Shown here: positions 1 to 64,000 of the stretch, piece by piece
Position numbering within the stretch: the stretch's first letter is position 1
Layout of the letters: each line of letters begins with the position of its first letter
Assembly (NCBI GenBank): GCA_963713975.1
Contig: OY970218.1
Span: 3,456,001 to 3,520,000, forward strand
Reading direction: 5' to 3'
DNA length: 64,000 nucleotides
From: an uncultured Chloroflexia bacterium
GTDB taxonomy: Bacteria > Chloroflexota > Limnocylindria > Limnocylindrales > CSP1-4
Translations under genes and position numbers: made by a program
The notes under the pieces: model-generated
Told to the model about the DNA's origin: nothing
The model's input: only the letters and a program-made list of their open reading frames with translations
Database searches by the model: none

Positions 1-1110
1 AAACCACACCGGGCGGGCTCGGACTGGACGCCGTGGCACGACGAGCTCGACCCTGAGCGCGGCTATGTTCGCTACTACGGCGACAACAAGGCGGATCTCG
101 GACCTGACCCCTTGGCGCCGGCTGGAAACCGATCAGTGCTGAGTCAGTTCCCGCTCCATCAGGGAGCGTCGAGGTTGGATCGACTTCGGGCTGCCCCACT
201 CCTCTTCTTCGAGAGCCTGATCCACGATGGAAAGGCCAAGGGATATTGGCGGTTCCTCGGAGTGGGCCTGGTCGAGCGCGCCGAGCTTGTCACTCAGATC
301 GACCGGCGCCATCGACCATTCGTCAACTACGTGTTCGACTGCATGCTCGTCGATCTAAGCGCGGAAGATCTGGGCATCGCGTGGGAATGGATCGCAGCTC
401 GCCGAGATCCATCCAAATCGCTGGAGGAATGCCTGGCATTGGCGCCCGCAAGCTGGCGACAGTGGGTCGAGAACGGCGCAGCCGTCAAGGAGCGAATCCG
501 CCAGCACATGTCGCGGAGCAGCACGCTGAGCGCGCAGGACCAGCGACCCGATGCGGGAACTCCCGCTGAGGATGCACTGAGGCACGTGGTCGCTCACTAC
601 AAGAGCCTCGGTGGCTTCCATGGCGTCGGCGAACACCAATTCGAAGGATTGGCATCCGAGATCACGGGTGGCGTCCTTCGCGAGAGTGGGCACTACACCC
701 CGGGCTGGATAACGAAGCGAGCTGGCGACGGCGGGATCGACTTCGTGAGTCGACTCGACGTGGGCTCCGGCTCAGGCGCGCTCAAGCTGGTGGTGCTCGG
801 CCAGGCCAAGTGCGTTGCTGGCGCAGCGCCGGTGACCAGCGGCCTTGACCTGGCTCGAACGGTTGCTCGTCTCGATCGCGGGTGGGTCGGAGCCTTTGTT
901 ACCACGGGCTACTTCAGCGAGCAGGCCCAGCGTGAGGTCGTCACCGATCGATTCCCGCTGCTCATGCTAAATGGCCGGCATGTCGGAGAGGCCGTGGTAA
1001 GAGAGTCGGAGCTCCGCGGAGTCTCGGTGCCGGAATACATTCAGTCGATCGACGCCGACTACGAGTCGCGCCTGTCGAGCCGCTTGCCGGCGGAGATCCT
1101 CACCGATTGA
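1..1110 (+). CDS. Modification-dependent (5mC) restriction endonuclease, AspBHI/MspJI-like: SRA-like N-terminal domain plus Mrr-type nuclease; 5' truncated
   Basis: Frame 1 is open from base 1 (KPHRAGSDWTPWHDELDPERGYVRYYGDNK, resembling the AspBHI N-terminal domain). Mrr-like catalytic motif DGGIDF...LGQAKC, followed by the RTVARLDRGWVGAFVTT segment. Confidence 0.8.
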   Translation, partial: KPHRAGSDWTPWHDELDPERGYVRYYGDNKADLGPDPLAPAGNRSVLSQFPLHQGASRLDRLRAAPLLFFESLIHDGKAKGYWRFLGVGLVERAELVTQIDRRHRPFVNYVFDCMLVDLSAEDLGIAWEWIAARRDPSKSLEECLALAPASWRQWVENGAAVKERIRQHMSRSSTLSAQDQRPDAGTPAEDALRHVVAHYKSLGGFHGVGEHQFEGLASEITGGVLRESGHYTPGWITKRAGDGGIDFVSRLDVGSGSGALKLVVLGQAKCVAGAAPVTSGLDLARTVARLDRGWVGAFVTTGYFSEQAQREVVTDRFPLLMLNGRHVGEAVVRESELRGVSVPEYIQSIDADYESRLSSRLPAEILTD

Positions 1111-1122
1111 GGCATCGGGGAG

Positions 1123-4100
1123 TTACGCCCGCTCCGGGCACATTGCCCGATAGTCGCAGTACTCGCACGTCTTGAAGCCCGGCGAGGCCGTGAACTCGCC
1201 GGCGCGGATCCGCCCCACGATCCCGGTGATCACCTCGCGGGCCGCATCCAGCTCCTCCTCGGAGCGCACCGTGGACCGCCGCTGGGCGCTCTCGGTGAAG
1301 TACAGGGTGACGAGCTCGGGCGTGCCCAAGCCCAGGGCATCGCGGCAGGCGAGCGCATAGATGGTGAGCTGGAGGTTCTCGGCAACGTCCTTCTGGGACT
1401 TGGTGGAGCCGGTCTTGTAGTCCAGGACCTCGATACCGCCGGACGGCAGCCGGTCGATGCGGTCGATGCTGCCGTAGATGCGAACGGGGGCGGGGCCGTC
1501 ATCGGGCACCAGGACAAGCTCGAAGTCGAGCTCCTCGTGGAGGGCCTCCCCCACCGTGCTGAGCTCGGCATTCCAGAAGTTGTCGAGCAGGCCCTCGGCG
1601 CGGCGCTTGTAGCCGGCCTCGGTGGCGACATCGCCGAAGTCGGCGGGCTTCCACTGGGCCGCGAACAGGGCCCCGAGCTCCTCGCGGGTGGGCGGCGCCT
1701 CACCGCGCGCGATCCGCTCCCGACGCATCCGCGTGAACTCCTCGAACGCCGCATGCGCCGTGTTGCCGAAGGAGAAGAACGCCTTGGGCTTGTCCGGCCC
1801 AGGGACCTTGTAGACGTACCGCAGCGCGAACTGGAGCGGGCACCTGGTGTAGGTGCTGAGGCTGGTGTACGAGAACCCGGACGGGGCGGGGGCGACGAGC
1901 AGGAGGTTGGCCCCGGCACCAGTGTCCAGGGCGACGCTGCGGAAGGTGAGCGGGTCCAAGCCTGCCGCTCGAGCCTCGTCGGCGGACATGGCGGCAGCCC
2001 GGCCCGTCGCGAGGAGGCGCGCCTCGTAGGCGACCCGGGCATCGGCGGCTTCGGGATCCGTGGCTGCCGAAGCCTCCATGAGGCCCACGATCTCCGCGGC
2101 CCGCAGGCGGAGGACGAGACGGCGCTCCCGCGTGGTGGGCAGCGGCATGACTCGGCGGGCGGCGGCGAGTGCGGCGCTGGTGGCGCAAGCCTCGGCGTCA
2201 TCGTCCTCATCCATGTCGTCGGGGTCTTCGGCCGCCTCGCCGGCCTCGGCCGCACCTTGGAGCGCCTCGGCCTCGGCCACCGTCCGATCGGTCACCACCA
2301 GCTCGGCCCCGTGCTCCTCGAGCAGCTCCCCGATGAAGACGGACTGGCCCTTCTTGGCCGCGGCACCCGCGTGCGTGGAGAGCAGCAGGCGGTCCTGCGC
2401 ACGGGTCATCGCCACGTACAGGAGCCGGCGCTCTTCGTCGGTGTGGAGGTTGCCGCCAGGGACCTGCTCGCGCAGGAGCTCGCGCGGGAACCAGCCTGAG
2501 CCCATCTCCCTGGTGGGCCACTCGCCCTCGAGCAGGTTGGGCACCACGACCACCGGGAACTCGAGGCCCTTGGCCTGGTAGAGGGTCATGAGGCGCACGC
2601 CCTCGACGTCCTCGGACAGCTCCACCGAGGTGGGCAGCTCGCCGCCGGCGGCGGTGTAGGCATCGAGGTAGTCCACGAAGTCAGCGAGCGTCCCAACCGG
2701 GTTGGCCCCCTGCCAGTCCGCGGCGAAGCGCAGGAAGCTCGCGACGTTGACGACCGAGCGCTTGGCCTCGAGCGTGCCCGCCGCCAGCAGCGAGAGCACG
2801 GTGGCCGTCAGCTCCACGTACCGCTCCAGGACGGTGTACGGGCCCTCGCGCCAGGTGAGCGGGTTGAGCTCCTCGATGGCGGCGAGCAGCTGGCGCAGCC
2901 TCGCTCGCGTCTCCGCCGGGACGGTGGTGGTTCGGGTGCGCCGGTCCTTGTCGTCGCCCGCCTCCGTCTCGGTCCGCTCCCCTCGCTCCACGATCCGCTT
3001 GATGGCGGCGATCGCGTGGCTGCGGTCCGTGCGCGCGTCGCGCATGACGGCGAGGACCTCGAGGGCGTCCAGGCGCCAGGGGCCGGCGGTCATCATGCGC
3101 ACGAGGGCCGGGTCGTTGGTGGGATCGGCGATGGCGCGCAGGGCCTGGTCCAGGTCCCGGATCTCGGGGGTCTCGAACAGGGAGAGGCCACCCACGACGG
3201 TGTACGGGATGTCCTCGGCGCGGAGGCGCTCCACGATCGCGTCGCGGTGCTTGTGCTTGCGGTACAGGATGGCGACGCTGCTCCAGGGTCTCGCGGTGCC
3301 GTTGTCGGTGGCGGCGCGGATGGCGTCCACGATGGCGACGGCCTCGTCCTCCGGGCCCGCGCAGATATGCAGTTCGATGGGGGCGCCGGCCTCCCGGTCG
3401 GTTCGCAGGACCTTGTCCGGCGCGAAGCGGGTGTTGTTGCACGCGATCAGCCGGTTGGCGCCGTCGAGGACATTGCGGACGGAGCGGAAGTTCTGCTCGA
3501 TGGCGAGGTGGCGGAGTGCACCGGGCGCGGAGCCGCCCGGGTCGTGCGCGGGCGGGCGCGAGAAGCGGGCGTCGAACTCGGCGAAGGCGGCGAAGCTGGC
3601 GCCGCGGAAGCGGTAGATGGACTGGTCGTCGTCCCCCACCACCATGACGTTGTCGGGGCGATCCGGCGTACGCCCCAAGAGCTCGATGAGCTCGATCTGG
3701 GCGACGTTCGCGTCCTGGAACTCGTCAACCAGGATGTAGCGGTAGCGTCGCTGCCAGCTGCACAGGACGTTGGGGCGCTCCTTGAAGAGGCGCGTGACGA
3801 GAGCGATCTGCTCCCCGAAGTCGAGGGCGCCGCGCGAGGCGAGGGCCTCCTCGTAGGCGCGATAGACCTGGGCGAGCTCGTCGAGGCGGAGGATCTCGAA
3901 GCCGGCGCCGTCGCGCTCGTAGTCCGCGGCAAGCTCCGCGATCCGGGCGTGCTGGTCTGCGTCGAAGTCCTTCGGGCGATGGGCGTAGCCGTCGCCGGCT
4001 GTCACGCGGCGGGCCTCCCGGTCCGCGATGGCCGCCGGGCGGGGGGCCTTCACGGGCTTCTTGCCGGGCGGTGTTGGCGCCAGCGTGCCGTTGTCGCGGG

Positions 4101-4803
4101 CCCTCTCCCAGGAGCGAAGTCCGGCGTACGCAGAGCGCGTGTCCCTGGTGCCGCGGACGGTGCCGGTCATCCGGAGTCGTTCCTCAATCGCCTCGTAGGA
4201 GCCGTAGCGTTCCTCGAAGATGACGCGCTCGGTGTCCACCCAGGCCTCGAAATCGTCCGGGGTCACCAGCTCGTCCTTGGCGCGGTTGATGAACTTGACG
4301 AAGTCCGCGTGCGAGTACTCCGAGTGGTAGCGCAGGTCCAGCGCCTCGTGCATGCCGCGCAGGAGGAGGAGCTGGCCGACACCATCGAGCACCTCGGGCC
4401 GGGGTGGCAGACCGGCGTCGGCGCTGCTCTCGGTGAGGATCGTCTGGCAGAAGCTGTGGAAGTTGCTGACGGCCATCCGGGCGCGCGCGGCCGGCCCCAC
4501 GGCCTGGTCCAGCCGCTCCTGGAGCTCGCGTGCAGCCTTGACGTTGTAGGTCAGGACCAGGAGCTGCTCGGGTGAGAGCGGGCCGTCGAAGGGACTGCCG
4601 TGGCGCGGCGTGGGCTCCGCGGGGATGGCGGTCCCGGCGGCGGTCCGCTTGCCCTTGGTCTCGAGGAGCCAGCGCACCCGCTCCACGATGACCCGCGTCT
4701 TGCCGGTGCCGGCGCCGGCGATGACCACGACCGGGCCGTCATCCGTCTCGACGATGGCGCGCTGCTCAGGCGTCAGCGCGAACGGGTCTCCCGCGGCGGT
4801 CAC
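1123..4803 (-). CDS. UvrD/Rep (SF1A) ATP-dependent DNA helicase fused to a C-terminal PD-(D/E)XK nuclease with a 4-Cys Fe-S staple (AdnA/AddAB-like)
   Basis: Helicase motifs AGAGTGKT, DEFQD, GDDDQSIYRFRGA, NFRS, MTLYQAKGLEF, EERRLLYVAMTRA. Nuclease RCP...GSIDRID...DYKTG...CEYCDYRAMCP. Confidence 0.9.
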   Translation of the reverse strand: MTAAGDPFALTPEQRAIVETDDGPVVVIAGAGTGKTRVIVERVRWLLETKGKRTAAGTAIPAEPTPRHGSPFDGPLSPEQLLVLTYNVKAARELQERLDQAVGPAARARMAVSNFHSFCQTILTESSADAGLPPRPEVLDGVGQLLLLRGMHEALDLRYHSEYSHADFVKFINRAKDELVTPDDFEAWVDTERVIFEERYGSYEAIEERLRMTGTVRGTRDTRSAYAGLRSWERARDNGTLAPTPPGKKPVKAPRPAAIADREARRVTAGDGYAHRPKDFDADQHARIAELAADYERDGAGFEILRLDELAQVYRAYEEALASRGALDFGEQIALVTRLFKERPNVLCSWQRRYRYILVDEFQDANVAQIELIELLGRTPDRPDNVMVVGDDDQSIYRFRGASFAAFAEFDARFSRPPAHDPGGSAPGALRHLAIEQNFRSVRNVLDGANRLIACNNTRFAPDKVLRTDREAGAPIELHICAGPEDEAVAIVDAIRAATDNGTARPWSSVAILYRKHKHRDAIVERLRAEDIPYTVVGGLSLFETPEIRDLDQALRAIADPTNDPALVRMMTAGPWRLDALEVLAVMRDARTDRSHAIAAIKRIVERGERTETEAGDDKDRRTRTTTVPAETRARLRQLLAAIEELNPLTWREGPYTVLERYVELTATVLSLLAAGTLEAKRSVVNVASFLRFAADWQGANPVGTLADFVDYLDAYTAAGGELPTSVELSEDVEGVRLMTLYQAKGLEFPVVVVPNLLEGEWPTREMGSGWFPRELLREQVPGGNLHTDEERRLLYVAMTRAQDRLLLSTHAGAAAKKGQSVFIGELLEEHGAELVVTDRTVAEAEALQGAAEAGEAAEDPDDMDEDDDAEACATSAALAAARRVMPLPTTRERRLVLRLRAAEIVGLMEASAATDPEAADARVAYEARLLATGRAAAMSADEARAAGLDPLTFRSVALDTGAGANLLLVAPAPSGFSYTSLSTYTRCPLQFALRYVYKVPGPDKPKAFFSFGNTAHAAFEEFTRMRRERIARGEAPPTREELGALFAAQWKPADFGDVATEAGYKRRAEGLLDNFWNAELSTVGEALHEELDFELVLVPDDGPAPVRIYGSIDRIDRLPSGGIEVLDYKTGSTKSQKDVAENLQLTIYALACRDALGLGTPELVTLYFTESAQRRSTVRSEEELDAAREVITGIVGRIRAGEFTASPGFKTCEYCDYRAMCPERA

Positions 4804-4816
4804 CTGCTTCGGCCCC

Positions 4817-5317
4817 CTAGTAGCGGTAGAGGGACGCCACGAAGGGCACCCGGTTGTAGAGCATCAGCCCCAGGGGGAGCGTGATGATCAGCACGATGAG
4901 GGCGAAGCCGATGGACATCGCGAGAGCCGACGCCCACCACCCCACGACGATGAACCACAGGCCGCGGATCCACCACGGCTGCTGGGTGATCGGCACGGAC
5001 TGGCCGATGCCGCCGCGGGTGCCGTCGCTCCACGTGGCGTAGGTCTCCGTCCGAGGACGCAGCGTCAGGACCGTGGGGATCCGGTTCACCAGCCAGATCC
5101 CCAGGGGCAGGCCGATGATCGTGATCATGGCCAGCCAGGCGACGGCCGACGTGATGCCGGTCAGCCACCAGCCGACGAGCACGAACCACAGCGCCCGCAC
5201 GAGCATGCCGGGACCGCGCTTCGCCTCGTGGAAGGTCACGGTCAGCGGGGGCGGCGGCACCATCGGCACGCCGGGCGGAGGGACCTGGCCCATGGGCGGC
5301 TCAGCGGGTCCCGTCAC
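4817..5317 (-). CDS. YccF-domain inner membrane protein (two internal repeats)
   Basis: Duplicated RALWFVLVGWW / RGLWFIVVGWW...IIGLPLG / IITLPLG hydrophobic repeats. Confidence 0.75.
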   Translation of the reverse strand: MTGPAEPPMGQVPPPGVPMVPPPPLTVTFHEAKRGPGMLVRALWFVLVGWWLTGITSAVAWLAMITIIGLPLGIWLVNRIPTVLTLRPRTETYATWSDGTRGGIGQSVPITQQPWWIRGLWFIVVGWWASALAMSIGFALIVLIITLPLGLMLYNRVPFVASLYRY

Positions 5318-5372
5318 GCGAGCTCTCCGCGCGGTTCGATCTGGGTCATGGCCTCATCATCCTCCACGGTGG

Positions 5373-5393
5373 CGTGACAGGTTGGGTGTCACG
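5373..5393. promoter_or_regulatory. Palindromic operator-like site CGTGACA-N7-TGTCACG upstream of the yccF/helicase genes
   Basis: Perfect 7-bp inverted repeat in an intergenic region. Confidence 0.4.
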
Positions 5394-5415
5394 GGCGGGC
5401 GACCCAACGGTGCAG

Positions 5416-5598
5416 GGATCACCGGCAGTGCTATTCCGCGGCATTCCTGCCCGATTGCCCGCGGTCCTCTCGCGCCGTGCCGCCCTGGACGCCGGGCGCA
5501 TCACCACCGGTGATCGCCATGGCGAGATCCAGCTTCTGGAGCGCCGGGTACCACCGCCGGGTTGCGCGGCAGTGCCCGGATAGCACGGCTGGTGATCC
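5416..5598. repeat. About 183-bp element bounded by imperfect inverted repeats (long hairpin, MITE-like element or structured RNA)
   Basis: GGATCACCGGCAGTGCTATTCCG (5416-5438) pairs with CGGATAGCACGGCTGGTGATCC (5577-5598), and pairing continues imperfectly inward. Confidence 0.55.
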
Positions 5599-5627
5599 GC
5601 CGGGCCACAGACAGCCAAGGACGCCGC

Positions 5628-7343
5628 TCACGAGAGCATCGCCGCGACGCTGCCGGGCGCCACGACCACCAGGTGGTGCTTCGCGCGAGTGGCGCCAACG
5701 TACAGGAGCCGTTCGAGCCGGTTGTCGTCCGGTCGCAGCTCGGCGATCACCACGACGTCGCGATCCAGGCCCTTGAAGCGGTGGATGGTGTCGCACAGGA
5801 TCGTGCCCGCGGGCTGGTCCGGTACGTCATCGGCCGACAGGCCCATCGAGCGTCCCGCGTCATCGACGTTCCCGTTCCAGAGCACGAGATCGCCCCGGAA
5901 TCGACGCTGCTTCCAGGTAGCGCTGTGCTCGAGCGAGACGCCGGTGAGGACGACGATCTGCGCGCGGTCCACCTTCTCCACGTGGACCAGCTCGTGGAGG
6001 GCGGCGCGGACGGCATCCACGGTCGCCTCGGGCCCGTCGGCCTCGATCACCACGGGCGCCCGACCGTCCTCGCGCACCGGCTCGGCGGCCAGGTCACCGT
6101 CGTAGAAGCGGTAGGCCAGGTCGTGGATGGGTCGCGAGTTGCGGCAGTTGTCCGGGAGCGGGTACTCGTCGAGGCCGAGAGTGGACACGGCGTCGGTCCG
6201 GTAGATGGCCTGCGCCGGGTCGTGGAAGACGTACAGGACACCCCGCTTGGGATCCACCAGGAGCTGTTCCAGGAGCATGAGCCAGAGCTCCTCGAAGTCC
6301 TGGCCCTCGTCGATGACCAGCGCCTGGACCCGTCCGCCCACCTTGGGGAGGGCGCGCTCAAGGGCGCCCGGAAGCTGGGTGTCGAACCAGTCGCGGCCGG
6401 GGTTCGCGGGCTGGGGTGGAAGCGTTCCGGCCTCGGTCCCCAGGCGCCGGCACAGCTCGTGGAAGGTGCCCACCGAGAGGCGGCCCGACGCGATGTGCGG
6501 GGCGAGCTCGGGGTCGCGGGCGAGGGCGCGCGCGAGCGGCTGGTTGAAGCAGGCGAGGATCGTGTCGAAGCCGTCCGCCGCCAGCTGGCGGGCCTTCTCC
6601 GCCGCGAGGAGGCTCTTGCCGGCTCCCGCACAGCCCACCACCGATGCCCGGGGCTTGGCGCGCAGCGTGCGCAGGACGGACAGCTGCATGCGGGTGGGGG
6701 CCCGGAGCTCGTGCTCGCCCTCCTCGATGTCGCCGCGGAGCAGGGCACGCAGGACCACCTCGGGCTCGATGACATCGCAGATGACCTCGACCTGGCTCTC
6801 GGTCAATGCGGCTTTGCGCGCGCTGTTGCCCTTCCAGAAGGCCACCACGCGGGCGAGGGCTCGGGTTGCTGCTTCGTCGGTGGCCAGGTCCGCGCGGTCG
6901 AGGATCAGCTCGGCCGGCGCATCGGGACCGAGGGTCGGGTGAAGGCGAGTGAGGCTGGCGCGGTCCGTGTCGGGGAAGGCGACGGCGTGGAAGGTCAGGA
7001 CCTCGCCGACCCAGCGAGGGTCCGCCTTGACCTTCCCGCCCATCGTGCGCGCCGACGTCTCGGCCTGCTTGAAGGGCGGGGGCCTCAGGAGCCGATCAGC
7101 GGCGTGCCAGTCTCCGGAGCGGTCGCGGACGATCGGGCCGCCCTTGGTCTCGATGACGAGCAGCCCGATCTCGGGGAGGACGAGCAGCAGGTCGATCTCG
7201 CCGTTGCGCGCGGCGCCGCCATCCTCGGTGGGCGCGAGCCAGCGCACGTTGGCGAAGCAGACGGCACCCTCGGGCAGGACGGCACGAATCCGCTCCTCGA
7301 CGAGGCGCTCCGCTCGCCGTCCGAGCTCGCCGCGCTCCCCCAT
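5628..7343 (-). CDS. NERD nuclease domain plus SF1 helicase/ATPase
   Basis: EIDLLLVLPEIGLLVIETKGG (NERD), Walker A GCAGAGKS, DEGQD, NCRN, TIHRFKGL, LYVGATRA. Confidence 0.85.
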   Translation of the reverse strand: MGERGELGRRAERLVEERIRAVLPEGAVCFANVRWLAPTEDGGAARNGEIDLLLVLPEIGLLVIETKGGPIVRDRSGDWHAADRLLRPPPFKQAETSARTMGGKVKADPRWVGEVLTFHAVAFPDTDRASLTRLHPTLGPDAPAELILDRADLATDEAATRALARVVAFWKGNSARKAALTESQVEVICDVIEPEVVLRALLRGDIEEGEHELRAPTRMQLSVLRTLRAKPRASVVGCAGAGKSLLAAEKARQLAADGFDTILACFNQPLARALARDPELAPHIASGRLSVGTFHELCRRLGTEAGTLPPQPANPGRDWFDTQLPGALERALPKVGGRVQALVIDEGQDFEELWLMLLEQLLVDPKRGVLYVFHDPAQAIYRTDAVSTLGLDEYPLPDNCRNSRPIHDLAYRFYDGDLAAEPVREDGRAPVVIEADGPEATVDAVRAALHELVHVEKVDRAQIVVLTGVSLEHSATWKQRRFRGDLVLWNGNVDDAGRSMGLSADDVPDQPAGTILCDTIHRFKGLDRDVVVIAELRPDDNRLERLLYVGATRAKHHLVVVAPGSVAAMLS

Positions 7344-7603
7344 GCCGTGCCTCCCGTGGTCCGGTGCGGGCCGGGGTCCGGGACGTAGCGGTCCGGTCCG
7401 GGACGTCGCAGTCCGGGCCTGGGTCCGACGTGGTCCTGGCCGTCGCTGCGAGCCCCGCTGGCGACCGTAGCAGAGCGATCGCGCGTGCGCTCTGGTCCGT
7501 CCGGCCTCTGCCAGGGCGCCGTCCGGCCCATGTCTCCCCCCCCCACAACCGCACCGCGGGCGCGCGAGAACGGGCGCTCGGCACGGTTACGGGGTGAGGC
7601 CGA

Positions 7604-8167
7604 TCAGCGAGTCAGGCCAGCGTTGATCCGGACGAGATGGTTCTGGGCGTCGAACTGGAGCTCGAGCGACCCATACCGCTCTCCCGTGAACATGTAGACG
7701 AACGTCGGAGGGCCGTACAGGTCGGAGATCCGGCTCGGCTTGCCGAGGGCCTTGATCACGGCTCGGGGTGTCGCGCCCCAGTGGAGGGACTGCGGGAGGG
7801 TCCCCGCGTACTCCGTCAGGACCGGGTTCTCAGGTCCGTACACGGAGACGACACGTGCGACCCCCGTCCGGGACGTGTTCGCGGTGAAGTCCTCGCAGAC
7901 GACGAAGAAGCCGTCACCAACCGTGAGCGGGGTTCGAGCACAGCCCGTCACGTCGAGCTCGGAGCCGAGGTAGGACAGCGGATCGATGCCGCCGTTCGCA
8001 GCCGAGATGATCCTGGCGCCCGCCCCTCCCCCGACATGCATCCACGCCGCGCCGAACGCGACCAGCGCGATGCCGGCAGTGGCGATGCCCAGCCATCGCA
8101 GGCGACCCGGCGGCGGTCGCCGCACGGCGTCGGGTCCGCGGGTGGGATGCTGCTGCGGCGTGGTCAT
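7604..8167 (-). CDS. Hypothetical membrane-anchored/exported protein (about 187 aa)
   Basis: ATG at 8167 (MTTPQQHP...), single N-terminal TM segment WLGIATAGIALVAFGAAW, globular C-terminus with a Cys pair. Confidence 0.6.
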   Translation of the reverse strand: MTTPQQHPTRGPDAVRRPPPGRLRWLGIATAGIALVAFGAAWMHVGGGAGARIISAANGGIDPLSYLGSELDVTGCARTPLTVGDGFFVVCEDFTANTSRTGVARVVSVYGPENPVLTEYAGTLPQSLHWGATPRAVIKALGKPSRISDLYGPPTFVYMFTGERYGSLELQFDAQNHLVRINAGLTR

Positions 8168-8374
8168 CGGTGGGCCCTCAGGAACCTTCCTATGTTTGTC
8201 ACTCCACATTATGAACAACGGCGGCGATACGGTGAAGTGCCGAGCGACGCCTAGTCCCGGGCGGTTGTTCGTGCAGCAGATGGCAACCGAAACGCCCTCG
8301 CCGGCGTCAGGGGCGCGCAGAACCGGCACTTGCGCCGGCGGCCCAACCGACACGAGACCCGAGAGGCGACCTCC

Positions 8375-9163
8375 ATGAGCAGCACGGAAACCATGAACGA
8401 CACCACCCACCGCTGGCGCTTGGCCATCGTGCTCGGGTCCGGAGCCCTCCTCGTGGGCCTGGTCGCCGGACCAGTCCTCGCCGGCGCCATGGCCCCCCGG
8501 ACCTATGCGCCCGTCAACGGCGCCGTGGACCAGCCGCCCGAGCACACGATCTCGGTCGCGGGCTCCGGCAAGGTCGTGGTGGTCCCGGACATGGCCACGA
8601 TCAGCCTCGGCGTTGTGGTCGAACGCAACACCGCCAAGGCGGCCCGTGAGGCGGCCGCGGCATCCATGACGAAGGTGGTCGCGGCGATCCGTGCGCTCGG
8701 CATCGACGACAAGGACATCGCCACCTCGAACGTGTCCCTCAATCCCGTCTACGACTACCCCAACAACCAGGCGCCGAAGATCCGCGGCTACCAGCTCCAG
8801 AACACCGTCACCGTCACCGTGCGTGACCTCGACAAGGTGTCCGACGTCATCGATGACGGCGTCCAGGCCGGGGCCACGTCGGTCGACGGGATCAGCTTCG
8901 ATGTCGCCGACCGGGCGGGCGCAGAGGCGAAGGCCCGTGAGGCCGCGGTGGCGGACGCAAAGGCCAAGGCCGACACGCTGGCCAGCGGGCTGGGCGTCCG
9001 GATCCAGGGCGTTGCCAGCGTCTCCGAGTCCGTCTCCACCCCCATCTGGTACGAGCGGATGGCAGCCCCCATGGCCGCAGCCGACGGGGGCTCCGAGACG
9101 CCGGTCCTCCCGGGCACAACGGACGTGGTGATCACGGTTCAGGTGTCGTTCCTGATCCCGTAG
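8375..9163 (+). CDS. SIMPL (DUF541) domain exported protein
   Basis: GAGAGG RBS, signal-like N-terminus, motifs TISVAGSGKVVVVPDMATISLGV and AREAAVADAKAKA. Confidence 0.85.
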   Translation: MSSTETMNDTTHRWRLAIVLGSGALLVGLVAGPVLAGAMAPRTYAPVNGAVDQPPEHTISVAGSGKVVVVPDMATISLGVVVERNTAKAAREAAAASMTKVVAAIRALGIDDKDIATSNVSLNPVYDYPNNQAPKIRGYQLQNTVTVTVRDLDKVSDVIDDGVQAGATSVDGISFDVADRAGAEAKAREAAVADAKAKADTLASGLGVRIQGVASVSESVSTPIWYERMAAPMAAADGGSETPVLPGTTDVVITVQVSFLIP

Positions 9164-9193
9164 CCGGATACCGCTCGCCACAACGGCAGCTGG

Positions 9194-9226
9194 ACGGCCC
9201 CGGGGGCGAACCCTCCGGGGCCGTTC
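9194..9226 (+). terminator. GC-rich hairpin, probable terminator after the SIMPL gene
   Basis: ACGGCCCCGG...CCGGGGCCGT stem followed by a short pyrimidine run. Confidence 0.55.
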
Positions 9227-9330
9227 CGCGTCCGGAGCGGGCCGCGGACGACGCCCGGTGCCGTCGTCTCTTGGCAGGCGGGGCGCCGTGGGGCAGGATG
9301 TCTCCTGCACCTTCGTCCATTCGGGAGCCC

Positions 9331-11649
9331 ATGCACCGGTCCTTCGCCACCATCGTCGTCGCCATCGTGGGCGCTGTCGCGCTCCTCGGGATCCAGCCGC
9401 CGCCCGCCTCCGCGGCCGAGGGCTACTCGGACAGCGCGACCACCGTCTACACGCTCGACCCGGCCAAGGGCGTCCTCCGTGTCACAGTGACGATCAAGGT
9501 GAAGAACACCACGCCTGACACGAGCCAGCCCTACTCGTGCGTCAAGTACAGCAACGACTGGTTCCCCGTCCCCTACCTCGACACCTGCTACGAGACGACG
9601 AGCTACTACATCACCACGGCCTCGGCGGTGGTCGAGAGCGAGGCCAAGTCGATCAAGGCGGTCTCCGGCGGCAAGCCGCTCGAGGTGAGCGCCGGCAACG
9701 GGGACGCCTGGTACCGCTCGGTCACGGTCCGGTTCCCGGAGCTGTTCTACGGCGAGAGCCGCACGATCAAGCTGACCTACACGGTCAAGGGCGGGGCCCC
9801 GCGCAGCGACACCGCCACCCGGACGCTGCGCGCCTATGCCAGCTTCTGCGCCATCGCCAACGGCACCGATGCGAGCACGGTCACCGTGCGGATCCCCAAG
9901 GGGTACGACGTTGCGACGACCGGCAGGAAGCTGAAGGTGGCCACGGCCGGCAAGGAGCGCGTCTTCACCAGCGGCGCGATCAAGAACCCTGCGACCTGGT
10001 CGGCCTGCTTCAGCGGCACCAACAAGGCCGGCTACCGGACGCAGAAGCTCGCGACGCCGGACGGCCAGACGATCCGCCTGCGCTCGTGGCCCGAGGACGA
10101 GGCCTGGGCGACGAGCGTGAGCGCGGACGTGCAATCCAGCCTTCCCCTGCTGCAGCGATTGACCGGCACCGGGATGAGCGCCACCGCGAACCTCAACGTG
10201 CAGGAGTCGGCGACGGGCAACGAGTACGCGGGCTTCTACAACGCGGATACCAACACGGTGACGGTCGGCGAGGACTTCGGGCAGCCTGCGATCGTCGAGC
10301 ACGAGCTCGCCCACGTCTGGTTCAACGGCGGCAACCTCAAGGAGACCTGGCTCAGCGAGGGGTTCGCCGAGTGGGCCGCCCGCGCCGTCAGCGAGGAGGA
10401 TCCGGCCTGCGTGCAGCCCGATGCGGCGCCGGGCAGCATCACCCTGGCCACCTGGCGGTACCTCGAGCCCCGCGCCGATGCTGCCGAGCGGGTGGCCGTC
10501 GCCACCCAGTACCAGGCCGCCTGCCACGTCATGACCTCGGTCGCGACGGCAGCCGGCGAGGAGCGGATGACGCAGGCCGTGACCGCGCTGCTCCAGCGCC
10601 GGGACCCGTACGCTGCCGATCCCGAGTCGAAGCGGGCGGCGCGCCTCGCGACCTGGAAGGACTGGCTGGACGCCGTCGACGAGCTGGCCCTGGCGCCCGT
10701 CGGCGTGCCGGAGACCATGGCCTCGGACCTGCTGGTGGCCTACGGCGTCACCACCGACACGGGCCTGCTCGCCCAGCGGGCGGCGGCTCGGACCGCCTAC
10801 CGGGACCTGGTGGCGACGGTCGATGGCTGGACGGTTCCCGCGGCCGTGCGCACGCCGCTGTCGACCTGGAGCTTCGGCGCCGCGGAGACGGCGATCGAGA
10901 GCGCCACGCTGACCTGGGCGCTGACCGGCGAGACGGACCAGGCGCTCCCGGGCGTGGACGCGCGGCACGGGCCCGCGGCGGAGGCTTGGGAAGGCGCGAC
11001 CACGATCAACGACCTCGAGGCCGCGGCAGATCTCGCCGCCCGGCAGCTCGCGGCCGCGCGTGACGTGGCCGATGCCCTGGCCCTGGTGGACCAGCCGCTC
11101 GACATCGTCCAGCAGGTGGGCCTGTTCGGGATGCAGGTCCAGAGCCCGGACGCGGCCATCCCGGCCGTCAGGGCGGGTGACGGTGACGCCGTCGCCGGGA
11201 TCACGGCCCAGATCCGGGCATCGGTCGCGGGGTTGCGGGCCACCGGCCAGCAGCGGATCGCGGCGGGCGGCGCGATGCTCGCGCTCCTGGTGACGATGCT
11301 CGCAGTGTTCACCGTCCGGCGTGCGCGCCTGGCGTCGCGCCGTCGGGCCGTCGCGCGGGCGGCCGCGTTCGTGGCCCAGTCCCCTGCCCCGGTGTGGACG
11401 TCACCGCCGATCACCTCTCCCCGGACGTCATGGCCTGTGGGCTCATCGGACGACGCACCGACGCAGGTCTGGGACGTCCCGATCCTCAGCTCGGGCGCGG
11501 ATCCGGACCTCGGGTCGCTCGTGCACAAGCCGGGTCAGGCCCCGGAACCGTGGGTCCCGACCGCGTCGGTGGCGATGGACGTGCCGGCGGACGTTGCTGC
11601 GGCGCCGGCGGACGACGAGCCCGCAATGGAGCCTGGTCCAGATCGCTAG
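9331..11649 (+). CDS. Secreted, C-terminally membrane-anchored gluzincin (M1/MA-clan-like) metallopeptidase
   Basis: Signal peptide, HELAH-x(13-14)-WLSEGFAE zinc motif, late TM segment GAMLALLVTMLAVFTVRR, Pro-rich tail. Confidence 0.7.
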   Translation: MHRSFATIVVAIVGAVALLGIQPPPASAAEGYSDSATTVYTLDPAKGVLRVTVTIKVKNTTPDTSQPYSCVKYSNDWFPVPYLDTCYETTSYYITTASAVVESEAKSIKAVSGGKPLEVSAGNGDAWYRSVTVRFPELFYGESRTIKLTYTVKGGAPRSDTATRTLRAYASFCAIANGTDASTVTVRIPKGYDVATTGRKLKVATAGKERVFTSGAIKNPATWSACFSGTNKAGYRTQKLATPDGQTIRLRSWPEDEAWATSVSADVQSSLPLLQRLTGTGMSATANLNVQESATGNEYAGFYNADTNTVTVGEDFGQPAIVEHELAHVWFNGGNLKETWLSEGFAEWAARAVSEEDPACVQPDAAPGSITLATWRYLEPRADAAERVAVATQYQAACHVMTSVATAAGEERMTQAVTALLQRRDPYAADPESKRAARLATWKDWLDAVDELALAPVGVPETMASDLLVAYGVTTDTGLLAQRAAARTAYRDLVATVDGWTVPAAVRTPLSTWSFGAAETAIESATLTWALTGETDQALPGVDARHGPAAEAWEGATTINDLEAAADLAARQLAAARDVADALALVDQPLDIVQQVGLFGMQVQSPDAAIPAVRAGDGDAVAGITAQIRASVAGLRATGQQRIAAGGAMLALLVTMLAVFTVRRARLASRRRAVARAAAFVAQSPAPVWTSPPITSPRTSWPVGSSDDAPTQVWDVPILSSGADPDLGSLVHKPGQAPEPWVPTASVAMDVPADVAAAPADDEPAMEPGPDR

Positions 11650-11797
11650 CGTGTCGTGCCGCTGGGCGGTTGTACCGTTGGTTGTCGTGCAGTTTGGGCC
11701 GCCAGGAGGCACACCTGTCGGTTGAACCGGGCCCTGGAGGCGGCAGACGTGCCTCCCGGCGGCTGGATCATGCCTTCACCCGACCGTACGGCCGCTG

Positions 11798-11885
11798 GGC
11801 GGCGCAGGTGGCGGCGCAGGTGGGCGGCGCAGGTGGCGGCGCAGGTGGGGCGGGCGCAGGTGGCGGCGCAGGTGGCGGCGCAGGT
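11798..11885. repeat. Tandem repeat, about 7 copies of GGCGGCGCAGGT
   Basis: Directly visible 12-bp units with occasional extra G, between convergent genes. Confidence 0.85.
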
Positions 11886-12000
11886 GGGGCTCGAGTGGGA
11901 GCCCGATGGGCGACCCGGGCAGCGAGACGGCCGCCTCGGGCAGGCGCGTGGCCACGGCGCCCGCCGCCGAGCCCGCCACCGAAGACCCCGAGCCGGATCG

Positions 12001-13293
12001 CTAGCCGCGGGTCATCCGCTCCGCGATGTCGGCCCACTCCCAGAGGCGTCGCGGGTCTGACCGGCAGGTACTGATGTCCTTGAGCGTGAACTCGACCGGG
12101 CAGCCGTTGGCCTTCGTGGCCGCCAGCACGTCCCGGAAGTCCTTCACGGCCATCTCGGGCACCCACTCGTCCATCGCGACCATGGCCGGGTTCGGCTTGC
12201 GGCTGAACACGAAGTCGTGCCCGATCGCCTCGGCGCCCTTGTCGAGCTTCGCCCACGGGCTCATGGAGATCTTGCGCACGTTGGGGATCTTGCGGACGGA
12301 GTCGATCCGGTTGTGGAGCGGGTCACAGCAGCCGAAGTACCCGAGTCCGAAGCGCGCATACCAGCGGGCGTAGTACGGCGGCACGAACTCGTCGAACGCA
12401 GCGTCCGACACGGACACGAACAGCTGCGAGCGCCCAACGGTCCAGTTGTCGACGGCTCGGGCCCTGGCCGGGTCGAACCCGGGCTTCGGCAGCTCGGTCG
12501 TCTGGGCACCGGTGCAGTGGATCCGGTCGGCGCCGTAGCCCAGGAGGCCCCTCTCCTCCAGGATGTCGAGCTCCGCCAGGCGGACCTCGGTCAGGCGGTC
12601 CGCGATGGCGTGCAGGTGCTCCGGCCGGTCCACGAAGTCGTACAGGATCGGCTCGGTGCCGCGGTACTGCTCGATGTCGTCCCACAGCGGGAAGGCGAGC
12701 TCGTCGCCGTTGAAGCCGGTCAGGCCCTGCATCCGGACCTCGAGCAGGCCGTGGAGGCACTCGTTCGCCCATGCCTCCTCCCGGGCCGTCGCCGCCTCAT
12801 CCAGGCTGGGCACGAGGACCCGGAGCTTCGCCACGTCCTCGGGGTTCGCGAGCTGGTCCTCGTAATGGTGGCTCTGGACCACGTTGCCGGCGCCCTGATC
12901 GATGGTGTCCTCGGCGATCCGGATCCCCCAGCCGGGCCGGTCGATGACCTTCTTGATGTCGACGTACGGCTCGACCACCATGTCCACGCGCAGGTGGTTC
13001 CAGCGGTACAGCTCGCGACGGAGGCGCGTCTCGAGGTCAAAGGCAAAGGGGTGCGTGGACGTGACGACGAGATCGTCGCCGCCGGGGACGTCGCCGGCCA
13101 GCTCGTGCCAGGGGATCTCGTCGATCATCGCCATGGGCCGCTCGGGCCGGAGCCCGTTGAGCGCCTCCCACTCCCGGATCCGCTCCTGTTGAACGGGCAG
13201 GGCGGCGAGCTCCGCGACCCGGGCAGCCAGCTCGCGGACGGTCCGGACGTCTGCGATGGGCAGGCCCGTGCTGGTCGTGGCGGCGATGTCCAT
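12001..13293 (-). CDS. UroD/MtaA-superfamily TIM-barrel protein, putative substrate:corrinoid methyltransferase
   Basis: C-terminal FDEFVPPYYARW...YFGCCDPLH...RKISMSPWA...FSRKPNP pattern resembles URO-D-like methyltransferases; lies 26 bp downstream of a corrinoid protein gene. Confidence 0.6.
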   Translation of the reverse strand: MDIAATTSTGLPIADVRTVRELAARVAELAALPVQQERIREWEALNGLRPERPMAMIDEIPWHELAGDVPGGDDLVVTSTHPFAFDLETRLRRELYRWNHLRVDMVVEPYVDIKKVIDRPGWGIRIAEDTIDQGAGNVVQSHHYEDQLANPEDVAKLRVLVPSLDEAATAREEAWANECLHGLLEVRMQGLTGFNGDELAFPLWDDIEQYRGTEPILYDFVDRPEHLHAIADRLTEVRLAELDILEERGLLGYGADRIHCTGAQTTELPKPGFDPARARAVDNWTVGRSQLFVSVSDAAFDEFVPPYYARWYARFGLGYFGCCDPLHNRIDSVRKIPNVRKISMSPWAKLDKGAEAIGHDFVFSRKPNPAMVAMDEWVPEMAVKDFRDVLAATKANGCPVEFTLKDISTCRSDPRRLWEWADIAERMTRG

Positions 13294-13319
13294 CTCGAGG
13301 TCCCTCTCTGGATGCCCGG

Positions 13320-13946
13320 CTACGTCGCCAGCAGGCCGCGGGCGAGGTCCACGGCGGAGCCCGCGTCGGGGGCATAGCCGTCGGCACCGATCTGGGCGGC
13401 GAACTCAGGCGTGACCGGGGCGCCACCGATGACCACCCTGGTCGAGAGGTCTGCCGCGCGGACGGCCTCGACCACGGCGCGCATGTTGGGCATGGTCGTG
13501 GTCAGCAGCGCGGACACGCCGATCAGGTGCGCGTCGTGCTCCCGCGCGGCCTCGACGAAGGCGGCCGGGGCCACGTTGACCCCGAGGTCGATGACCTCGA
13601 TCCCGCCGCCCTTCCACATCATGCCCACGAGGTTCTTGCCGATGTCGTGGAGGTCCCCCTCGACGGTGCCCACGACCGCGCGGAACTCGGGCACCACGCC
13701 CGCGGCCGCGAGGACGGGCTCCAGGATCTCGGTGCCGGCCTTCATCGCCCGGGCGGCGATCAGCATCTCCGGGACGTATAGCTCGCCCTCCTGGAACTTG
13801 CGGCCCACCACGTCCATGGCGGCGGTCATGGCGTCGAGCACCGTCTTGGGGTCGGTTCCCTCGTCCAGGGCGGCCTGGGTCAGAGCTGCGGCATCCTTGC
13901 GGTTGCCGGCCTCGACGGCGGCGGTGAGGGCGGTCAGGTCGGCCAT
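13320..13946 (-). CDS. Corrinoid (B12-binding) protein of a methyltransferase system (MtaC/MtbC-like)
   Basis: Cap domain (MDVVGRKFQEGELYVPEMLIAARAM), GDLHDIGKNLV, SALLTTT, IGGAP. Confidence 0.92.
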   Translation of the reverse strand: MADLTALTAAVEAGNRKDAAALTQAALDEGTDPKTVLDAMTAAMDVVGRKFQEGELYVPEMLIAARAMKAGTEILEPVLAAAGVVPEFRAVVGTVEGDLHDIGKNLVGMMWKGGGIEVIDLGVNVAPAAFVEAAREHDAHLIGVSALLTTTMPNMRAVVEAVRAADLSTRVVIGGAPVTPEFAAQIGADGYAPDAGSAVDLARGLLAT

Positions 13947-14022
13947 GGCGGGGATCTCCTCAGGGTGGGGCGGCGGGCGGGGACGGCGGCGGGTGCGCCG
14001 GACGGGGCGCTGGACGGGGGCG

Positions 14023-14889
14023 CTATCCCAGGTGGGACCAGCCCGTGGTGTGGCGCTTGATCTCCTCGAGATTGTGCAGGCTCGACTCCCGGGCCCGCTC
14101 CTCCCAGGCGAACACGCAGACGGTCATGATCCCATCGAACCGCATGTCCCCGAGCGTCGCGAAGAAGGTATCCCAGGGCACCTCGCCCTGGCCGATATCC
14201 AGGTGCTGGTGGACGCGCACGGCGTTGCCGGGCGGGTTGGTGATGTAGCGCAGGCCGGACGATGCCCGGTGGTCGAAACAGTCCGCGACGTGGACCTGGG
14301 TCAGCAGGTCGCCCGCGTAGCGCATGATCCCGGCCATGTCGCCGCCCTGGTGGAAGGTGTGCGGAGCGCAGTACAGGAAGCTCACGTTCGGGGAGTTGAT
14401 GCCCCGGACCATGTCGACCGCCGTGAACCCGTTCTCCACGAAGTCGTCCGGGTGGGGCTCCAGGCGCAGCTGGATCCCCTCCCGCTCGAAGACCGGGAGC
14501 AGCTCCTCCATGGACTTCCAGAACATCGCCTCGGACAGGGAGGCCTTCTCCGGGCGCCCGTTGAACTCGGAGTTCATGACCGGGACGCCCAGCTCCACCG
14601 CGATCTCGATCGCCCGCTTCCAGTAGCGGACCGCGGCCTGTCGCTCGTCCTCGTCCGGCCCGGACCAGCGGAAGAGCGGCAGCAGCGAGCTGACCTGTAC
14701 CCCAGCCCCCGACAGGGCTGCCTTGAACGACCGGATCGTCGCCGTGTCCACGCGCGGGTGCAGGAAGAACGGGATGAAGTCCTCGCGCGGCGACAGCTCG
14801 AGGTACTCGTAGCCCAGGTCGGCGACCAGTCCCGGCAGCTCCACCAGGGGCGTGGTCCGGAACATGTACGGATCGAGCGCGATCTTCAT
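14023..14889 (-). CDS. iolH: Sugar-phosphate isomerase/epimerase family protein, IolH-like
   Basis: MKIALDPYM, ELSPREDFIPFF, EPHPDDF, HQHLDIGQGEV, VCVFAWEE match IolH-family features. Confidence 0.75.
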   Translation of the reverse strand: MKIALDPYMFRTTPLVELPGLVADLGYEYLELSPREDFIPFFLHPRVDTATIRSFKAALSGAGVQVSSLLPLFRWSGPDEDERQAAVRYWKRAIEIAVELGVPVMNSEFNGRPEKASLSEAMFWKSMEELLPVFEREGIQLRLEPHPDDFVENGFTAVDMVRGINSPNVSFLYCAPHTFHQGGDMAGIMRYAGDLLTQVHVADCFDHRASSGLRYITNPPGNAVRVHQHLDIGQGEVPWDTFFATLGDMRFDGIMTVCVFAWEERARESSLHNLEEIKRHTTGWSHLG

Positions 14890-14942
14890 CGTGTCTCCTC
14901 GTGGGCCGCCGGCCCGGGCCGGGACCCGTGGGCCACGGGACG

Positions 14943-15950
14943 CTATCGGTAGAGGTCGGGCTTGGCGATGTAGTCGATGGACATGCGCTCGCCGGTCTTG
15001 ACCGCCTCCACGCCGACCTCCACGACCTTGGTCGCCGCGTAACCCTCCCAGGCGCTGGGCCCCACGCACTCGCCGTCCGCGAGGCCGGTGATCCATGCCT
15101 GAAGCTCCGCCGTGTAGGCCGCGCCAAACCGTGCCCGCCAGTCGGGCGGGATGGTCGTCGCATCGGTGCCGGCGGCGATGGTCGACGAGACCACCGGGTT
15201 GGCCAGGGACGAGGTGCCCAACGAACCGACGAGCTCGCAGCGGACGTCGTAGCCGTACTGGCAGTTGGCGAAGAACTCGACCGTGGACAGGATCCCGGAC
15301 TCCGTGGTGAACACCGCGAACTGCGGGTCCTGGAGGTGCGGGAACGCCTTGGGCGTGCGCTTGGGCGGGATGACCTGGACGGCGGTGATCTCCTCGCCCA
15401 GCAGCCAGCGGCTCGTGTCCACCTCGTGGATCATCGAGTCGGTCATCGTCATGAAGCTGGTGTACGCCTCGCCCACGGTCGCGTTGCGGTGGACGTTGTG
15501 GAGGATCAGCGCGTCGCCGATCGCACCGCTCTCGAGCGACGCCTTGACCGCCCGGTAGCCCGAGTCGTAGCGACGCATGTAGCCGACGATGACGAGCCGC
15601 TTGCCGAAGGCCACCTCGGCCGCCACGATCTGCTCGCACTCGGGAACCGTGGGCGCCAGCGGCTTCTCGCACATGACCGGCTTGCCGGCCGCGATACAGG
15701 CGAGCACGTACTCGGCGTGGGTCGGGCCGATGGAGGTGACGAGGACGGCGTCCACCTCGTCCGAGGCAATCAGGTCCAGGCCGGTATCGAAGACCGCGAC
15801 GCCTCCGAGCTCCGCTGCCACCTCCGCGGCGCGTGCCCGGTTGACGTCGGTCACGGCGCTGACAGTGGAACCGTTGATGACGTTGACGAGCTTGCGGCCG
15901 TGGTCCTCGCCGATGAGCCCGGTGCCGATGATGCCGACCCTGATGGTCAT
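14943..15950 (-). CDS. iolG: Inositol 2-dehydrogenase, Gfo/Idh/MocA family (Bacillus IolG type)
   Basis: GIIGTGLIGEDH, CEKPLA, VGYMRRYD, DSMIHEVD, YGYDVRCE. Confidence 0.8.
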   Translation of the reverse strand: MTIRVGIIGTGLIGEDHGRKLVNVINGSTVSAVTDVNRARAAEVAAELGGVAVFDTGLDLIASDEVDAVLVTSIGPTHAEYVLACIAAGKPVMCEKPLAPTVPECEQIVAAEVAFGKRLVIVGYMRRYDSGYRAVKASLESGAIGDALILHNVHRNATVGEAYTSFMTMTDSMIHEVDTSRWLLGEEITAVQVIPPKRTPKAFPHLQDPQFAVFTTESGILSTVEFFANCQYGYDVRCELVGSLGTSSLANPVVSSTIAAGTDATTIPPDWRARFGAAYTAELQAWITGLADGECVGPSAWEGYAATKVVEVGVEAVKTGERMSIDYIAKPDLYR

Positions 15951-15979
15951 GGTGCGCTCCTCTCTCCCGGTCGTCGGGT

Positions 15980-16909
15980 TCAGCCCAGCGGCCGGCCGGC
16001 CCCCAGGCCACAGGTCTTGAAGTACTGCTGCGTCCGGATGGCGATCGGCAGCGGGCGCTCGAAGTCGCAGGGGTACATGTCCTGCTCCACGATGCAGAAC
16101 AGCTCGCGATCCAGCCCGGCGAGGGCATCGATCAGCGAGGGCATGTCCGGCTCGCCCAGCGGCGGCTCCACCATGGCCCCCAGCCGGACCGCGGGGGCGA
16201 AGCCCATCTTCTCGTCCATCGCGCGGGCGCGGATGGCCGTGTCGACCTGCTTGAGGTGGACGTACTGCACCCGGTCCGGGTAGTCCGCGATGAGCTTGAG
16301 GTTGTCGGCGCCGCAGTAGGCCACGTGCCCCGTGTCCAGGCACAGCTGGACGGTCTCGGGATCGGTGCCATCGAGGAAGCGCTCGATCTGCTCCTGCGTG
16401 CCGACGTGGCTGTCCGCGTGGGTGTGGAACACGAGCACGGCACCGTGCTTGTCCGTGACGTAGCGGCCCAGTGCCGACATGCCGGAGTTGAGGGCGTCCC
16501 ACTCATCGTCGGTGAGCGTGGGGCTCGCGGTCAGGTTGCCGTCGAAGTCCGTGTACCCCTCGGGCAGGATGACCAGGTGCTTCGCGCCGTTGGGCCCGAT
16601 GACCGCCATCTCGGCATCGCAGTCGGCCTTCGCCTGCTCCAGCGCTGCCCGGCCCTTGTGGAGCGCCACGAACACCGTTCCGCCGGTGAGTGTCAGGCCG
16701 CGCTTGGCGTACTCCTCGCGGATGATGCCGGGGTCCGTGGGCAGGTACCCGAAGGGCCCGAGCTCGCTGTACCTGTAGCCCGCGGCCTGGACCTCGTCGA
16801 GGTACCGCTGCCACGGTGTCTGCAGGGGGTCGATGCCAGGGTTCCAGACGCCCCAGGAATCCGGAGCTGTTCCCAGGTGAAGCTGGGGATAGTCGACGGC
16901 GAGGTTCAC
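15980..16909 (-). CDS. iolE: Myo-inosose-2 dehydratase-like TIM barrel (IolE/MocC family)
   Basis: GTAPDSWGVW, ELGPFGYLPTD, FHTHADSHV, LCLDTGH, YVHLKQ, IVEQDMYP. Confidence 0.7.
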   Translation of the reverse strand: MNLAVDYPQLHLGTAPDSWGVWNPGIDPLQTPWQRYLDEVQAAGYRYSELGPFGYLPTDPGIIREEYAKRGLTLTGGTVFVALHKGRAALEQAKADCDAEMAVIGPNGAKHLVILPEGYTDFDGNLTASPTLTDDEWDALNSGMSALGRYVTDKHGAVLVFHTHADSHVGTQEQIERFLDGTDPETVQLCLDTGHVAYCGADNLKLIADYPDRVQYVHLKQVDTAIRARAMDEKMGFAPAVRLGAMVEPPLGEPDMPSLIDALAGLDRELFCIVEQDMYPCDFERPLPIAIRTQQYFKTCGLGAGRPLG

Positions 16910-16972
16910 GACACGGACTCCCTGCGGCTGTACGAGCGGTGTTCACGACGACGGGTGGCTGTTCCCCACTAA

Positions 16973-16986
16973 TGTAATCGATTGCG
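16973..16986. promoter_or_regulatory. LacI-type operator TGTAATCGATTGCG overlapping the promoter of the iolE-iolG-iolH-corrinoid operon
   Basis: CG-centred palindrome repeated at six or more iol promoters in this window. Confidence 0.8.
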
Positions 16987-17125
16987 TCAAGTCCTTGCGA
17001 CCGCCGCTGCGGCCGCCCGGCGGCCGCCGTTGACGCCCCGCGCAGAATGAAGCGGCGTCGGAGGCGCGGGGGGAGCCACCGGTGCTGCGAGCAGCAACCG
17101 TCCCGTTGCGGAGCCCGTCAAGCCG

Positions 17126-19912
17126 ATGGATGCCCTGGATCGCTCGGACGCGACCCTGACGTTCCTGTTCTCCGACATCGAGGGTTCGACGCGCCTCGAG
17201 CAGCAGGTGGGGACGACCGCCTATGCGACCCTCCGTGAGCGCCACCGGGCGCTGCTGCGGGCGGCCTTCGACGCCTGCGGCGGCGAGGAGCAGGGCACCG
17301 AGGGTGACTCGTTCTTCGTGGTCTTCGGGACTGCCCGCGCAGCCCTGACCGCCGCCGCCGCCGCGCAGCGCGCGGTGGGTGCGGAACCGTGGCCCGTGGA
17401 GTCGCCGATCCGCGTCCGCATGGGCGTGCACTCCGGCGAAGCGCGGTCGGCCGGCGGCTCGCTGGTGGGGATCGACATCAACCGCGCCGCCCGGATTGCG
17501 GCCGCGGCCCACGGCGGTCAGGTGCTGGTGTCGGACACGACCCGGGCGCTGGTGCGCGACGAGGCCCTCGGCGCAATGGCCTTCCACGACCTCGGCGTCC
17601 ACCGGCTCAAGGACCTGGTGCAGCCCGAACACCTGCACCAGCTGCTGGCGGACGGGCTGCGGACGGAGTTCCCGGTCCCGCGGTCGCTGGACGCCCGTGT
17701 CGTGAAGCTGCCCGCCCAGCTCACCTCCTTCGTGGGCCGAGAGGTGGACCTCGGGGCGGCGGGCCGACTGCTGGCGGAGCACCGGCTGGTGACGCTCACC
17801 GGGCCGGGCGGGACCGGGAAGACCCGGCTGGCGATCCAGCTCGCGGCCCAGGGCGCCGACGCATTCAGCGATGGTGTCTACTTCTCTGCACTGGACGCTG
17901 TCCGCGACCCAGGCCTCGTGGCGTCCCAGATCGCCGCCTGCGTCGGACTCGTGGAGACGGGCAACCGACCATCACGTGACCTGCTGGTCGAGTGGCTCGG
18001 CAGCAAGTCCGTCCTGATCGTGCTCGACAACTTCGAGCAGATCATCGAGGCTGCGCCGCTTGCGGCGGACCTCCTCCGGTCCGCCCCAGGGCTCAAGCTG
18101 CTCGTCACCTCGAGAGCGCCGCTCCGGATCTCCGGGGAGCACGAGTACCCGGTCATGGGCCTGCCGGCTCCGCTCGATCCCACGCGACTGACGGCCCTCG
18201 AGCGCGCGCAGCTGCCCAGCGGCGAGAGGAACCTCGGTGCGGATGCCCTGGAGGCCTACGAGTCCGTCCGGCTGTTCATCGCCCGGGCCACGGCGGTCCG
18301 CCCGGGCTTCGCGGTCACCAACGACAACGCTGCGGCCGTCGCCGCCATCTGTGCGCGGCTGCGGGGCATGCCGCTCGCGATCGAGCTGGCCGCAGCGCGG
18401 GTCCGCCTGCTTGGGCCGGAGGCGATCCTCGCCCGCCTGTCGGACCAGCTCGCCACCCTCGCCGGCGGTTCGCGCGACCTGCCGGAGCGGCAGCAGACGC
18501 TGCGCGGCGCGATCGCCTGGAGCTACGACCTGCTCGACGAGCCGGACCGCCGGCTGCTGGAACGTCTCTCCGTGTTCCGGGGAGGCATCGACGTCGCGGC
18601 GGCCGAGGACGTGTGCGGGCCTGCCTCCGCACTGGGCCGCGACGTCATCGATGGCCTCTCCGAGCTGGCCGACCACAGCCTGCTGCGGGTGCTGGACGGG
18701 CCGGACCTGCGGTTCGCGATGCTCGAGACGATCCGCGAGTATGCGGGCGAGATGCTGGACGGGAGACCGGAGGCAGCCGACATCCGCGCGCGGTTCCGCG
18801 CCTGGTTCCTGGACCTTGCCCGGAGTGCCCAGCCGGAGCTGTCAGGCGACGGGCAACGGGCATGGCTGGACCGGCTGGACCTCGAGCATGACAACCTGCG
18901 GGCGGCCATGGACCGGGCGGCGGCGGACGCCGATGCCTCCACCGCGATCGGGTTGGGCTTCCAGCTCTGGCGGTTCTGGCAGAAGCGGGGCCACCTCATG
19001 GAGGCGCGCCTGCGCCTCGACGCGATGGCGGCAGCGCCGTGGTCATCTGCAGCGCCCGAGCTGCGGGCGCGCCTGATGGAGGCCCTCGGTGGCGTCATGT
19101 GGTGGCAGGGCGAGATCGGGGCGATGCGGGGGCCATATGGCGACGCGGTTGAGCTGTGGCGTGCCGCTGGCGACCGGCGGGAGCTGGCGAACGCGCTCTA
19201 CAACTACTCCTTCTGCTACTCGTTCCAGGCGGGCATGGGGCCCGTCGCCGAGACGGACCCCGACGGCGTGGGCTGGGCATCGCTCGAGGAGGCGCTCGCC
19301 CTGTACCGGGAGCTGGGCGATGATCGCGGCGAGGCGAATGTCCTGTGGGGCATGGGCAACCACGAGTACTTCGGCGCCGCCCCCGGGTTCGGCTACGAGG
19401 CCCTCGAGGCCGCGCGGCAGATCCATCGCCGCACCGGGGACAGGACGATGGAGGCGTGGTCCCTCCACATGCTCGGTCTCGCCTTGATCCAGGAGGGCGA
19501 CCTGGGCGGTGCGCGCGACCTCCTCGGACAGTCGCTGGCGCACTTCCAGCGCTCGGGCGACATCGCGGGCATGACGCTCGTCCTCGGCGACTTCGCATCG
19601 CTCGCCGCCGCCCGCGGCGACGCCCATCGCGCAGCCCGGATCTGGGGTGCCGCCCGGAGCCTGACAACGACGACGGGCACCGGGCTCGCGAGCTTCGTGG
19701 ACCAGTCGTTCGACCATCTCCAGCGTCCGACGGTCCACGGGATGCTCGAGGCAGCGGAGGTCGAACGGCTCGCCGTGGAGGGCGCCGCCATGACCGTCGA
19801 CGAGGCCGTTGCCTACGCGCTCGCCGACGACGGTTCCGCCGCCACGGGCGGATCCGCCTCGGTCCGGGGCCGGCGTTCCAGACCCGGGCCCGGCGCCCCG
19901 GCCGGACCCTGA
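17126..19912 (+). CDS. Class III adenylate/guanylate cyclase domain plus STAND (NB-ARC-like) ATPase plus TPR repeats
   Basis: FLFSDIEGST, EGDSFF, RVRMGVHSG, NRAARI; Walker A GPGGTGKT, LIVLDNFE, GMPLAIELAAAR; helical C-terminus. Confidence 0.88.
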   Translation: MDALDRSDATLTFLFSDIEGSTRLEQQVGTTAYATLRERHRALLRAAFDACGGEEQGTEGDSFFVVFGTARAALTAAAAAQRAVGAEPWPVESPIRVRMGVHSGEARSAGGSLVGIDINRAARIAAAAHGGQVLVSDTTRALVRDEALGAMAFHDLGVHRLKDLVQPEHLHQLLADGLRTEFPVPRSLDARVVKLPAQLTSFVGREVDLGAAGRLLAEHRLVTLTGPGGTGKTRLAIQLAAQGADAFSDGVYFSALDAVRDPGLVASQIAACVGLVETGNRPSRDLLVEWLGSKSVLIVLDNFEQIIEAAPLAADLLRSAPGLKLLVTSRAPLRISGEHEYPVMGLPAPLDPTRLTALERAQLPSGERNLGADALEAYESVRLFIARATAVRPGFAVTNDNAAAVAAICARLRGMPLAIELAAARVRLLGPEAILARLSDQLATLAGGSRDLPERQQTLRGAIAWSYDLLDEPDRRLLERLSVFRGGIDVAAAEDVCGPASALGRDVIDGLSELADHSLLRVLDGPDLRFAMLETIREYAGEMLDGRPEAADIRARFRAWFLDLARSAQPELSGDGQRAWLDRLDLEHDNLRAAMDRAAADADASTAIGLGFQLWRFWQKRGHLMEARLRLDAMAAAPWSSAAPELRARLMEALGGVMWWQGEIGAMRGPYGDAVELWRAAGDRRELANALYNYSFCYSFQAGMGPVAETDPDGVGWASLEEALALYRELGDDRGEANVLWGMGNHEYFGAAPGFGYEALEAARQIHRRTGDRTMEAWSLHMLGLALIQEGDLGGARDLLGQSLAHFQRSGDIAGMTLVLGDFASLAAARGDAHRAARIWGAARSLTTTTGTGLASFVDQSFDHLQRPTVHGMLEAAEVERLAVEGAAMTVDEAVAYALADDGSAATGGSASVRGRRSRPGPGAPAGP

Positions 19913-19939
19913 CGGCCGGGTCCGGACCCTGCGCCGCCC

Positions 19940-20947
<1,008 letters not shown>

Positions 20948-20961
20948 TGGTCCCTCCTCTC

Positions 20962-22464
20962 TCAGGCCGCCGGGGCGACGAGCGTCGCCGCCTCGAGAAC
21001 CTTCTCCTGGGTCGCCTCGGCGCGACTCAGCTCCGCGGTGATCCTGCCTCCCGCCATCACCAGGATGCGGTCGCTCATTCCGAGGATCTCGGGCATCTCG
21101 GACGAGACCATCAGGATCGCCTTACCCTCTTTCGCCAGGCCGGACATGAGCCGGTGGATCTCGGACTTGGCGCCGACGTCGATCCCACGCGTCGGTTCGT
21201 CGATCATCAGGACGTCGGGCAGCGTCATGAGCCAGCGCGAGACCAGCACCTTCTGCTGGTTGCCACCCGAGAGATTCCTGATCAGCTGCGCGAGCGACGG
21301 CGTCTTGATGGCGAGTGCCTCGCGCTGGCTGGTGCAGGCGGCCTCCATGGCGCTCTTGCGCAGGATCCAGCCGGGGCTGAACCGGTTGAGGTTCGCAATC
21401 GTCATGTTGTCGCGGACCGAGAGCGCGCCCATGATCCCCGTCAGCTTGCGGTCCTCGGTGAGCAGGCCCATCCCGGCCTCGATCGCGTCGGCCGGCGACT
21501 TGATGTCGACGGTCTTGCCGTTGATCACGACCTCGCCGGCGTCCACCTTCGTCACCCCGAAGATCGCCTCGAGCACCTCAGTCCGGCCGGCGCCCATCAG
21601 GCCTGCGAGACCCAGGATCTCGCCCCTGCGCAGGTCGAAGGAGATGTCCTCGATCACGCCGCGGCGGGTGAGGCCGCGCACGCTCATGACCACCTCGCCG
21701 GGCTCCACGTCCTCCTTCGGGAACAGGTGCGTGAGCTCGCGGCCGACCATCAGCGTGATCAGCTTCTGACGATCGAGCTCGGAGGCGGGCAGGGTGGCGA
21801 CGTGCTTCCCGTCGCGGAACACCGTGACGAAGTCCGCGATCTTGAACACCTCGTCCATCTTGTGCGTGATGTAGATGATGGCCACGCCGGTCTCGCGCAG
21901 GGAGCGAATCATCCGGTGGAGGTGGGCCACCTCGCGCTCGGTGATCGCGGAGGTGGGCTCGTCCATGATGATCAGGCGGGCGTCCGTCGAGATCGCCTTG
22001 GCAATCTCGACCATCTGGGTCTGCGCGACGCTCAGCGTCTTCATCACGCGGCCGGGGTCGATGTCGATCTGCCAGCGCTCGAAGACCGCCTTGGCATTGG
22101 CGACCATCGCCCGCTTGTCGACCAGCCTGAACCTGTTGAGCGGCTCACGGCCGAGGAAGATGTTCTCGGCGACGGTCATCGCCGGTACCGGCGACAGCTC
22201 CTGGTGGATCATCGCGATCCCCTGCCCCAGGGCGTGCACGGGGTCCGGGATGTGGACCTCCCGGCCGTTGAGCTCGATCCGCCCGGCATCGGCGTGGTAG
22301 ATGCCCGCGAGCACTTTCATCAGCGTCGACTTGCCCGCACCGTTCTCGCCCATCAGTGCGTGCACCGTGCCCGCCTCGACGTCGAGGTGGACGTCATCGA
22401 GCGCCTGGACGCCGGGGAACGCCTTGGAGATCCCCGTCATCCGGAGGAGAAGCTCGTCACCCAT
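20962..22464 (-). CDS. Sugar ABC transporter ATP-binding protein (RbsA/MglA type, two NBDs)
   Basis: [36 protein letters not shown]; an alternative start lies at 22488. Confidence 0.92.
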
Positions 22465-22539
22465 CCGCTGCCCTCCCGCTGCTCCCATGCGACCGGTCGT
22501 GGGTCTTCCCCGGTGCGGGGCGTGCCCGCCCTGAAAGCA

Positions 22540-22571
22540 GTTCGGAGGCCCAGTGAACCGGGCCTCCGAAC
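22540..22571 (-). terminator. Hairpin between the binding-protein and ATPase genes (mRNA stabiliser or partial terminator)
   Basis: GTTCGGAGGCCC...GGGCCTCCGAAC 12-bp stem. Confidence 0.6.
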
Positions 22572-22620
22572 CGTACCACTCGGGGTGGTGTGTCGGCCGA
22601 CGGAGTCGGCCAGCTAGTTC

Positions 22621-23604
22621 CTAGTTGGCGCCCAGGTAGTCCGCGATGTTCGCGGGCGTCACGAGCACGTAGGGGATGTCCACGTAATCGGGGACGGCCG
22701 TGCCATTGATCAGGTCAACGGCCGCGTCGACGCCGCCCTTGCCCTGGCCCTTTGCATCCTGGAAGACGGTGACCTCGAGATCGCCCGCCTGCATGGCGGC
22801 GAGGGCTTCGGAGGTGGCATCGACGCCGCCGACGAAGACGCTGTCGAGGAGGTTGCCGGCCTTGAGCGCGTTGATCGCGCCAAGTGCCATCTCGTCGTTG
22901 TTCGCACAGACGACCATGCCGGCCTTGAGGGCACCGGACTGGATCCAGTTCTCGGTGATCGACTGGGCCTTCGCGCGGTCCCACTCGCCGGACTGGGTGG
23001 CGACGACCGACATGTCGGGGTTCTTGGCCACGACGTCGTTGCAGCCCTGCGTCCGGAGGACGGCGGCTTCGTTGGAGACCTGACCCTGGAGGATCACGAC
23101 CTCACCCTTGGCGCCCGCGAGCTTGGCGAGCTCTTCCATCTCCACGGTTCCCGCGTAGAGGGAGTCGGAGCCGACGTACGGGACGCCGGCGATTGCCGGG
23201 TTGCGGTTGACGAAGACGATGGGGATGTTCGCGGCCTTGGCGGCGTCCGCCATCGGCTGCGCCGCGCTGGTGTCCACCGGCACGACGAGGATCGCCGAGA
23301 CGCCCTGCGAGACGAAGTTCTCGACCTGGGCGAGCTGCGCGGCCGTGTCGTCCTTGGCGTCGGTGATGGTGATGGCGACGCCCTTCGCCTCTGCCTCGGC
23401 CTTCATGCCGTCCTGGACGCGGCTCAGGAACGTGTCGCTGTTCGGGAACGCGACACCCAGGGTGATGTCGCTCGCCGGGGCCATGCTCTCGGGAGCCATG
23501 CTCTCGGCCGGGGCCGTGGTGGCAGTGCTGCCGCCGCAGGCGCTCAGGATGACGGCGCCGGCGACCATGAGGCCAGCCAACCGTCCCGTGGTCTTGAAGT
23601 CCAT
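22621..23604 (-). CDS. Sugar ABC transporter substrate-binding lipoprotein (inositol/rhizopine-binding type)
   Basis: AGGA RBS, lipobox LSAC, motifs VPVD, VNR, RTQG, NNDEMALGA, GVDA, TVFQDA. Confidence 0.88.
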   Translation of the reverse strand: MDFKTTGRLAGLMVAGAVILSACGGSTATTAPAESMAPESMAPASDITLGVAFPNSDTFLSRVQDGMKAEAEAKGVAITITDAKDDTAAQLAQVENFVSQGVSAILVVPVDTSAAQPMADAAKAANIPIVFVNRNPAIAGVPYVGSDSLYAGTVEMEELAKLAGAKGEVVILQGQVSNEAAVLRTQGCNDVVAKNPDMSVVATQSGEWDRAKAQSITENWIQSGALKAGMVVCANNDEMALGAINALKAGNLLDSVFVGGVDATSEALAAMQAGDLEVTVFQDAKGQGKGGVDAAVDLINGTAVPDYVDIPYVLVTPANIADYLGAN

Positions 23605-23703
23605 GTTTCCTCTTCTCCTCCGCCGATGTGGTGGGTTCGAAAACGCGACACGTGCCGCTCGGGACGGTCCCGCGGGATGCCCATGGCGTGGCGATCGACG
23701 CCG

Positions 23704-23746
23704 CGTAATCGATTGCAAGGTAGCGACTGCGAGCGGGCCCGTCAAC
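23704..23746 (-). promoter_or_regulatory. Sigma70-like promoter (TTGACG-17-TACCTT) with an abutting LacI operator CGTAATCGATTGCA at 23704-23717
   Basis: Minus-strand -35/-10 with a 17-bp spacer immediately followed by the palindrome. Confidence 0.75.
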
Positions 23747-23870
23747 CCCGAAACAGCATCTTGTCGCCACCTCGCCGAAATCCGATGCTCGAGCGTGAGT
23801 CCGCGCTCCGGAGCGTCGCCCTCGCCGCCTGCAGACGCCCGACCCTCCAGCGACGCACCTGCCGACGGAC

Positions 23871-23889
23871 TAGGATGTAATCGGTTACC
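23871..23889 (+). promoter_or_regulatory. -10 TAGGAT plus LacI operator TGTAATCGGTTACC upstream of the second iolG
   Basis: Near-consensus palindrome directly after a TAnnnT hexamer. Confidence 0.7.
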
Positions 23890-23966
23890 GGGACAGCGTG
23901 TCCCCTGCCTCAACGACGTCACGGAGACCGGGGGCCATTTCGCACCACTCCGCCAGGAGGCCTCAC

Positions 23967-24965
23967 ATGCTTCGCGTAGCACTCCTCGGGGCCGGCCGCA
24001 TCGGCCAGGTCCACGCACGCTCCATCATCGAGAGCGGCGAGGCCGAGCTCACCTGGGTCTGTGACCCCGTCGACACCGCCGCCAGCGCCCTCGCCGGCCG
24101 GTACGGCGCCCGGTGGAGCCCCGAACCAGGCGACGCGATCGCCGACCCGAACGTCGACGCGGTCCTGATCGCCTCGGCGACCCCGACCCATACCGACCTG
24201 ATGCGCGAGTCGGTGCTGGCCGGCAAGAAGGTCCTGTGCGAGAAGCCGATCGACCTCGACATTGCCAGGATCGATGCGACCTGGGCCGCGATCAAGGACC
24301 ACGCACCGTTCGTGATGCTCGGGTTCAACCGCCGCTTCGACCCCACCTTCGGCGAGATCAAGGCACGGGTCACGGCGGGCGAGATCGGGCCCATCCGGGC
24401 CCTGCGCGTGACGAGCCGGGATCCGCAGCCGCCGCCCGCGGCCTACCTGTCCGTGTCGGGTGGCATGTTCCGCGACATGACGATCCACGACTTCGACATG
24501 GCCCGCTTCTTCCTGGGTGAGATCGTGGAAGTCTCGGCCGTCGCCAGCCACAACAACGACCCTGTCTTTGTCGAAGCCGGGGACCATGCCCAGGCCATGG
24601 TCACGATGCGCAACCGTGACAACGCGCTGTGCACGATCGTCAACAGCCGCATCTGTGCCTACGGCTACGACCAGCGGCTCGAGGCGTTCGGCGACCTGGG
24701 CTCGCTCGAGGCGGGCAACATGACGGCGACCACGGTCCGGGCGAGCAGTGCAACCACCACCGGGGCGGGCGGGCCCGTCCTCAACTTCTTCCTCGAGCGC
24801 TACGTGCCGGCCTACCGGGCTGAGTTCGCGGAGTTCGTCGCCGCGATCAAGGAGGACCGTGAGCCGTCGGTGGGCTTCGCCGACGGCCGGGCGGCCCTGG
24901 TCCTCGCGGAGGCGGCCGTCGAGAGCGTGGCCACCGGCAGGGTCGTGAGCGTCACGGGCGGCTGA
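23967..24965 (+). CDS. iolG: Myo-inositol 2-dehydrogenase (IdhA/IolG type)
   Basis: AGGAGG RBS; LLGAGRIGQVHA, CEKPID, GFNRRFDP, TSRDP, GGMFRDMTIHDFD, YGYDQRLEAFG. Confidence 0.85.
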   Translation: MLRVALLGAGRIGQVHARSIIESGEAELTWVCDPVDTAASALAGRYGARWSPEPGDAIADPNVDAVLIASATPTHTDLMRESVLAGKKVLCEKPIDLDIARIDATWAAIKDHAPFVMLGFNRRFDPTFGEIKARVTAGEIGPIRALRVTSRDPQPPPAAYLSVSGGMFRDMTIHDFDMARFFLGEIVEVSAVASHNNDPVFVEAGDHAQAMVTMRNRDNALCTIVNSRICAYGYDQRLEAFGDLGSLEAGNMTATTVRASSATTTGAGGPVLNFFLERYVPAYRAEFAEFVAAIKEDREPSVGFADGRAALVLAEAAVESVATGRVVSVTGG

Positions 24966-24999
24966 CCCTGGGGGGCTGCCGGGGGGCGCTCGGACACCG

Positions 25000-25881
25000 T
25001 CAGCTCCTCGCGGCTGCCGCCAGGAGCGCCTCGAGGTACACGCGGTTCGCGCGGGCCGTCGCCGTGGGGTCGGGTGCGGTGTCCTGCTCGATCACGTACC
25101 AGGCGTCGTAGCCGACGCCGTGCAGCGCGCGCACCACCTCCGGGATCCGGGCGATCCCCTCGCCGAGCGGCGGGAAGATGTAGTGCTCGAGCGCCTTGCC
25201 GAAGCTCCAGCTCTCGGCCTTCGCACGGCCGAGGATCGCGCCGTCCACATCCTTGACATGGACGTGCTTCACGCGGTCCGCGTACCGGGGCAGCAGCTCC
25301 ATGGCATCACCGCCGCCGAACGCCAGGTGCCCGATGTCGAGGCACCAGCCCACGAGCGCCGGATCGGTCTCGTCCAGGAGCCGGGTGGTCTCCGCGGGCG
25401 TCTCGACATAGGTGCCGACATGATTGTGGAACACGAGCTCCATGCCCATCGGCTCGATACGCCGAGCCAGCTCCTCCAGGCCGCGGGCGAGGTTGCGCCA
25501 TTGCTCGTCGGAGAGGCCGCGGGATTCGTCCACATGCCCCGCCTCGCCGCGCCGTCGCTCGTCGCCGGCCTCGGCGGCGATCAGCCGGGTACCTCCGTTG
25601 ACCGCGAGGAACCGGGCGATCCCGAGCGCCCGCTCGATCTCGCTCTCCAGCTTGTCCGCATCGCGGAAGCCCAGCCCCACGAACGCGCCGACGAGGTCCA
25701 GGCCGCGCGCCTGGAGGTCCACTCGCAGGACCTCGGGATCTGTCGGCATCGACGGGCCCCACTCGGTGGCGTCATAGCCCGCCTCGACGAAGTGGTCCAT
25801 CGCCTCGCCGTACGGAATCCACGGGAAGACATCAGGGATGTCGGGGCTGTTCCAGTTGACGATGGCGGTCGCGATCCTCAC
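25000..25881 (-). CDS. iolE: IolE-like inosose dehydratase / TIM-barrel protein
   Basis: GTG start overlaps the iolD stop (GTGA); FHNHVGTYVE, CLDIGH, HVHVKD, LGEG, VIEQD. Confidence 0.7.
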   Translation of the reverse strand: MRIATAIVNWNSPDIPDVFPWIPYGEAMDHFVEAGYDATEWGPSMPTDPEVLRVDLQARGLDLVGAFVGLGFRDADKLESEIERALGIARFLAVNGGTRLIAAEAGDERRRGEAGHVDESRGLSDEQWRNLARGLEELARRIEPMGMELVFHNHVGTYVETPAETTRLLDETDPALVGWCLDIGHLAFGGGDAMELLPRYADRVKHVHVKDVDGAILGRAKAESWSFGKALEHYIFPPLGEGIARIPEVVRALHGVGYDAWYVIEQDTAPDPTATARANRVYLEALLAAAARS

Positions 25882-27764
25882 AGGAGCTCCCTCCGCTGGC
25901 TCTCCACCGCCGTCTCGTAGCGCTCGCGCGCCTCGGTGACGGTGTCCCTGGCACTGACCTCCGCGGGCGGCACGTCCCACCATCCCTCGTAGCCGGGAGC
26001 CCGCTTGTCCGGCGAGACGGCGACATGGATGACGGTGATCCGATCGGCTCCACGGGCCGCTGCCAGCGCGGCCCGGATCTCCTCCTCGGTCCGGGCGTAG
26101 AACGCGAGCGCGCCCATGGCCTCGGCATGCTTCTTGAAGTCGACCGGCACGTAGCCGCCGGTCAGCCGGTTGCGCTCGGGGTCCCGGAACCGCAGTTCGT
26201 TGCCGAACTGCGCGATGCCGACGCTTGCCGCGAGGTCCTTGATGCACTGGTAGCCGTGGTTGTCGAAGACGACGACCGTGATCCGGATGCCCTCCGCGAC
26301 CGCGGTCACGATCTCCGAGTTGAGCATCAGGTAGGTGCCGTCGCCGATTGCGACCACCACCTCGCGCTCCGGCTCGGCGAGCTTGACTCCGAGACCGGCC
26401 GGGATCTCGTAGCCCATGCAGGAGTAGCCGTACTCGAGGTGGTACGCCTTGGAGTCCTCGGGCCGCCACAGCTTGAGCAGGTCGCCCGGGAGGCTGCCGG
26501 CGGCACACACGACCGTGGCATGACCGCCGACGGCGTCGTTCACGATCCCGATGACCTCGGGCTGGGCCAGCTCCTCCGTCTCGCCGTTGGGCGTGCGGTG
26601 GTAGTCGACGCGCGCATCCCACTCGGCCTTGAGGTCGGCGATCCGCTGCCGGTACTCGGGCGAGGTGCCCAGGTGTCCGGCCTCGGCCAGCCCGCTCGCG
26701 ATGGCGGCCAGCGCCTCGCGCGCATCCGCGACGACCGGGACGGAGCGCAGCTTGGCCGCGTCGAAGCCGTTCACGTTGATCCCGACGAATTTGGCGTTCG
26801 GGTCCTGGAACTGGGTCTTGGAGGCCGTGACGAAGTCGCCCAGCCGCGTGCCGACCGCGATCACCAGATCCGCCTCGCGGGCCAGCCGGTTGGCCGCCAG
26901 GCCACCTGCCGCGCCGATCGGACCGGCGTTGAGGGCATGGTTCCAGGGCAGGACGCCCTTGCCGGCCTGCGACTCCGTGACCGGGATCCCGAAGCGGGTG
27001 GCCAGGTCGTCGAGCACCGCCTCGGCACCCGAGTAGATCGCCCCGCCGCCGGCGATGATGATCGGCCGCTTGGCCGACCGGATCAGGTCCACCACCTCCG
27101 CCACGACCTCACCATCCGGGCGGGGCCGGCGGACGCGCCAGACGCGGCGCTCGAAGAAGCGCTCCGGCCACTCGTAGACCTCGGACTGCACGTCCTCCGG
27201 CAGGGAGATCGTGACGGCGCCGGTCTCGGCCGGGTCGGTGAGGACCCGGAAGGCTTCGGGAAGGCTGGACAGCAGCTGCTCGGGGCGGGAGATCCGGTCG
27301 AAGTAGCGGGAGACCGGGCGGAAGGCGTCCGATGCGGAGACGTCGCGCTCCACCGGGTGCTCGACCTGCTGGAGCACCGGATCCGGCAGGCGGTTGGCGA
27401 AGTAGTCGCTCGGAAACAGCAGGACGGGCAGCCGGTTGATCGTGGCGCCCGCGGCGCCCGTGATCATGTTGGTGGCGCCCGGGCCGATGGACGACATGCA
27501 GGCGAACGTCTGGAGCCGGTTCTTGTGCTTCGCGTACGCCGCCGCCAGGTGCACCTGCGCCTGCTCGTTCTGCGGCCGGTAGTACGGCATCGCGCACTCG
27601 TCGCCCAGCTCCTCGAGGGCCTGCCCAAGGCCGGCCACGTTGCCATGCCCGAAGATCCCCCACACGCCCGCGATGAAGCGGGTCTGTTCGCCGTCGCGCT
27701 CGATGTACTGCTCCGCAAGGAAGCGGACGATGGCCTGCCCCACCGTCAGCCGGACCGTGCTCAA
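25878..27764 (-). CDS. iolD: 3D-(3,5/4)-trihydroxycyclohexane-1,2-dione acylhydrolase (ThDP-dependent)
   Basis: TTG start after GGAGAGGAG; GIFGHGNVAGLGQAL, SIGPGATNM, PDPVLQQ, AAGSLPGDL, YHLEYGYSCMGYEI, GDGTYLM. Confidence 0.95.
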   Translation of the reverse strand: MSTVRLTVGQAIVRFLAEQYIERDGEQTRFIAGVWGIFGHGNVAGLGQALEELGDECAMPYYRPQNEQAQVHLAAAYAKHKNRLQTFACMSSIGPGATNMITGAAGATINRLPVLLFPSDYFANRLPDPVLQQVEHPVERDVSASDAFRPVSRYFDRISRPEQLLSSLPEAFRVLTDPAETGAVTISLPEDVQSEVYEWPERFFERRVWRVRRPRPDGEVVAEVVDLIRSAKRPIIIAGGGAIYSGAEAVLDDLATRFGIPVTESQAGKGVLPWNHALNAGPIGAAGGLAANRLAREADLVIAVGTRLGDFVTASKTQFQDPNAKFVGINVNGFDAAKLRSVPVVADAREALAAIASGLAEAGHLGTSPEYRQRIADLKAEWDARVDYHRTPNGETEELAQPEVIGIVNDAVGGHATVVCAAGSLPGDLLKLWRPEDSKAYHLEYGYSCMGYEIPAGLGVKLAEPEREVVVAIGDGTYLMLNSEIVTAVAEGIRITVVVFDNHGYQCIKDLAASVGIAQFGNELRFRDPERNRLTGGYVPVDFKKHAEAMGALAFYARTEEEIRAALAAARGADRITVIHVAVSPDKRAPGYEGWWDVPPAEVSARDTVTEARERYETAVESQRRELL

Positions 27765-27834
27765 GTGAACGCTCCTCTCCACTGGCAGGGCTCCCGGAGC
27801 GTGCTGCTCCCGCCGTGCCGCCCGCGCACCGTGG

Positions 27835-27877
27835 TGCAATCGATTACAAGTGTAGCGTCCCGGGCGCCTCGGTCAAC
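27835..27877 (-). promoter_or_regulatory. iolD promoter (TTGACC-16-TACACT) with LacI operator TGCAATCGATTACA at 27835-27848
   Basis: Palindrome directly downstream of the minus-strand -10. Confidence 0.78.
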
Positions 27878-28269
27878 CCCCCGGGGTGCGGAGGCCGACC
27901 GTCACGACGCCTTGCAACCGGGCCGGGCCCGTGGGACGCGACCCACCACGGCCGGGAACCATCTGCCGTCCGCAGGAGCCGAGGGCCCGCGGAGCGACGG
28001 CTTGATTGCCCAGGGGCATCGCTGGCGGCGCTGGCACGCCGGGCGATGCCCGGCACGTGTCAACCCGGCGCCGCGGACCCCTTCGCAGCCAGACAACCGG
28101 TCGTCCTGATAACGGTGTGGCATCAGCTAAGGCGGTGGGTACGCAGCTCCACCACGGATGCCACGGGAACGGCGGTGGCTCGCCCGCGCGTCCCCATCAC
28201 GACGTGCGGAGCCCGCGTCCATGGACCCCGGCCGCCGGGCGGCCCGTGGATCGCTCGTGGCCTCTGTCT

Positions 28270-28354
28270 TGCTCGCTGTGGCGAGCATCGGGCCGGCCTC
28301 ATCGCCGAATCCGGGCCCCCCTGCTCGCCATATGCGAGCGAAACAGCGGTTGTG
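28270..28354. repeat. REP-like palindromes GCTCGC-N4/5-GCGAGC
   Basis: TGCTCGCtgtgGCGAGCA (28270-28287) and CTGCTCGCCATATGCGAGCGAAACAGCGGTTGTG (28321-28354); related copies at 37209-37297. Confidence 0.6.
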
Positions 28355-28513
28355 GGCCGTTCCTCGCTCGCCCCGCGGCCTGGGGGCAGCGGCCCGCGGC
28401 CGGGGGCTCGCGCCGCGGGTCACTGCCTTACCGGCGGGCGATGTGGTCCGGCCGAGTCGGCCCCGACGAGGCGACCGTGCTTCCCCATCTTGACGACCGA
28501 CCGTGCGTACCCT

Positions 28514-28534
28514 TAGGCTGAGAAATCGATTACG
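28514..28534 (+). promoter_or_regulatory. -10 TAGGCT plus operator AGAAATCGATTACG (autoregulation of the LacI gene)
   Basis: Same palindrome family and same position relative to -10. Confidence 0.7.
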
Positions 28535-28655
28535 CGTACTCAGCGCGTGGTCCACCGTCAGGCCAGGCCAGCTGGAGGCAGAGGCAGATGGAGGCAGGTC
28601 CGAACCGCGTCGCCGCAGCCTCAGACGGGATCGCCCTCCCCGCGTGGTGCCGGTG

Positions 28656-29693
28656 ATGGAGCGAGCCGTCCCGGCCACGATCAGCGATGTCGCCCACCGG
28701 GCGGGCGTGAGCACCGCCACCGTGAGCCGGGTCCTGGCGGGCATCGGCAATCCCAAGCCCGACACGGCGGCCGCGGTGCTGGCCGCGGTGGGCGAGCTGG
28801 GCTACCGTCCCTCGGGTGTTGCGCGATCGCTCCGTATGCGGCGGACACGCACCCTGGGGCTGATCGTCACCGACATCCAGAACCCCTTCTTCCCGGAGCT
28901 CGTGCAGGCCGCAGACCTCGCCGCCCGCAGCCTCGACTACTCGATCATCCTGGGCAGCGCCGCCTACGACGAGCATCGCGCGATGCACTACCTGGACCTG
29001 ATGGTGGACCGTCGCGTGGATGGCCTGATCATCGCCTCGAGCCAGCTGTCCGACGAGAGCTGGCAGTGGCTGGCCCGCTCACCCGTACCGGTGGTCGTCG
29101 TAAACGCGGAGCCTACCGGCGTACCCGTGTCCGTGATCACCAGCGACAACGCGGGCGGCACCCGGATCGCCGTCGAGCACCTGGTCGGCCTGGGCCATCG
29201 CAGGATCGCCTACATCCGCGGCTACGAGGGATTCACGGCCGACGTGCCCCGCGTCGAAGGGTACCGGCAGGCTTGCGCCGCGGCGGGCATCCCGGCTGCG
29301 GACATGGTGGAGATCCGGGGCGACGGACAGTTCGAGGGCGGCGAGAGCGCCATGGCGGAGCTGCTCGCGAGGGGCTCGGACGTGACCGCAGTGATGTGCC
29401 ACAACGACGTGACCGCGATCGGGGCTATGCGCGCCCTGCGGTCGGCCCAACGCCGTGTGCCGGCGGAGGTCAGCGTCCTGGGCTGCGACGACATCGCCGC
29501 CGCATCCTGGGTCGTGCCCGCGCTGACGACGGTTGCCCAGCAGAAGGCGGAGATGGGCCGGATGGCGGTGGAGCGGATGGCCGCCGCGCTCGACGACCCG
29601 GACGCGCTTGCACCGGCGGAGACGACCCGGATCCCCATGGTGCTCCAGGTCCGAGAATCCACGGGGCCCGCCCCGGCTGCCGGAGCGACCTGA
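28656..29693 (+). CDS. LacI/GalR family transcriptional regulator (probable iol regulon repressor)
   Basis: ATISDVAHRAGVSTATVSRVL HTH, ARSL hinge, NPFF, CHNDVTAIG, SVLGCDD, PALTTV. Confidence 0.92.
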   Translation: MERAVPATISDVAHRAGVSTATVSRVLAGIGNPKPDTAAAVLAAVGELGYRPSGVARSLRMRRTRTLGLIVTDIQNPFFPELVQAADLAARSLDYSIILGSAAYDEHRAMHYLDLMVDRRVDGLIIASSQLSDESWQWLARSPVPVVVVNAEPTGVPVSVITSDNAGGTRIAVEHLVGLGHRRIAYIRGYEGFTADVPRVEGYRQACAAAGIPAADMVEIRGDGQFEGGESAMAELLARGSDVTAVMCHNDVTAIGAMRALRSAQRRVPAEVSVLGCDDIAAASWVVPALTTVAQQKAEMGRMAVERMAAALDDPDALAPAETTRIPMVLQVRESTGPAPAAGAT

Positions 29694-29821
29694 TCGTGAC
29701 CAAGGTGCCGGAGGTGCCCCTCGCGTTCCCGTGGCCTCCGTTCGGCCCACGGTACTGAGCCAATCGGCGTCCCATCCCTGTGCCCGGACGGGGCACCGAT
29801 CGCGACGTGGAGAGCAACCAC

Positions 29822-30721
29822 ATGATCCGCATTGCCAACGCCCCCTGTTCCTGGGGCGTCATCGAGAACGTTGCCGGCGAGACCGGTGGGTATCGCCAGG
29901 TCCTCGACGAGATGGCCGAGACAGGGTACGCCGGCACCGAGCTGGGCGACTGGGGCTTCATGCCCACCGACCCTGGGGCGCTGCAGGCCGAGATCGACTC
30001 CAGGGGCCTCGCCATGCTGGCGTCGTTCGCGACGCCCTGGCTCCAGGACCCTGCGCGCCACCGCCAGGGCGAGGAGGACGCGGTCCGGATCGGGAAGCTC
30101 CTGGCGGCGGTGGGCGGCCCTGACACCATGATCGTTGTGGGCAACGACCCGTACGGCGACCTGGTGCGCGGCCAGAACGCAGGCCGGATCACACCGGAGA
30201 TGGGCCTCTCTGACGACGGATGGGAGACCTATGCGGCCGCCGCGAACCGCCTGGCGAAGCGGGTCAAGGAGGAGGCCGGCGTGCGGACCGTCGTCCACCA
30301 GCACCTCGGCACGCTGATCGAGACCGGCGCCGAGCTCCGTCGGCTGATGGACATGACCGACCCGGACCTGCTCGGGATCTGCCTCGACACCGGCCACTGG
30401 ACGTTCGGGACGGGCGAGAGCCCCGTCGACGCCGTTCGGGAGTTCGGCGACCGGATCTGGCACGTCCACTTCAAGGACTGCGACCCGGCCGTCATGGCGG
30501 AGTCGCGTGCAAAGAAGTGGGACGGCCTGACCTCCACCGGCCACGGCGTGTTCTGCGAGCTGGGCAAGGGCTGCGTGGACTTCCCCGGCGTCCTCGCCGC
30601 GCTCGAGGAGACCGGCTACGACGGCTGGATCGTCGTGGAACAGGACATCCTGCCGGGGATGGGCAACCCTCGCGAGAGCGCTCGGCGCAATCGCGAGTAC
30701 CTCCGCTCCATCGGCGCCTGA
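29822..30721 (+). CDS. IolE/MocC-like TIM-barrel inosose dehydratase
   Basis: IANAPCSWG, TELGDWGFMPTDP, HQHLGT, CLDTGH, HVHFKD, ELGKG, VVEQD. Confidence 0.7.
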   Translation: MIRIANAPCSWGVIENVAGETGGYRQVLDEMAETGYAGTELGDWGFMPTDPGALQAEIDSRGLAMLASFATPWLQDPARHRQGEEDAVRIGKLLAAVGGPDTMIVVGNDPYGDLVRGQNAGRITPEMGLSDDGWETYAAAANRLAKRVKEEAGVRTVVHQHLGTLIETGAELRRLMDMTDPDLLGICLDTGHWTFGTGESPVDAVREFGDRIWHVHFKDCDPAVMAESRAKKWDGLTSTGHGVFCELGKGCVDFPGVLAALEETGYDGWIVVEQDILPGMGNPRESARRNREYLRSIGA

Positions 30722-30869
30722 CCCCGCGGCCAGGGCTACCCCCCGCTCCGGCGGCGGCTCACCAGGGCGTCGCGCATCGACAGATACGTGCCAGAAGGCT
30801 ACTATTAGGCGACGCGCCAGTCCCGCCGCGCCTCGCGGCACTCCCGGGCCCGGCCCCAGGGAGGACGCC

Positions 30870-33137
30870 ATGTCCCGACAGCAGATGACCATGCCTCCAG
30901 GGCGACAGCGGTCGGCAGCGACGCCGAAGGCCGAGCGACTCGTCGTCGTCGCCAACCGGCTGCCGATCACCGTCCGCCGGACCGGAGGCCGCTGGCACGG
31001 CGAGCGGAGCGGCGGCGGTCTCGTCGCGGCACTGGCGCCGATCATGGAGCGCGCGGGTGGCCTGTGGGTCGGCTGGCCGGGTGATGCACCCACGGCCAAC
31101 GCCGAGGGCCGGGCAGAGGTGCTCCGCGAGCTGGAGCGGGAGCATTCCCTCGCCGCCGTGGAACTGCCCCCGAAGATCAGCCGAGCCTTCTACGAGGGGT
31201 ACAGCAACAACACCCTCTGGCCGCTGCTCCACGGGTTCCCGTCGCGAGTCACCCTGGACCGTGAGACCTTCCACGCGTACCGCGACGCGAACCAGCGGTT
31301 CGCCGACGCCGTGCTCGACCGGCTCCTCCCGGACGATCTGGTCTGGGTCCACGACTACCAGCTGCTGCTGGTGCCCCGCCTCCTCCGCGAGCAGCGGCCG
31401 GGGGTGCGGGTCGCGTTCTTCCTGCATGTCCCGTTCCCGCCGCCGGAGGTCTTCCGGATCCTGCCCCAGCGCGAGGAGATCCTGACCGGTCTGCTGGGCG
31501 CGGACGTGATCGGCTTCCAGACCCACGAGCACCTCGGGGCCTTCCGGCGGACGCTCCTCCAGGTGCTCGGCATCGAGAGCCGGATGGACAGGGTCGAGAT
31601 CGACGGTCGAACCGTCAAGCTCGAGGCGCAGCCGATCGGGATCGTGCCCGACGAGTGGGAGCACCTCGTCGCCGCCGACGCGGGCGTCGCCCGGCGCATC
31701 CGCGAGATCCAGGGCCGCCACGCCGGGCGCCGGCTCGTGCTCGCTGTCGACCGCCTCGACTACACGAAGGGCATCCCGGAGCGGCTCCGAGCATTCCACC
31801 ACTTCCTGGTCTCGCGACCCTCCTGGCGGGGCAAGGTGACGCTCCTCCAGGTGGCCGTGCCGTCACGGGAGCGGGTTGCGAGGTATGCGGCCCTCAGCCG
31901 CGACGTCAACGAGCTGGTCGGGGAAGTCAATGGGGAGCTCGGGACGGCCGAGTGGAACCCCGTCATCTACCTACGCCGGTCGATCTCCCGGGCGGAGCTC
32001 GCGGCCCTCTACGCGGCGGCCGACGTCGCCTGGGTCGCATCGCTGCGGGACGGCATGAACCTCGTCGCCAAGGAGTTCGTGGCGTGCCAGCAGGACGGCA
32101 AGGGCGTCCTGCTGCTGAGCGAGTTCGCCGGTGCGGCGGGCGAGATGGGCGAGGCGGTCCGGGTCAACCCGTACGACGAGACGGGATCGGCCGCCGCCCT
32201 GGAGCGTGCCCTCACGATGGCCGAGGACGAGCGCCGGGAGCGGCAGGCAGCGCTGCTCCACCGGATCACGACGAATACGGCCGTCGCCTGGGCGGAGCGT
32301 TCCGTGGAGGATCTGCGGCGCACGGTCGGCGGACGGGCGCTGGGCTCCGGGCCGATCCCGGAACCGCCGCTGCGGGATGTCCGACACGCATTCGCCTCGG
32401 CGAGCCATCGCATCTGCTACCTGGACTACGACGGCACGTTGGTCCCTCTTGCCGCCCGCCCGGCAGATGCTGCACCCGGCCCGGCCATCGCCGAGATCCT
32501 GGGAGCCCTCGCGCGGAAGCGTGGGACGACGATCGTGATCGTCTCGGGCCGACCGGCAGGCGACCTGTCCTGCTGGTTCGGCCACCTGGACGGCATCTGG
32601 CTCGCGGCCGAGCATGGCGCCCTGCTCCGGGCCCCGGGCGATCCCGAGTGGCGGTCGCTCCGACCGGGCGCCGACGGGGAATGGAAGGCCCGCGTTCGAC
32701 CGGTGCTCGACCAGTTCGCCGCCCGCGCCCCGGGCAGCACCGTCGAGGAGAAGGAATACGCCCTCGCCTGGCACTTCCGGCTTGTCGAGCCCGAGTTCGG
32801 GGACTGGCTGGCCAACGAGCTCGCGATGACGCTCGACCAGTTGCTGGCCGGCACCGAGCTCGCGGTGCTCCGAGGGAACAAGGTGGTCGAGGTCCGGTTC
32901 GCGTGGGCGAACAAGGGCGAGGTGGCGGCCCACGTCCGTGCGTCGGCTCCCCCGCCGGAGTTCGAGCTGGCGATCGGGGACGACCGGACCGACGAGGACC
33001 TCTTCGAACGCCTGCCGGATGACGCCTGGACGATCCACGTGGGACCCGGCCAGACACGGGCCCGGTTCCGCCTGGCCACCCCGGCACCCGCGGTGGCCTT
33101 GCTTGCCAGCCTCGCCGGCAGGAGCGCCCGGAGATGA
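30870..33137 (+). CDS. otsA: Bifunctional trehalose-6-phosphate synthase/phosphatase (OtsA-OtsB fusion)
   Basis: [44 protein letters not shown]; HAD motifs LDYDGTL and [10 protein letters not shown]. Confidence 0.92.
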
Positions 33138-33138
33138 A

Positions 33139-33179
33139 GAAGCCGGCCCCGGGAGCCCGAAGGCTCCGGGACCGGCTTC
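33139..33179. terminator. Hairpin between the convergent otsAB and iolA genes
   Basis: GAAGCCGG-CCCGGGAGCC...GGCTCCGGG-ACCGGCTTC stem-loop. Confidence 0.6.
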
Positions 33180-33191
33180 GACCGCGAAGTT

Positions 33192-34718
33192 CTAGCTGTT
33201 GCCGGGGAAGACGAGGCTCAGCGGCCCCTGCTTGCCGGGCTCCGGCCAGCGCTCGGTGACCATCTTCTGCTGGGTGAAGAAGCGGACGCCGTCCTCACCG
33301 CGCATGGCGAGGTCGCCGATCGCGGACTCCTTGGAGCCCGAGAAGCTCATGTAGCCCGCGGGCACCGGGATCGGCACGTTGACGCCGATCATCGGGACCT
33401 CGACCTCGAGCTTGAAGCGCCGCGCGGCGCCGCCGTCGGTCGTGAACACCGCCGTGCCGTTGGCGTACTTGTGGTCGTTGATGAGCTTCAGGCCCTCGTC
33501 GAAGGTGTCCGTGTGCACGATGCCGAAGACGGGGCCGAAGATCTCCTCCTGGTAGATCTTCATGTCCGGGGTGACGTTGTCGAACAGCGTGACGCCCAGG
33601 AAGAACCCGTCCGGGTTGGGCCCGACGAACGTACGGCCGTCCACGAGGAGCTCGGCGCCCTCGGCCTCGCCGACGTTGATCCAGTTGATCACCGACTGGC
33701 GGTGCTCATCCGTGTAGATGGGGCCCATGTCGACGCCCGGCTCCATGCCGTCGCCGATCTTGAGCCGTGCGATCCGCTCCATGATCTTGGGCTTGAGGCG
33801 CTCGGCGGTGTCACCCACCGCGACCATCAGCGTCTGGGCCATGCAGCGCTCGCCGGCCGAGCCGAAGCCCGCCGCGACCGCCGCGTCCGCGACCAGGTCC
33901 ATGTCCGCGTCGGGCAGGACGAGCATCGCATTCTTGGCGCTGGTGTAGGACCCGACGCGCTTGCCGCGCTTGGTGCCCTCCTCGTAGACGTAGCGGCCGA
34001 CGGCCGTCGAGCCCACGAACTGGATCGCCTTGATGCCCTTGTGCTCGACGATCGCCTTGACCGCCTCGCGGCCGCCGTAGACGACGTTGAACGTGCCGTC
34101 GGGTCCGCCCGCCTGCGTCCACAGCTCGGCCTGGAGCTGCGTCGCACCCGGCGTGTGGGAGGACGGCTTGAGGATCACCGTATTGCCGCACATCAGTGCG
34201 ATCGGGTAGATCCACGTGGGGACCATGACCGGGAAGTTGAAGGGCGCGATCGCCGCGACGACGCCAAGCGGCTGACGCAGCGTGAACGCGTCGACCTTGG
34301 TCGACACGTTGGGCGTCATCATGCCGGAGAGGTGAACCGGCAGGCCGCACGCGAAGTCGATCGTCTCAATGCCGCGGAGGACCTCGGCGAGGGCATCCGG
34401 GAAGGTCTTGCCGTGGTCGCGCGTGATGAGCGCGGCGAGGTCCTCGCGGTGCTGGTACATCAGGTTGCGGAACTGGAAGAAGATGTTCGAGCGCGCGATC
34501 AACGGCATGTCGCGCCAGGCGGGGAATGCAGCCTGGGCCGCCTCGACCGCGGCGTCAACCTCGGCCACTCCGCCGCGCGGGACCCGGGCGAACACCTGGC
34601 CCGTCGCCGGGTTGGTGATGGGGCCTGTGTTCTCGGCCAAGACCTCGACGGCCGTGCCGTTGATGTAGTGGGACAGGATCGGCAAGACCGCCGTCTGCTC
34701 CCGGGTCTCGATCGCCAT
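33192..34718 (-). CDS. iolA: CoA-acylating (methyl)malonate-semialdehyde dehydrogenase
   Basis: APFNFPVMVP, FVGST, AKN, AGFGSAGERCMA, EEIFGPV, GVNVPIPVP. Confidence 0.9.
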   Translation of the reverse strand: MAIETREQTAVLPILSHYINGTAVEVLAENTGPITNPATGQVFARVPRGGVAEVDAAVEAAQAAFPAWRDMPLIARSNIFFQFRNLMYQHREDLAALITRDHGKTFPDALAEVLRGIETIDFACGLPVHLSGMMTPNVSTKVDAFTLRQPLGVVAAIAPFNFPVMVPTWIYPIALMCGNTVILKPSSHTPGATQLQAELWTQAGGPDGTFNVVYGGREAVKAIVEHKGIKAIQFVGSTAVGRYVYEEGTKRGKRVGSYTSAKNAMLVLPDADMDLVADAAVAAGFGSAGERCMAQTLMVAVGDTAERLKPKIMERIARLKIGDGMEPGVDMGPIYTDEHRQSVINWINVGEAEGAELLVDGRTFVGPNPDGFFLGVTLFDNVTPDMKIYQEEIFGPVFGIVHTDTFDEGLKLINDHKYANGTAVFTTDGGAARRFKLEVEVPMIGVNVPIPVPAGYMSFSGSKESAIGDLAMRGEDGVRFFTQQKMVTERWPEPGKQGPLSLVFPGNS

Positions 34719-34765
34719 GTGTGCTACTCCTCCGCGGAAACTGGTGCTGGACGCCGTGGTTGATC

Positions 34766-35866
34766 TCAGGCGGACTTGAGGTCCGGATTGGGCATCATGA
34801 TGTCGCGCACGACGCCCTGTAGATCGTGGTACGACTGTACAAAGCCGCGCAAGGTCCGCGCGGTCGCGCCGAAGCCCGCGAAGTCATCTGGTGACAGGCC
34901 GTCCGGCTCATATGCGCGGCGGAAGTCCGGCACCCGGGCCAGCAGGTCATCGACCAGGTGCTGGTCCACAGGCACGTCGATCCGCGACACAGGGTCGATG
35001 CCCGAGTTGTTGAAGCGGACCTGCCACGGGTACGGCATCGTGAGCACGACGTCGCCACCCACGAGTTCGGTCCAGTGCAGCCGGTGGCGGTAGGCCGCCA
35101 CGAGCAACCGGGTCCGGTAGCCGCGCTCCTGGAAGATCCCGTACGCACGCTTGAAGGCGGCGATGCCGGCCCAGTTTGCGGCGGCCGGGTCGAGCGCGAT
35201 GTCGTCCTTCTCGACCAGGACCTTGATCCAGTCGTCGAGTCGGCCGATCATCATCGAGCAGACCGGGCTGAACTTGCTGCTGTCGCCACCGGCAGCCTCG
35301 AAGCGCTTGATCCCGCGCTCCACCGCCTCGGCGGCGGCGATGGACTGGGCGACCGTGAACACCACCGTGATGTTGGCGACAACGCCCCGGGCCGTCGCGT
35401 CCTCGACCGCCTGCAGGCCGGCGGCCGTGCACGGGAACTTGACCTGGATGTTGGGGGCGAGGGTGTTGAAGTGCACCGCCTGGTCGGCCATTCGCGCCGG
35501 GTCCCGGTAGTTCGCGGGGTTGGTCTGGAGCGACAGTCGTCCCTTCATGCCGTCGTGCGCGTCGAAGACCGGCTCGAGGATCCCGGCACCACGGGCGCCC
35601 ATCTCCTCGATCAGCGCCCAAGTGAGCTCGACCTCGGACCAGGTCGGGTTGGTCGCGATCATCTCGCGGACCCGCGGGACCCAGTGGTCCTTCTCCTTCT
35701 TCATCACCTCCCCCACGATGACGGGGTTGGAGGTGGCGCCGGTACCGCCGCGCTCGACTGCGTAGGCGAGCTCGACGACCGCGCAGGAGTCATTCCAGAA
35801 GTCGGTCGGAGTGGACTCGACCATCCGCAGGAGCGGGCTGTCGATTCCGGCGGTAGTGGTCGTCAT
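34766..35866 (-). CDS. Transaldolase-family protein
   Basis: WNDS, GATSNP, Schiff-base Lys in NIQVKFP, NITVVF, IGRLDD, RLLVAA. Confidence 0.85.
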   Translation of the reverse strand: MTTTTAGIDSPLLRMVESTPTDFWNDSCAVVELAYAVERGGTGATSNPVIVGEVMKKEKDHWVPRVREMIATNPTWSEVELTWALIEEMGARGAGILEPVFDAHDGMKGRLSLQTNPANYRDPARMADQAVHFNTLAPNIQVKFPCTAAGLQAVEDATARGVVANITVVFTVAQSIAAAEAVERGIKRFEAAGGDSSKFSPVCSMMIGRLDDWIKVLVEKDDIALDPAAANWAGIAAFKRAYGIFQERGYRTRLLVAAYRHRLHWTELVGGDVVLTMPYPWQVRFNNSGIDPVSRIDVPVDQHLVDDLLARVPDFRRAYEPDGLSPDDFAGFGATARTLRGFVQSYHDLQGVVRDIMMPNPDLKSA

Positions 35867-35991
35867 AGGTTCTCCGTTGCCTGGGAGTGGGCGGGCGCAC
35901 CGACCGTCACTATAATCGATGATCGTTGATCTTTTCGCAAGGAGCGCCGCGTCCCGGCCACGCAGGTCGCGGCGCACCGCACGCCCGCATC

Positions 35992-36879
35992 CTAGTCGGA
36001 CACCTTGGGCGCCTCGGGACTCCAGTTCATGAGCCACGCGTGGTCCGGGTCGATGGTGAAGTGCCAGGCCCGGTTGGGCCCGGCCATGATGTTGAGGAAG
36101 TAGCAGTCGTAGCCTGCGGGCACGCCCACGGGGTGGTAGCCCTCGGGCACCAGCACGAGGTCCCCGTCCATCGGCGTCATCGACTCGTCGAGGGACCGAT
36201 CAGGGGTGTAGACGCGGGCGAACGCGAACCCCTGCGGCTTGGCGAACTTGTAGTAGTAGAGCTCCTCCAGGCGCGCCTCAACCGGCGGATCCTCCGTGTC
36301 GTGCTTGTGGGGTGGGTAGCTGGACCAGTTGCCACCCGGGGTGTATGCCTCGAACGAGATGAGGCGACCGGCCTCGGCGCCCGGCGGGAGCAGGTGGTGG
36401 ATCCGCCGGGTCGTGTTCCCCTCACCACGTGTCTCCACCAGGATGTCCCCGGATTCGATGAGCGCGGTGCGCTGGACCGGACCGCCGGGGGCGGCGGCAA
36501 TGCCGACCAGGGCCTCGGTGTCCGCGGTGACCAAGATCTCCTGACCGGGCGCCACGAGCACCACGGGGGCGGGCGGGCCGTCGAACACCGTCATCCGCGA
36601 GCCCGCCACCCCGAAATCGCGGTCCCCGGCCTGTACTCGGGCGTAGCCCTCGAGCAGCAGGACGAGGCGCTCCTGATCGTCGGGCTCGCGGGTCACCACC
36701 TGCCCCGGGGCCAGGCGGTAGACGTGGAAGGAGACGTAGTCCCATCCGGCCGAGGCGGGATCGATCCCACACACGAGGCCGTCGGGCCCCGCGTCGGCCG
36801 CGCGGCGGAGGAGGCGCCGCGCGGCCGACGAATAGGCGGAGCCCGGACCGCCATTCCCTGTGGTCAAGGGCAAAGTCAT
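35992..36879 (-). CDS. iolB: 5-deoxy-glucuronate isomerase
   Basis: AGWDYVSF, RGEG, TPGGNWSSYPPHKHD, LEELYYY, VPEGYHPV, LNIMAGP. Confidence 0.95.
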   Translation of the reverse strand: MTLPLTTGNGGPGSAYSSAARRLLRRAADAGPDGLVCGIDPASAGWDYVSFHVYRLAPGQVVTREPDDQERLVLLLEGYARVQAGDRDFGVAGSRMTVFDGPPAPVVLVAPGQEILVTADTEALVGIAAAPGGPVQRTALIESGDILVETRGEGNTTRRIHHLLPPGAEAGRLISFEAYTPGGNWSSYPPHKHDTEDPPVEARLEELYYYKFAKPQGFAFARVYTPDRSLDESMTPMDGDLVLVPEGYHPVGVPAGYDCYFLNIMAGPNRAWHFTIDPDHAWLMNWSPEAPKVSD

Positions 36880-37035
36880 GGCTGGTGGTCCTCCGCTGTC
36901 CGGGCCGGTCGCCGGTCCCCGGCGGATGGGCCGTCCGCCAGCCTGCTCCCGATGTGGCTCGGCCGATGGTCGGTCGCGCCGGACCATCGTTCCGGCACGG
37001 TCGCCCCGTGAAGGCCACACCCGGTCGGCCCTCCC

Positions 37036-37049
37036 GGCAATCGATTACA
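37036..37049. promoter_or_regulatory. LacI operator GGCAATCGATTACA upstream of iolB
   Basis: Consensus palindrome abutting a minus-strand CACCAT hexamer. Confidence 0.75.
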
Positions 37050-37128
37050 TGGTGCAATCTTGGCCTACCGGGACGGCATCGTCAAGCACCTCCGGCGGGG
37101 AACGGCGCGGCTGGGGCGGGGGGCACGC

Positions 37129-37191
37129 GGCGGCATCGGGCGGCCGCCGGGCGGCATCGGGCGGCCGCCGGGCGGCATCGGGCGGCCGCCG
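37129..37191. repeat. Three perfect tandem copies of the 21-mer GGCGGCATCGGGCGGCCGCCG
   Basis: Directly visible. Confidence 0.9.
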
Positions 37192-37208
37192 GGGGCCCGA
37201 GTCTCGCT

Positions 37209-37297
37209 CACAACCGCTGGACTGCCCGCTGATGGCGAGCAGCGTCCCCGCTGAAGGGGCTCCGCGCCTCGTTTCGCTCGCTGATGGCGAGCGAAAC
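37209..37297. repeat. REP-like palindromes including the perfect GTTTCGCTCGC-N5-GCGAGCGAAAC
   Basis: 11-bp perfect stem at 37271-37297; 37209-37242 is an inverted, diverged copy of 28321-28354. Confidence 0.65.
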
Positions 37298-37564
37298 AGG
37301 GATCTGCGTGGATGGGTGGGCCGTCAGGCGAGCGGCGGAGGTCAGAGAACGACGAGTCCGTTCGCCCCTGGCAGGCACCCGCCTCACACGATCGGACCAG
37401 CCGACCCCCGGCTGCCGCGGGCAGAGCATTCGCCGAGGACGAACGCTCCGCTTCGAACGGGCGGGTGTAGAGCGAGCAGCACAGCCGCCCGCGGGGCCAC
37501 GCAGTGGGCCGCCCGCGGGGCGACCCGAAGGGCCGCCCCGCTCGAGCGGGACCGGAGTCGCGGA

Positions 37565-38878
37565 TCAGGCCTTGCGGGACTTGCCGTCCTCGGTCCGCAT
37601 ACGGCAGGCGTTGCTGGACCGGAAGTAGCGCTCCTTGCGGGCCATCTCGGGCATCGGGGCCGCGTACTGGTACTGCTCCGCGGAGAGCTCCGAGACGAGG
37701 CCATTGAGCTCCGTGTCCGAGCCGGCGTAGGCGCGGACTCGCTTGCGGACGCCCTCGAGCACGCCACGCGCGTCCTCGTAGCGACCCTGGCGGTTCAGGT
37801 GCACCGCGTCCTGGCGGGCTCGCTCGGCGAACACCCGGGCGACGACGCGATCCACCTCGACATCGCGTGGCTGGGCGTCGTTGGCGCCGTGGCCCGCATA
37901 GGCCCAGGCCACCGAGACCGGCTCGAGCGCCGGCCGGGCCGCGTCGAACGCGCCGTCGCGGTCCCCCACTCGGACATGCACGCCCACCTCGCGGTCCACC
38001 TCGCCGAAGTCGAAGACGAGGTGCAGCACGAGGGAGAGCAGCTGACCCGAGACCATGTCACCGAGGAAAACCCGGGCCCGGCCCGCGGTCTGCTCGACAC
38101 GGAACGGCGAGAGCGAGTCAACCCGGACGGACTCCGGCAGGACCAGCTCCAGGACGACGTCGCGGGCCACGACGTCCAGGGTCTCGCCCACCTCGGACGT
38201 GATGTGGTCGCGCATCTGGGCCACGTCACCCGCGAAGTAGAAGTGGCCGCCCCCGTTGTCGGCCATTGCCTGGAGCAGCGACTCGTCGAAGTCCGTGCCC
38301 ACGCCGAAGGTGCTGGTGGCAACCCCCCGCCGGCGCAGCTCGAGCGCCAGTCGGGCCAGCTCGCCGTGGTCGGTGACACCCTGGTTGGCAAGGCCGTCCG
38401 TGAGCAGCAGGACGCGGTTGACGCCCTCGGGTGCCAGCCCGGCCGCGGCCTGCTCGCAACCGGTCAGCCATCCTGCGTGCAGGTTGGTGCTGCCGCGGGG
38501 CTCGACACCGGCGAGTCGCCCGGCCGCCTCGCTGCGGGCCTGTGGGCTGGCCATCATCCCTGCGACTGCCACGTCCACGCGGTCGTCGTAGGTCACGACG
38601 GAGAACCGGTCCTCGGGCTCCAGGCGATGGATGGCCTCCAGGGTCGCCTGCTTGGCGAGGGACAGCTTGTCGCGTCCGCCCATAGAGCCCGACCGGTCGA
38701 GCACGAAGGCGAGGTTGACGGGTGGCCGACGTCGCGCCGGATCCGGTGCGACGGTGGGTGCGGTGACGTCGACGAGCAGGTAGCGCACGCTCCGGCCATG
38801 CGCACGGATCAGGCGGCGGTCCGGCCGGACCACGAGTCCGGGGTCGACCAGGCGGTCGGTGTTGTTGTGCTGGGTCAC
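37565..38878 (-). CDS. VWA domain protein (YfbK / Ca-activated chloride channel homolog type)
   Basis: PVNLAFVLDRSGSM (MIDAS DxSxS), GSTNL, LLLTDGLAN, FGVGTDFDE. Confidence 0.88.
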   Translation of the reverse strand: MTQHNNTDRLVDPGLVVRPDRRLIRAHGRSVRYLLVDVTAPTVAPDPARRRPPVNLAFVLDRSGSMGGRDKLSLAKQATLEAIHRLEPEDRFSVVTYDDRVDVAVAGMMASPQARSEAAGRLAGVEPRGSTNLHAGWLTGCEQAAAGLAPEGVNRVLLLTDGLANQGVTDHGELARLALELRRRGVATSTFGVGTDFDESLLQAMADNGGGHFYFAGDVAQMRDHITSEVGETLDVVARDVVLELVLPESVRVDSLSPFRVEQTAGRARVFLGDMVSGQLLSLVLHLVFDFGEVDREVGVHVRVGDRDGAFDAARPALEPVSVAWAYAGHGANDAQPRDVEVDRVVARVFAERARQDAVHLNRQGRYEDARGVLEGVRKRVRAYAGSDTELNGLVSELSAEQYQYAAPMPEMARKERYFRSSNACRMRTEDGKSRKA

Positions 38879-39016
38879 GATGGGCCTCCTTCTCGATGGC
38901 TGGTCGAGGCCCGGATGGGGCGGGTCTCACGGTCCGGCGTGGCTCGTACGAGCGGGCTCGCCGGATGCGGTTGGGTTGTCCTGGGGGGCGGGGTGGCAGC
39001 CGATGCCGACGGGCGG

Positions 39017-39673
39017 TCAGTGCTCCTCTTCGAACAGCTCGCGCGCAATCCGCTCAAGCTGGTCGATGCGCTTGTTGCTGCGGCGGTCCAGCGGGCGCCT
39101 GACGTGGATCTCGACATCCGACGTGATGGTCAGCCGCTCCCACGTGGAGCGATCGGGTTGCGTGTGATGGTCCGGCGCCGGGCCACTTGCCGGCGGTTCG
39201 GGCGACGACCGCTGGGCAGCCATCGCGGGTGGGGCTGGGGCAGCCGATCGGGCGGATGGCGGAACCGTATCCAGCGTCATCGTCCGCCGCAGCAGCGCGG
39301 TCTGACGGCCGGGTTGCTGCTCGATGGTCGAGGCCACGCCCGACTGGTCCATGAGCGATCGGATGAACGCCAGCGTGTCGTCCGGATCCCGCGACGGTGC
39401 CATCGCTGGTGAGCCCAGCAGCTCGGCGGCGTCCACGACCTCCTGGTCCCCCATCCGGTCCAGGCGCGACCGGATCTCGGCCAGCGGCAGGTGGTCCCGC
39501 TGCAGGCGCTTGATGATCCTCAGGCGGGCGAGGTGGCCCTCGCCGTAGCGCGTGGACGGACCGGCCGCTTCGGGCGACGGCAGCAGTCCCTGGGCGACGT
39601 AGTAGCGCACCGTGCGCGGCGTCACGTCCGCGAGACGGGCCAGGTCGCTGAGGGTGTACGGGTCGTCCGGCAT
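39017..39673 (-). CDS. MerR-family HTH regulator
   Basis: YTLSDLARLADVTPRTVRYYVAQGLLPSP...RYGEGHLARLRII; C-terminal STWERLTITSDVEIHVR module. Confidence 0.85.
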   Translation of the reverse strand: MPDDPYTLSDLARLADVTPRTVRYYVAQGLLPSPEAAGPSTRYGEGHLARLRIIKRLQRDHLPLAEIRSRLDRMGDQEVVDAAELLGSPAMAPSRDPDDTLAFIRSLMDQSGVASTIEQQPGRQTALLRRTMTLDTVPPSARSAAPAPPAMAAQRSSPEPPASGPAPDHHTQPDRSTWERLTITSDVEIHVRRPLDRRSNKRIDQLERIARELFEEEH

Positions 39674-39679
39674 GGGCCG

Positions 39680-39708
39680 ATTGTGACACCATCACCGTCT
39701 GCTGTCAA
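39680..39708 (-). promoter_or_regulatory. Leaderless sigma70-like promoter TTGACA-17-CACAAT-6-ATG with an embedded TGACA-N14-TGTCA palindrome
   Basis: Perfect -35, 17-bp spacer, extended -10, ATG 6 nt later, no RBS. Confidence 0.7.
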
Positions 39709-39812
39709 GACCTTCTTCATGGAACGGTATCCGGGCGCGAGGACCATCGGCTGGCGACCCGGCGGCCGATTTCCGGGTTCCACGCCACCCCCGCGTCTGG
39801 CACCCTGCGCTC

Positions 39813-41468
39813 ATGCGTGCCGCGCTGCTCCTCCCCGCCCAGCTCGTGACCGCCCTCGCGCTCGCGGTGTTGCTTGCCGTCCCGGCCGTCCTCGCCTCGC
39901 CGGCGGGGCCGGTGTCCGCGGCCGAGCCGGACTGGCCCGCATCCAACAGCGGGTACCACAACTGGCCCGAGCTGGTGGCCGAGATCAAGCAGGCCGCCGC
40001 GGACTATCCGGAGATCGTGAAGGTCTTCTCGATCGGCAAGAGCTACCAGGGCCGTGACATCTGGATGGCCAAGGTCAGCGACAACGTGGACACGGACGAG
40101 GACGAGCCGGAGGTGCTGATCGACGCCCTCCACCACGCGCGCGAGCACATGACCACGGAGCAGGCGCTGGCCGTGCTTGGCTGGCTCACCCGTGACTACG
40201 GCGCGGACGAGGCCGTCACGCGCCTGGTGGACCATCGCGAGATCTTCATCATCTTCGCGCTCAACCCGGACGGCATGCGGTACGACCTGACCGGGGACCC
40301 GTACCACGCCTGGCGCAAGAACCGCCAGAAGACCGCGTCGGGCAGCACGCTGTACACGGACCTGAACCGCAACTACGGGTACCGCTGGGGCTGCTGCGGC
40401 GGCTCGTCGGGCAAGAAGACCTCGAACATGTACCGGGGTCCCAGTCCGTTCTCCGCCCCGGAGACGCGGGCGCTGCGCGACTTCGTGAACAGCCGGGTCG
40501 TCGGTGGTGTCCAGCAGATCGGGACCCACGTGACGCTGCACACCAACGGCGAGCTGATCCTGTGGCCGTATGGCTACACCAAGGTCAACATCCCGTCGGA
40601 CATGACGAAGCTGGACCACTCGACCTTCGTCTCGCTCGGCAGGGCCATGGCGGCGCTCAACGGCTACGCGGCCAAGCAGTCGTCCGACCTCTACGTCACC
40701 GACGGTGACCAGATCGACTGGCTGTACGGCCGCCACCGGATCTTCTCGTACACCTTCGAGCTGTCCCCCACCGAGAAGAAGACGGTCTGGGGGGACCACT
40801 ACCCGGATGATTCGAAGATCGCGGCACAGACGGCCCGGAACCGGTCCGCCATCCTGCTGCTGATCGACCGGGCCTCGTGTGCCTACGCCGCGCTTGGCGC
40901 TTCGTCCAAGCAGGCCAACTGCGGTCCCCTGTTCGATGACCTGGAGATCAACCGTGGCTGGGTGCGCAATGCGGCGGGGACCGACACGGCACGGTTGGGA
41001 CTCTGGCAGGTGGCCAATCCGTCCGCCACGAGCAAGAGGGGCCCGAAGCAGCTGGGCACAACGGTCTCCGGCTCCTCCGCGCTCGTGACCGGCGCCGCCG
41101 CCGGATCGTCGGCAGCGGCCAACGACGTCGACGGGGGACGGACGACGATCCGGAGCCGTGCCATCCGGCTGCCGGACGATCCCGCCGCGTACGGATCACT
41201 GACGTTCCGCTACTCGTTCGCGCATGCCGCGAGCGCCACATCGGCCGACCGGTTCCGGGTCATGGTCGAGGACGAGACCGGCTCGGTCAGCACGGTGTTC
41301 GAGCAGCTCGGCGCAGCGCGTGATCGGGACGCCACGTGGGCCACGGCCAGCGTCTCACTGGCGCCGTGGGCAGGCCAGTCGGTCCGGCTGGTGGTCGAGG
41401 CGAGGGACGGCGGGCACGGCAACCTGGTCGAGGCCGCCGTGGACGACATCAGGATCCGCCGGCCCTAG
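39813..41468 (+). CDS. Secreted M14 zinc carboxypeptidase (carboxypeptidase T-like) with a C-terminal beta-sandwich
   Basis: Signal peptide, HHAREH, NPDG, WRKNR, DLNRNY, FSAPET, LHTNGELILWPYG, TFEL. Confidence 0.92.
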   Translation: MRAALLLPAQLVTALALAVLLAVPAVLASPAGPVSAAEPDWPASNSGYHNWPELVAEIKQAAADYPEIVKVFSIGKSYQGRDIWMAKVSDNVDTDEDEPEVLIDALHHAREHMTTEQALAVLGWLTRDYGADEAVTRLVDHREIFIIFALNPDGMRYDLTGDPYHAWRKNRQKTASGSTLYTDLNRNYGYRWGCCGGSSGKKTSNMYRGPSPFSAPETRALRDFVNSRVVGGVQQIGTHVTLHTNGELILWPYGYTKVNIPSDMTKLDHSTFVSLGRAMAALNGYAAKQSSDLYVTDGDQIDWLYGRHRIFSYTFELSPTEKKTVWGDHYPDDSKIAAQTARNRSAILLLIDRASCAYAALGASSKQANCGPLFDDLEINRGWVRNAAGTDTARLGLWQVANPSATSKRGPKQLGTTVSGSSALVTGAAAGSSAAANDVDGGRTTIRSRAIRLPDDPAAYGSLTFRYSFAHAASATSADRFRVMVEDETGSVSTVFEQLGAARDRDATWATASVSLAPWAGQSVRLVVEARDGGHGNLVEAAVDDIRIRRP

Positions 41469-41591
41469 CTCCGGGTGCGGGCCCGGGCCGCGGACCCGGG
41501 CCGCGGACCCGAGCCGCCAGCCCCAGTGCAGGCCCGGTCCGGCCGCGCATCCGGTAGCCTCGTGGTACAGGCATCGGACAGCGGAGGCGGC

Positions 41592-42533
41592 ATGGGCGGC
41601 ATCGAGGCACTGCGCGGGGTCTGGAACATCGTGCCCACGCCGTTCACGCCCGACGGCGGCGTGGACGCCGGCTCGATCCCGGGGCTGGTGGCGTTCGTGC
41701 GGGCGGCGGGCGTCGACGGGATGACGATCCTGGGCGTGCTCGGTGAGGCCGGTCGCCTGGGCGACGCCGAGCGGACGGTGGTGCTGGAGGCGGTGATGGG
41801 CACGGCCGCGGGCTCCATCCCCGTGTGCGTGGGCATCTCGCACGCCTCCACGGACCGCGCGATCGCATTCGCCCGCGAGGCGGCCGCCGCCGGCGCCCAC
41901 TCGGTCATGCTCGCCCCGCCGCCGCTGGCCCGCCCCACCGACGCGGCCCTGCGCCGGCACTACCTGGCGGTCGCGGCCGCCGTGGACGTTCCGATCGTCG
42001 TCCAGGACCATCCCGCCAGCTCCGGGGTGCCGATGACGTCCGACTTCCTCCTGGCCCTCGCTGCGGAAGCGCCGCAGTGCGGCGTGATCAAGCTCGAGGA
42101 GGAGCCCACGCCACCCAAGGTGGGACGTCTCGTCGAGGGTTCGCCGGACCTGATCGTGCTGGGCGGACTGGGCGGGCAGATGCTGCTGGAGGAGCTGCGC
42201 CGTGGCAGCCACGGGACGATGACCGGCTTCGGGTTCCCGGAGGTGCTGGTGGCCATCGTGCGACGGTGGCGTGCGGGCGACCGGGACGGCGCGGCGGCCC
42301 TGTTCGACCGCTACGCGACGCTCATGCGCTTCGAGAACCAGGCGCTGCTCAACCTGCCGATCCGGAAGCACCTCTACCAGCGCCGCGGTGCGATCGCCCA
42401 CGCCACGGTCCGGGCGCCCGGGGTTCCGGCCGACCCGGGCACGATCGCGGACCTGGACGACCTGCTGCGGCGCACGGGCCTCGATCGGCATCTTGCGGCC
42501 GGTTCGGTGCTGCCCGAGCTGCTGGACGGCTGA
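41592..42533 (+). CDS. Dihydrodipicolinate synthase/N-acetylneuraminate lyase family aldolase
   Basis: GGAGG RBS; VPTPF, LGVLGE, IKLEE Schiff-base Lys; the usual Tyr is replaced (VVQD). Confidence 0.82.
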   Translation: MGGIEALRGVWNIVPTPFTPDGGVDAGSIPGLVAFVRAAGVDGMTILGVLGEAGRLGDAERTVVLEAVMGTAAGSIPVCVGISHASTDRAIAFAREAAAAGAHSVMLAPPPLARPTDAALRRHYLAVAAAVDVPIVVQDHPASSGVPMTSDFLLALAAEAPQCGVIKLEEEPTPPKVGRLVEGSPDLIVLGGLGGQMLLEELRRGSHGTMTGFGFPEVLVAIVRRWRAGDRDGAAALFDRYATLMRFENQALLNLPIRKHLYQRRGAIAHATVRAPGVPADPGTIADLDDLLRRTGLDRHLAAGSVLPELLDG

Positions 42534-42599
42534 CGACGAGGCTGCCCTCACCCCGGACCGCCGTAAGGGCAGCCGAGGTCCCTGGTGCCATACTGGCCC

Positions 42600-43283
42600 A
42601 TGCCTGTCCGTACCGTCATCGAACGTGGACCCAAGGGGAAGCGGGCCGTGGCCTTCAGCCTCGACTGGCCGGGGTGGAGCCGGGGTGCGAAGACCCCGGA
42701 GCTCGCGCTGGAGACGCTCGAGGCCTACCGGGGGCGTTATCGTCCGGTCGCGGCCTTAGCCGGATTGGCGCCCGACTTCGACGCCGCCGCGGACCTTGAG
42801 ATCGTGGAGGACCGGGTCGGCACGGGCTCGACCGACTTCTGGGGCATCTCCTTCTCGCCCTCCGCCGCCGAGCAGGGGCCGATGAGCGAGACGGATCTCG
42901 AGCGCGGGATCACCCTCCTGCAGGCCTGCTGGGCGTTCTTCGATGGCGTCGCCGCGCGGGTCTCGCCGGTGATGCGCAAGGGCCCGCGCGGCGGTGGGCG
43001 CGATCGCGACCGGATCATCCGCCACACGATCCGCACCGAGAGCGAGGACTTCGCGAAGCAGGTGGGGTTGCGAAACCCGGAGGAGGCGGCGCTGACCACG
43101 GATGGACTGGTGCACCATCGGGAGACCTACGTGGCGGCGATGCGCGCCTACAACGCCGGGGAGGTCAAGCGGCGCATGCGGTCGTGGACGTTGCCGTACC
43201 TCATCCGCCACTCCGCCTTCCACACGCTCGACCACGCGTGGGAGATGGAGGACAAGGACCTCTCCGCCGAGCAGGGTGTCTGA
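42600..43283 (+). CDS. Conserved hypothetical protein (HicB-like N-terminus, DinB-like His-rich C-terminus)
   Basis: LDWPGWSRGAKTPELAL; IIRH...RHSAFHTLDHAWEMED. Confidence 0.55.
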   Translation: MPVRTVIERGPKGKRAVAFSLDWPGWSRGAKTPELALETLEAYRGRYRPVAALAGLAPDFDAAADLEIVEDRVGTGSTDFWGISFSPSAAEQGPMSETDLERGITLLQACWAFFDGVAARVSPVMRKGPRGGGRDRDRIIRHTIRTESEDFAKQVGLRNPEEAALTTDGLVHHRETYVAAMRAYNAGEVKRRMRSWTLPYLIRHSAFHTLDHAWEMEDKDLSAEQGV

Positions 43284-43313
43284 CACGCCACACAAAGGCG
43301 ACCCGGTGAGCCG

Positions 43314-44081
43314 TCAGGGCAGCGCGCGGATCATCCCGCCGTCCACCGGCACGATCGCGCCGGTCACGAAGGACGCGGCCGGCGAGAGCAGGAACGCCCC
43401 GACCCGGCCGATCTCGGCCACGTCCCCGTAACGGCCCAACGGGATCGTCGTCCGGGTGCGGCGCTCGATCTCCTCCGGTTCGACGCCGGCTGCCTCGGCG
43501 CGACGGCCGTCCAGGAACCGGATCCGATCAGTGGCGATCCGGCCCGGCGCGACCCCGTTGATCCGGATGGGCGCCAGCTCGGCCGTGAGCGTCTTGACGA
43601 GACCCGCGAGGCCGGGGCGCAGCACGTTGGACGTGGTGAGCGCCGGGATGGGCTCGCGTACGGACGACGAGAGGACCACCAGGATCGACGGCTCCTGCCC
43701 GGCGCGCAGGTGCGGCAGGGCCGCCCGGATGAGGCGCAGGGTGGACTGGAGCGTCCCCGAGATCGCGGCGTCCCAATCCGCCTCGGAGAGCGTGTCGAAG
43801 GTGCCGCCGGGCGGCCCACCGGTGTTGACGACGAGGAGGTCGAGACCGCCGAGGGAGGCGATCGCCTGGGCAACCGCGTCGGCCGGGCCGTCCGGGGTGG
43901 CCAGGTCCGCGACCACCGCCCTGCCGCCAAGCCGCTCGGCCTCCGCCTCGATGCGTTCACGGGTGCGTCCGACGAGCGCGACGTGGACACCCTCGCCCGC
44001 CAGCGCCGTCGCGATCCCGCCACCGATCCCCGAGCCCCCACCGCCGACGATCGCCCGCCGGCCCTCCAACCCCAGATCCAT
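43314..44081 (-). CDS. Short-chain dehydrogenase/reductase (atypical, SNxxR in place of YxxxK)
   Basis: MDLGLEGRRAIVGGGGSGIG, NTGGPP, SNVLRPGL, VDGG. Confidence 0.88.
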   Translation of the reverse strand: MDLGLEGRRAIVGGGGSGIGGGIATALAGEGVHVALVGRTRERIEAEAERLGGRAVVADLATPDGPADAVAQAIASLGGLDLLVVNTGGPPGGTFDTLSEADWDAAISGTLQSTLRLIRAALPHLRAGQEPSILVVLSSSVREPIPALTTSNVLRPGLAGLVKTLTAELAPIRINGVAPGRIATDRIRFLDGRRAEAAGVEPEEIERRTRTTIPLGRYGDVAEIGRVGAFLLSPAASFVTGAIVPVDGGMIRALP

Positions 44082-44128
44082 TCCTGCCTCCCAAATCCTG
44101 TGCTCCAAGCGTAGCCGCTGGCGCCGGG

Positions 44129-45400
44129 TCAGGCGAGGTAGCGGACCCAGAGATAGGCGGTCGAGATCAGCATCGAGGCGAGGACCACCACCGACCCGTA
44201 CCGGAGGAACTCGACGAAGCGGATCGGGTGACCTGCCTGCTTGGCCAGGTTCGCGACCACGACGTTGGCCGAAGCGCCGACGATGGTCAGATTGCCGCCG
44301 AGACACGCACCGAGCGCGAGTGCCCACCACAACGGGTCCGGGGGCATGCCACCCTCGATCAGGCGGTGGACGACCGGGATAGCAGTCGCCGTGTAGGGGA
44401 TGTTGTCCACGATTGCCGACGCTCCCGCCGAGAACCACAGGATGGCGATCGTCGCGGCGGCGTCGTTTCCGCCCGTGGCCTCGGCCAGGCGCTCCGCGAT
44501 CCCGCCGACGATCCCGACGCTGACGACCGCCTCCACGAGGATGAACAGGCCGACGAAGAAGAAGATCGTGGACCACTCGACATCGCGCAGGACGCGGTGG
44601 GGATCCGACCGCGACACCAGCATCAGGACCGCCGCCCCCAGGAGGGCCACGGTCGCCGGCTCGACGCCCAGGGCGCCATGGACCAGGAACCCGAAGATGG
44701 TCAGGCCGGTGACCACCAGCGACTTCACCAGCAGCGCCGGATCCGTGATCGCGCGCCCCTCGGTCTCCTCGAGTGCGGCCGCCCGCCGCTCGTCGGGGAC
44801 CTTGAGCGCATGGCGGAACGACACCCGGACGATCAGGACGAAGGCCAGGAAGATCAGCACGACCACCGGGGCCAGGTTGACCAGGAAGGCGCCGAAGCCC
44901 AGCCCCGCCGCCGATCCGATCAGGATGTTCGGCGGGTCCCCGATCAGCGTCGCCGTGCCCCCGATGTTCGAGGCCAGGATCTGCGTGATCAGGTAGGGCA
45001 TGGGCGAGATGCCCAGACGCCGGGACACGGAGAGCGTGATCGGGGTCATCAGGACAACCGTGGTCACGTTGTCCAGGAACGCGGAGACGACCGCGGTGAT
45101 CGCCGCGAGGATCAGCAACAGCCGGATGGGATGCCCGGCAGACAACGTGACGGACCGGACGGCGAGCCACTCGAAGAAGCCCGTCCGCGACAGGATCGAG
45201 GCCAGCACCATCATCCCGACGAGCAGGAAGATGACGTTGAGGTCGATGGCCGCGAACGCCTCCTCCTGATCGAGGACCCCGAGGGCGACCATGGTGAGGC
45301 CCGCCAGCAGCGCGACCAGCGTCCGGTCCAGCCACTCGGTGGCGATGAAGATGTAGGCCACCACGAAGACGACGGCCGCGACGATCGTGTCGACGGCCAT
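44129..45400 (-). CDS. ArsB/NhaD/CitMHS-family ion transporter
   Basis: Multiple TM segments, SAFLDNVTTV, NIGGTATLIGDPPNILI, GACLGGNLTIVGASAN. Confidence 0.85.
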   Translation of the reverse strand: MAVDTIVAAVVFVVAYIFIATEWLDRTLVALLAGLTMVALGVLDQEEAFAAIDLNVIFLLVGMMVLASILSRTGFFEWLAVRSVTLSAGHPIRLLLILAAITAVVSAFLDNVTTVVLMTPITLSVSRRLGISPMPYLITQILASNIGGTATLIGDPPNILIGSAAGLGFGAFLVNLAPVVVLIFLAFVLIVRVSFRHALKVPDERRAAALEETEGRAITDPALLVKSLVVTGLTIFGFLVHGALGVEPATVALLGAAVLMLVSRSDPHRVLRDVEWSTIFFFVGLFILVEAVVSVGIVGGIAERLAEATGGNDAAATIAILWFSAGASAIVDNIPYTATAIPVVHRLIEGGMPPDPLWWALALGACLGGNLTIVGASANVVVANLAKQAGHPIRFVEFLRYGSVVVLASMLISTAYLWVRYLA

Positions 45401-45509
45401 CAGGGGTCCACCGCGCGCCAAGGCGCCGGGCGCGGGCCGCGGGCGGCCGACCGCGTGGATTCCATCGCGGGAGCATACGCGGCGCGGACGGCGCCGGACC
45501 GGGTCCTGC

Positions 45510-45536
45510 GCAACCGCACGGCAACCGCACGGTCAC
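45510..45536 (+). promoter_or_regulatory. 11-bp-periodic direct repeat GCAAC-N6-GCAAC-N6-GTCAC (OmpR/GlnR-like box) upstream of amtB
   Basis: Seen directly; the same architecture occurs at 49112 and 51797. Confidence 0.55.
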
Positions 45537-45664
45537 CCGAATCGGCTCCCCTCCGCACCGATGGGAGGGACTGACCGCGGGACGCAACCGGGCCACGCTG
45601 CCCGCCAGAACGCCGAGCGGGACTGGCCCGGCCCCGACGGCGTGACCAGGAGGTCGGACGAGAG

Positions 45665-46984
45665 ATGCACATCGCACGACGGATGCTGTTCGGAAGCCTT
45701 GCGGCAGCAGGCCTGCTCGCGGGCCTGCCCGCCGTCGCCGCCGCCGCGGACGGTGGGACCATCGACACGGGCGACACCGCCTGGCTTCTCATGTCGACCG
45801 CCCTGGTCATGGTGATGCTGCCCGGCCTCGCGCTGTTCTACGGCGGCCTGGTGCGTCGCAAGAACGTCCTGTCGACCATCATGCACAGCTTCTTCGGGCT
45901 CGCCCTGGTCAGCGTGGTCTGGGTCGTCGTCGGCTTCTCGCTGGCGTTCGGGTCGGATGTCGGCGGCTTCGGATTGATCGGCAACCCGTTCGAGTACATC
46001 GGCTTCATCAGCGTCGGTCTCGATCCCAACCCGACCTACGGCCCCACCATCCCGTTCATCCTGTTCGCCGCCTTCCAGCTCATGTTCGCGGCAATCACCC
46101 CGGCCCTGATCACGGGGGCCTTCGCCGAGCGCAAGCGGTTCGGCGCCTTCGTCATGTTCACCATCCTGTGGTCCCTGTTCGTCTACTCCCCAGTCGCGCA
46201 CTGGGTCTGGTCCGTCGACGGCTGGCTGTACCAGCTCGGCGCGCTCGACTTCGCGGGAGGCACCGTCGTCCATGCGACCTCGGGCGTGTCGGCCCTCCTC
46301 GTCGCGATCCTGATCGGGCGCCGCGTGCTCAACGGGTCCGGGGTGGAGCCCCACGACATCCCCATGACAGTCCTGGGCGCGGGCCTCCTGTGGTTCGGAT
46401 GGTTCGGCTTCAATGCCGGCTCCGCCCTGAGCGCCAACGGTCTCGCCGCCAACGCGCTCCTGGTCACCAACGTCGCGGCAGCTGCGGCGACGATCACGTG
46501 GGTCATGGCCAGCTACCTCCACAAGAAGAAGGTCAGCGTCGTCGGGGCGGCGGCGGGTGCCGTGGCCGGCCTGGTGGCGGTCACCCCGGCATCGGGCTTC
46601 GTGACCGCGGGTGGCGCCCTCGCCATCGGCCTCTTCGCGGGCGGCCTGTGCTACAGCGCCACCCTGCTCCGTGAGCGCGTCCGGGTCGATGACGCGCTCG
46701 ACGTGTTCGCGGTCCACGGGGTCGGTGGCATGTTCGGGGCCGTGGCCACCGGCATCTTCGCCACGACGGCGATCAACGCGGCCGGGGCCGGCCTGATCGA
46801 CGGCAACCCAGCCCAGGTCGTCATCCAGCTCGTGGCCGTGGGTGCGACGGTTGCCTACGCGGTGGGTGCCACCTTCCTGATCGTCAAGGTGGTCGACGTG
46901 GTGCTCGGCATGCGCGTCGGAGCCCACGAGGAGGAGCTGGGCCTCGACCTGTCCGTCCACGGCGAGGTCGCCTACCAGGCCTGA
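45665..46984 (+). CDS. amtB: Ammonium transporter
   Basis: GDTAW, PGLALFYGGLVRRKNVL, FQLMFA, DFAGGTVVH, WFGWFGFNAGS, DDALDVFAVHG. Confidence 0.96.
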   Translation: MHIARRMLFGSLAAAGLLAGLPAVAAAADGGTIDTGDTAWLLMSTALVMVMLPGLALFYGGLVRRKNVLSTIMHSFFGLALVSVVWVVVGFSLAFGSDVGGFGLIGNPFEYIGFISVGLDPNPTYGPTIPFILFAAFQLMFAAITPALITGAFAERKRFGAFVMFTILWSLFVYSPVAHWVWSVDGWLYQLGALDFAGGTVVHATSGVSALLVAILIGRRVLNGSGVEPHDIPMTVLGAGLLWFGWFGFNAGSALSANGLAANALLVTNVAAAAATITWVMASYLHKKKVSVVGAAAGAVAGLVAVTPASGFVTAGGALAIGLFAGGLCYSATLLRERVRVDDALDVFAVHGVGGMFGAVATGIFATTAINAAGAGLIDGNPAQVVIQLVAVGATVAYAVGATFLIVKVVDVVLGMRVGAHEEELGLDLSVHGEVAYQA

Positions 46985-47032
46985 TCACACGGCACCAGGC
47001 GCCGGTCCCGGCCGGCGCGAAGGGGGGCGACC

Positions 47033-47078
47033 GCGACCCCGGTCCGGATCCGCACGACGCGGAGTCTGCCGGGGTCGC
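47033..47078. terminator. Hairpin between the convergent amtB and S8 peptidase genes
   Basis: GCGACCCCGG...CCGGGGTCGC outer stem. Confidence 0.5.
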
Positions 47079-47096
47079 TCCGCGTCCGGCCCGGGC

Positions 47097-48953
47097 TCAG
47101 CGACCGGTGACGAAGGTCCACGACTCCTTGCGCACGTGGTTCCCACCCTGGTCAACGACTCGCGTCGTCACCTCGACGCGATAGCGGGTACGCGGGTACA
47201 TGCGCAGCGCTGGGTCGAGGACCAGCGTGTTCGACTCCGCGAGCCACGTGGAGCGGGTGCGCACGATGCGGCCCGACCTCGTGTTCCTCACGCGTACGGC
47301 GATCCCAGGTGCAGAGACCGGCTCCGAGAACCGGACGCGGATGTTCTTCGACCTGGGCACACGGGTCGCGCCGGGGCCGGGCGACCTGCGGATGATCCGC
47401 GGCACCACGGCGTCGGCCACCGTGATCGTCGGTGACAGCGCCTCCGCGTAGTTGCCATCCTCATCCACGGCGGCCACGGCCACCTCGTAGCAGCGACCGT
47501 TCCGGAGCCCGGTGAGCGGGATCGCCAGCCCGAAGTCCAGCTCCCTGGTCACGTAACGTGCGTCGTAGTTGCACCGGCCCCACGAGAGCGGCCACGAGGC
47601 CTGGATGGCGTATCCCTCCGTGACGTCGTGGTTGACCTCCAGCCGGACCGAATAGGTCGAGGCGGTCAGTCGCACCGCCCGGGCGGGGTCGACGACCGAG
47701 ATCGACAGCGGCGGCAGCGGCGTGGGCGGGTCCAGGTCCGGCAGCGGGTCCGGCACGGGCGCCGTGAGCGCCGCCGCGGCATCGATGCGGCCGTCCCCGA
47801 ACACGATGTCCCGACCCACCGGGCCCAGATCGACGGCACTCGACCGGAGCACGGCCTCCAGCTCCGCAACGCCCAGGTCGGGCCTCGCGGCCCACACCAG
47901 CGCCGCGACGCCGCTGACATGCGGGACGGCCATGCTCGTGCCCGACTCGGACTCGTAGTGGTGCCCTGGCGTGGAGGACGTGATCCCCACCCCCGGCGCA
48001 GCGATATCCACCGCGCGGCCGGAGCTCGAGAACGGCGCGATGACGTCCGATCCGTCCACCGCGCTGACGGAGACCACCCCGGGGAACGACGCCGGGTACG
48101 AACGCTCTGTCACCCCGTCGTTGCCGGCGGCGGCAACCATGAGGATCCCGGCGTCGCGTGCGGCGGTGAAGGTCGGCAGGCCCAGGGCGACCTGCTCCGG
48201 CGAGAGGAGGCCCCCGAAGCTCATGCTGATGATGTCGGCGCCGCGCTCACGAGCCCAGTCCACGCCGTCGAGCGCATCGGACAGCGCGATGCTCGACCCG
48301 GAGTCGGTCACCTTCACGGGCATCAGCGTCGACAGCGGCGCGATCCCGGCAATCCCTTCCCCGTTGTCGGTCGCGGCGAGGATGGTCCCGGTCACGTGGG
48401 TGCCGTGCCCGTAGTCGTCGCTGATGTCCTCCGAGTTCCAGACGACGTTGTGCGGCGCCACCACGGCCACCTCAGCGAGGTCGGGGTGCCCCAGGTCCAC
48501 GCCGGAGTCGAGGACGGCCACCACCACGGACGGGTCGCCGCGAGTGGTCCGCCAGGCGGTCGGGACGCCGATCTGGTCCAGGTCCGGCTGGGCTCCGAAT
48601 AGCGGGTCCGAGGGCGTCCCATCCGCGGGCCACGCCGTCAGCTCGAGGGTCGCATCCGGGACCACCGCGAGAACCCGGGGATCGGCCCGGAGCGCGGCGG
48701 CCACCTGGGCGGCTCTGCCCGGTCGGGCTTTGACCACTGTGCGCATCGGGCGTGCGGTCCGCTCGATGGCCTGGACCCCGAGCTGGGACAGGGCAACCGG
48801 CGGCACGGTCTTCCAGATGACGATGAGGCGGTCCGCGTATGCCGCGGCGTCGGCGGTCTGGCGAGCGGAGGGGCTGGCGGCCGCTGCCGGGATGACCGAC
48901 CCCAGCAGGAACGCGAAAGCCATCAGGAATGCGGCGCGGTGGCGTGCAGACAT
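47097..48953 (-). CDS. Secreted S8 subtilisin-like serine peptidase with a C-terminal Ig-like (Big_5) domain
   Basis: Signal peptide; catalytic triad VAVLDSG, GHGTHVTG, GTSMAVPHV; C-terminal VRFSEPV...VVDQGGN. Confidence 0.92.
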   Translation of the reverse strand: MSARHRAAFLMAFAFLLGSVIPAAAASPSARQTADAAAYADRLIVIWKTVPPVALSQLGVQAIERTARPMRTVVKARPGRAAQVAAALRADPRVLAVVPDATLELTAWPADGTPSDPLFGAQPDLDQIGVPTAWRTTRGDPSVVVAVLDSGVDLGHPDLAEVAVVAPHNVVWNSEDISDDYGHGTHVTGTILAATDNGEGIAGIAPLSTLMPVKVTDSGSSIALSDALDGVDWARERGADIISMSFGGLLSPEQVALGLPTFTAARDAGILMVAAAGNDGVTERSYPASFPGVVSVSAVDGSDVIAPFSSSGRAVDIAAPGVGITSSTPGHHYESESGTSMAVPHVSGVAALVWAARPDLGVAELEAVLRSSAVDLGPVGRDIVFGDGRIDAAAALTAPVPDPLPDLDPPTPLPPLSISVVDPARAVRLTASTYSVRLEVNHDVTEGYAIQASWPLSWGRCNYDARYVTRELDFGLAIPLTGLRNGRCYEVAVAAVDEDGNYAEALSPTITVADAVVPRIIRRSPGPGATRVPRSKNIRVRFSEPVSAPGIAVRVRNTRSGRIVRTRSTWLAESNTLVLDPALRMYPRTRYRVEVTTRVVDQGGNHVRKESWTFVTGR

Positions 48954-49111
48954 GGCCGGAGCCCCCTTGGCCCCGATCTTCTACGCCTGGATCAGGACCC
49001 GGCGTGAGTGTAGTGCCCCGGCGCAAGTCGCCCGAGCCCGTTCAGCACGGGCGACCCGGCCAGTCCCGAACTTGTGCCTCCCACCCCGACGGCGGCAGCC
49101 CGACGTTCGAT

Positions 49112-49138
49112 GCAACCCAACCGCAACCGCCGCGTCGC
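49112..49138 (+). promoter_or_regulatory. GCAAC-N6-GCAAC-N6-GTCGC box upstream of the small Cys-rich gene
   Basis: Same spacing and near-identical pentamers as the amtB box. Confidence 0.55.
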
Positions 49139-49259
49139 CGGTTGGGCCATCGTGCGGCGTTGTCGTGGCGCGCAGTATCCAAATCCTCACGGATCTGGTC
49201 CCGGTCCGTCAGCCCGACCCGGCACCAGTGCCGCGACGCCCGACAGGGAGGATTCCACC

Positions 49260-49478
49260 ATGACATTCCCGGCCTACAGCACCGAGTCCGCCTCGAGTGC
49301 CTCGCAGACGGCGGGCGGTCCGGTGACCTGCTCGAACTGCGGCTGCCGCCTGCAGCACGCCGCCGACCTCAACGGCTGGCTCCACTTCTCGCCGATGGCC
49401 GGCCGCGACGCACGCGGCTGTCGGGTCAGCTGCGCCGACGAGCTGCACGACTCGCGGGGTCACGCTCTCTCCCGCTGA
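49260..49478 (+). CDS. 72-aa Cys/His-rich small protein (putative metal-binding)
   Basis: GGGAGG RBS, MTFPAYS...CSNCGC...H...CRVSC...H...H, followed by a terminator. Confidence 0.65.
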   Translation: MTFPAYSTESASSASQTAGGPVTCSNCGCRLQHAADLNGWLHFSPMAGRDARGCRVSCADELHDSRGHALSR

Positions 49479-49514
49479 CGAGGGCGCGGGGCGACAAGCC
49501 CCCACCACAACGAC

Positions 49515-49545
49515 GCGACCCCGGGCCCGCCCCCGGGGTCGTTTC
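49515..49545 (+). terminator. Intrinsic terminator between the small gene and the response regulator
   Basis: GCGACCCCGGG...CCCGGGGTCGT stem then TTTC. Confidence 0.65.
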
Positions 49546-49582
49546 GATTCCGGGGAGGCCCATGACGGATGGCGCCTGGGTA

Positions 49583-50305
49583 TCAGGCCTGCTCGTCCGC
49601 CTCGATCCGGTAGCCCACCGACCTGACGGCCACGATCCGTGGGCCACCGACGGCCTCGAGCTTCGAGCGCAATCGGGCCAGGTGCGGCTTGAGCCAGAGC
49701 AGGTCCGGATCGGGTTCCGCCGGCCACCCGGCCCGGGCCAGGCGGTGGTGGGCGACGAGGTCCCCGCCGGCCCGGACCAGGGCCTCGAGCAGGCGGAACT
49801 CGGTCGGCGTCAGTCCAAGCGAGTAGGCTCCGACCCTTGCCTCGTGGCGTGCCGGCTCCACGGTCAGCGATCCCGCGGTCAGCACTCCGGGCGGGCCATC
49901 CCCCGAGGAGGCCCGCCCCGTCCCGGCGAGGTCCACCCGGCGCATGACGGCGGAGATGCGCGCCAGGAGCTCCTGCTTGCCGAACGGCTTGACCAGGTAG
50001 TCGTCTGCGCCGATCCCCAGGGCCTTCACCTTGGCCGCCTCGGCGCTCTCGCCCGAAACGACCAGGACCGGGACGTTGCCGGACGACCGCAGCTGGCCGA
50101 TGACCGTGAACCCGTCCGGGCCGGGCATGGCAAGGTCCAGGAGTACGAGGTCGGGTCGCTCTTCCCGGAATCGCTTCACGGCGGTCAGGCCGTCATAGGC
50201 AGTGATGACCTGGTGGCCCTCGGTGCCGACCAGGGCCGTGATCGCCCCGACCATGGCCGGGTCGTCATCCACCACCAGGATGCGCAGGGGTCTCGTTCCG
50301 ATCAC
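49583..50305 (-). CDS. OmpR/PhoB (KdpE-like) response regulator
   Basis: ILVVDDD, LLDLAMP, ADDYLVKPF, LTPTEFRLL, RLRSKL, VRSVGY; the GTG start is inferred. Confidence 0.9.
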   Translation of the reverse strand: MIGTRPLRILVVDDDPAMVGAITALVGTEGHQVITAYDGLTAVKRFREERPDLVLLDLAMPGPDGFTVIGQLRSSGNVPVLVVSGESAEAAKVKALGIGADDYLVKPFGKQELLARISAVMRRVDLAGTGRASSGDGPPGVLTAGSLTVEPARHEARVGAYSLGLTPTEFRLLEALVRAGGDLVAHHRLARAGWPAEPDPDLLWLKPHLARLRSKLEAVGGPRIVAVRSVGYRIEADEQA

Positions 50306-50325
50306 TCGGGTTGCCTCACTTTCGA

Positions 50326-51762
50326 TCAGACGGCGACAGACGCGGGCAGGGCGAGCACGAAGCGCGCACCACCAGCGGAGGCGGGCTCGCACCACAGGCG
50401 ACCCCGCATCAATTCGGCAAGGCGGCGCGCCGCATAGAGCCCGATACCGGACCCTCGTGCGGTCAGCGTCTCGCGCCGGGAATAGGGTTCGAAGATCCGC
50501 TCCCGCCATTCGGGCGGGATACCGGGTCCCTCGTCGGAGATCGCGATCCTCACCACGCCCTCCACGAGCGACCACTCGAGCTCCACCCGTGTGTCGGGCG
50601 GTGCGTACTTCACGGCGTTCTCCAGCAGGTGCTCGAGCACCTGGCGGAGGCGGGCCGGATCCGCCAGGACGTGGAGCCGCCACGACCGCGCGATCTCCGT
50701 CCTGTGGCGTTGCAGCAGGGGCGCCACGTCCTCAAGCAGCGGCTCGATGAAGGCGTGGAGGTCGATGGAATGGAGCTCCGGTGGCTGCTCCGGGACCACC
50801 CGGATGGACTCGAGGATCGAGTCCACGAGCCTGTCGAGCCGCTCGATCTGCTCAAGTGTTCCCAGGTGCCAGGCTGCTCGGGTCGTGCGGCGCTTCGTGT
50901 CCCGCGACTGGCGGCCGTTCAGCAGCGGCTCCTCCGCCAGCAGGTCCGTGTAGGCGCGCACGACGGCGAGCGGTGTCCTGAGCTCGTGGGTTACCAGCGC
51001 GATGAGCTCGTTCCGCGCCTGGTCCAGGGCCTGCAGCTGGGCGACCTGGGCTTCGGCCTCACGCTGGAGCCGACCCTTCTCCAGGATCCCCGCCAGGAGA
51101 TCCGCGATGGCGGACAGCTGGGCGACATCCTCGGCCGTGAAGGCCCTGCGTTCCTCGGTCTGGATGTTGAGCACGCCGATGAGCTGGTCGTGCCAGGTCA
51201 GGGGAACGGAGAGCATGGACGCGATGAACCGGCGCTGGTCCAGTCCGCGGACCCACAGGAATCGCGGGTCGTCGGCGATGTCGGGCACGATGATCGGGCA
51301 CCGCGTGGCCGCCGCGGATCCCGTGATCCCCTCCCCGAACGGCACCGAGACTCGACCGATGTGATGCCGGTCGAGGCCGTTCGTGGCAGCGAGGGTGAGC
51401 GACACCTGGTCGCGGTCCATCAGGTACAGCGACGACACCGTGGCCCGCAGGGCGTTGCGGGTCCCATCGACGACCGTCTCGAGGAGCTCCTCCCACGTCT
51501 GGGCGGTGGTCGCCAGGCGAAGGAGCTCATGCAGGAACTGGAGCTGGGCGACCGGATCGTGGGCGGGCGGAGGCGCCGGCAGGTGCGGCTCCCCGAGCGG
51601 CTGGCCGATGATGGGCGATGGGTCGGCAGTGGGCGCCGGGTCCGTGGCGGGCGAGGTCGACGCGACCGGATCCGGGACCTTCGGGGCGGCGTCGACCGAC
51701 GGCCCGTCGGCGGGCCGCTTGGCCATGAACTGGCCGTCCTCGAGTCGTGCCATCGCGATCAT
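50326..51762 (-). CDS. Cytoplasmic GAF-domain sensor histidine kinase
   Basis: GAF (SLYLMD...LAATNGL...GEGITG...DDPRF...SMLSVPL...GVLNIQ), H box THELRTPL, N box ENAVKY, DEGPGI, GSGIGL; no TM segment. Confidence 0.9.
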   Translation of the reverse strand: MIAMARLEDGQFMAKRPADGPSVDAAPKVPDPVASTSPATDPAPTADPSPIIGQPLGEPHLPAPPPAHDPVAQLQFLHELLRLATTAQTWEELLETVVDGTRNALRATVSSLYLMDRDQVSLTLAATNGLDRHHIGRVSVPFGEGITGSAAATRCPIIVPDIADDPRFLWVRGLDQRRFIASMLSVPLTWHDQLIGVLNIQTEERRAFTAEDVAQLSAIADLLAGILEKGRLQREAEAQVAQLQALDQARNELIALVTHELRTPLAVVRAYTDLLAEEPLLNGRQSRDTKRRTTRAAWHLGTLEQIERLDRLVDSILESIRVVPEQPPELHSIDLHAFIEPLLEDVAPLLQRHRTEIARSWRLHVLADPARLRQVLEHLLENAVKYAPPDTRVELEWSLVEGVVRIAISDEGPGIPPEWRERIFEPYSRRETLTARGSGIGLYAARRLAELMRGRLWCEPASAGGARFVLALPASVAV

Positions 51763-51796
51763 TCTCCCAGCCTAGGCCCCTTCGCCACCTTCGTCG

Positions 51797-51823
51797 GTTG
51801 CGGCGTGGTAGCGGGACGGTGCC
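51797..51823 (-). promoter_or_regulatory. GGCAC-N6-GCTAC-N6-GCAAC box upstream of the kinase operon, near -10 TAGGCT at 51769-51774
   Basis: Minus-strand 11-bp-periodic repeats ending 22 nt before a TAnnnT hexamer. Confidence 0.5.
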
Positions 51824-51888
51824 CATGCAGTCAAACCGTAACTCTCGAGCGCCTGACACGCGAGCCCTCCACCGTCATCCTTAGGCCG

Positions 51889-54789
51889 ATGGCACCCCGT
51901 AACGAGCGCCCGACGCCGGCGCGGCCGGCGAAACCCCGGACCGCGCGCTTTGCAGCGGTCGTCGCCGAGCCGTCCGGGCCGGGCCTTGCGCCAGGGCGCG
52001 ACCCGCTGCGGCGCGACGTGAAGCTCCTTGGCTCGCTGCTTGGCCAGGTGATCGCCGAGCAGGGCGGCCGCGAGCTGTTCAGCCTCGTCGAGCGCACCCG
52101 GCGATGGGCGATCGCGCTGCGACGCGGCGCTCTCTCGACCCCTGCCGAGGCCCCTGCGGATCATGGCCGGCTGACGGCCGAGGTCGCGACGCTCGATCTC
52201 GAGACCCTGGCGTCGGTGGGCAAGGCATTCACGCTGTACTTTCAGCTCATCAACCTCGCCGAGGAGCGGCAGCGGATCCGGATGCTGCGCACGAGGGCGC
52301 GCAGGGCGCGAGGAAGGGCGATCGACGATTCCATCGCCGAGGCCGTGACCATGCTGGGCGCCATCCACGGGCGCGATGATGTCGCGGCGATGTTGGCCCG
52401 GGCCAACGTCCACCCGGTGCTGACCGCCCATCCAACCGAGGCGCGCCGGAGGACGCTCCTGGTCGCCCAGCGCCGGATCCGTCGCCTGCTGGACTCGCTG
52501 GATGATCCCCTCACGACGCCGGACGAGGACGCCGACGTGCGGCGGCGGATCCGGGAGGAGATCTCGCTCCTGTGGCACACCGGCGATGTCCGCTCGATCG
52601 CGCCGACGCCCCTCGACGAGATCCGCTCCGAGCTGGCGATCTTCGACGAGACGCTGTTCATCGCGGTGCCCAGGTTCCAGCGGGCCGTCGACCGGGCGCT
52701 GGACGCGGTGGCCCCACCCCCGGGGCCCGGGGCCGTGGCCGGCGACACGGGCCTCACCGGTACGCGGCCCGTCGGCGCGCCGGCGCTGCTCCGCTTTGGC
52801 TCGTGGATCGGGGCTGATCGGGACGGCCACCCCGGCGTGACGTCCGATGTCACCCTTCAGGCGGCCCGCCTCCAGGCCGACCACCTGCTCCGGGGCTACC
52901 AGGCCGTGTGCTCCCGCCTGATGCAGACCGTGGCGGCGCGCGTCCCGGCCGACCGCCTGGACCGGGCGCTGGACACCGCCCTCGTCCGTGACGCGGAGGA
53001 GCTGCCGGACACGCACCGCCAGCTGCGCCGGCGCTTTCCGGACGAGCCGTATCGACAGCGCCTCGGCGTGATCGCCGAGCGACTCCGCCGGACCCGTGCG
53101 GCGCTGACCGGGGAGACGGCACCCCGCAGCGGCGGCTACCGCGACGCCTCCGTCCTCGACGCCGAGCTCGCGGTGCTCCAGGAGGCGCTGGTCGCCGACG
53201 GGCTGGCACGTGTCGCCTGGGGCGAGCTCGCGGATCTCCGCTGGCAGGTCGGAACGTTCGGGTTCCACCTGGCCTCGCTCGAGGTCCGCCAGCACGCCGC
53301 CGTCCATCGGGCCACGCTCGCCGCGCTCCAGGACGGCAGCGACCCGGAGACCGAGGTCACCGGTGGGGTCACGGCCGCCGAGGTCCTCGCCACGTTCCGC
53401 TCGATCGCGCGCATCCAGGCGCGCTTCGGCATCGAGGCCTGTCACCGCTATGTGATCAGCTTCACCACGTCCGCACGTGACGTCGCCGCCGTCCTGGAGC
53501 TCGCCCACGCCGCCGCGGGGCCCGAGCCGTTCGGGCGGCCGTCGCCCACGCTTGCCGACCTGGCCCCGGCGATACCCGTCCTGGACGTGGTGCCCCTGCT
53601 GGAATCTGCCGATGCCCTGACCGACGCAGGTGCGCTCCTCGATGAGCTGCTCGCCGATCCCGCCTACCGCGCGCACCTGCGTTCGCGGGGCGATGCCCAG
53701 GAGGTGATGCTGGGGTACTCCGACTCGTCCAAGGAGAGCGGGTTCCTGGCCGCCAACTGGCAGCTCTACCTGGCGCAGGAGGCGCTGGTGGGGACCGCCC
53801 GCCGGCACGGCGTGACCCTCACCCTGTTCCACGGCCGGGGTGGGGCCATCGGGCGGGGTGGTGGGCCGGCCACCCGGGCGATCCTCGCCCAGGCCCCGGG
53901 ATCCGTGGACGGCCGCCTCAAGTTCACCGAGCAGGGCGAGGTGATCTCGGCGCACTACGCGGACGTGACGATCGCCCAACGGCACCTCGAGCAGGTCACC
54001 GCCGCGACGCTGCTCGCCTCGACGCCGGAACACGAGCGCGAGACGGCCTCCGCGGCGGCCTCGGGCCGGCCCACGATGACCGAGCTGACCTCGATCTCGC
54101 GGAAGGCCTACCGGGCACTGGTGGAGCACGAGGGCTTCGCCGAGTTCTTCGAGGCCGCGACGCCGATCGACCTCATCGCCGGCCTGGGCCTCGGGTCGCG
54201 GCCGTCATCCCGCCCGCGAGGCGCACGGGGCGCCAAGGGCGGCACGCTGGACCTCAACTCGCTGCGGGCGATCCCGTGGGTGTTCGCCTGGTCGCAGTCG
54301 CGCGGCAACATCCCCGGCTGGTATGGCCTTGGCTCGGCCCTCGAGACCGTGACCAGGCAAGGCGGGCAGGCGATGGTCGATCACCTGCACGAGCTGTACC
54401 GGACATGGCCCTTTTTCGCTTCCGTGATCGACAACGCCGAGCTGTCCCTTGCCAAGGCGGATCTCGCGACCTTCCGGCGCTACGCCGGCCTGGCCGCCGG
54501 ACCCGACGCGGTCGCCATCCGGGACCTGGTCGCCGCCGAGTTCGCCCGTTCGGTCAGGCTCCTCCTCCTCGTCACCGGCCACGCCCGACTGCTCGAGGGC
54601 CACGCGACCCTCGCCCTGTCGATCGACCTGCGCAACCCGTACGTGGATGCACTGTCGGCGATCCAGGTGGAGCTCCTTGGCAGGCTCCGGGATGCGGAGG
54701 GAAGCGATCGGAGCGACGCGACGGCCATCCGGGGGGTCGTCGGCGCCACCATCAACGGGATCGCGGCCGGGCTCCAGAACACCGGGTAG
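51889..54789 (+). CDS. ppc: Phosphoenolpyruvate carboxylase
   Basis: PLRRDVKLLG, VLTAHPTE, SWIGADRDG, QEVMLGYSDS, FHGRGG, LRAIPWVFAWSQ, GIAAGLQNTG. Confidence 0.95.
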   Translation: MAPRNERPTPARPAKPRTARFAAVVAEPSGPGLAPGRDPLRRDVKLLGSLLGQVIAEQGGRELFSLVERTRRWAIALRRGALSTPAEAPADHGRLTAEVATLDLETLASVGKAFTLYFQLINLAEERQRIRMLRTRARRARGRAIDDSIAEAVTMLGAIHGRDDVAAMLARANVHPVLTAHPTEARRRTLLVAQRRIRRLLDSLDDPLTTPDEDADVRRRIREEISLLWHTGDVRSIAPTPLDEIRSELAIFDETLFIAVPRFQRAVDRALDAVAPPPGPGAVAGDTGLTGTRPVGAPALLRFGSWIGADRDGHPGVTSDVTLQAARLQADHLLRGYQAVCSRLMQTVAARVPADRLDRALDTALVRDAEELPDTHRQLRRRFPDEPYRQRLGVIAERLRRTRAALTGETAPRSGGYRDASVLDAELAVLQEALVADGLARVAWGELADLRWQVGTFGFHLASLEVRQHAAVHRATLAALQDGSDPETEVTGGVTAAEVLATFRSIARIQARFGIEACHRYVISFTTSARDVAAVLELAHAAAGPEPFGRPSPTLADLAPAIPVLDVVPLLESADALTDAGALLDELLADPAYRAHLRSRGDAQEVMLGYSDSSKESGFLAANWQLYLAQEALVGTARRHGVTLTLFHGRGGAIGRGGGPATRAILAQAPGSVDGRLKFTEQGEVISAHYADVTIAQRHLEQVTAATLLASTPEHERETASAAASGRPTMTELTSISRKAYRALVEHEGFAEFFEAATPIDLIAGLGLGSRPSSRPRGARGAKGGTLDLNSLRAIPWVFAWSQSRGNIPGWYGLGSALETVTRQGGQAMVDHLHELYRTWPFFASVIDNAELSLAKADLATFRRYAGLAAGPDAVAIRDLVAAEFARSVRLLLLVTGHARLLEGHATLALSIDLRNPYVDALSAIQVELLGRLRDAEGSDRSDATAIRGVVGATINGIAAGLQNTG

Positions 54790-54864
54790 CCCAGCGCCGC
54801 GGACCCGCACGCGGCACCATGGTCGCAACGCGCCGGCACGGCGCACGCACGAGGAGACGGCGCG

Positions 54865-55983
54865 GTGCGCGAGATCCGGGCGGCGGTCATCAACGCGGCG
54901 GGCCAGCGGACCGCCATCGAGACGCTGCGCCTCGACGACCCGGGGCCGGGCGAGGTCCTGGTGCGCATGACCGCGGCGGGCGTCTGCCACTCCGATCTCC
55001 ACGTCCGCGACGGGCACTGGAAGCGCCCCGGGCCGATCGTGATGGGCCACGAAGGCGCATGCGTGGTCGAGGCCGTCGGGCCGGGCGTCGATCCCGATCT
55101 CGTCGGACGGCCGGCGGCCCTGTCCTGGTACGCGCCGTGCCTGCGCTGCCGCGAGTGCCAGCGGGGCCGCCAGTGGCTCTGCTCCGGATCGCCGTCCCTG
55201 CGCCACTCGCAGGCAGACGGGACGACACGCCTGTCCCGCGCGGATGGATCGCCGGTCCTCGTCTACCTCTCGATCGGGACGATGAGCACGCGGCAGGTCG
55301 TGCCGGCGACCGCGGTCGTGCCGATGCCCGACGGCGTACCACCCGAGGTGGCCGCCCTGATCGGCTGTGGGGTCTCGACCGGCGTGGGAGCGGTGGTCAA
55401 GACCGCCGACGTGGAGTCCGGTTCGACAGTTGCGGTCATCGGCCTCGGTGGCGTCGGCCTCTCGTGCGTCATGGGCGCGGTGCTCGCGGGCGCGCGCCGG
55501 ATCGTCGCGGTGGATGTCAACCGGGCCAAGATCGATCTCGCCATCGGGCTCGGTGCCACGCACGGGGTCCTGTCGGATCCGGCCGATCCGCCTGGAGCCG
55601 TCGAGGCCATGCGGGCAGCCGCGGGCGATGGTGGACCGGACTACGTGTTCGAGGCCATCGGACGTCCCCAGACCATCGCCCAGGCGATCGCGGCCCTGCC
55701 ACCCGGCGGAACGGCGGTGCTCGTTGGCCTCACCCGGTTCGGCGAGGAGGCATCGTTCGAGGCGTTCCCGTTCGTCGACGGCGGGCGGCGGATCCTGGGC
55801 TCCAACTACGGGTCCGCTGTTGCCTCAATGGACTTCCCGCGCTATGCGGATGCCTACCTCGCGGGGCGGCTGCCCGTGGACCGGCTGATCGACCGCCACC
55901 TGCCACTGGGCGATCTGGAGGACGCCTTCGACCGTCTCCGGGCCGGCGAGGCCGCCCGCCAGATCGTGATGTTCGAGAGCTGA
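54865..55983 (+). CDS. Zinc-dependent alcohol dehydrogenase (class III/AdhC-like MDR)
   Basis: GVCHSD, MGHE, CxxCxxC-x7-C, GCGVSTG, GLGGVG. Confidence 0.9.
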   Translation: MREIRAAVINAAGQRTAIETLRLDDPGPGEVLVRMTAAGVCHSDLHVRDGHWKRPGPIVMGHEGACVVEAVGPGVDPDLVGRPAALSWYAPCLRCRECQRGRQWLCSGSPSLRHSQADGTTRLSRADGSPVLVYLSIGTMSTRQVVPATAVVPMPDGVPPEVAALIGCGVSTGVGAVVKTADVESGSTVAVIGLGGVGLSCVMGAVLAGARRIVAVDVNRAKIDLAIGLGATHGVLSDPADPPGAVEAMRAAAGDGGPDYVFEAIGRPQTIAQAIAALPPGGTAVLVGLTRFGEEASFEAFPFVDGGRRILGSNYGSAVASMDFPRYADAYLAGRLPVDRLIDRHLPLGDLEDAFDRLRAGEAARQIVMFES

Positions 55984-55989
55984 GCGGCT

Positions 55990-57960
55990 CTACGGAACGT
56001 CCACCTGCCGCACGGCCAGTACGCCACGGTCGTCACCGATGCCATCCAGCACGACCTGGTAGCGCATGCCGGAGGCGAGGCACCCGACCCGCACCGAGCC
56101 GGCTCCTGCCGGGCCCGTGGCCTCCAGCACCCCATCCAGCGTGAGGCCGCCGCCGGGCATCAAGCCGGCCGAGGCCGGGAAGGCCCGGACCGCCACGCTC
56201 TCGGCATCGATCCCGGACAGATCGTAGGCCACATCGACGCTGGTGCAGGCACCGGCGACCGGCGCGAGAGCGACCTGGTCGAGGCAGAAGTCGACCCCGC
56301 CGAAGACCGCGGACTCCCCGCACGAGGCGCCGCCCAAGGCGTCGAGCCTGGTCATCGGCCGTGCGAACGAGCCCTCGGCGAGATGTGCGTACGGCGACAG
56401 ACTGGTCCCGAGCTTGAACACGGGCGACGCGACCTCGGACAGCGCGACCGTGAACCCCGCCACGCCGCTGCCGGTCGTGAAGGTGCCGACCGGGCTGGCT
56501 CCCGCCGTGAGCCCACTCCCGGCCACCGCCTGGAAGGCGTACGTCGTGGCGGCCTTCACATCGAGCCGGGCGAGGGTGACGATCGTGCCGAGCAGGTTCA
56601 TCGAGGACATCGACGATGCCTGCAGCACGCTCGCCGGGCTCTCGCCCTGGACCCAGAACTTGACGTCCGCGGTGGCCGGTGGGTCCACGGTGAACCCGAC
56701 GATGGCCACGTTGGCGCGGTCGGAGTCGACGAACACCACGTTCACCTCGGGGCCGCTCGGAAGCTGGAGGAGCGGTTGGTCACCCGCGCTGAAGACGGCC
56801 TCGAGCCCGACCGGACACGATGCGAGCCCCGGGTTGATCAGGCAGATGTCGAACAGGGGCACGAGGTCGATGCCGGTCCGCACCGGGCCGACCACTGGTG
56901 GCTCCACGGGCAACGGCAGGACGAGGTCCAGGTCTCCGGGCTCGACGGGCATGAAGCCCGACGGGACCGGCACGGGTGTCACGCCCGGATCGAGGGACGC
57001 CGGCGCGTCGGTCGCGTCGGGATCGGGCGTGCTGGAGGCGCCGCCGGCGTCCGGCGGGATCGGGAGAACGTCCGGACCCACCACGTCGGGCGCGACGCCG
57101 CCCGGCGGGAAGGCCCACATCGCCGGGATGCGGCCGCCACCGAACGCCATCGCGAACGCGTCGACGACCGAGGCCGGCCACCAGTCGCCCTGATAGCCCC
57201 CGCCGGGGCGGCCGAGGGGGTCGATGACGTAGTAGGCCTCGGGGATGCCCCGCTTGGCATTCCCCGGGTAATAGCCGTCGAGGTAGATCGCGTGCCCGCC
57301 GGTGAAGCTGGGCTGGAGACGCAGGCCCGCCGGGATCTCGCCGTAGACGCCCTGCACGACGGCGCCGTACCCCGAGGCGAGGAGGTCCTTGAGCTGCTGG
57401 GGACGGAGCAGGCCGGATGGCGCCGAGACACCGTAGCCGCGCCACAGCGCCTGGGCCAGGTCGTTGAGGCCCGTGCCGCCGTCCTGGTCGTCCTGGAGCG
57501 TCCGCAGCACGGATCCATTGGTGACGATCCCGAACGCCAGCCGCGCGAGCATGGACCCCGAGGCAAGCGTGCAGTTGGCGCCCTGGAACGGACCCCCATC
57601 GAACTGGGTGATCGGCCTGATCCGCGGGAACCCCGTCGGGTCCACAAAGGACGCAGGGGCCGCGGCAGCCGGCTGCTCGCCGTCTCCGAGGAGGGCCGCG
57701 GCGGCGGCGCTCAGGTCCTCAGGTGCGAGGCCCCCTGTGGCCACCAGGTCCGCGGCGATGTTCTCGTCGAACGCCACGACGGGCCCCGGCCCGGACGGCG
57801 TGTCGGCGCCGGCGAGCATGTACTCCGGGGCCGCCCCGGCCGACGAGACGGGCGAGCGGTCCTGCATCGCGGCGACCACGACGCTGGCGATCACCGCCCC
57901 GATGAGCGCGCTTATCCCGAACACGAGGATCCTGGGCAGGAGCGCCATCACGCGGCTCAT
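55990..57960 (-). CDS. Membrane-anchored/exported protein with a C39-like (papain-fold) peptidase domain and C-terminal beta-sandwich domains
   Basis: N-terminal TM; QFDGG...ANCTLASGSM (Gln/Cys), GGHAIYLDG (His), YVIDPL (Asp); Pro-rich linker. Confidence 0.6.
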   Translation of the reverse strand: MSRVMALLPRILVFGISALIGAVIASVVVAAMQDRSPVSSAGAAPEYMLAGADTPSGPGPVVAFDENIAADLVATGGLAPEDLSAAAAALLGDGEQPAAAAPASFVDPTGFPRIRPITQFDGGPFQGANCTLASGSMLARLAFGIVTNGSVLRTLQDDQDGGTGLNDLAQALWRGYGVSAPSGLLRPQQLKDLLASGYGAVVQGVYGEIPAGLRLQPSFTGGHAIYLDGYYPGNAKRGIPEAYYVIDPLGRPGGGYQGDWWPASVVDAFAMAFGGGRIPAMWAFPPGGVAPDVVGPDVLPIPPDAGGASSTPDPDATDAPASLDPGVTPVPVPSGFMPVEPGDLDLVLPLPVEPPVVGPVRTGIDLVPLFDICLINPGLASCPVGLEAVFSAGDQPLLQLPSGPEVNVVFVDSDRANVAIVGFTVDPPATADVKFWVQGESPASVLQASSMSSMNLLGTIVTLARLDVKAATTYAFQAVAGSGLTAGASPVGTFTTGSGVAGFTVALSEVASPVFKLGTSLSPYAHLAEGSFARPMTRLDALGGASCGESAVFGGVDFCLDQVALAPVAGACTSVDVAYDLSGIDAESVAVRAFPASAGLMPGGGLTLDGVLEATGPAGAGSVRVGCLASGMRYQVVLDGIGDDRGVLAVRQVDVP

Positions 57961-57961
57961 G

Positions 57962-59536
57962 TCACCGGCACGCCATGGGGTACGGTCCGTCCGTCGGGCT
58001 CCGCGTCTTCCCGCCGTACTTGTCGGTGGTCACGGCGTAGAGGGTGAGCTGGCTGCCCTTCGAGAAGGTATTGCCGTTGAACGTGGCGGTCGTGCCCACG
58101 TAATTGTTGAAGTTCCCGTTGCGCTTTGCTGTGACCGTACCCGAGATCGACACGGCACCTGTCGGGTTGGTGAGTTTCCAGTGGAAGACCACCCTGAGCC
58201 CGTATTCCGGCTGGTCACGGTCATCCGCGTAGGTGCCGATTGGGATCCTCGCCGCGGCCGTGCACGGGTAGACCTCGCTCGTCGGGAACACGTTATCGAA
58301 CTGGGCCTCGGTGTCACAGCGCTTGATCGTGATCGACTTCGTGCTCGTCTGGCTGGCCTTGTTCGTGTCGTCGACCGCCTTGATGTACCACTTGAGGCTG
58401 CCCGTGGGCGGATTGGGGATCGTGATCTTGTCGCCCAGGGTGTCCAGGTTGGCGTACCACTTGCCGGCGAGCGTCTGGTTGTCCATCGGCTTCGACGACC
58501 AGCTCGTGCTGCCCGGACGGCGGTAGAACAGCGTGACCGACTTGACCCCGTCACCGTCCTTCACGGCGGCCGTGATGTCGGTGGCCGTCTGGCAGTTGCC
58601 GGGTGCCCCCAGCGGGTCCCAGGACAGCGACGAACCCGAGGAGGACTTGACCGCGGTGATCGTCGGGCCCTCGTTGACGCAGACGGCGACCGTGATCGAG
58701 TCGGAACCACCCGAAGGGAGCCGCCTGGTCTCCCCCGCCGTGTCCGTGGCGACCGCGTAGTAGGCGAGCTTGCCGGCCTTGGTGATCCCGTCCGAGGTCG
58801 TGTCCAGCGTGGCCTGCCACGTCCCGCTCTTCGCGGTTCCGGCCGTCCGGGTCATCGTCGCCTGGGCATAGCCCGTGGCCCCCGGCTTGCGCCAGAACAG
58901 CGTGACCCGGTCGAGGCCCGTGCCGTCCTCGGCCTGGATCCTGAACGTGACCTTCTTGACCGCCGTCCTGCAGTAGGCGCCCGTGTCGTAGCTGATCTTG
59001 CCGGTGGACGCCGTGAGGGCCGTCAGCGACGGCCTCGCGTTGGGCGTTGCCGACGGCGCGCTCGTCGGCGTCGCGGTCGGCGCCGTAGAGGGCGGCGCGG
59101 AGGGCGGGTTGGCGGCGACGGCGGTGAACGACTCCGTGGGTCCCAGCGCCACCAGCGGCGCGCCTGGCTCCGGCGCACACTCTGCCACGGGGAGGCTCGC
59201 CACGGCCCCATCCACCGTCAGCGGCGACCGCTCGACCCAGCCCTCGGACCGCCCGGGCAGTGGTACGTGGATCCGCAGCCACGCGCCGTCCTCGGTCCGG
59301 CCGGTGGCCAGCACCTTCTGGCCCGCCTGGACCATGACCAGCGCGGGGCCCGTCTCGGGGCACGGGTAGACGGCCAGGCGGCCGGTGGCACTCCCTTGCT
59401 GGGAGCCGGTGGCGCCGGCCGCGAGCCCGCCCCCGAGGGTGCCGACCACGATCCCCCCGACGACCAGCGCGGCCGCAGTCCCAGGCCCGCCCAGGCTCGC
59501 GACGGCGCGACCCAACGCCACCCCGATCGCGCTCAT
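57962..59536 (-). CDS. Exported protein with an SH3-like domain and tandem Ig-like repeats
   Basis: TM segment, ATGRTEDGAWLRI...EGWV (SH3b-like), Pro/Thr linker, repeats DGTGLDRVTLFWRKPG / DGDGVKSVTLFYRRPG; an alternative start lies at 59587. Confidence 0.6.
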   Translation of the reverse strand: MSAIGVALGRAVASLGGPGTAAALVVGGIVVGTLGGGLAAGATGSQQGSATGRLAVYPCPETGPALVMVQAGQKVLATGRTEDGAWLRIHVPLPGRSEGWVERSPLTVDGAVASLPVAECAPEPGAPLVALGPTESFTAVAANPPSAPPSTAPTATPTSAPSATPNARPSLTALTASTGKISYDTGAYCRTAVKKVTFRIQAEDGTGLDRVTLFWRKPGATGYAQATMTRTAGTAKSGTWQATLDTTSDGITKAGKLAYYAVATDTAGETRRLPSGGSDSITVAVCVNEGPTITAVKSSSGSSLSWDPLGAPGNCQTATDITAAVKDGDGVKSVTLFYRRPGSTSWSSKPMDNQTLAGKWYANLDTLGDKITIPNPPTGSLKWYIKAVDDTNKASQTSTKSITIKRCDTEAQFDNVFPTSEVYPCTAAARIPIGTYADDRDQPEYGLRVVFHWKLTNPTGAVSISGTVTAKRNGNFNNYVGTTATFNGNTFSKGSQLTLYAVTTDKYGGKTRSPTDGPYPMACR

Positions 59537-59603
59537 ATTGTGGCCCGAGGACGCATAGCCGTGTGTCTCCTGCGGCAGGATAGGCACAGCGCGGGGTGAT
59601 CGG

Positions 59604-60740
59604 TCAAGACCCCGGTACTCCCAGGACCACGATCTCGCTCAGTGCAGCATCGTCGAACGGCGTCCCCGACACGGACGTCTTGGCGGCCGCGTAAGTGGAG
59701 ACGATCGTGATCCGCAGGGTGGTGGCCGCGTCCGTCGCGGGCAGCTTGATCCGCTGAGGCTCGGGCGTATCGTCGAGGCGGACCTCGACGGGGGCGCCGC
59801 CGTTCACCGAGATCCTTACGTCCTTGAGGCGCCGGTTCCCGCGGTAGAGCGCCTTCGACGCGTTGTAGCCATTCGACAGGATCACCGCGGTCACCCGCGC
59901 GGGCTCGAACGCCACCTCGATCCACTGGCCCTTCTCGACCGTGTCGCCCTCCTGCCAGGCGGTCGCGGGGTCGCCGTCGATGGCGCTGGCCGGCTGGAAG
60001 CGGGCGAGGTCGCCCACGACCGACGAGGCGGTGGCGCCGCTCAGTACGAGCGCAACAGGCTTGGCCGGCGCTCCGGATGCCGGGGCCGATGGAGCGCCGG
60101 ACGCCGCGCTGGAACCGGGCGCGCCCGACGGAGCCTCCCCGGATGCGGTGGCGACGCCGGGCACGCTCGGCCCGCTGGTCGCCTCCGATGCCGGCCCCTC
60201 GCCCTGGAGCAGGAAGCTCGCTCCGACCACGGATGCCCCGATCAGCAGTCCGGCGAACGCCACCAGCACGATCCACCTGCCGAGCCCGCGCGAGGACGGT
60301 TCCTCCGGCTGGGTGCGCACCGTCCGCACGGCGGCGGTCGTGGCAGCGGGCGGCCCGCCGGATGCGGCAACCGCCGCCGCGATCTGCGCCGCGGAGGGCT
60401 GGGCGACGCGCTGTGCATCCGCGAGCTTCGTGCCGCAGGCCTGGCAGAACGTGCGCGACGCCGCGTTCGCGATGCCACAGGCCGGGCACCGGATCAGCCC
60501 GGGATCCTCGACCGGCGCGGGCGCCTCAGCCCGCGGCGGGGCGGGCGCCGCGGGCCCAGGTCCGGGGGCGGCGGTGACGACCGGGACGTCCGGATCGCGG
60601 GGTGATGCAGGCACCAGGACCGCGTCCGTCTCCGGCTCGCCCTCCCACTCGAGGAACGCCCCACAGGAACCGCAGAACTGGTCGCCCGGGACGTTGTGGA
60701 AGCCGCAGCGGCGGCAGATCAGGCGGCTGTCGGCGGTCAC
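59604..60740 (-). CDS. Double zinc-ribbon, TM and discoidin/NADase-type glycan-binding domain protein (CisA-like architecture)
   Basis: CRRCG...FCGSCG and CPACG...FCQACG, TM WIVLVAFAGLLIGASVVG, ASS...AIDGDPATAWQEG...GQWI...NGY. Confidence 0.7.
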   Translation of the reverse strand: MTADSRLICRRCGFHNVPGDQFCGSCGAFLEWEGEPETDAVLVPASPRDPDVPVVTAAPGPGPAAPAPPRAEAPAPVEDPGLIRCPACGIANAASRTFCQACGTKLADAQRVAQPSAAQIAAAVAASGGPPAATTAAVRTVRTQPEEPSSRGLGRWIVLVAFAGLLIGASVVGASFLLQGEGPASEATSGPSVPGVATASGEAPSGAPGSSAASGAPSAPASGAPAKPVALVLSGATASSVVGDLARFQPASAIDGDPATAWQEGDTVEKGQWIEVAFEPARVTAVILSNGYNASKALYRGNRRLKDVRISVNGGAPVEVRLDDTPEPQRIKLPATDAATTLRITIVSTYAAAKTSVSGTPFDDAALSEIVVLGVPGS

Positions 60741-60747
60741 GGTCGGG

Positions 60748-62802
60748 TCACCCCCGGATCACGAGCACGAGCGGGAGATCGACGATGCGGATGATGTCGA
60801 ACCGGGGCGGGACCACCGATCCGCGCGTCACCAGCATCGGCGCGGTCACGGGCGGGGACACGGTCCCGGTCACCGGTTGCGCGATGAGGTCGCGGGGGCC
60901 CGTCCTGTCGTTGTGGAACACCAGCACCGGGACGCGGAACCGGCCGTCGGCGTCCGCCGTCACGTCGCGCAGCCGCGGCGTGATGCCCAGGCTCCAGGAC
61001 AGGCGGACCACCGTGCCGGGCGCGAACCCGCGTCCCTCGGCGATGGTCACGATGCCCGGTGGCCCGATCGGTGGATCGAGCTCCAGCTTCGCCACGAGAG
61101 GCTGGGTCGCACGGCCCCGGAGGCGGACGGTCCGCGGTGAACCCGCGTAGGCGTCGGCGACGGCCAGCGTCCCGGTCCGGGTCCCCTTCGCGGTCGGCTT
61201 GAACACCACGCTCACGCTGCAGGCCTCGTTGCGGGCGAGCCGGCGGCCGGCGCACCCGTCTACGACGATCCGGAAGTCTCCCTTGTCGGCACCCGCCAGG
61301 GACGCCCCGGTGACCGCGAGCGGCGACCAGCCCCCGTTGGCGAGCGTCGCGGCCAGCGGTGTGCTCTCGGTTCCGACGGTCACTGGGCCGAGCTCCAGCA
61401 CCGCCGGGTTGATCACCGGCGACGGTGGCAGGTCCCGCAGGAAGACGTCGAACGCCTGGTTCTCGTCGCCCTTGACCAGGATCGTCGATTCCGAGCCGAA
61501 TGCCGTGTACCGGCCGCCACCGCCGACGCTGAGCCCGTAGGTACGTCCACCTGCCCCCCGCCCTTGCAGGCTGACCGAGACGAGCACGGTCTCGCCGGCG
61601 TCGATGTCACGGATGAAGACCTCCGTTGCGAGGCGCGACAGGGCTGCGGGTGCGATCCGGCCGGCCGTCTCGGGCACGAGATCCGTGGCCGTCGAGGCGA
61701 AGGCGATCATCCGGCCGTCGGGCGTTATCGACGGCTGGCTGCTGGCGCCGCCTGCCGCCCCGCCATCGGGCCGGATGGAGACCATGATCGTGACCCCTGC
61801 CTGCCGATCGCGACGGAACAGCCCTGCGGCGCCCGCCGCCGGCCCATCCACGAGGTTGGTGGAGCCGGACTGGAACGCGACATACCGGCCATCGGCGGCG
61901 ATCGCCGGGTCACGGGCGATCCCGTCCGGCCGGCCACCGCCCACGGCCATCGAGACCTGATCCGTGCGGGCGGCCTCCACGTCGCGCACGTAGACCTGCT
62001 GCCCCGAGCCCGTGTCCGCGTTGACGACGGAGTCGCCCCCATCCGAGACGAACGCGACCAGGTTGCCGTTGCCGGAGATCGACGGCGAGTCGGCGCCGCC
62101 CGCAATGGGCTCGTTGTTGAAGCCCACCGACAGCTGCACGGTGGACCCGCTGCGCCGGTCAAAGCGCAGCACGTCCGCGGCCCCGTCGTCGGTATCGCCC
62201 GGCCAGGAGAACGTGGTCGTGTAGGCGACGTAGCGGCCGTCGGACGATACGGACGCCTGGCCCGCGCCGGCCTGCGGCGTTCCCCGCGAGTTCCGGGACA
62301 CGATCTCCACGTCCCCCGTCTGCCGATCCCAGGCTACGACGAATGCGCCGGGCTTGACCGCCGCGATGGTGGCCGAGGAGGTCACCTGGAACGTGTAGGC
62401 CACGATCCGCCCGTCACCCGAGATGGATGGCTCCGTGGCCGTGCCCTGGAGCTGCACGGACCCGAGAACCGGCCGCGGTGCCCGCGTGGTCTTGCCGCTC
62501 CGCCGGTCGACCACGAAGACGTCGATCGACTGCGCGTCGTCGCCGGCCACGAGATCGGACGCAACCGAGGTGAAGGCGACAAACCTGCCGCTCGTGGACA
62601 TGGACGGCTCGATCGAGCCACCGTTGGGGAAGCCGCCATCCCGGGACCGGGAGAGGAGCGTGGTCGTGCCCGGCGGCGCCGGCAGGGGCGCGGAAGGCGG
62701 CTGGGCACCGACCCGGGCCGGGGTCGGCCGGACGGCCGCGGATGCGCTCGCGGGTGCGGCGGCCACGAGGGCCAGCAGCAGGCCGGCGACCAGAGCTCGC
62801 AT
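60748..62802 (-). CDS. Secreted TolB-like/PD40 beta-propeller protein with ASH (choice-of-anchor D) Ig domains
   Basis: Signal peptide, repeated PSISGDGRxVAF blades, LANGG...CSVSVVFKPTAKGTRTGTL. Confidence 0.8.
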   Translation of the reverse strand: MRALVAGLLLALVAAAPASASAAVRPTPARVGAQPPSAPLPAPPGTTTLLSRSRDGGFPNGGSIEPSMSTSGRFVAFTSVASDLVAGDDAQSIDVFVVDRRSGKTTRAPRPVLGSVQLQGTATEPSISGDGRIVAYTFQVTSSATIAAVKPGAFVVAWDRQTGDVEIVSRNSRGTPQAGAGQASVSSDGRYVAYTTTFSWPGDTDDGAADVLRFDRRSGSTVQLSVGFNNEPIAGGADSPSISGNGNLVAFVSDGGDSVVNADTGSGQQVYVRDVEAARTDQVSMAVGGGRPDGIARDPAIAADGRYVAFQSGSTNLVDGPAAGAAGLFRRDRQAGVTIMVSIRPDGGAAGGASSQPSITPDGRMIAFASTATDLVPETAGRIAPAALSRLATEVFIRDIDAGETVLVSVSLQGRGAGGRTYGLSVGGGGRYTAFGSESTILVKGDENQAFDVFLRDLPPSPVINPAVLELGPVTVGTESTPLAATLANGGWSPLAVTGASLAGADKGDFRIVVDGCAGRRLARNEACSVSVVFKPTAKGTRTGTLAVADAYAGSPRTVRLRGRATQPLVAKLELDPPIGPPGIVTIAEGRGFAPGTVVRLSWSLGITPRLRDVTADADGRFRVPVLVFHNDRTGPRDLIAQPVTGTVSPPVTAPMLVTRGSVVPPRFDIIRIVDLPLVLVIRG

Positions 62803-62813
62803 CGGGCGTGCCC

Positions 62814-64000
62814 TCAGGGCCGCAGGTACCCGGAATAGAGCACCGCCGGATCGCAGGGCTCCGTGGCGATCTCGCAGGCGACCGACAGGTTGAGGCTGTC
62901 ACCCGGTCCCACGACGATCGGGGTGACGAAGTGGAGGTCCCAGTCGCGGAAGTTCTCCAGACGCAGGCGGAAGAGCGGGACGTCATTGCGCAGCACGACG
63001 ATGGCCCCTTCCTGGCCGCGCGGATTGGAGAACACGAAGTCCGTCAGGAAGGCCGTCCCCTTCGGGGCGAAGGTGGGCTGCGAGCCGTTCAGCGTGCCGT
63101 CGACCGGCGAGCCGAGGCCGGGGATCACGACACCGGGATCCGGGGTGGGGCTGGGCGTCACGACCGGGCCCGCGGTCTCTCCGGGCGCCGGTGTGGAGGT
63201 GGGCTCGCCCGGGGGGTCGGTCGCCGCGCCACCGCCATCAGGCCCCATCGTCGGCAGGCCGGCGTTGCCCAGGGCCTCGTTGACGTCGTCCTTGAGGCTG
63301 GCCAGCGGCGAGGCCACGGCCTCGGACGCCGCACTCTCGATCGACGGCTTGAGCAGGAACAGCCAGGCGATCACGAGCAGCACGATCAGCGCCAGCAGCG
63401 CGAGCACGGCCTTGAGGAACCAGGACGGAAGGATCGATTCCTGGAGCAGCGTGCCATCAAGGGTGATCGGCAGCCCGCCCTCGGGCTTGATGAACAGCTG
63501 GAACGGGCGCGTCTTGGGCTGGCCGCGCCAGAAACGCTTGACCGGGCGGACCTTAACCTTCGCGAAGCCGGCCATGCCGGGATCGACGACCACGGCGGGC
63601 GGGTTGACGTCGAACTTCAGCTGGCGGTCCGCGTCGGCGGCCTCGATCTCCGCGGACAGGCGGGTGTTGCCGCGGTTGTCCACAGCGACGTCGTGTGAGC
63701 CGGAACCCGAGCCCCGCGACGTCCGCGGGACCAGCTCCGCGTACGGCTCCGCGAAGGCGCCGACCTCCACCGAGCCCTCCTCCACGGCCGAGCCCGCCGG
63801 GTCCTCGCGCGAGCGCGCCCGCAGTCCGAACGCGACCATGCCGGCCGGCGTGGAGGCGGAGCGCGGCGGCCGGAAGACGGCCTTGGCCTCGCCATCGGCG
63901 CCGGGGAACAGGTTGATGGTCGGCGGCTCGACACTCGCCCAGGCGGCCGCATCCCCCAGCACGTCGAGCGCGAACTCGTCGACGACGCTGCCAGTGTTGC
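62814..64000 (-). CDS. COG1470-like Ig-repeat membrane protein ('hydrolytic protein' type found in actinobacterial eCIS loci); 5' truncated
   Basis: Frame open to the window end (NTGSVVDEFALDVLGDAAAWASVEPPTINLFPG...PPRS), second repeat VDNRGN, TM segment, C-terminal TDFVFSNP...LENFRDWDLHFVTPI. Confidence 0.7.
   Translation of the reverse strand, partial: NTGSVVDEFALDVLGDAAAWASVEPPTINLFPGADGEAKAVFRPPRSASTPAGMVAFGLRARSREDPAGSAVEEGSVEVGAFAEPYAELVPRTSRGSGSGSHDVAVDNRGNTRLSAEIEAADADRQLKFDVNPPAVVVDPGMAGFAKVKVRPVKRFWRGQPKTRPFQLFIKPEGGLPITLDGTLLQESILPSWFLKAVLALLALIVLLVIAWLFLLKPSIESAASEAVASPLASLKDDVNEALGNAGLPTMGPDGGGAATDPPGEPTSTPAPGETAGPVVTPSPTPDPGVVIPGLGSPVDGTLNGSQPTFAPKGTAFLTDFVFSNPRGQEGAIVVLRNDVPLFRLRLENFRDWDLHFVTPIVVGPGDSLNLSVACEIATEPCDPAVLYSGYLRP

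Follow-up and report, generated by a model that had tools for sequence, protein, structure and literature searches.

An inositol operon in the 64,000-nucleotide stretch of Chloroflexota DNA analyzed here (the window) ends in two genes that encode a corrinoid protein and a 430-aa protein, and the question is what this pair does among enzymes of inositol catabolism. The first-pass annotation had proposed that it removes methyl groups from methyl-cyclitols. In part, this reading stands: a corrinoid/UroD pair, its place in the iol regulon and partner proteins in the genome are all found, while methyl-cyclitol demethylation stays putative. The best reading, held here tentatively and as possible rather than probable, is a putative B12-dependent methyl-cyclitol demethylase operon for the use of O-methyl-inositols, with D-pinitol or a relative as the most plausible substrate. 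No bacterial enzyme is known that removes the methyl group from plant methyl-inositols such as pinitol. If the reading is true, this soil-type Chloroflexota bacterium would strip methyl groups from these compounds and conserve them on tetrahydrofolate, and O2 would not be needed.

Organization of the operon

The operator and the five genes behind it are as follows.

16974..16985, no strand: LacI-type operator GCAATCGATTAC, a near-palindrome that overlaps a TTGACG -35-like hexamer upstream of the five-gene operon
15980..16909, minus strand: IolE-like inosose dehydratase paralog, 309 aa, a xylose-isomerase-like TIM barrel
14943..15950, minus strand: B. subtilis-type IolG paralog, myo-inositol 2-dehydrogenase/D-chiro-inositol dehydrogenase-like, 335 aa, GFO/IDH/MocA family
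14023..14889, minus strand: TIM barrel of 288 aa that resembles sugar or inosose isomerases/epimerases, PF01261 at 1.5e-47
13320..13946, minus strand: methyltransferase-type corrinoid protein, 208 aa, whose DxHxxG motif reads DLHDIG
12001..13293, minus strand: 430-aa protein of a large unnamed family, predicted UroD/MtaA fold, candidate substrate:corrinoid methyltransferase (MT1)

All five genes are co-directional, as had been claimed together with gaps of less than 80 bp, and these gaps measure 29, 53, 76 and 26 bp, the last one between the corrinoid gene and the 430-aa gene. A GGAG/GAGG-type ribosome-binding site precedes each start. The IolE-like protein matches PF01261 (AP_endonuc_2) at 1.1e-16 and the IolE structure PDB 3cny at 1.2e-20, with a TIGR04379 score of 141 bits that lies below the cut-off of 290. 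The IolG paralog aligns over its full length with B. subtilis IolG (PDB 3mz0, E 1e-91), and scores 366.6 bits against NF052679 (cut-off 540) and 200.6 bits against TIGR04380 (cut-off 355). The original labels of these two genes are retained; for the TIM barrel, the name IolH is still a guess, its named matches being all weak (IolO-like, the best, at 35 bits; TM_0416 at 4e-5; IolI at 0.22). The corrinoid protein is a two-domain carrier close to PDB 1y80 (3.8e-52), with B12-binding PF02310 at 3.9e-28 and B12-binding_2 PF02607 at 3.6e-19; it scores 173 bits with the MtgC-like model and 157 bits with TIGR02370, both below their cut-offs.

The inositol regulon

The operon shares its operator with other iol genes of the window.

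19940..23604, minus strand: sugar ABC transporter that belongs to this regulon (permease, ATPase, binding protein), with the operator at 23705-23716 upstream of the binding-protein gene
23705..23716, no strand: second exact operator copy, in the ABC transporter promoter; a near copy at 23877-23888 stands in front of iolG
23967..24965, plus strand: canonical iolG (myo-inositol 2-dehydrogenase), TIGR04380 383 bits, above the cut-off of 355
25000..27782, minus strand: iolD (TPP enzyme, 25878-27782) and an IolE-like gene (25000-25881), with an exact operator at 27836-27847
28644..29693, plus strand: LacI-family regulator, likely reader of the operator, with a near-operator copy at 28522-28533
33192..36774, minus strand: iolA (aldehyde dehydrogenase), a TAL/FSA-like aldolase and iolB, with an exact operator at 37037-37048

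Exact copies of the 12-mer begin at 16974, 23705, 27836 and 37037. Two near copies begin at 23877 and 28522, and each of the six sites is in an iol intergenic region. The four exact copies are the only ones in the whole 3.62-Mb genome, where a reversed-pattern control gives 0 matches. In eight relatives (L001, L002, L005, L008, L009, L010, L013 and L018) the operator is kept upstream of the IolE-like gene, and two of them, L013 and L018, carry additional copies immediately ahead of the corrinoid gene. The earlier claim of an operator common to the iol genes is thereby confirmed, and the five genes are, as read from the sequence, one operon within a LacI-controlled inositol regulon. For a link to cyclitols, the operon dehydrogenase is of the myo-/D-chiro-inositol type and the canonical iolG is encoded separately in the same window, which is consistent with the suggestion that the extra paralogs handle stereoisomers.

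The fold of the 430-aa protein

The 430-aa protein belongs to a family with 1,799 representatives and has no sequence match in Pfam, NCBIfam or the PDB. Its UroD fold is invisible by sequence, because Pfam, including PF01208, gives nothing even at E 10. The label of UroD fold, a guess at the sequence level, is borne out only through structure prediction and profile comparison. An AF2 model with a pLDDT of 96.3 gives 26 Foldseek matches at E<=1e-3, all of them to UroD or to the corrinoid methyltransferase MtaA (4ay7/4ay8), the latter with the best TM-score. In structural comparison, the model reaches Z scores of 17.8, 17.2, 16.9 (MtaA, rmsd 3.9 over 281 residues) and 16.2, and the next fold 11.4. 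Similarly, hhalign relates the family to URO-D-family proteins (97.6%, E 2.7e-12) and places C323 on the Cys of the URO-D HxC motif. A Cys-Cys-Glu cluster is near-invariant in the family, which lacks the His that UroD-type methyltransferases have in their His-Cys-Cys zinc motif; here the site reads G-C-C-E. The model and the profiles thus indicate that the protein is a very divergent member of the UroD superfamily with a UroD/MtaA fold, and the description of the pair as a corrinoid protein with a UroD-superfamily partner agrees with domain matches, predicted structure and profile comparison.

Genomic neighborhoods and partner genes

Of 21 genome loci, 7 have the complete set of five genes in this order and 4 others have part of it; in 15 of the 21, the 430-aa family gene has a corrinoid gene no more than 4 kb away. 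Other arrangements place the pair after a sugar ABC transporter, abutting iolB, TAL and iolA (L004), or after iolG and a TIM barrel (L020), and three loci whose 430-aa proteins are 80-82% identical to that of the window (L003, L006 and L007) have no adjacent corrinoid gene. In a quick tree of the family, the starred branches force at least three changes of the corrinoid-adjacency label. The expected co-occurrence with iol genes holds inside one Chloroflexota clade and fails in the wider family: in 80 diverse metagenome loci the family does not stand beside iol genes, and only 2 of these loci show a corrinoid gene nearby. The neighbors in these loci are fucosidases, other glycosidases, GFO oxidoreductases (within two genes of the family member in 7 loci) and URO-D paralogs; fucose isomerase, sulfatases and GH2/3/28/38/39 genes are also found beside the wider family.

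Elsewhere, the family is found again with corrinoid genes: a paralog locus (L012) encodes a corrinoid protein, a family member, AraC and a MeTr-like protein, together with P450-like ORFs and a formate/nitrite transporter, but no iol genes; another (L105) holds a family member, a corrinoid protein, a full-length URO-D protein and RACo; and an island (G032) combines RACo, 4 URO-D, 2 family members and a corrinoid protein. About 19 family copies in five other Chloroflexota genomes all lie more than 70 kb from any corrinoid gene; therefore, outside the clade the corrinoid link depends on action in trans. Another 10 family-positive genomes were examined, and all 10 encode stand-alone corrinoid proteins; the usual layout of the family looks like a common corrinoid hub with satellite genes.

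In agreement with the first-pass annotation, the 42 gene calls scanned in the window include no MeTr or activator. A genome search for these partners finds both outside the window: genes for a MeTr-like methyl-THF transferase and for the activator RACo lie 1.5 Mb from the operon, and MTHFR-like and DUF1638 proteins are also encoded. The same genome has an MttB module of three MttB genes with a corrinoid protein, RACo, MTHFR-like, MeTr-like and DUF1638 genes. Its carrier is 54% identical to that of the window, and the pair in the window probably borrows its MT2 and activator from this module. In a 301-genome sample of the phylum, RACo is encoded in 8 of 8 family-positive genomes and in 95 of 293 others (32%; one-sided Fisher 1.6e-4, with related genomes that are not independent).

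Proposed function

The genomic setting makes the 430-aa protein look like a candidate substrate-side (MT1) enzyme. The following scheme is inferred in all its parts: methyl transfer, substrate, metal site and step order. The 430-aa protein would move the ether methyl group to Co(I) of the corrinoid protein encoded next to it, and the near-invariant Cys-Cys-Glu cluster probably binds a metal by which the ether oxygen is activated. From the methyl-Co(III) corrinoid protein, the MeTr-like pterin-binding enzyme would pass the methyl group to tetrahydrofolate, and RACo would keep the carrier reduced, both being supplied by the distant corrinoid hub. The freed cyclitol may then be oxidized by the IolG paralog, isomerized by the TIM barrel and dehydrated by the IolE paralog, and the product would enter the canonical IolD/B/A route; alternatively, oxidation might precede demethylation. 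We know of no precedent for a corrinoid system that cleaves an alkyl (non-aryl) methyl ether, and none was found in the literature searched. The host encodes a terminal oxidase of the heme-copper type; therefore, "oxygen-independent" describes the chemistry and not the organism.

D-pinitol is 3-O-methyl-D-chiro-inositol, and the parts of the Erwinia study available to us report that pinitol use in Erwinia requires only iolT, iolG and iolE and that no pinitol demethylase was found there (PMC9788770). Consequently, a corrinoid-free route may exist, in which an IolE-type enzyme eliminates methanol after the oxidation step; the paralogs in the operon itself could run such a route.

Alternative explanations

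The 430-aa protein might not be a methyltransferase at all but a UroD-fold carbohydrate or cyclitol enzyme, for instance one that decarboxylates or isomerizes a keto intermediate, with the corrinoid protein serving for B12 binding or sensing. Decarboxylases and MetE are further members of the UroD fold, 78 of the 80 diverse homologs have no nearby corrinoid gene, the zinc-motif His is missing and the family falls under no model of Pfam or NCBIfam. Nevertheless, this is unlikely given the co-occurrence with RACo, the repeated corrinoid, RACo, URO-D and MeTr links in distant lineages, and a neighbor that is a methyltransferase-type carrier only 26 bp away.

Alternatively, the corrinoid methyltransferase system may be genuine and its substrate another methylated sugar or a small methyl donor imported with inositols, or the system may run toward methylation; in that case, its shared control with the iol genes would be a local quirk confined to this clade. 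The carbohydrate genes that replace iol genes beside the wider family would fit, as would the iol-free paralog locus. We regard this as rather unlikely, since in this genome the operator is exclusive to iol promoters, its position is conserved in the eight relatives, and the pair is set among iol paralogs in three arrangements (that of the window, L004 and L020).

Finally, it is improbable that the methyl group leaves without B12, through oxidation of the methyl-inositol by the IolG paralog and elimination of methanol by the IolE-like protein or the TIM barrel, and that the pair salvages the C1 unit into tetrahydrofolate as a methanol:corrinoid methyltransferase, a functional analogue of MtaB/MtaC: the near-invariant Cys-Cys-Glu cluster, which we take to resemble the Glu-Cys-Cys zinc site of MtaB, the operon's own three paralogs and the recurrent GFO oxidoreductases favor it, but the fold is that of UroD/MtaA, which we could not tie to MtaB, free methanol would be lost by diffusion, and satellites spread over many different carbohydrate loci suggest substrate-specific enzymes and not one methanol enzyme. 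The Erwinia case, with its need for iolG and iolE and no identifiable demethylase in the portion of the study at hand, also speaks for such a route (PMC9788770).

Comparison with known systems

The methyl-cyclitol demethylase proposed here follows a logic like that of the aryl methyl ether O-demethylases of acetogens and Desulfitobacterium (Odm/Vdm, MtvABC), namely MT1, corrinoid protein, MT2 and activating enzyme, with a DxHxxG carrier, and with methyl-THF formation and ATP-dependent reductive reactivation provided by separate proteins. OdmB and VdmB are described as UroD-superfamily O-demethylases in the available text of PMC10418091. Their substrates are phenyl methyl ethers, whereas the context here is cyclitol or carbohydrate catabolism. 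In addition, unlike those systems, the 430-aa family has no PF01208 match and reads G-C-C-E at the HxC position, MT2 and activator are encoded far from the operon, and the host has a terminal oxidase.

The predicted fold is also that of MtaA/MtbA-type methylcobamide:CoM methyltransferases and of bacterial MtaA-like proteins (Mlps). These have small corrinoid proteins and activators of the RACo/RamA type as partners, as the 430-aa protein putatively has. According to the same partially available source, such enzymes unload methyl-Co(III) onto thiols by means of a His-Cys-Cys zinc site (PMC10418091). By contrast, the 430-aa protein lacks the zinc-site His and is a candidate for the substrate side. 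The quaternary-amine systems of the MttB superfamily (MtgB/MtgC/MtgA type), represented in the same genome by the module with the related carrier, differ in that MT1 is a TIM barrel of the MTTB family and the substrate is N-methyl, not O-methyl.

In the D-chiro-inositol branch of B. subtilis (IolG, IolI, IolE), a dehydrogenase, a TIM-barrel isomerase and IolE have their counterparts in the trio encoded together here (myo-/D-chiro-type dehydrogenase, isomerase-like TIM barrel, IolE-like dehydratase), although the three paralogs of the operon all lie below equivalog cut-offs and the TIM barrel is not recognizably IolI. To our knowledge, the B. subtilis iol operon contains no corrinoid pair. Lastly, oxygenases remove O-methyl groups in other pathways, MocDEF acting on rhizopine and a P450 on 6-O-methyl-galactose. 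As in the proposed route, removal of the methyl group lets the carbon skeleton join standard catabolism; the oxygenases consume O2 and release formaldehyde, whereas the route proposed here would use no O2 and keep the methyl group on tetrahydrofolate.

Gene content and organization of the predicted operon

The window has a G+C content of 70% and lies at 3,456,001-3,520,000 of a single-contig genome of 3.62 Mb, the relatives of which are Chloroflexota MAGs labeled as Chloroflexia or Limnocylindrales. Given these relatives, an actinobacterial source, which the high G+C content would suggest, was discarded. Genes were called in the window by GC3, and Pfam scans followed. As described in the first-pass annotation, which had reported a co-directional cluster with gaps below 80 bp, the five genes of the predicted operon are all on the minus strand, separated by 29, 53, 76, and 26 bp, the last of these being the gap between the genes for the corrinoid protein (P0002) and the 430-aa protein (P0001). 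A GGAG/GAGG-type ribosome-binding site is found at each of the five.

Genes of the operon and of the iol region, with the basis of the assignment in brackets

15980-16909, minus strand: IolE-like TIM barrel (Pfam scan)
14943-15950, minus strand: GFO/IDH/MocA dehydrogenase, IolG-like (Pfam scan)
14023-14889, minus strand: second xylose-isomerase-like TIM barrel (Pfam scan)
13320-13946, minus strand: P0002, two-domain corrinoid protein with the motif DLHDIG (PF02310 and PF02607)
12001-13293, minus strand: P0001, 430-aa ORF (gene call)
19940-23604: sugar ABC transporter (iol region)
23967-24965: canonical iolG (TIGR04380, 383 bits, passing the cut-off of 355)
25000-27782: IolE-like gene and iolD (iol region)
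28644-29693: LacI regulator (iol region)
29807-30721: further IolE-like gene (iol region)
33192-36774: iolA, TAL/FSA-like aldolase, and iolB (iol region)

The dehydrogenase of the operon has as its best match the model for the bifunctional myo-/D-chiro-inositol IolG (NF052679, 366.6 bits, below the equivalog cut-off of 540). It is also below the cut-off of TIGR04380 (200.6 against 355 bits), and it matches B. subtilis IolG over its full length (PDB 3mz0, E 1e-91). Similarly, the IolE paralog at 15980-16909 misses the TIGR04379 cut-off, with 141 bits against 290, while two other IolE paralogs reach 200 and 190 bits. Judged from their sequences, the partners of the pair in the operon appear to be paralogs of the D-chiro-inositol branch. 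The 42 gene calls scanned in the window include iolA, B, D, E, and G; iolC, a PfkB-type kinase, was not seen among them, and the TAL/FSA-like aldolase (34766-35866) occupies the place expected for an aldolase.

Several other genes surround these. Downstream of the operon, the next gene (9331-11649, plus strand) is convergent and encodes a 772-aa protein with no Pfam match, homologs of which, at 50-59% identity, adjoin the cluster in four other loci (L009, L016, L017, and L018). Upstream, a divergent gene (17126-19912, plus strand) has a 928-aa product that combines an adenylate/guanylate cyclase domain with a STAND/AAA ATPase and TPR repeats, and the operator-bearing intergenic region is common to this gene and the operon. 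Finally, two big adjoining proteins of 656 and 541 aa without a Pfam match at E<=1e-5 are encoded at 55990-59587 on the minus strand.

An operator common to the operon and the iol genes

The firmest result is the regulatory link of the pair to the iol genes. The 12-mer GCAATCGATTAC is located at 16974-16985, in the promoter region of the operon, where it overlaps a TTGACG hexamer, and other exact copies are found at 23705, 27836, and 37037. These four are the only exact copies in the whole genome, all of them at iol promoters in the window, while a reversed-pattern control gave none; thus, the LacI-type operator that had been noticed at both the operon and the iol genes is confirmed. In addition, near copies are present 5′ of iolG (23877) and 5′ of the LacI gene (28522), and the operator is presumably bound by the LacI protein encoded at 28644-29693. 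The element was recognized by reading the promoter region and then searched for as a pattern; an inverted-repeat search missed it, and scans of 11600-17200 for consensus promoters and terminators gave no sites.

Of the 127 loci examined, 10 carry the operator, and all 10 belong to one Chloroflexota clade. In eight of them it stands 5′ of the IolE-like gene, and in L013 and L018 an additional copy is immediately 5′ of the corrinoid gene. The copy at 37037 falls in an intergenic stretch of ~790 bp upstream of iolB (36774-37565), which also holds overlapping GC-rich repeats with a unit like GGCATCGGGCGGCCGCCGGGC at 37128-37197.

Fold of the 430-aa protein

The sequence of P0001 does not match PF01208 even at E<=10, nor does it match Pfam, NCBIfam, or, by phmmer, PDB sequences, and none of the 120 homologs listed carries a precomputed Pfam domain. 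A 92-member profile run against the PDB gave UroD at only E 1.6-2 and S100-A9 at E 0.2, which is noise or a bare hint, and an Atlas look-up with one homolog (P0078) returned only clusters automatically named "URO-D domain-containing", with no Pfam in common. The family is large: a clustered protein collection gave at least 2,418 matches, all of them "hypothetical" or unnamed, and at 50% identity it has 1,799 representatives (E<=0.001).

Structural comparison gives a clearer answer. An AlphaFold model built from an alignment of 92 full-length members reached a pLDDT of 96.3 and a pTM of 0.93. When this model was searched with Foldseek, there were 26 matches at E<=1e-3, every one of them UroD or M. 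mazei MtaA; MtaA has the best TM-scores, and MetE comes after. VIA-align, which is independent of Foldseek, gave Z scores of 17.8 (1j93), 17.2 (4exq), 16.9 (4ay7, MtaA), and 16.2 (2eja), followed by a drop to 11.4 for MetE-like chains and to at most 10.6 for generic TIM barrels. The superposition on MtaA (4ay7) has an rmsd of 3.9 over 281 residues. Furthermore, hhalign against seven URO-D-family proteins (five from the host genome and two from L015) gave 97.6% and E 2.7e-12, in the C-terminal half only. Because of the model matches and the profile-profile comparison, P0001 is predicted to have the (beta/alpha)8 barrel of the UroD superfamily, which bears out the fold first proposed for it, and its family (family-430) is, by sequence, too divergent for membership in PF01208.

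In the alignment of 92 full-length members, E88, D104, W284, Q290, C322-C323-E324, K366-P-N-P, E401, K405, and T409 are near-invariant, with C322, C323, and E324 each kept in at least 90% of the 92 rows. In the hhalign comparison, C323 is placed on the Cys of "LMHSCG" (an HxC motif), and the position of the His is taken by G321.

Corrinoid genes near and far from the family

The association with corrinoid genes is close in the relatives of the window's locus. In 15 of 21 genome loci, family-430 has a corrinoid gene no more than 4 kb away; seven of the 21 keep the same order of all five genes (L001, L002, L005, L008, L009, L010, and L013), partial versions of the set are found in L011, L016, L017, and L018, and L003, L006, and L007, 80-82% identical to P0001, have no adjacent carrier. 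A paralog locus (L012, 69% identity) combines a corrinoid protein, family-430, AraC, and, two genes from the pair, a MeTr-like pterin-binding protein, that is, a candidate methyl-THF transferase. Directly upstream of these genes are P450-like ORFs and a gene resembling ferredoxin reductases, with Fer2 and NAD_binding_1 domains (L012:3970-7277), and a formate/nitrite transporter comes after them; L012 may hold an oxygenase system next to one based on B12.

More distant members are also linked to corrinoid genes in places. For instance, a metagenome contig (L105, 39% identity) carries family-430, two small ORFs, a corrinoid protein, a full-length URO-D, and RACo, the ATP-dependent reductive activator of corrinoid proteins. 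In another Chloroflexota family, a corrinoid-methyltransferase island (L127, G032:C7:32000-50000) has the order homocysteine S-methyltransferase-like, RACo, two URO-D, two family-430, aldo-keto reductase, corrinoid protein, and two URO-D; a PFOR gene is also part of it. Across the wider family, a corrinoid gene is in the flank of only 2 of 80 diverse metagenome loci (35-54% identity), and 202 of the 209 ORFs within two genes of a member in these loci were scanned with no B12-binding domain found (of the remaining seven, five were scanned separately and two are family paralogs). Likewise, none of the ~19 copies in G066, G159, G204, G304, and G025 has a corrinoid gene within 70 kb, and at L014, L015, and L021, which are distant genome loci, the neighbors resemble those of the metagenome loci. 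In a quick IQ-TREE tree built from 94 rows, leaving out those with a family match of at most 330 profile positions (including L006, L013, and L016-L020), the window's clade (12 rows, 10 with a corrinoid neighbor) is placed apart from L104 and L105; to fit the well-supported branches, the corrinoid-neighbor label must change at least three times.

A probable corrinoid hub with satellites

Each of the ten genomes examined in which family-430 is away from a carrier encodes stand-alone corrinoid proteins with 48-56% identity to P0002, typically in a hub. The hub of G002 consists of RACo, a carrier, a full-length URO-D, and DUF1638; that of G001 has RACo and a carrier next to a PocR-AraC regulator; and the distance between carrier and RACo is 1-7 kb in G304, G025, and G159. 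Because carriers are mostly absent near family-430 yet are encoded elsewhere in each genome, the usual layout appears to be one corrinoid hub plus family-430 satellites scattered in catabolic loci, which is the pattern to be expected of substrate-specific methyltransferases (MT1) with a common carrier. Among 301 sampled Chloroflexota genomes, family-430 occurs in 8, across six families, and RACo in 103; all 8 family-430-positive genomes have RACo, against 95 of the 293 others (one-sided Fisher 1.6e-4, with relatives not being independent).

The host has a hub of its own (L043, G000:C1 ~1,935,700-1,946,400), with three MttB-family genes, a corrinoid protein, RACo, and MTHFR-like, MeTr-like, and DUF1638 genes. 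The genome search for a MeTr and an activator that the first-pass annotation had called for therefore located RACo and a MeTr-like gene, at ~1.936-1.946 Mb. The RACo is the single one of the host genome and has Fer2, Raco_middle, and RACo_C_ter domains (225 bits). The MeTr-like Pterin_bind protein, at ~1.9445 Mb and thus outside the window, scores 70 bits with PF00809, above the cut-off, and 182 bits with PRK07535, below the cut-off of 259; it may well serve the P0002/P0001 pair. MetH and several URO-D/corrinoid clusters are also encoded in the host, and the genome has 10 URO-D-family matches, several adjoining other corrinoid proteins.

The possibility that P0002 belongs to a corrinoid subfamily dedicated to family-430 was rejected, since hub carriers, among them the one of the host's own MttB module, are just as similar to it (47-54%); the 54% identity to the MttB-module carrier makes the resemblance of P0002 to hub carriers a nonspecific one.

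Neighbors of the wider family

The neighborhood analysis gave a divided outcome: family-430 is wired to iol genes in the window's clade, but fucosidases and other carbohydrate genes are its neighbors among the 80 diverse metagenome loci. Alpha-L-fucosidases are found in L044, L089, L103, and L118, a fucose isomerase was also seen, and sulfatases, GH2, GH3, GH28, GH38, GH39, melibiase, and DUF2961 recur beside the family, as do GDSL esterases, AraC and PocR-AraC regulators, and sugar transporters. GFO oxidoreductases adjoin it in 7 loci, and URO-D paralogs are near it in 10, or in 15 of 80 when the whole flank is searched by phmmer. Regulators in which a PocR sensory domain is joined to AraC or to GAF-SpoIIE stand beside family-430 in L109 and beside hub corrinoid proteins in L125 and L126, and PocR regulators may be a common regulatory theme of the family and the hubs.

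Methyl-inositols as candidate substrates

The pair is joined to iol genes in more than one arrangement within the clade: a sugar ABC transporter precedes it in L004, where it directly adjoins iolB, TAL, and iolA, and in L020 the genes ahead of it are iolG and a TIM barrel. Methyl-inositols are suggested as substrates because of this wiring, because the pair is under the iol operator, and because its partners are predicted to be of the D-chiro branch. As given in a study on Erwinia, D-pinitol is 3-O-methyl-D-chiro-inositol (PMC9788770).

The main alternative would dispense with B12: the methyl-inositol would be oxidized, and methanol would then be eliminated by an IolE-type enzyme. The same study on Erwinia reports that pinitol use requires iolT, iolG, and iolE, which favors such an elimination, that no demethylase was found, and that vanB-type demethylase mutants are unaffected in pinitol use (PMC9788770). 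No corrinoid-dependent demethylase for methyl-inositols or methyl sugars was found in the open-access and bioRxiv literature.

That the P0002/P0001 pair acts as a corrinoid methyltransferase is likely. In favor of this are the conserved pairing in the clade, the links to corrinoid genes in L012, L105, and L127, the label changes on the tree, the RACo of all 8 family-430-positive genomes, and the partners encoded in the host; the scarcity of corrinoid genes near the wider family and the missing carrier in L003, L006, and L007 speak against a simple version of it. Of the methyl-cyclitol demethylase proposed at first, the components of a corrinoid methyltransferase and the place in the iol regulon stand, and the methyl-cyclitol is a best guess only; taken as a whole, this reading falls a little short of an even chance. 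A heme-copper oxidase is encoded in the host, and therefore the proposed chemistry would be oxygen-independent in a respiring organism.

Significance and comparison with known systems

In legumes, pines, and many stressed plants, methylated cyclitols such as pinitol, ononitol, and quebrachitol make up major pools of soluble carbon. For the demethylation of methyl-cyclitols, the locus is a concrete candidate, whose partners can be named and whose operator is defined. A broader and more speculative proposal, in which we have less confidence, is that family-430 is a large unrecognized UroD branch of B12-dependent O-demethylases for methylated carbohydrates and cyclitols, acting on pinitol-type methyl-inositols here and on methylated fucose or other sugars elsewhere, with satellites docking on one hub of corrinoid protein, RACo, and unloading methyltransferase (MT2) per genome, in aerobes and anaerobes alike. 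If so, a function would be available for a huge "hypothetical protein" family in carbohydrate-utilization loci of Chloroflexota, Bacillota, Planctomycetota, and others. The family would be the missing bacterial route for aliphatic methyl ethers of plant and algal sugars, with the methyl saved as methyl-tetrahydrofolate, and B12 availability would be tied to plant-carbon turnover in soils and guts.

In a report on UroD-type corrinoid methyltransferases such as MtaA, Odm, and Vdm, the zinc site of the S-methyltransferases is His-Cys-Cys, and a carboxylate replaces a Cys in the O-methyltransferases (PMC10418091). The putative metal site of P0001, G-C-C-E, is unlike the His-Cys-Cys so described for S-methyltransferases (PMC10418091). 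Corrinoid methyl transfer would, if the proposal holds, reach aliphatic sugar ethers, beyond aryl ethers, amines, thiols, and methanol. Three-component corrinoid methyl transfer is in itself a known system, and what is probably new is an unrecognized MT1 family together with its class of probable substrates.
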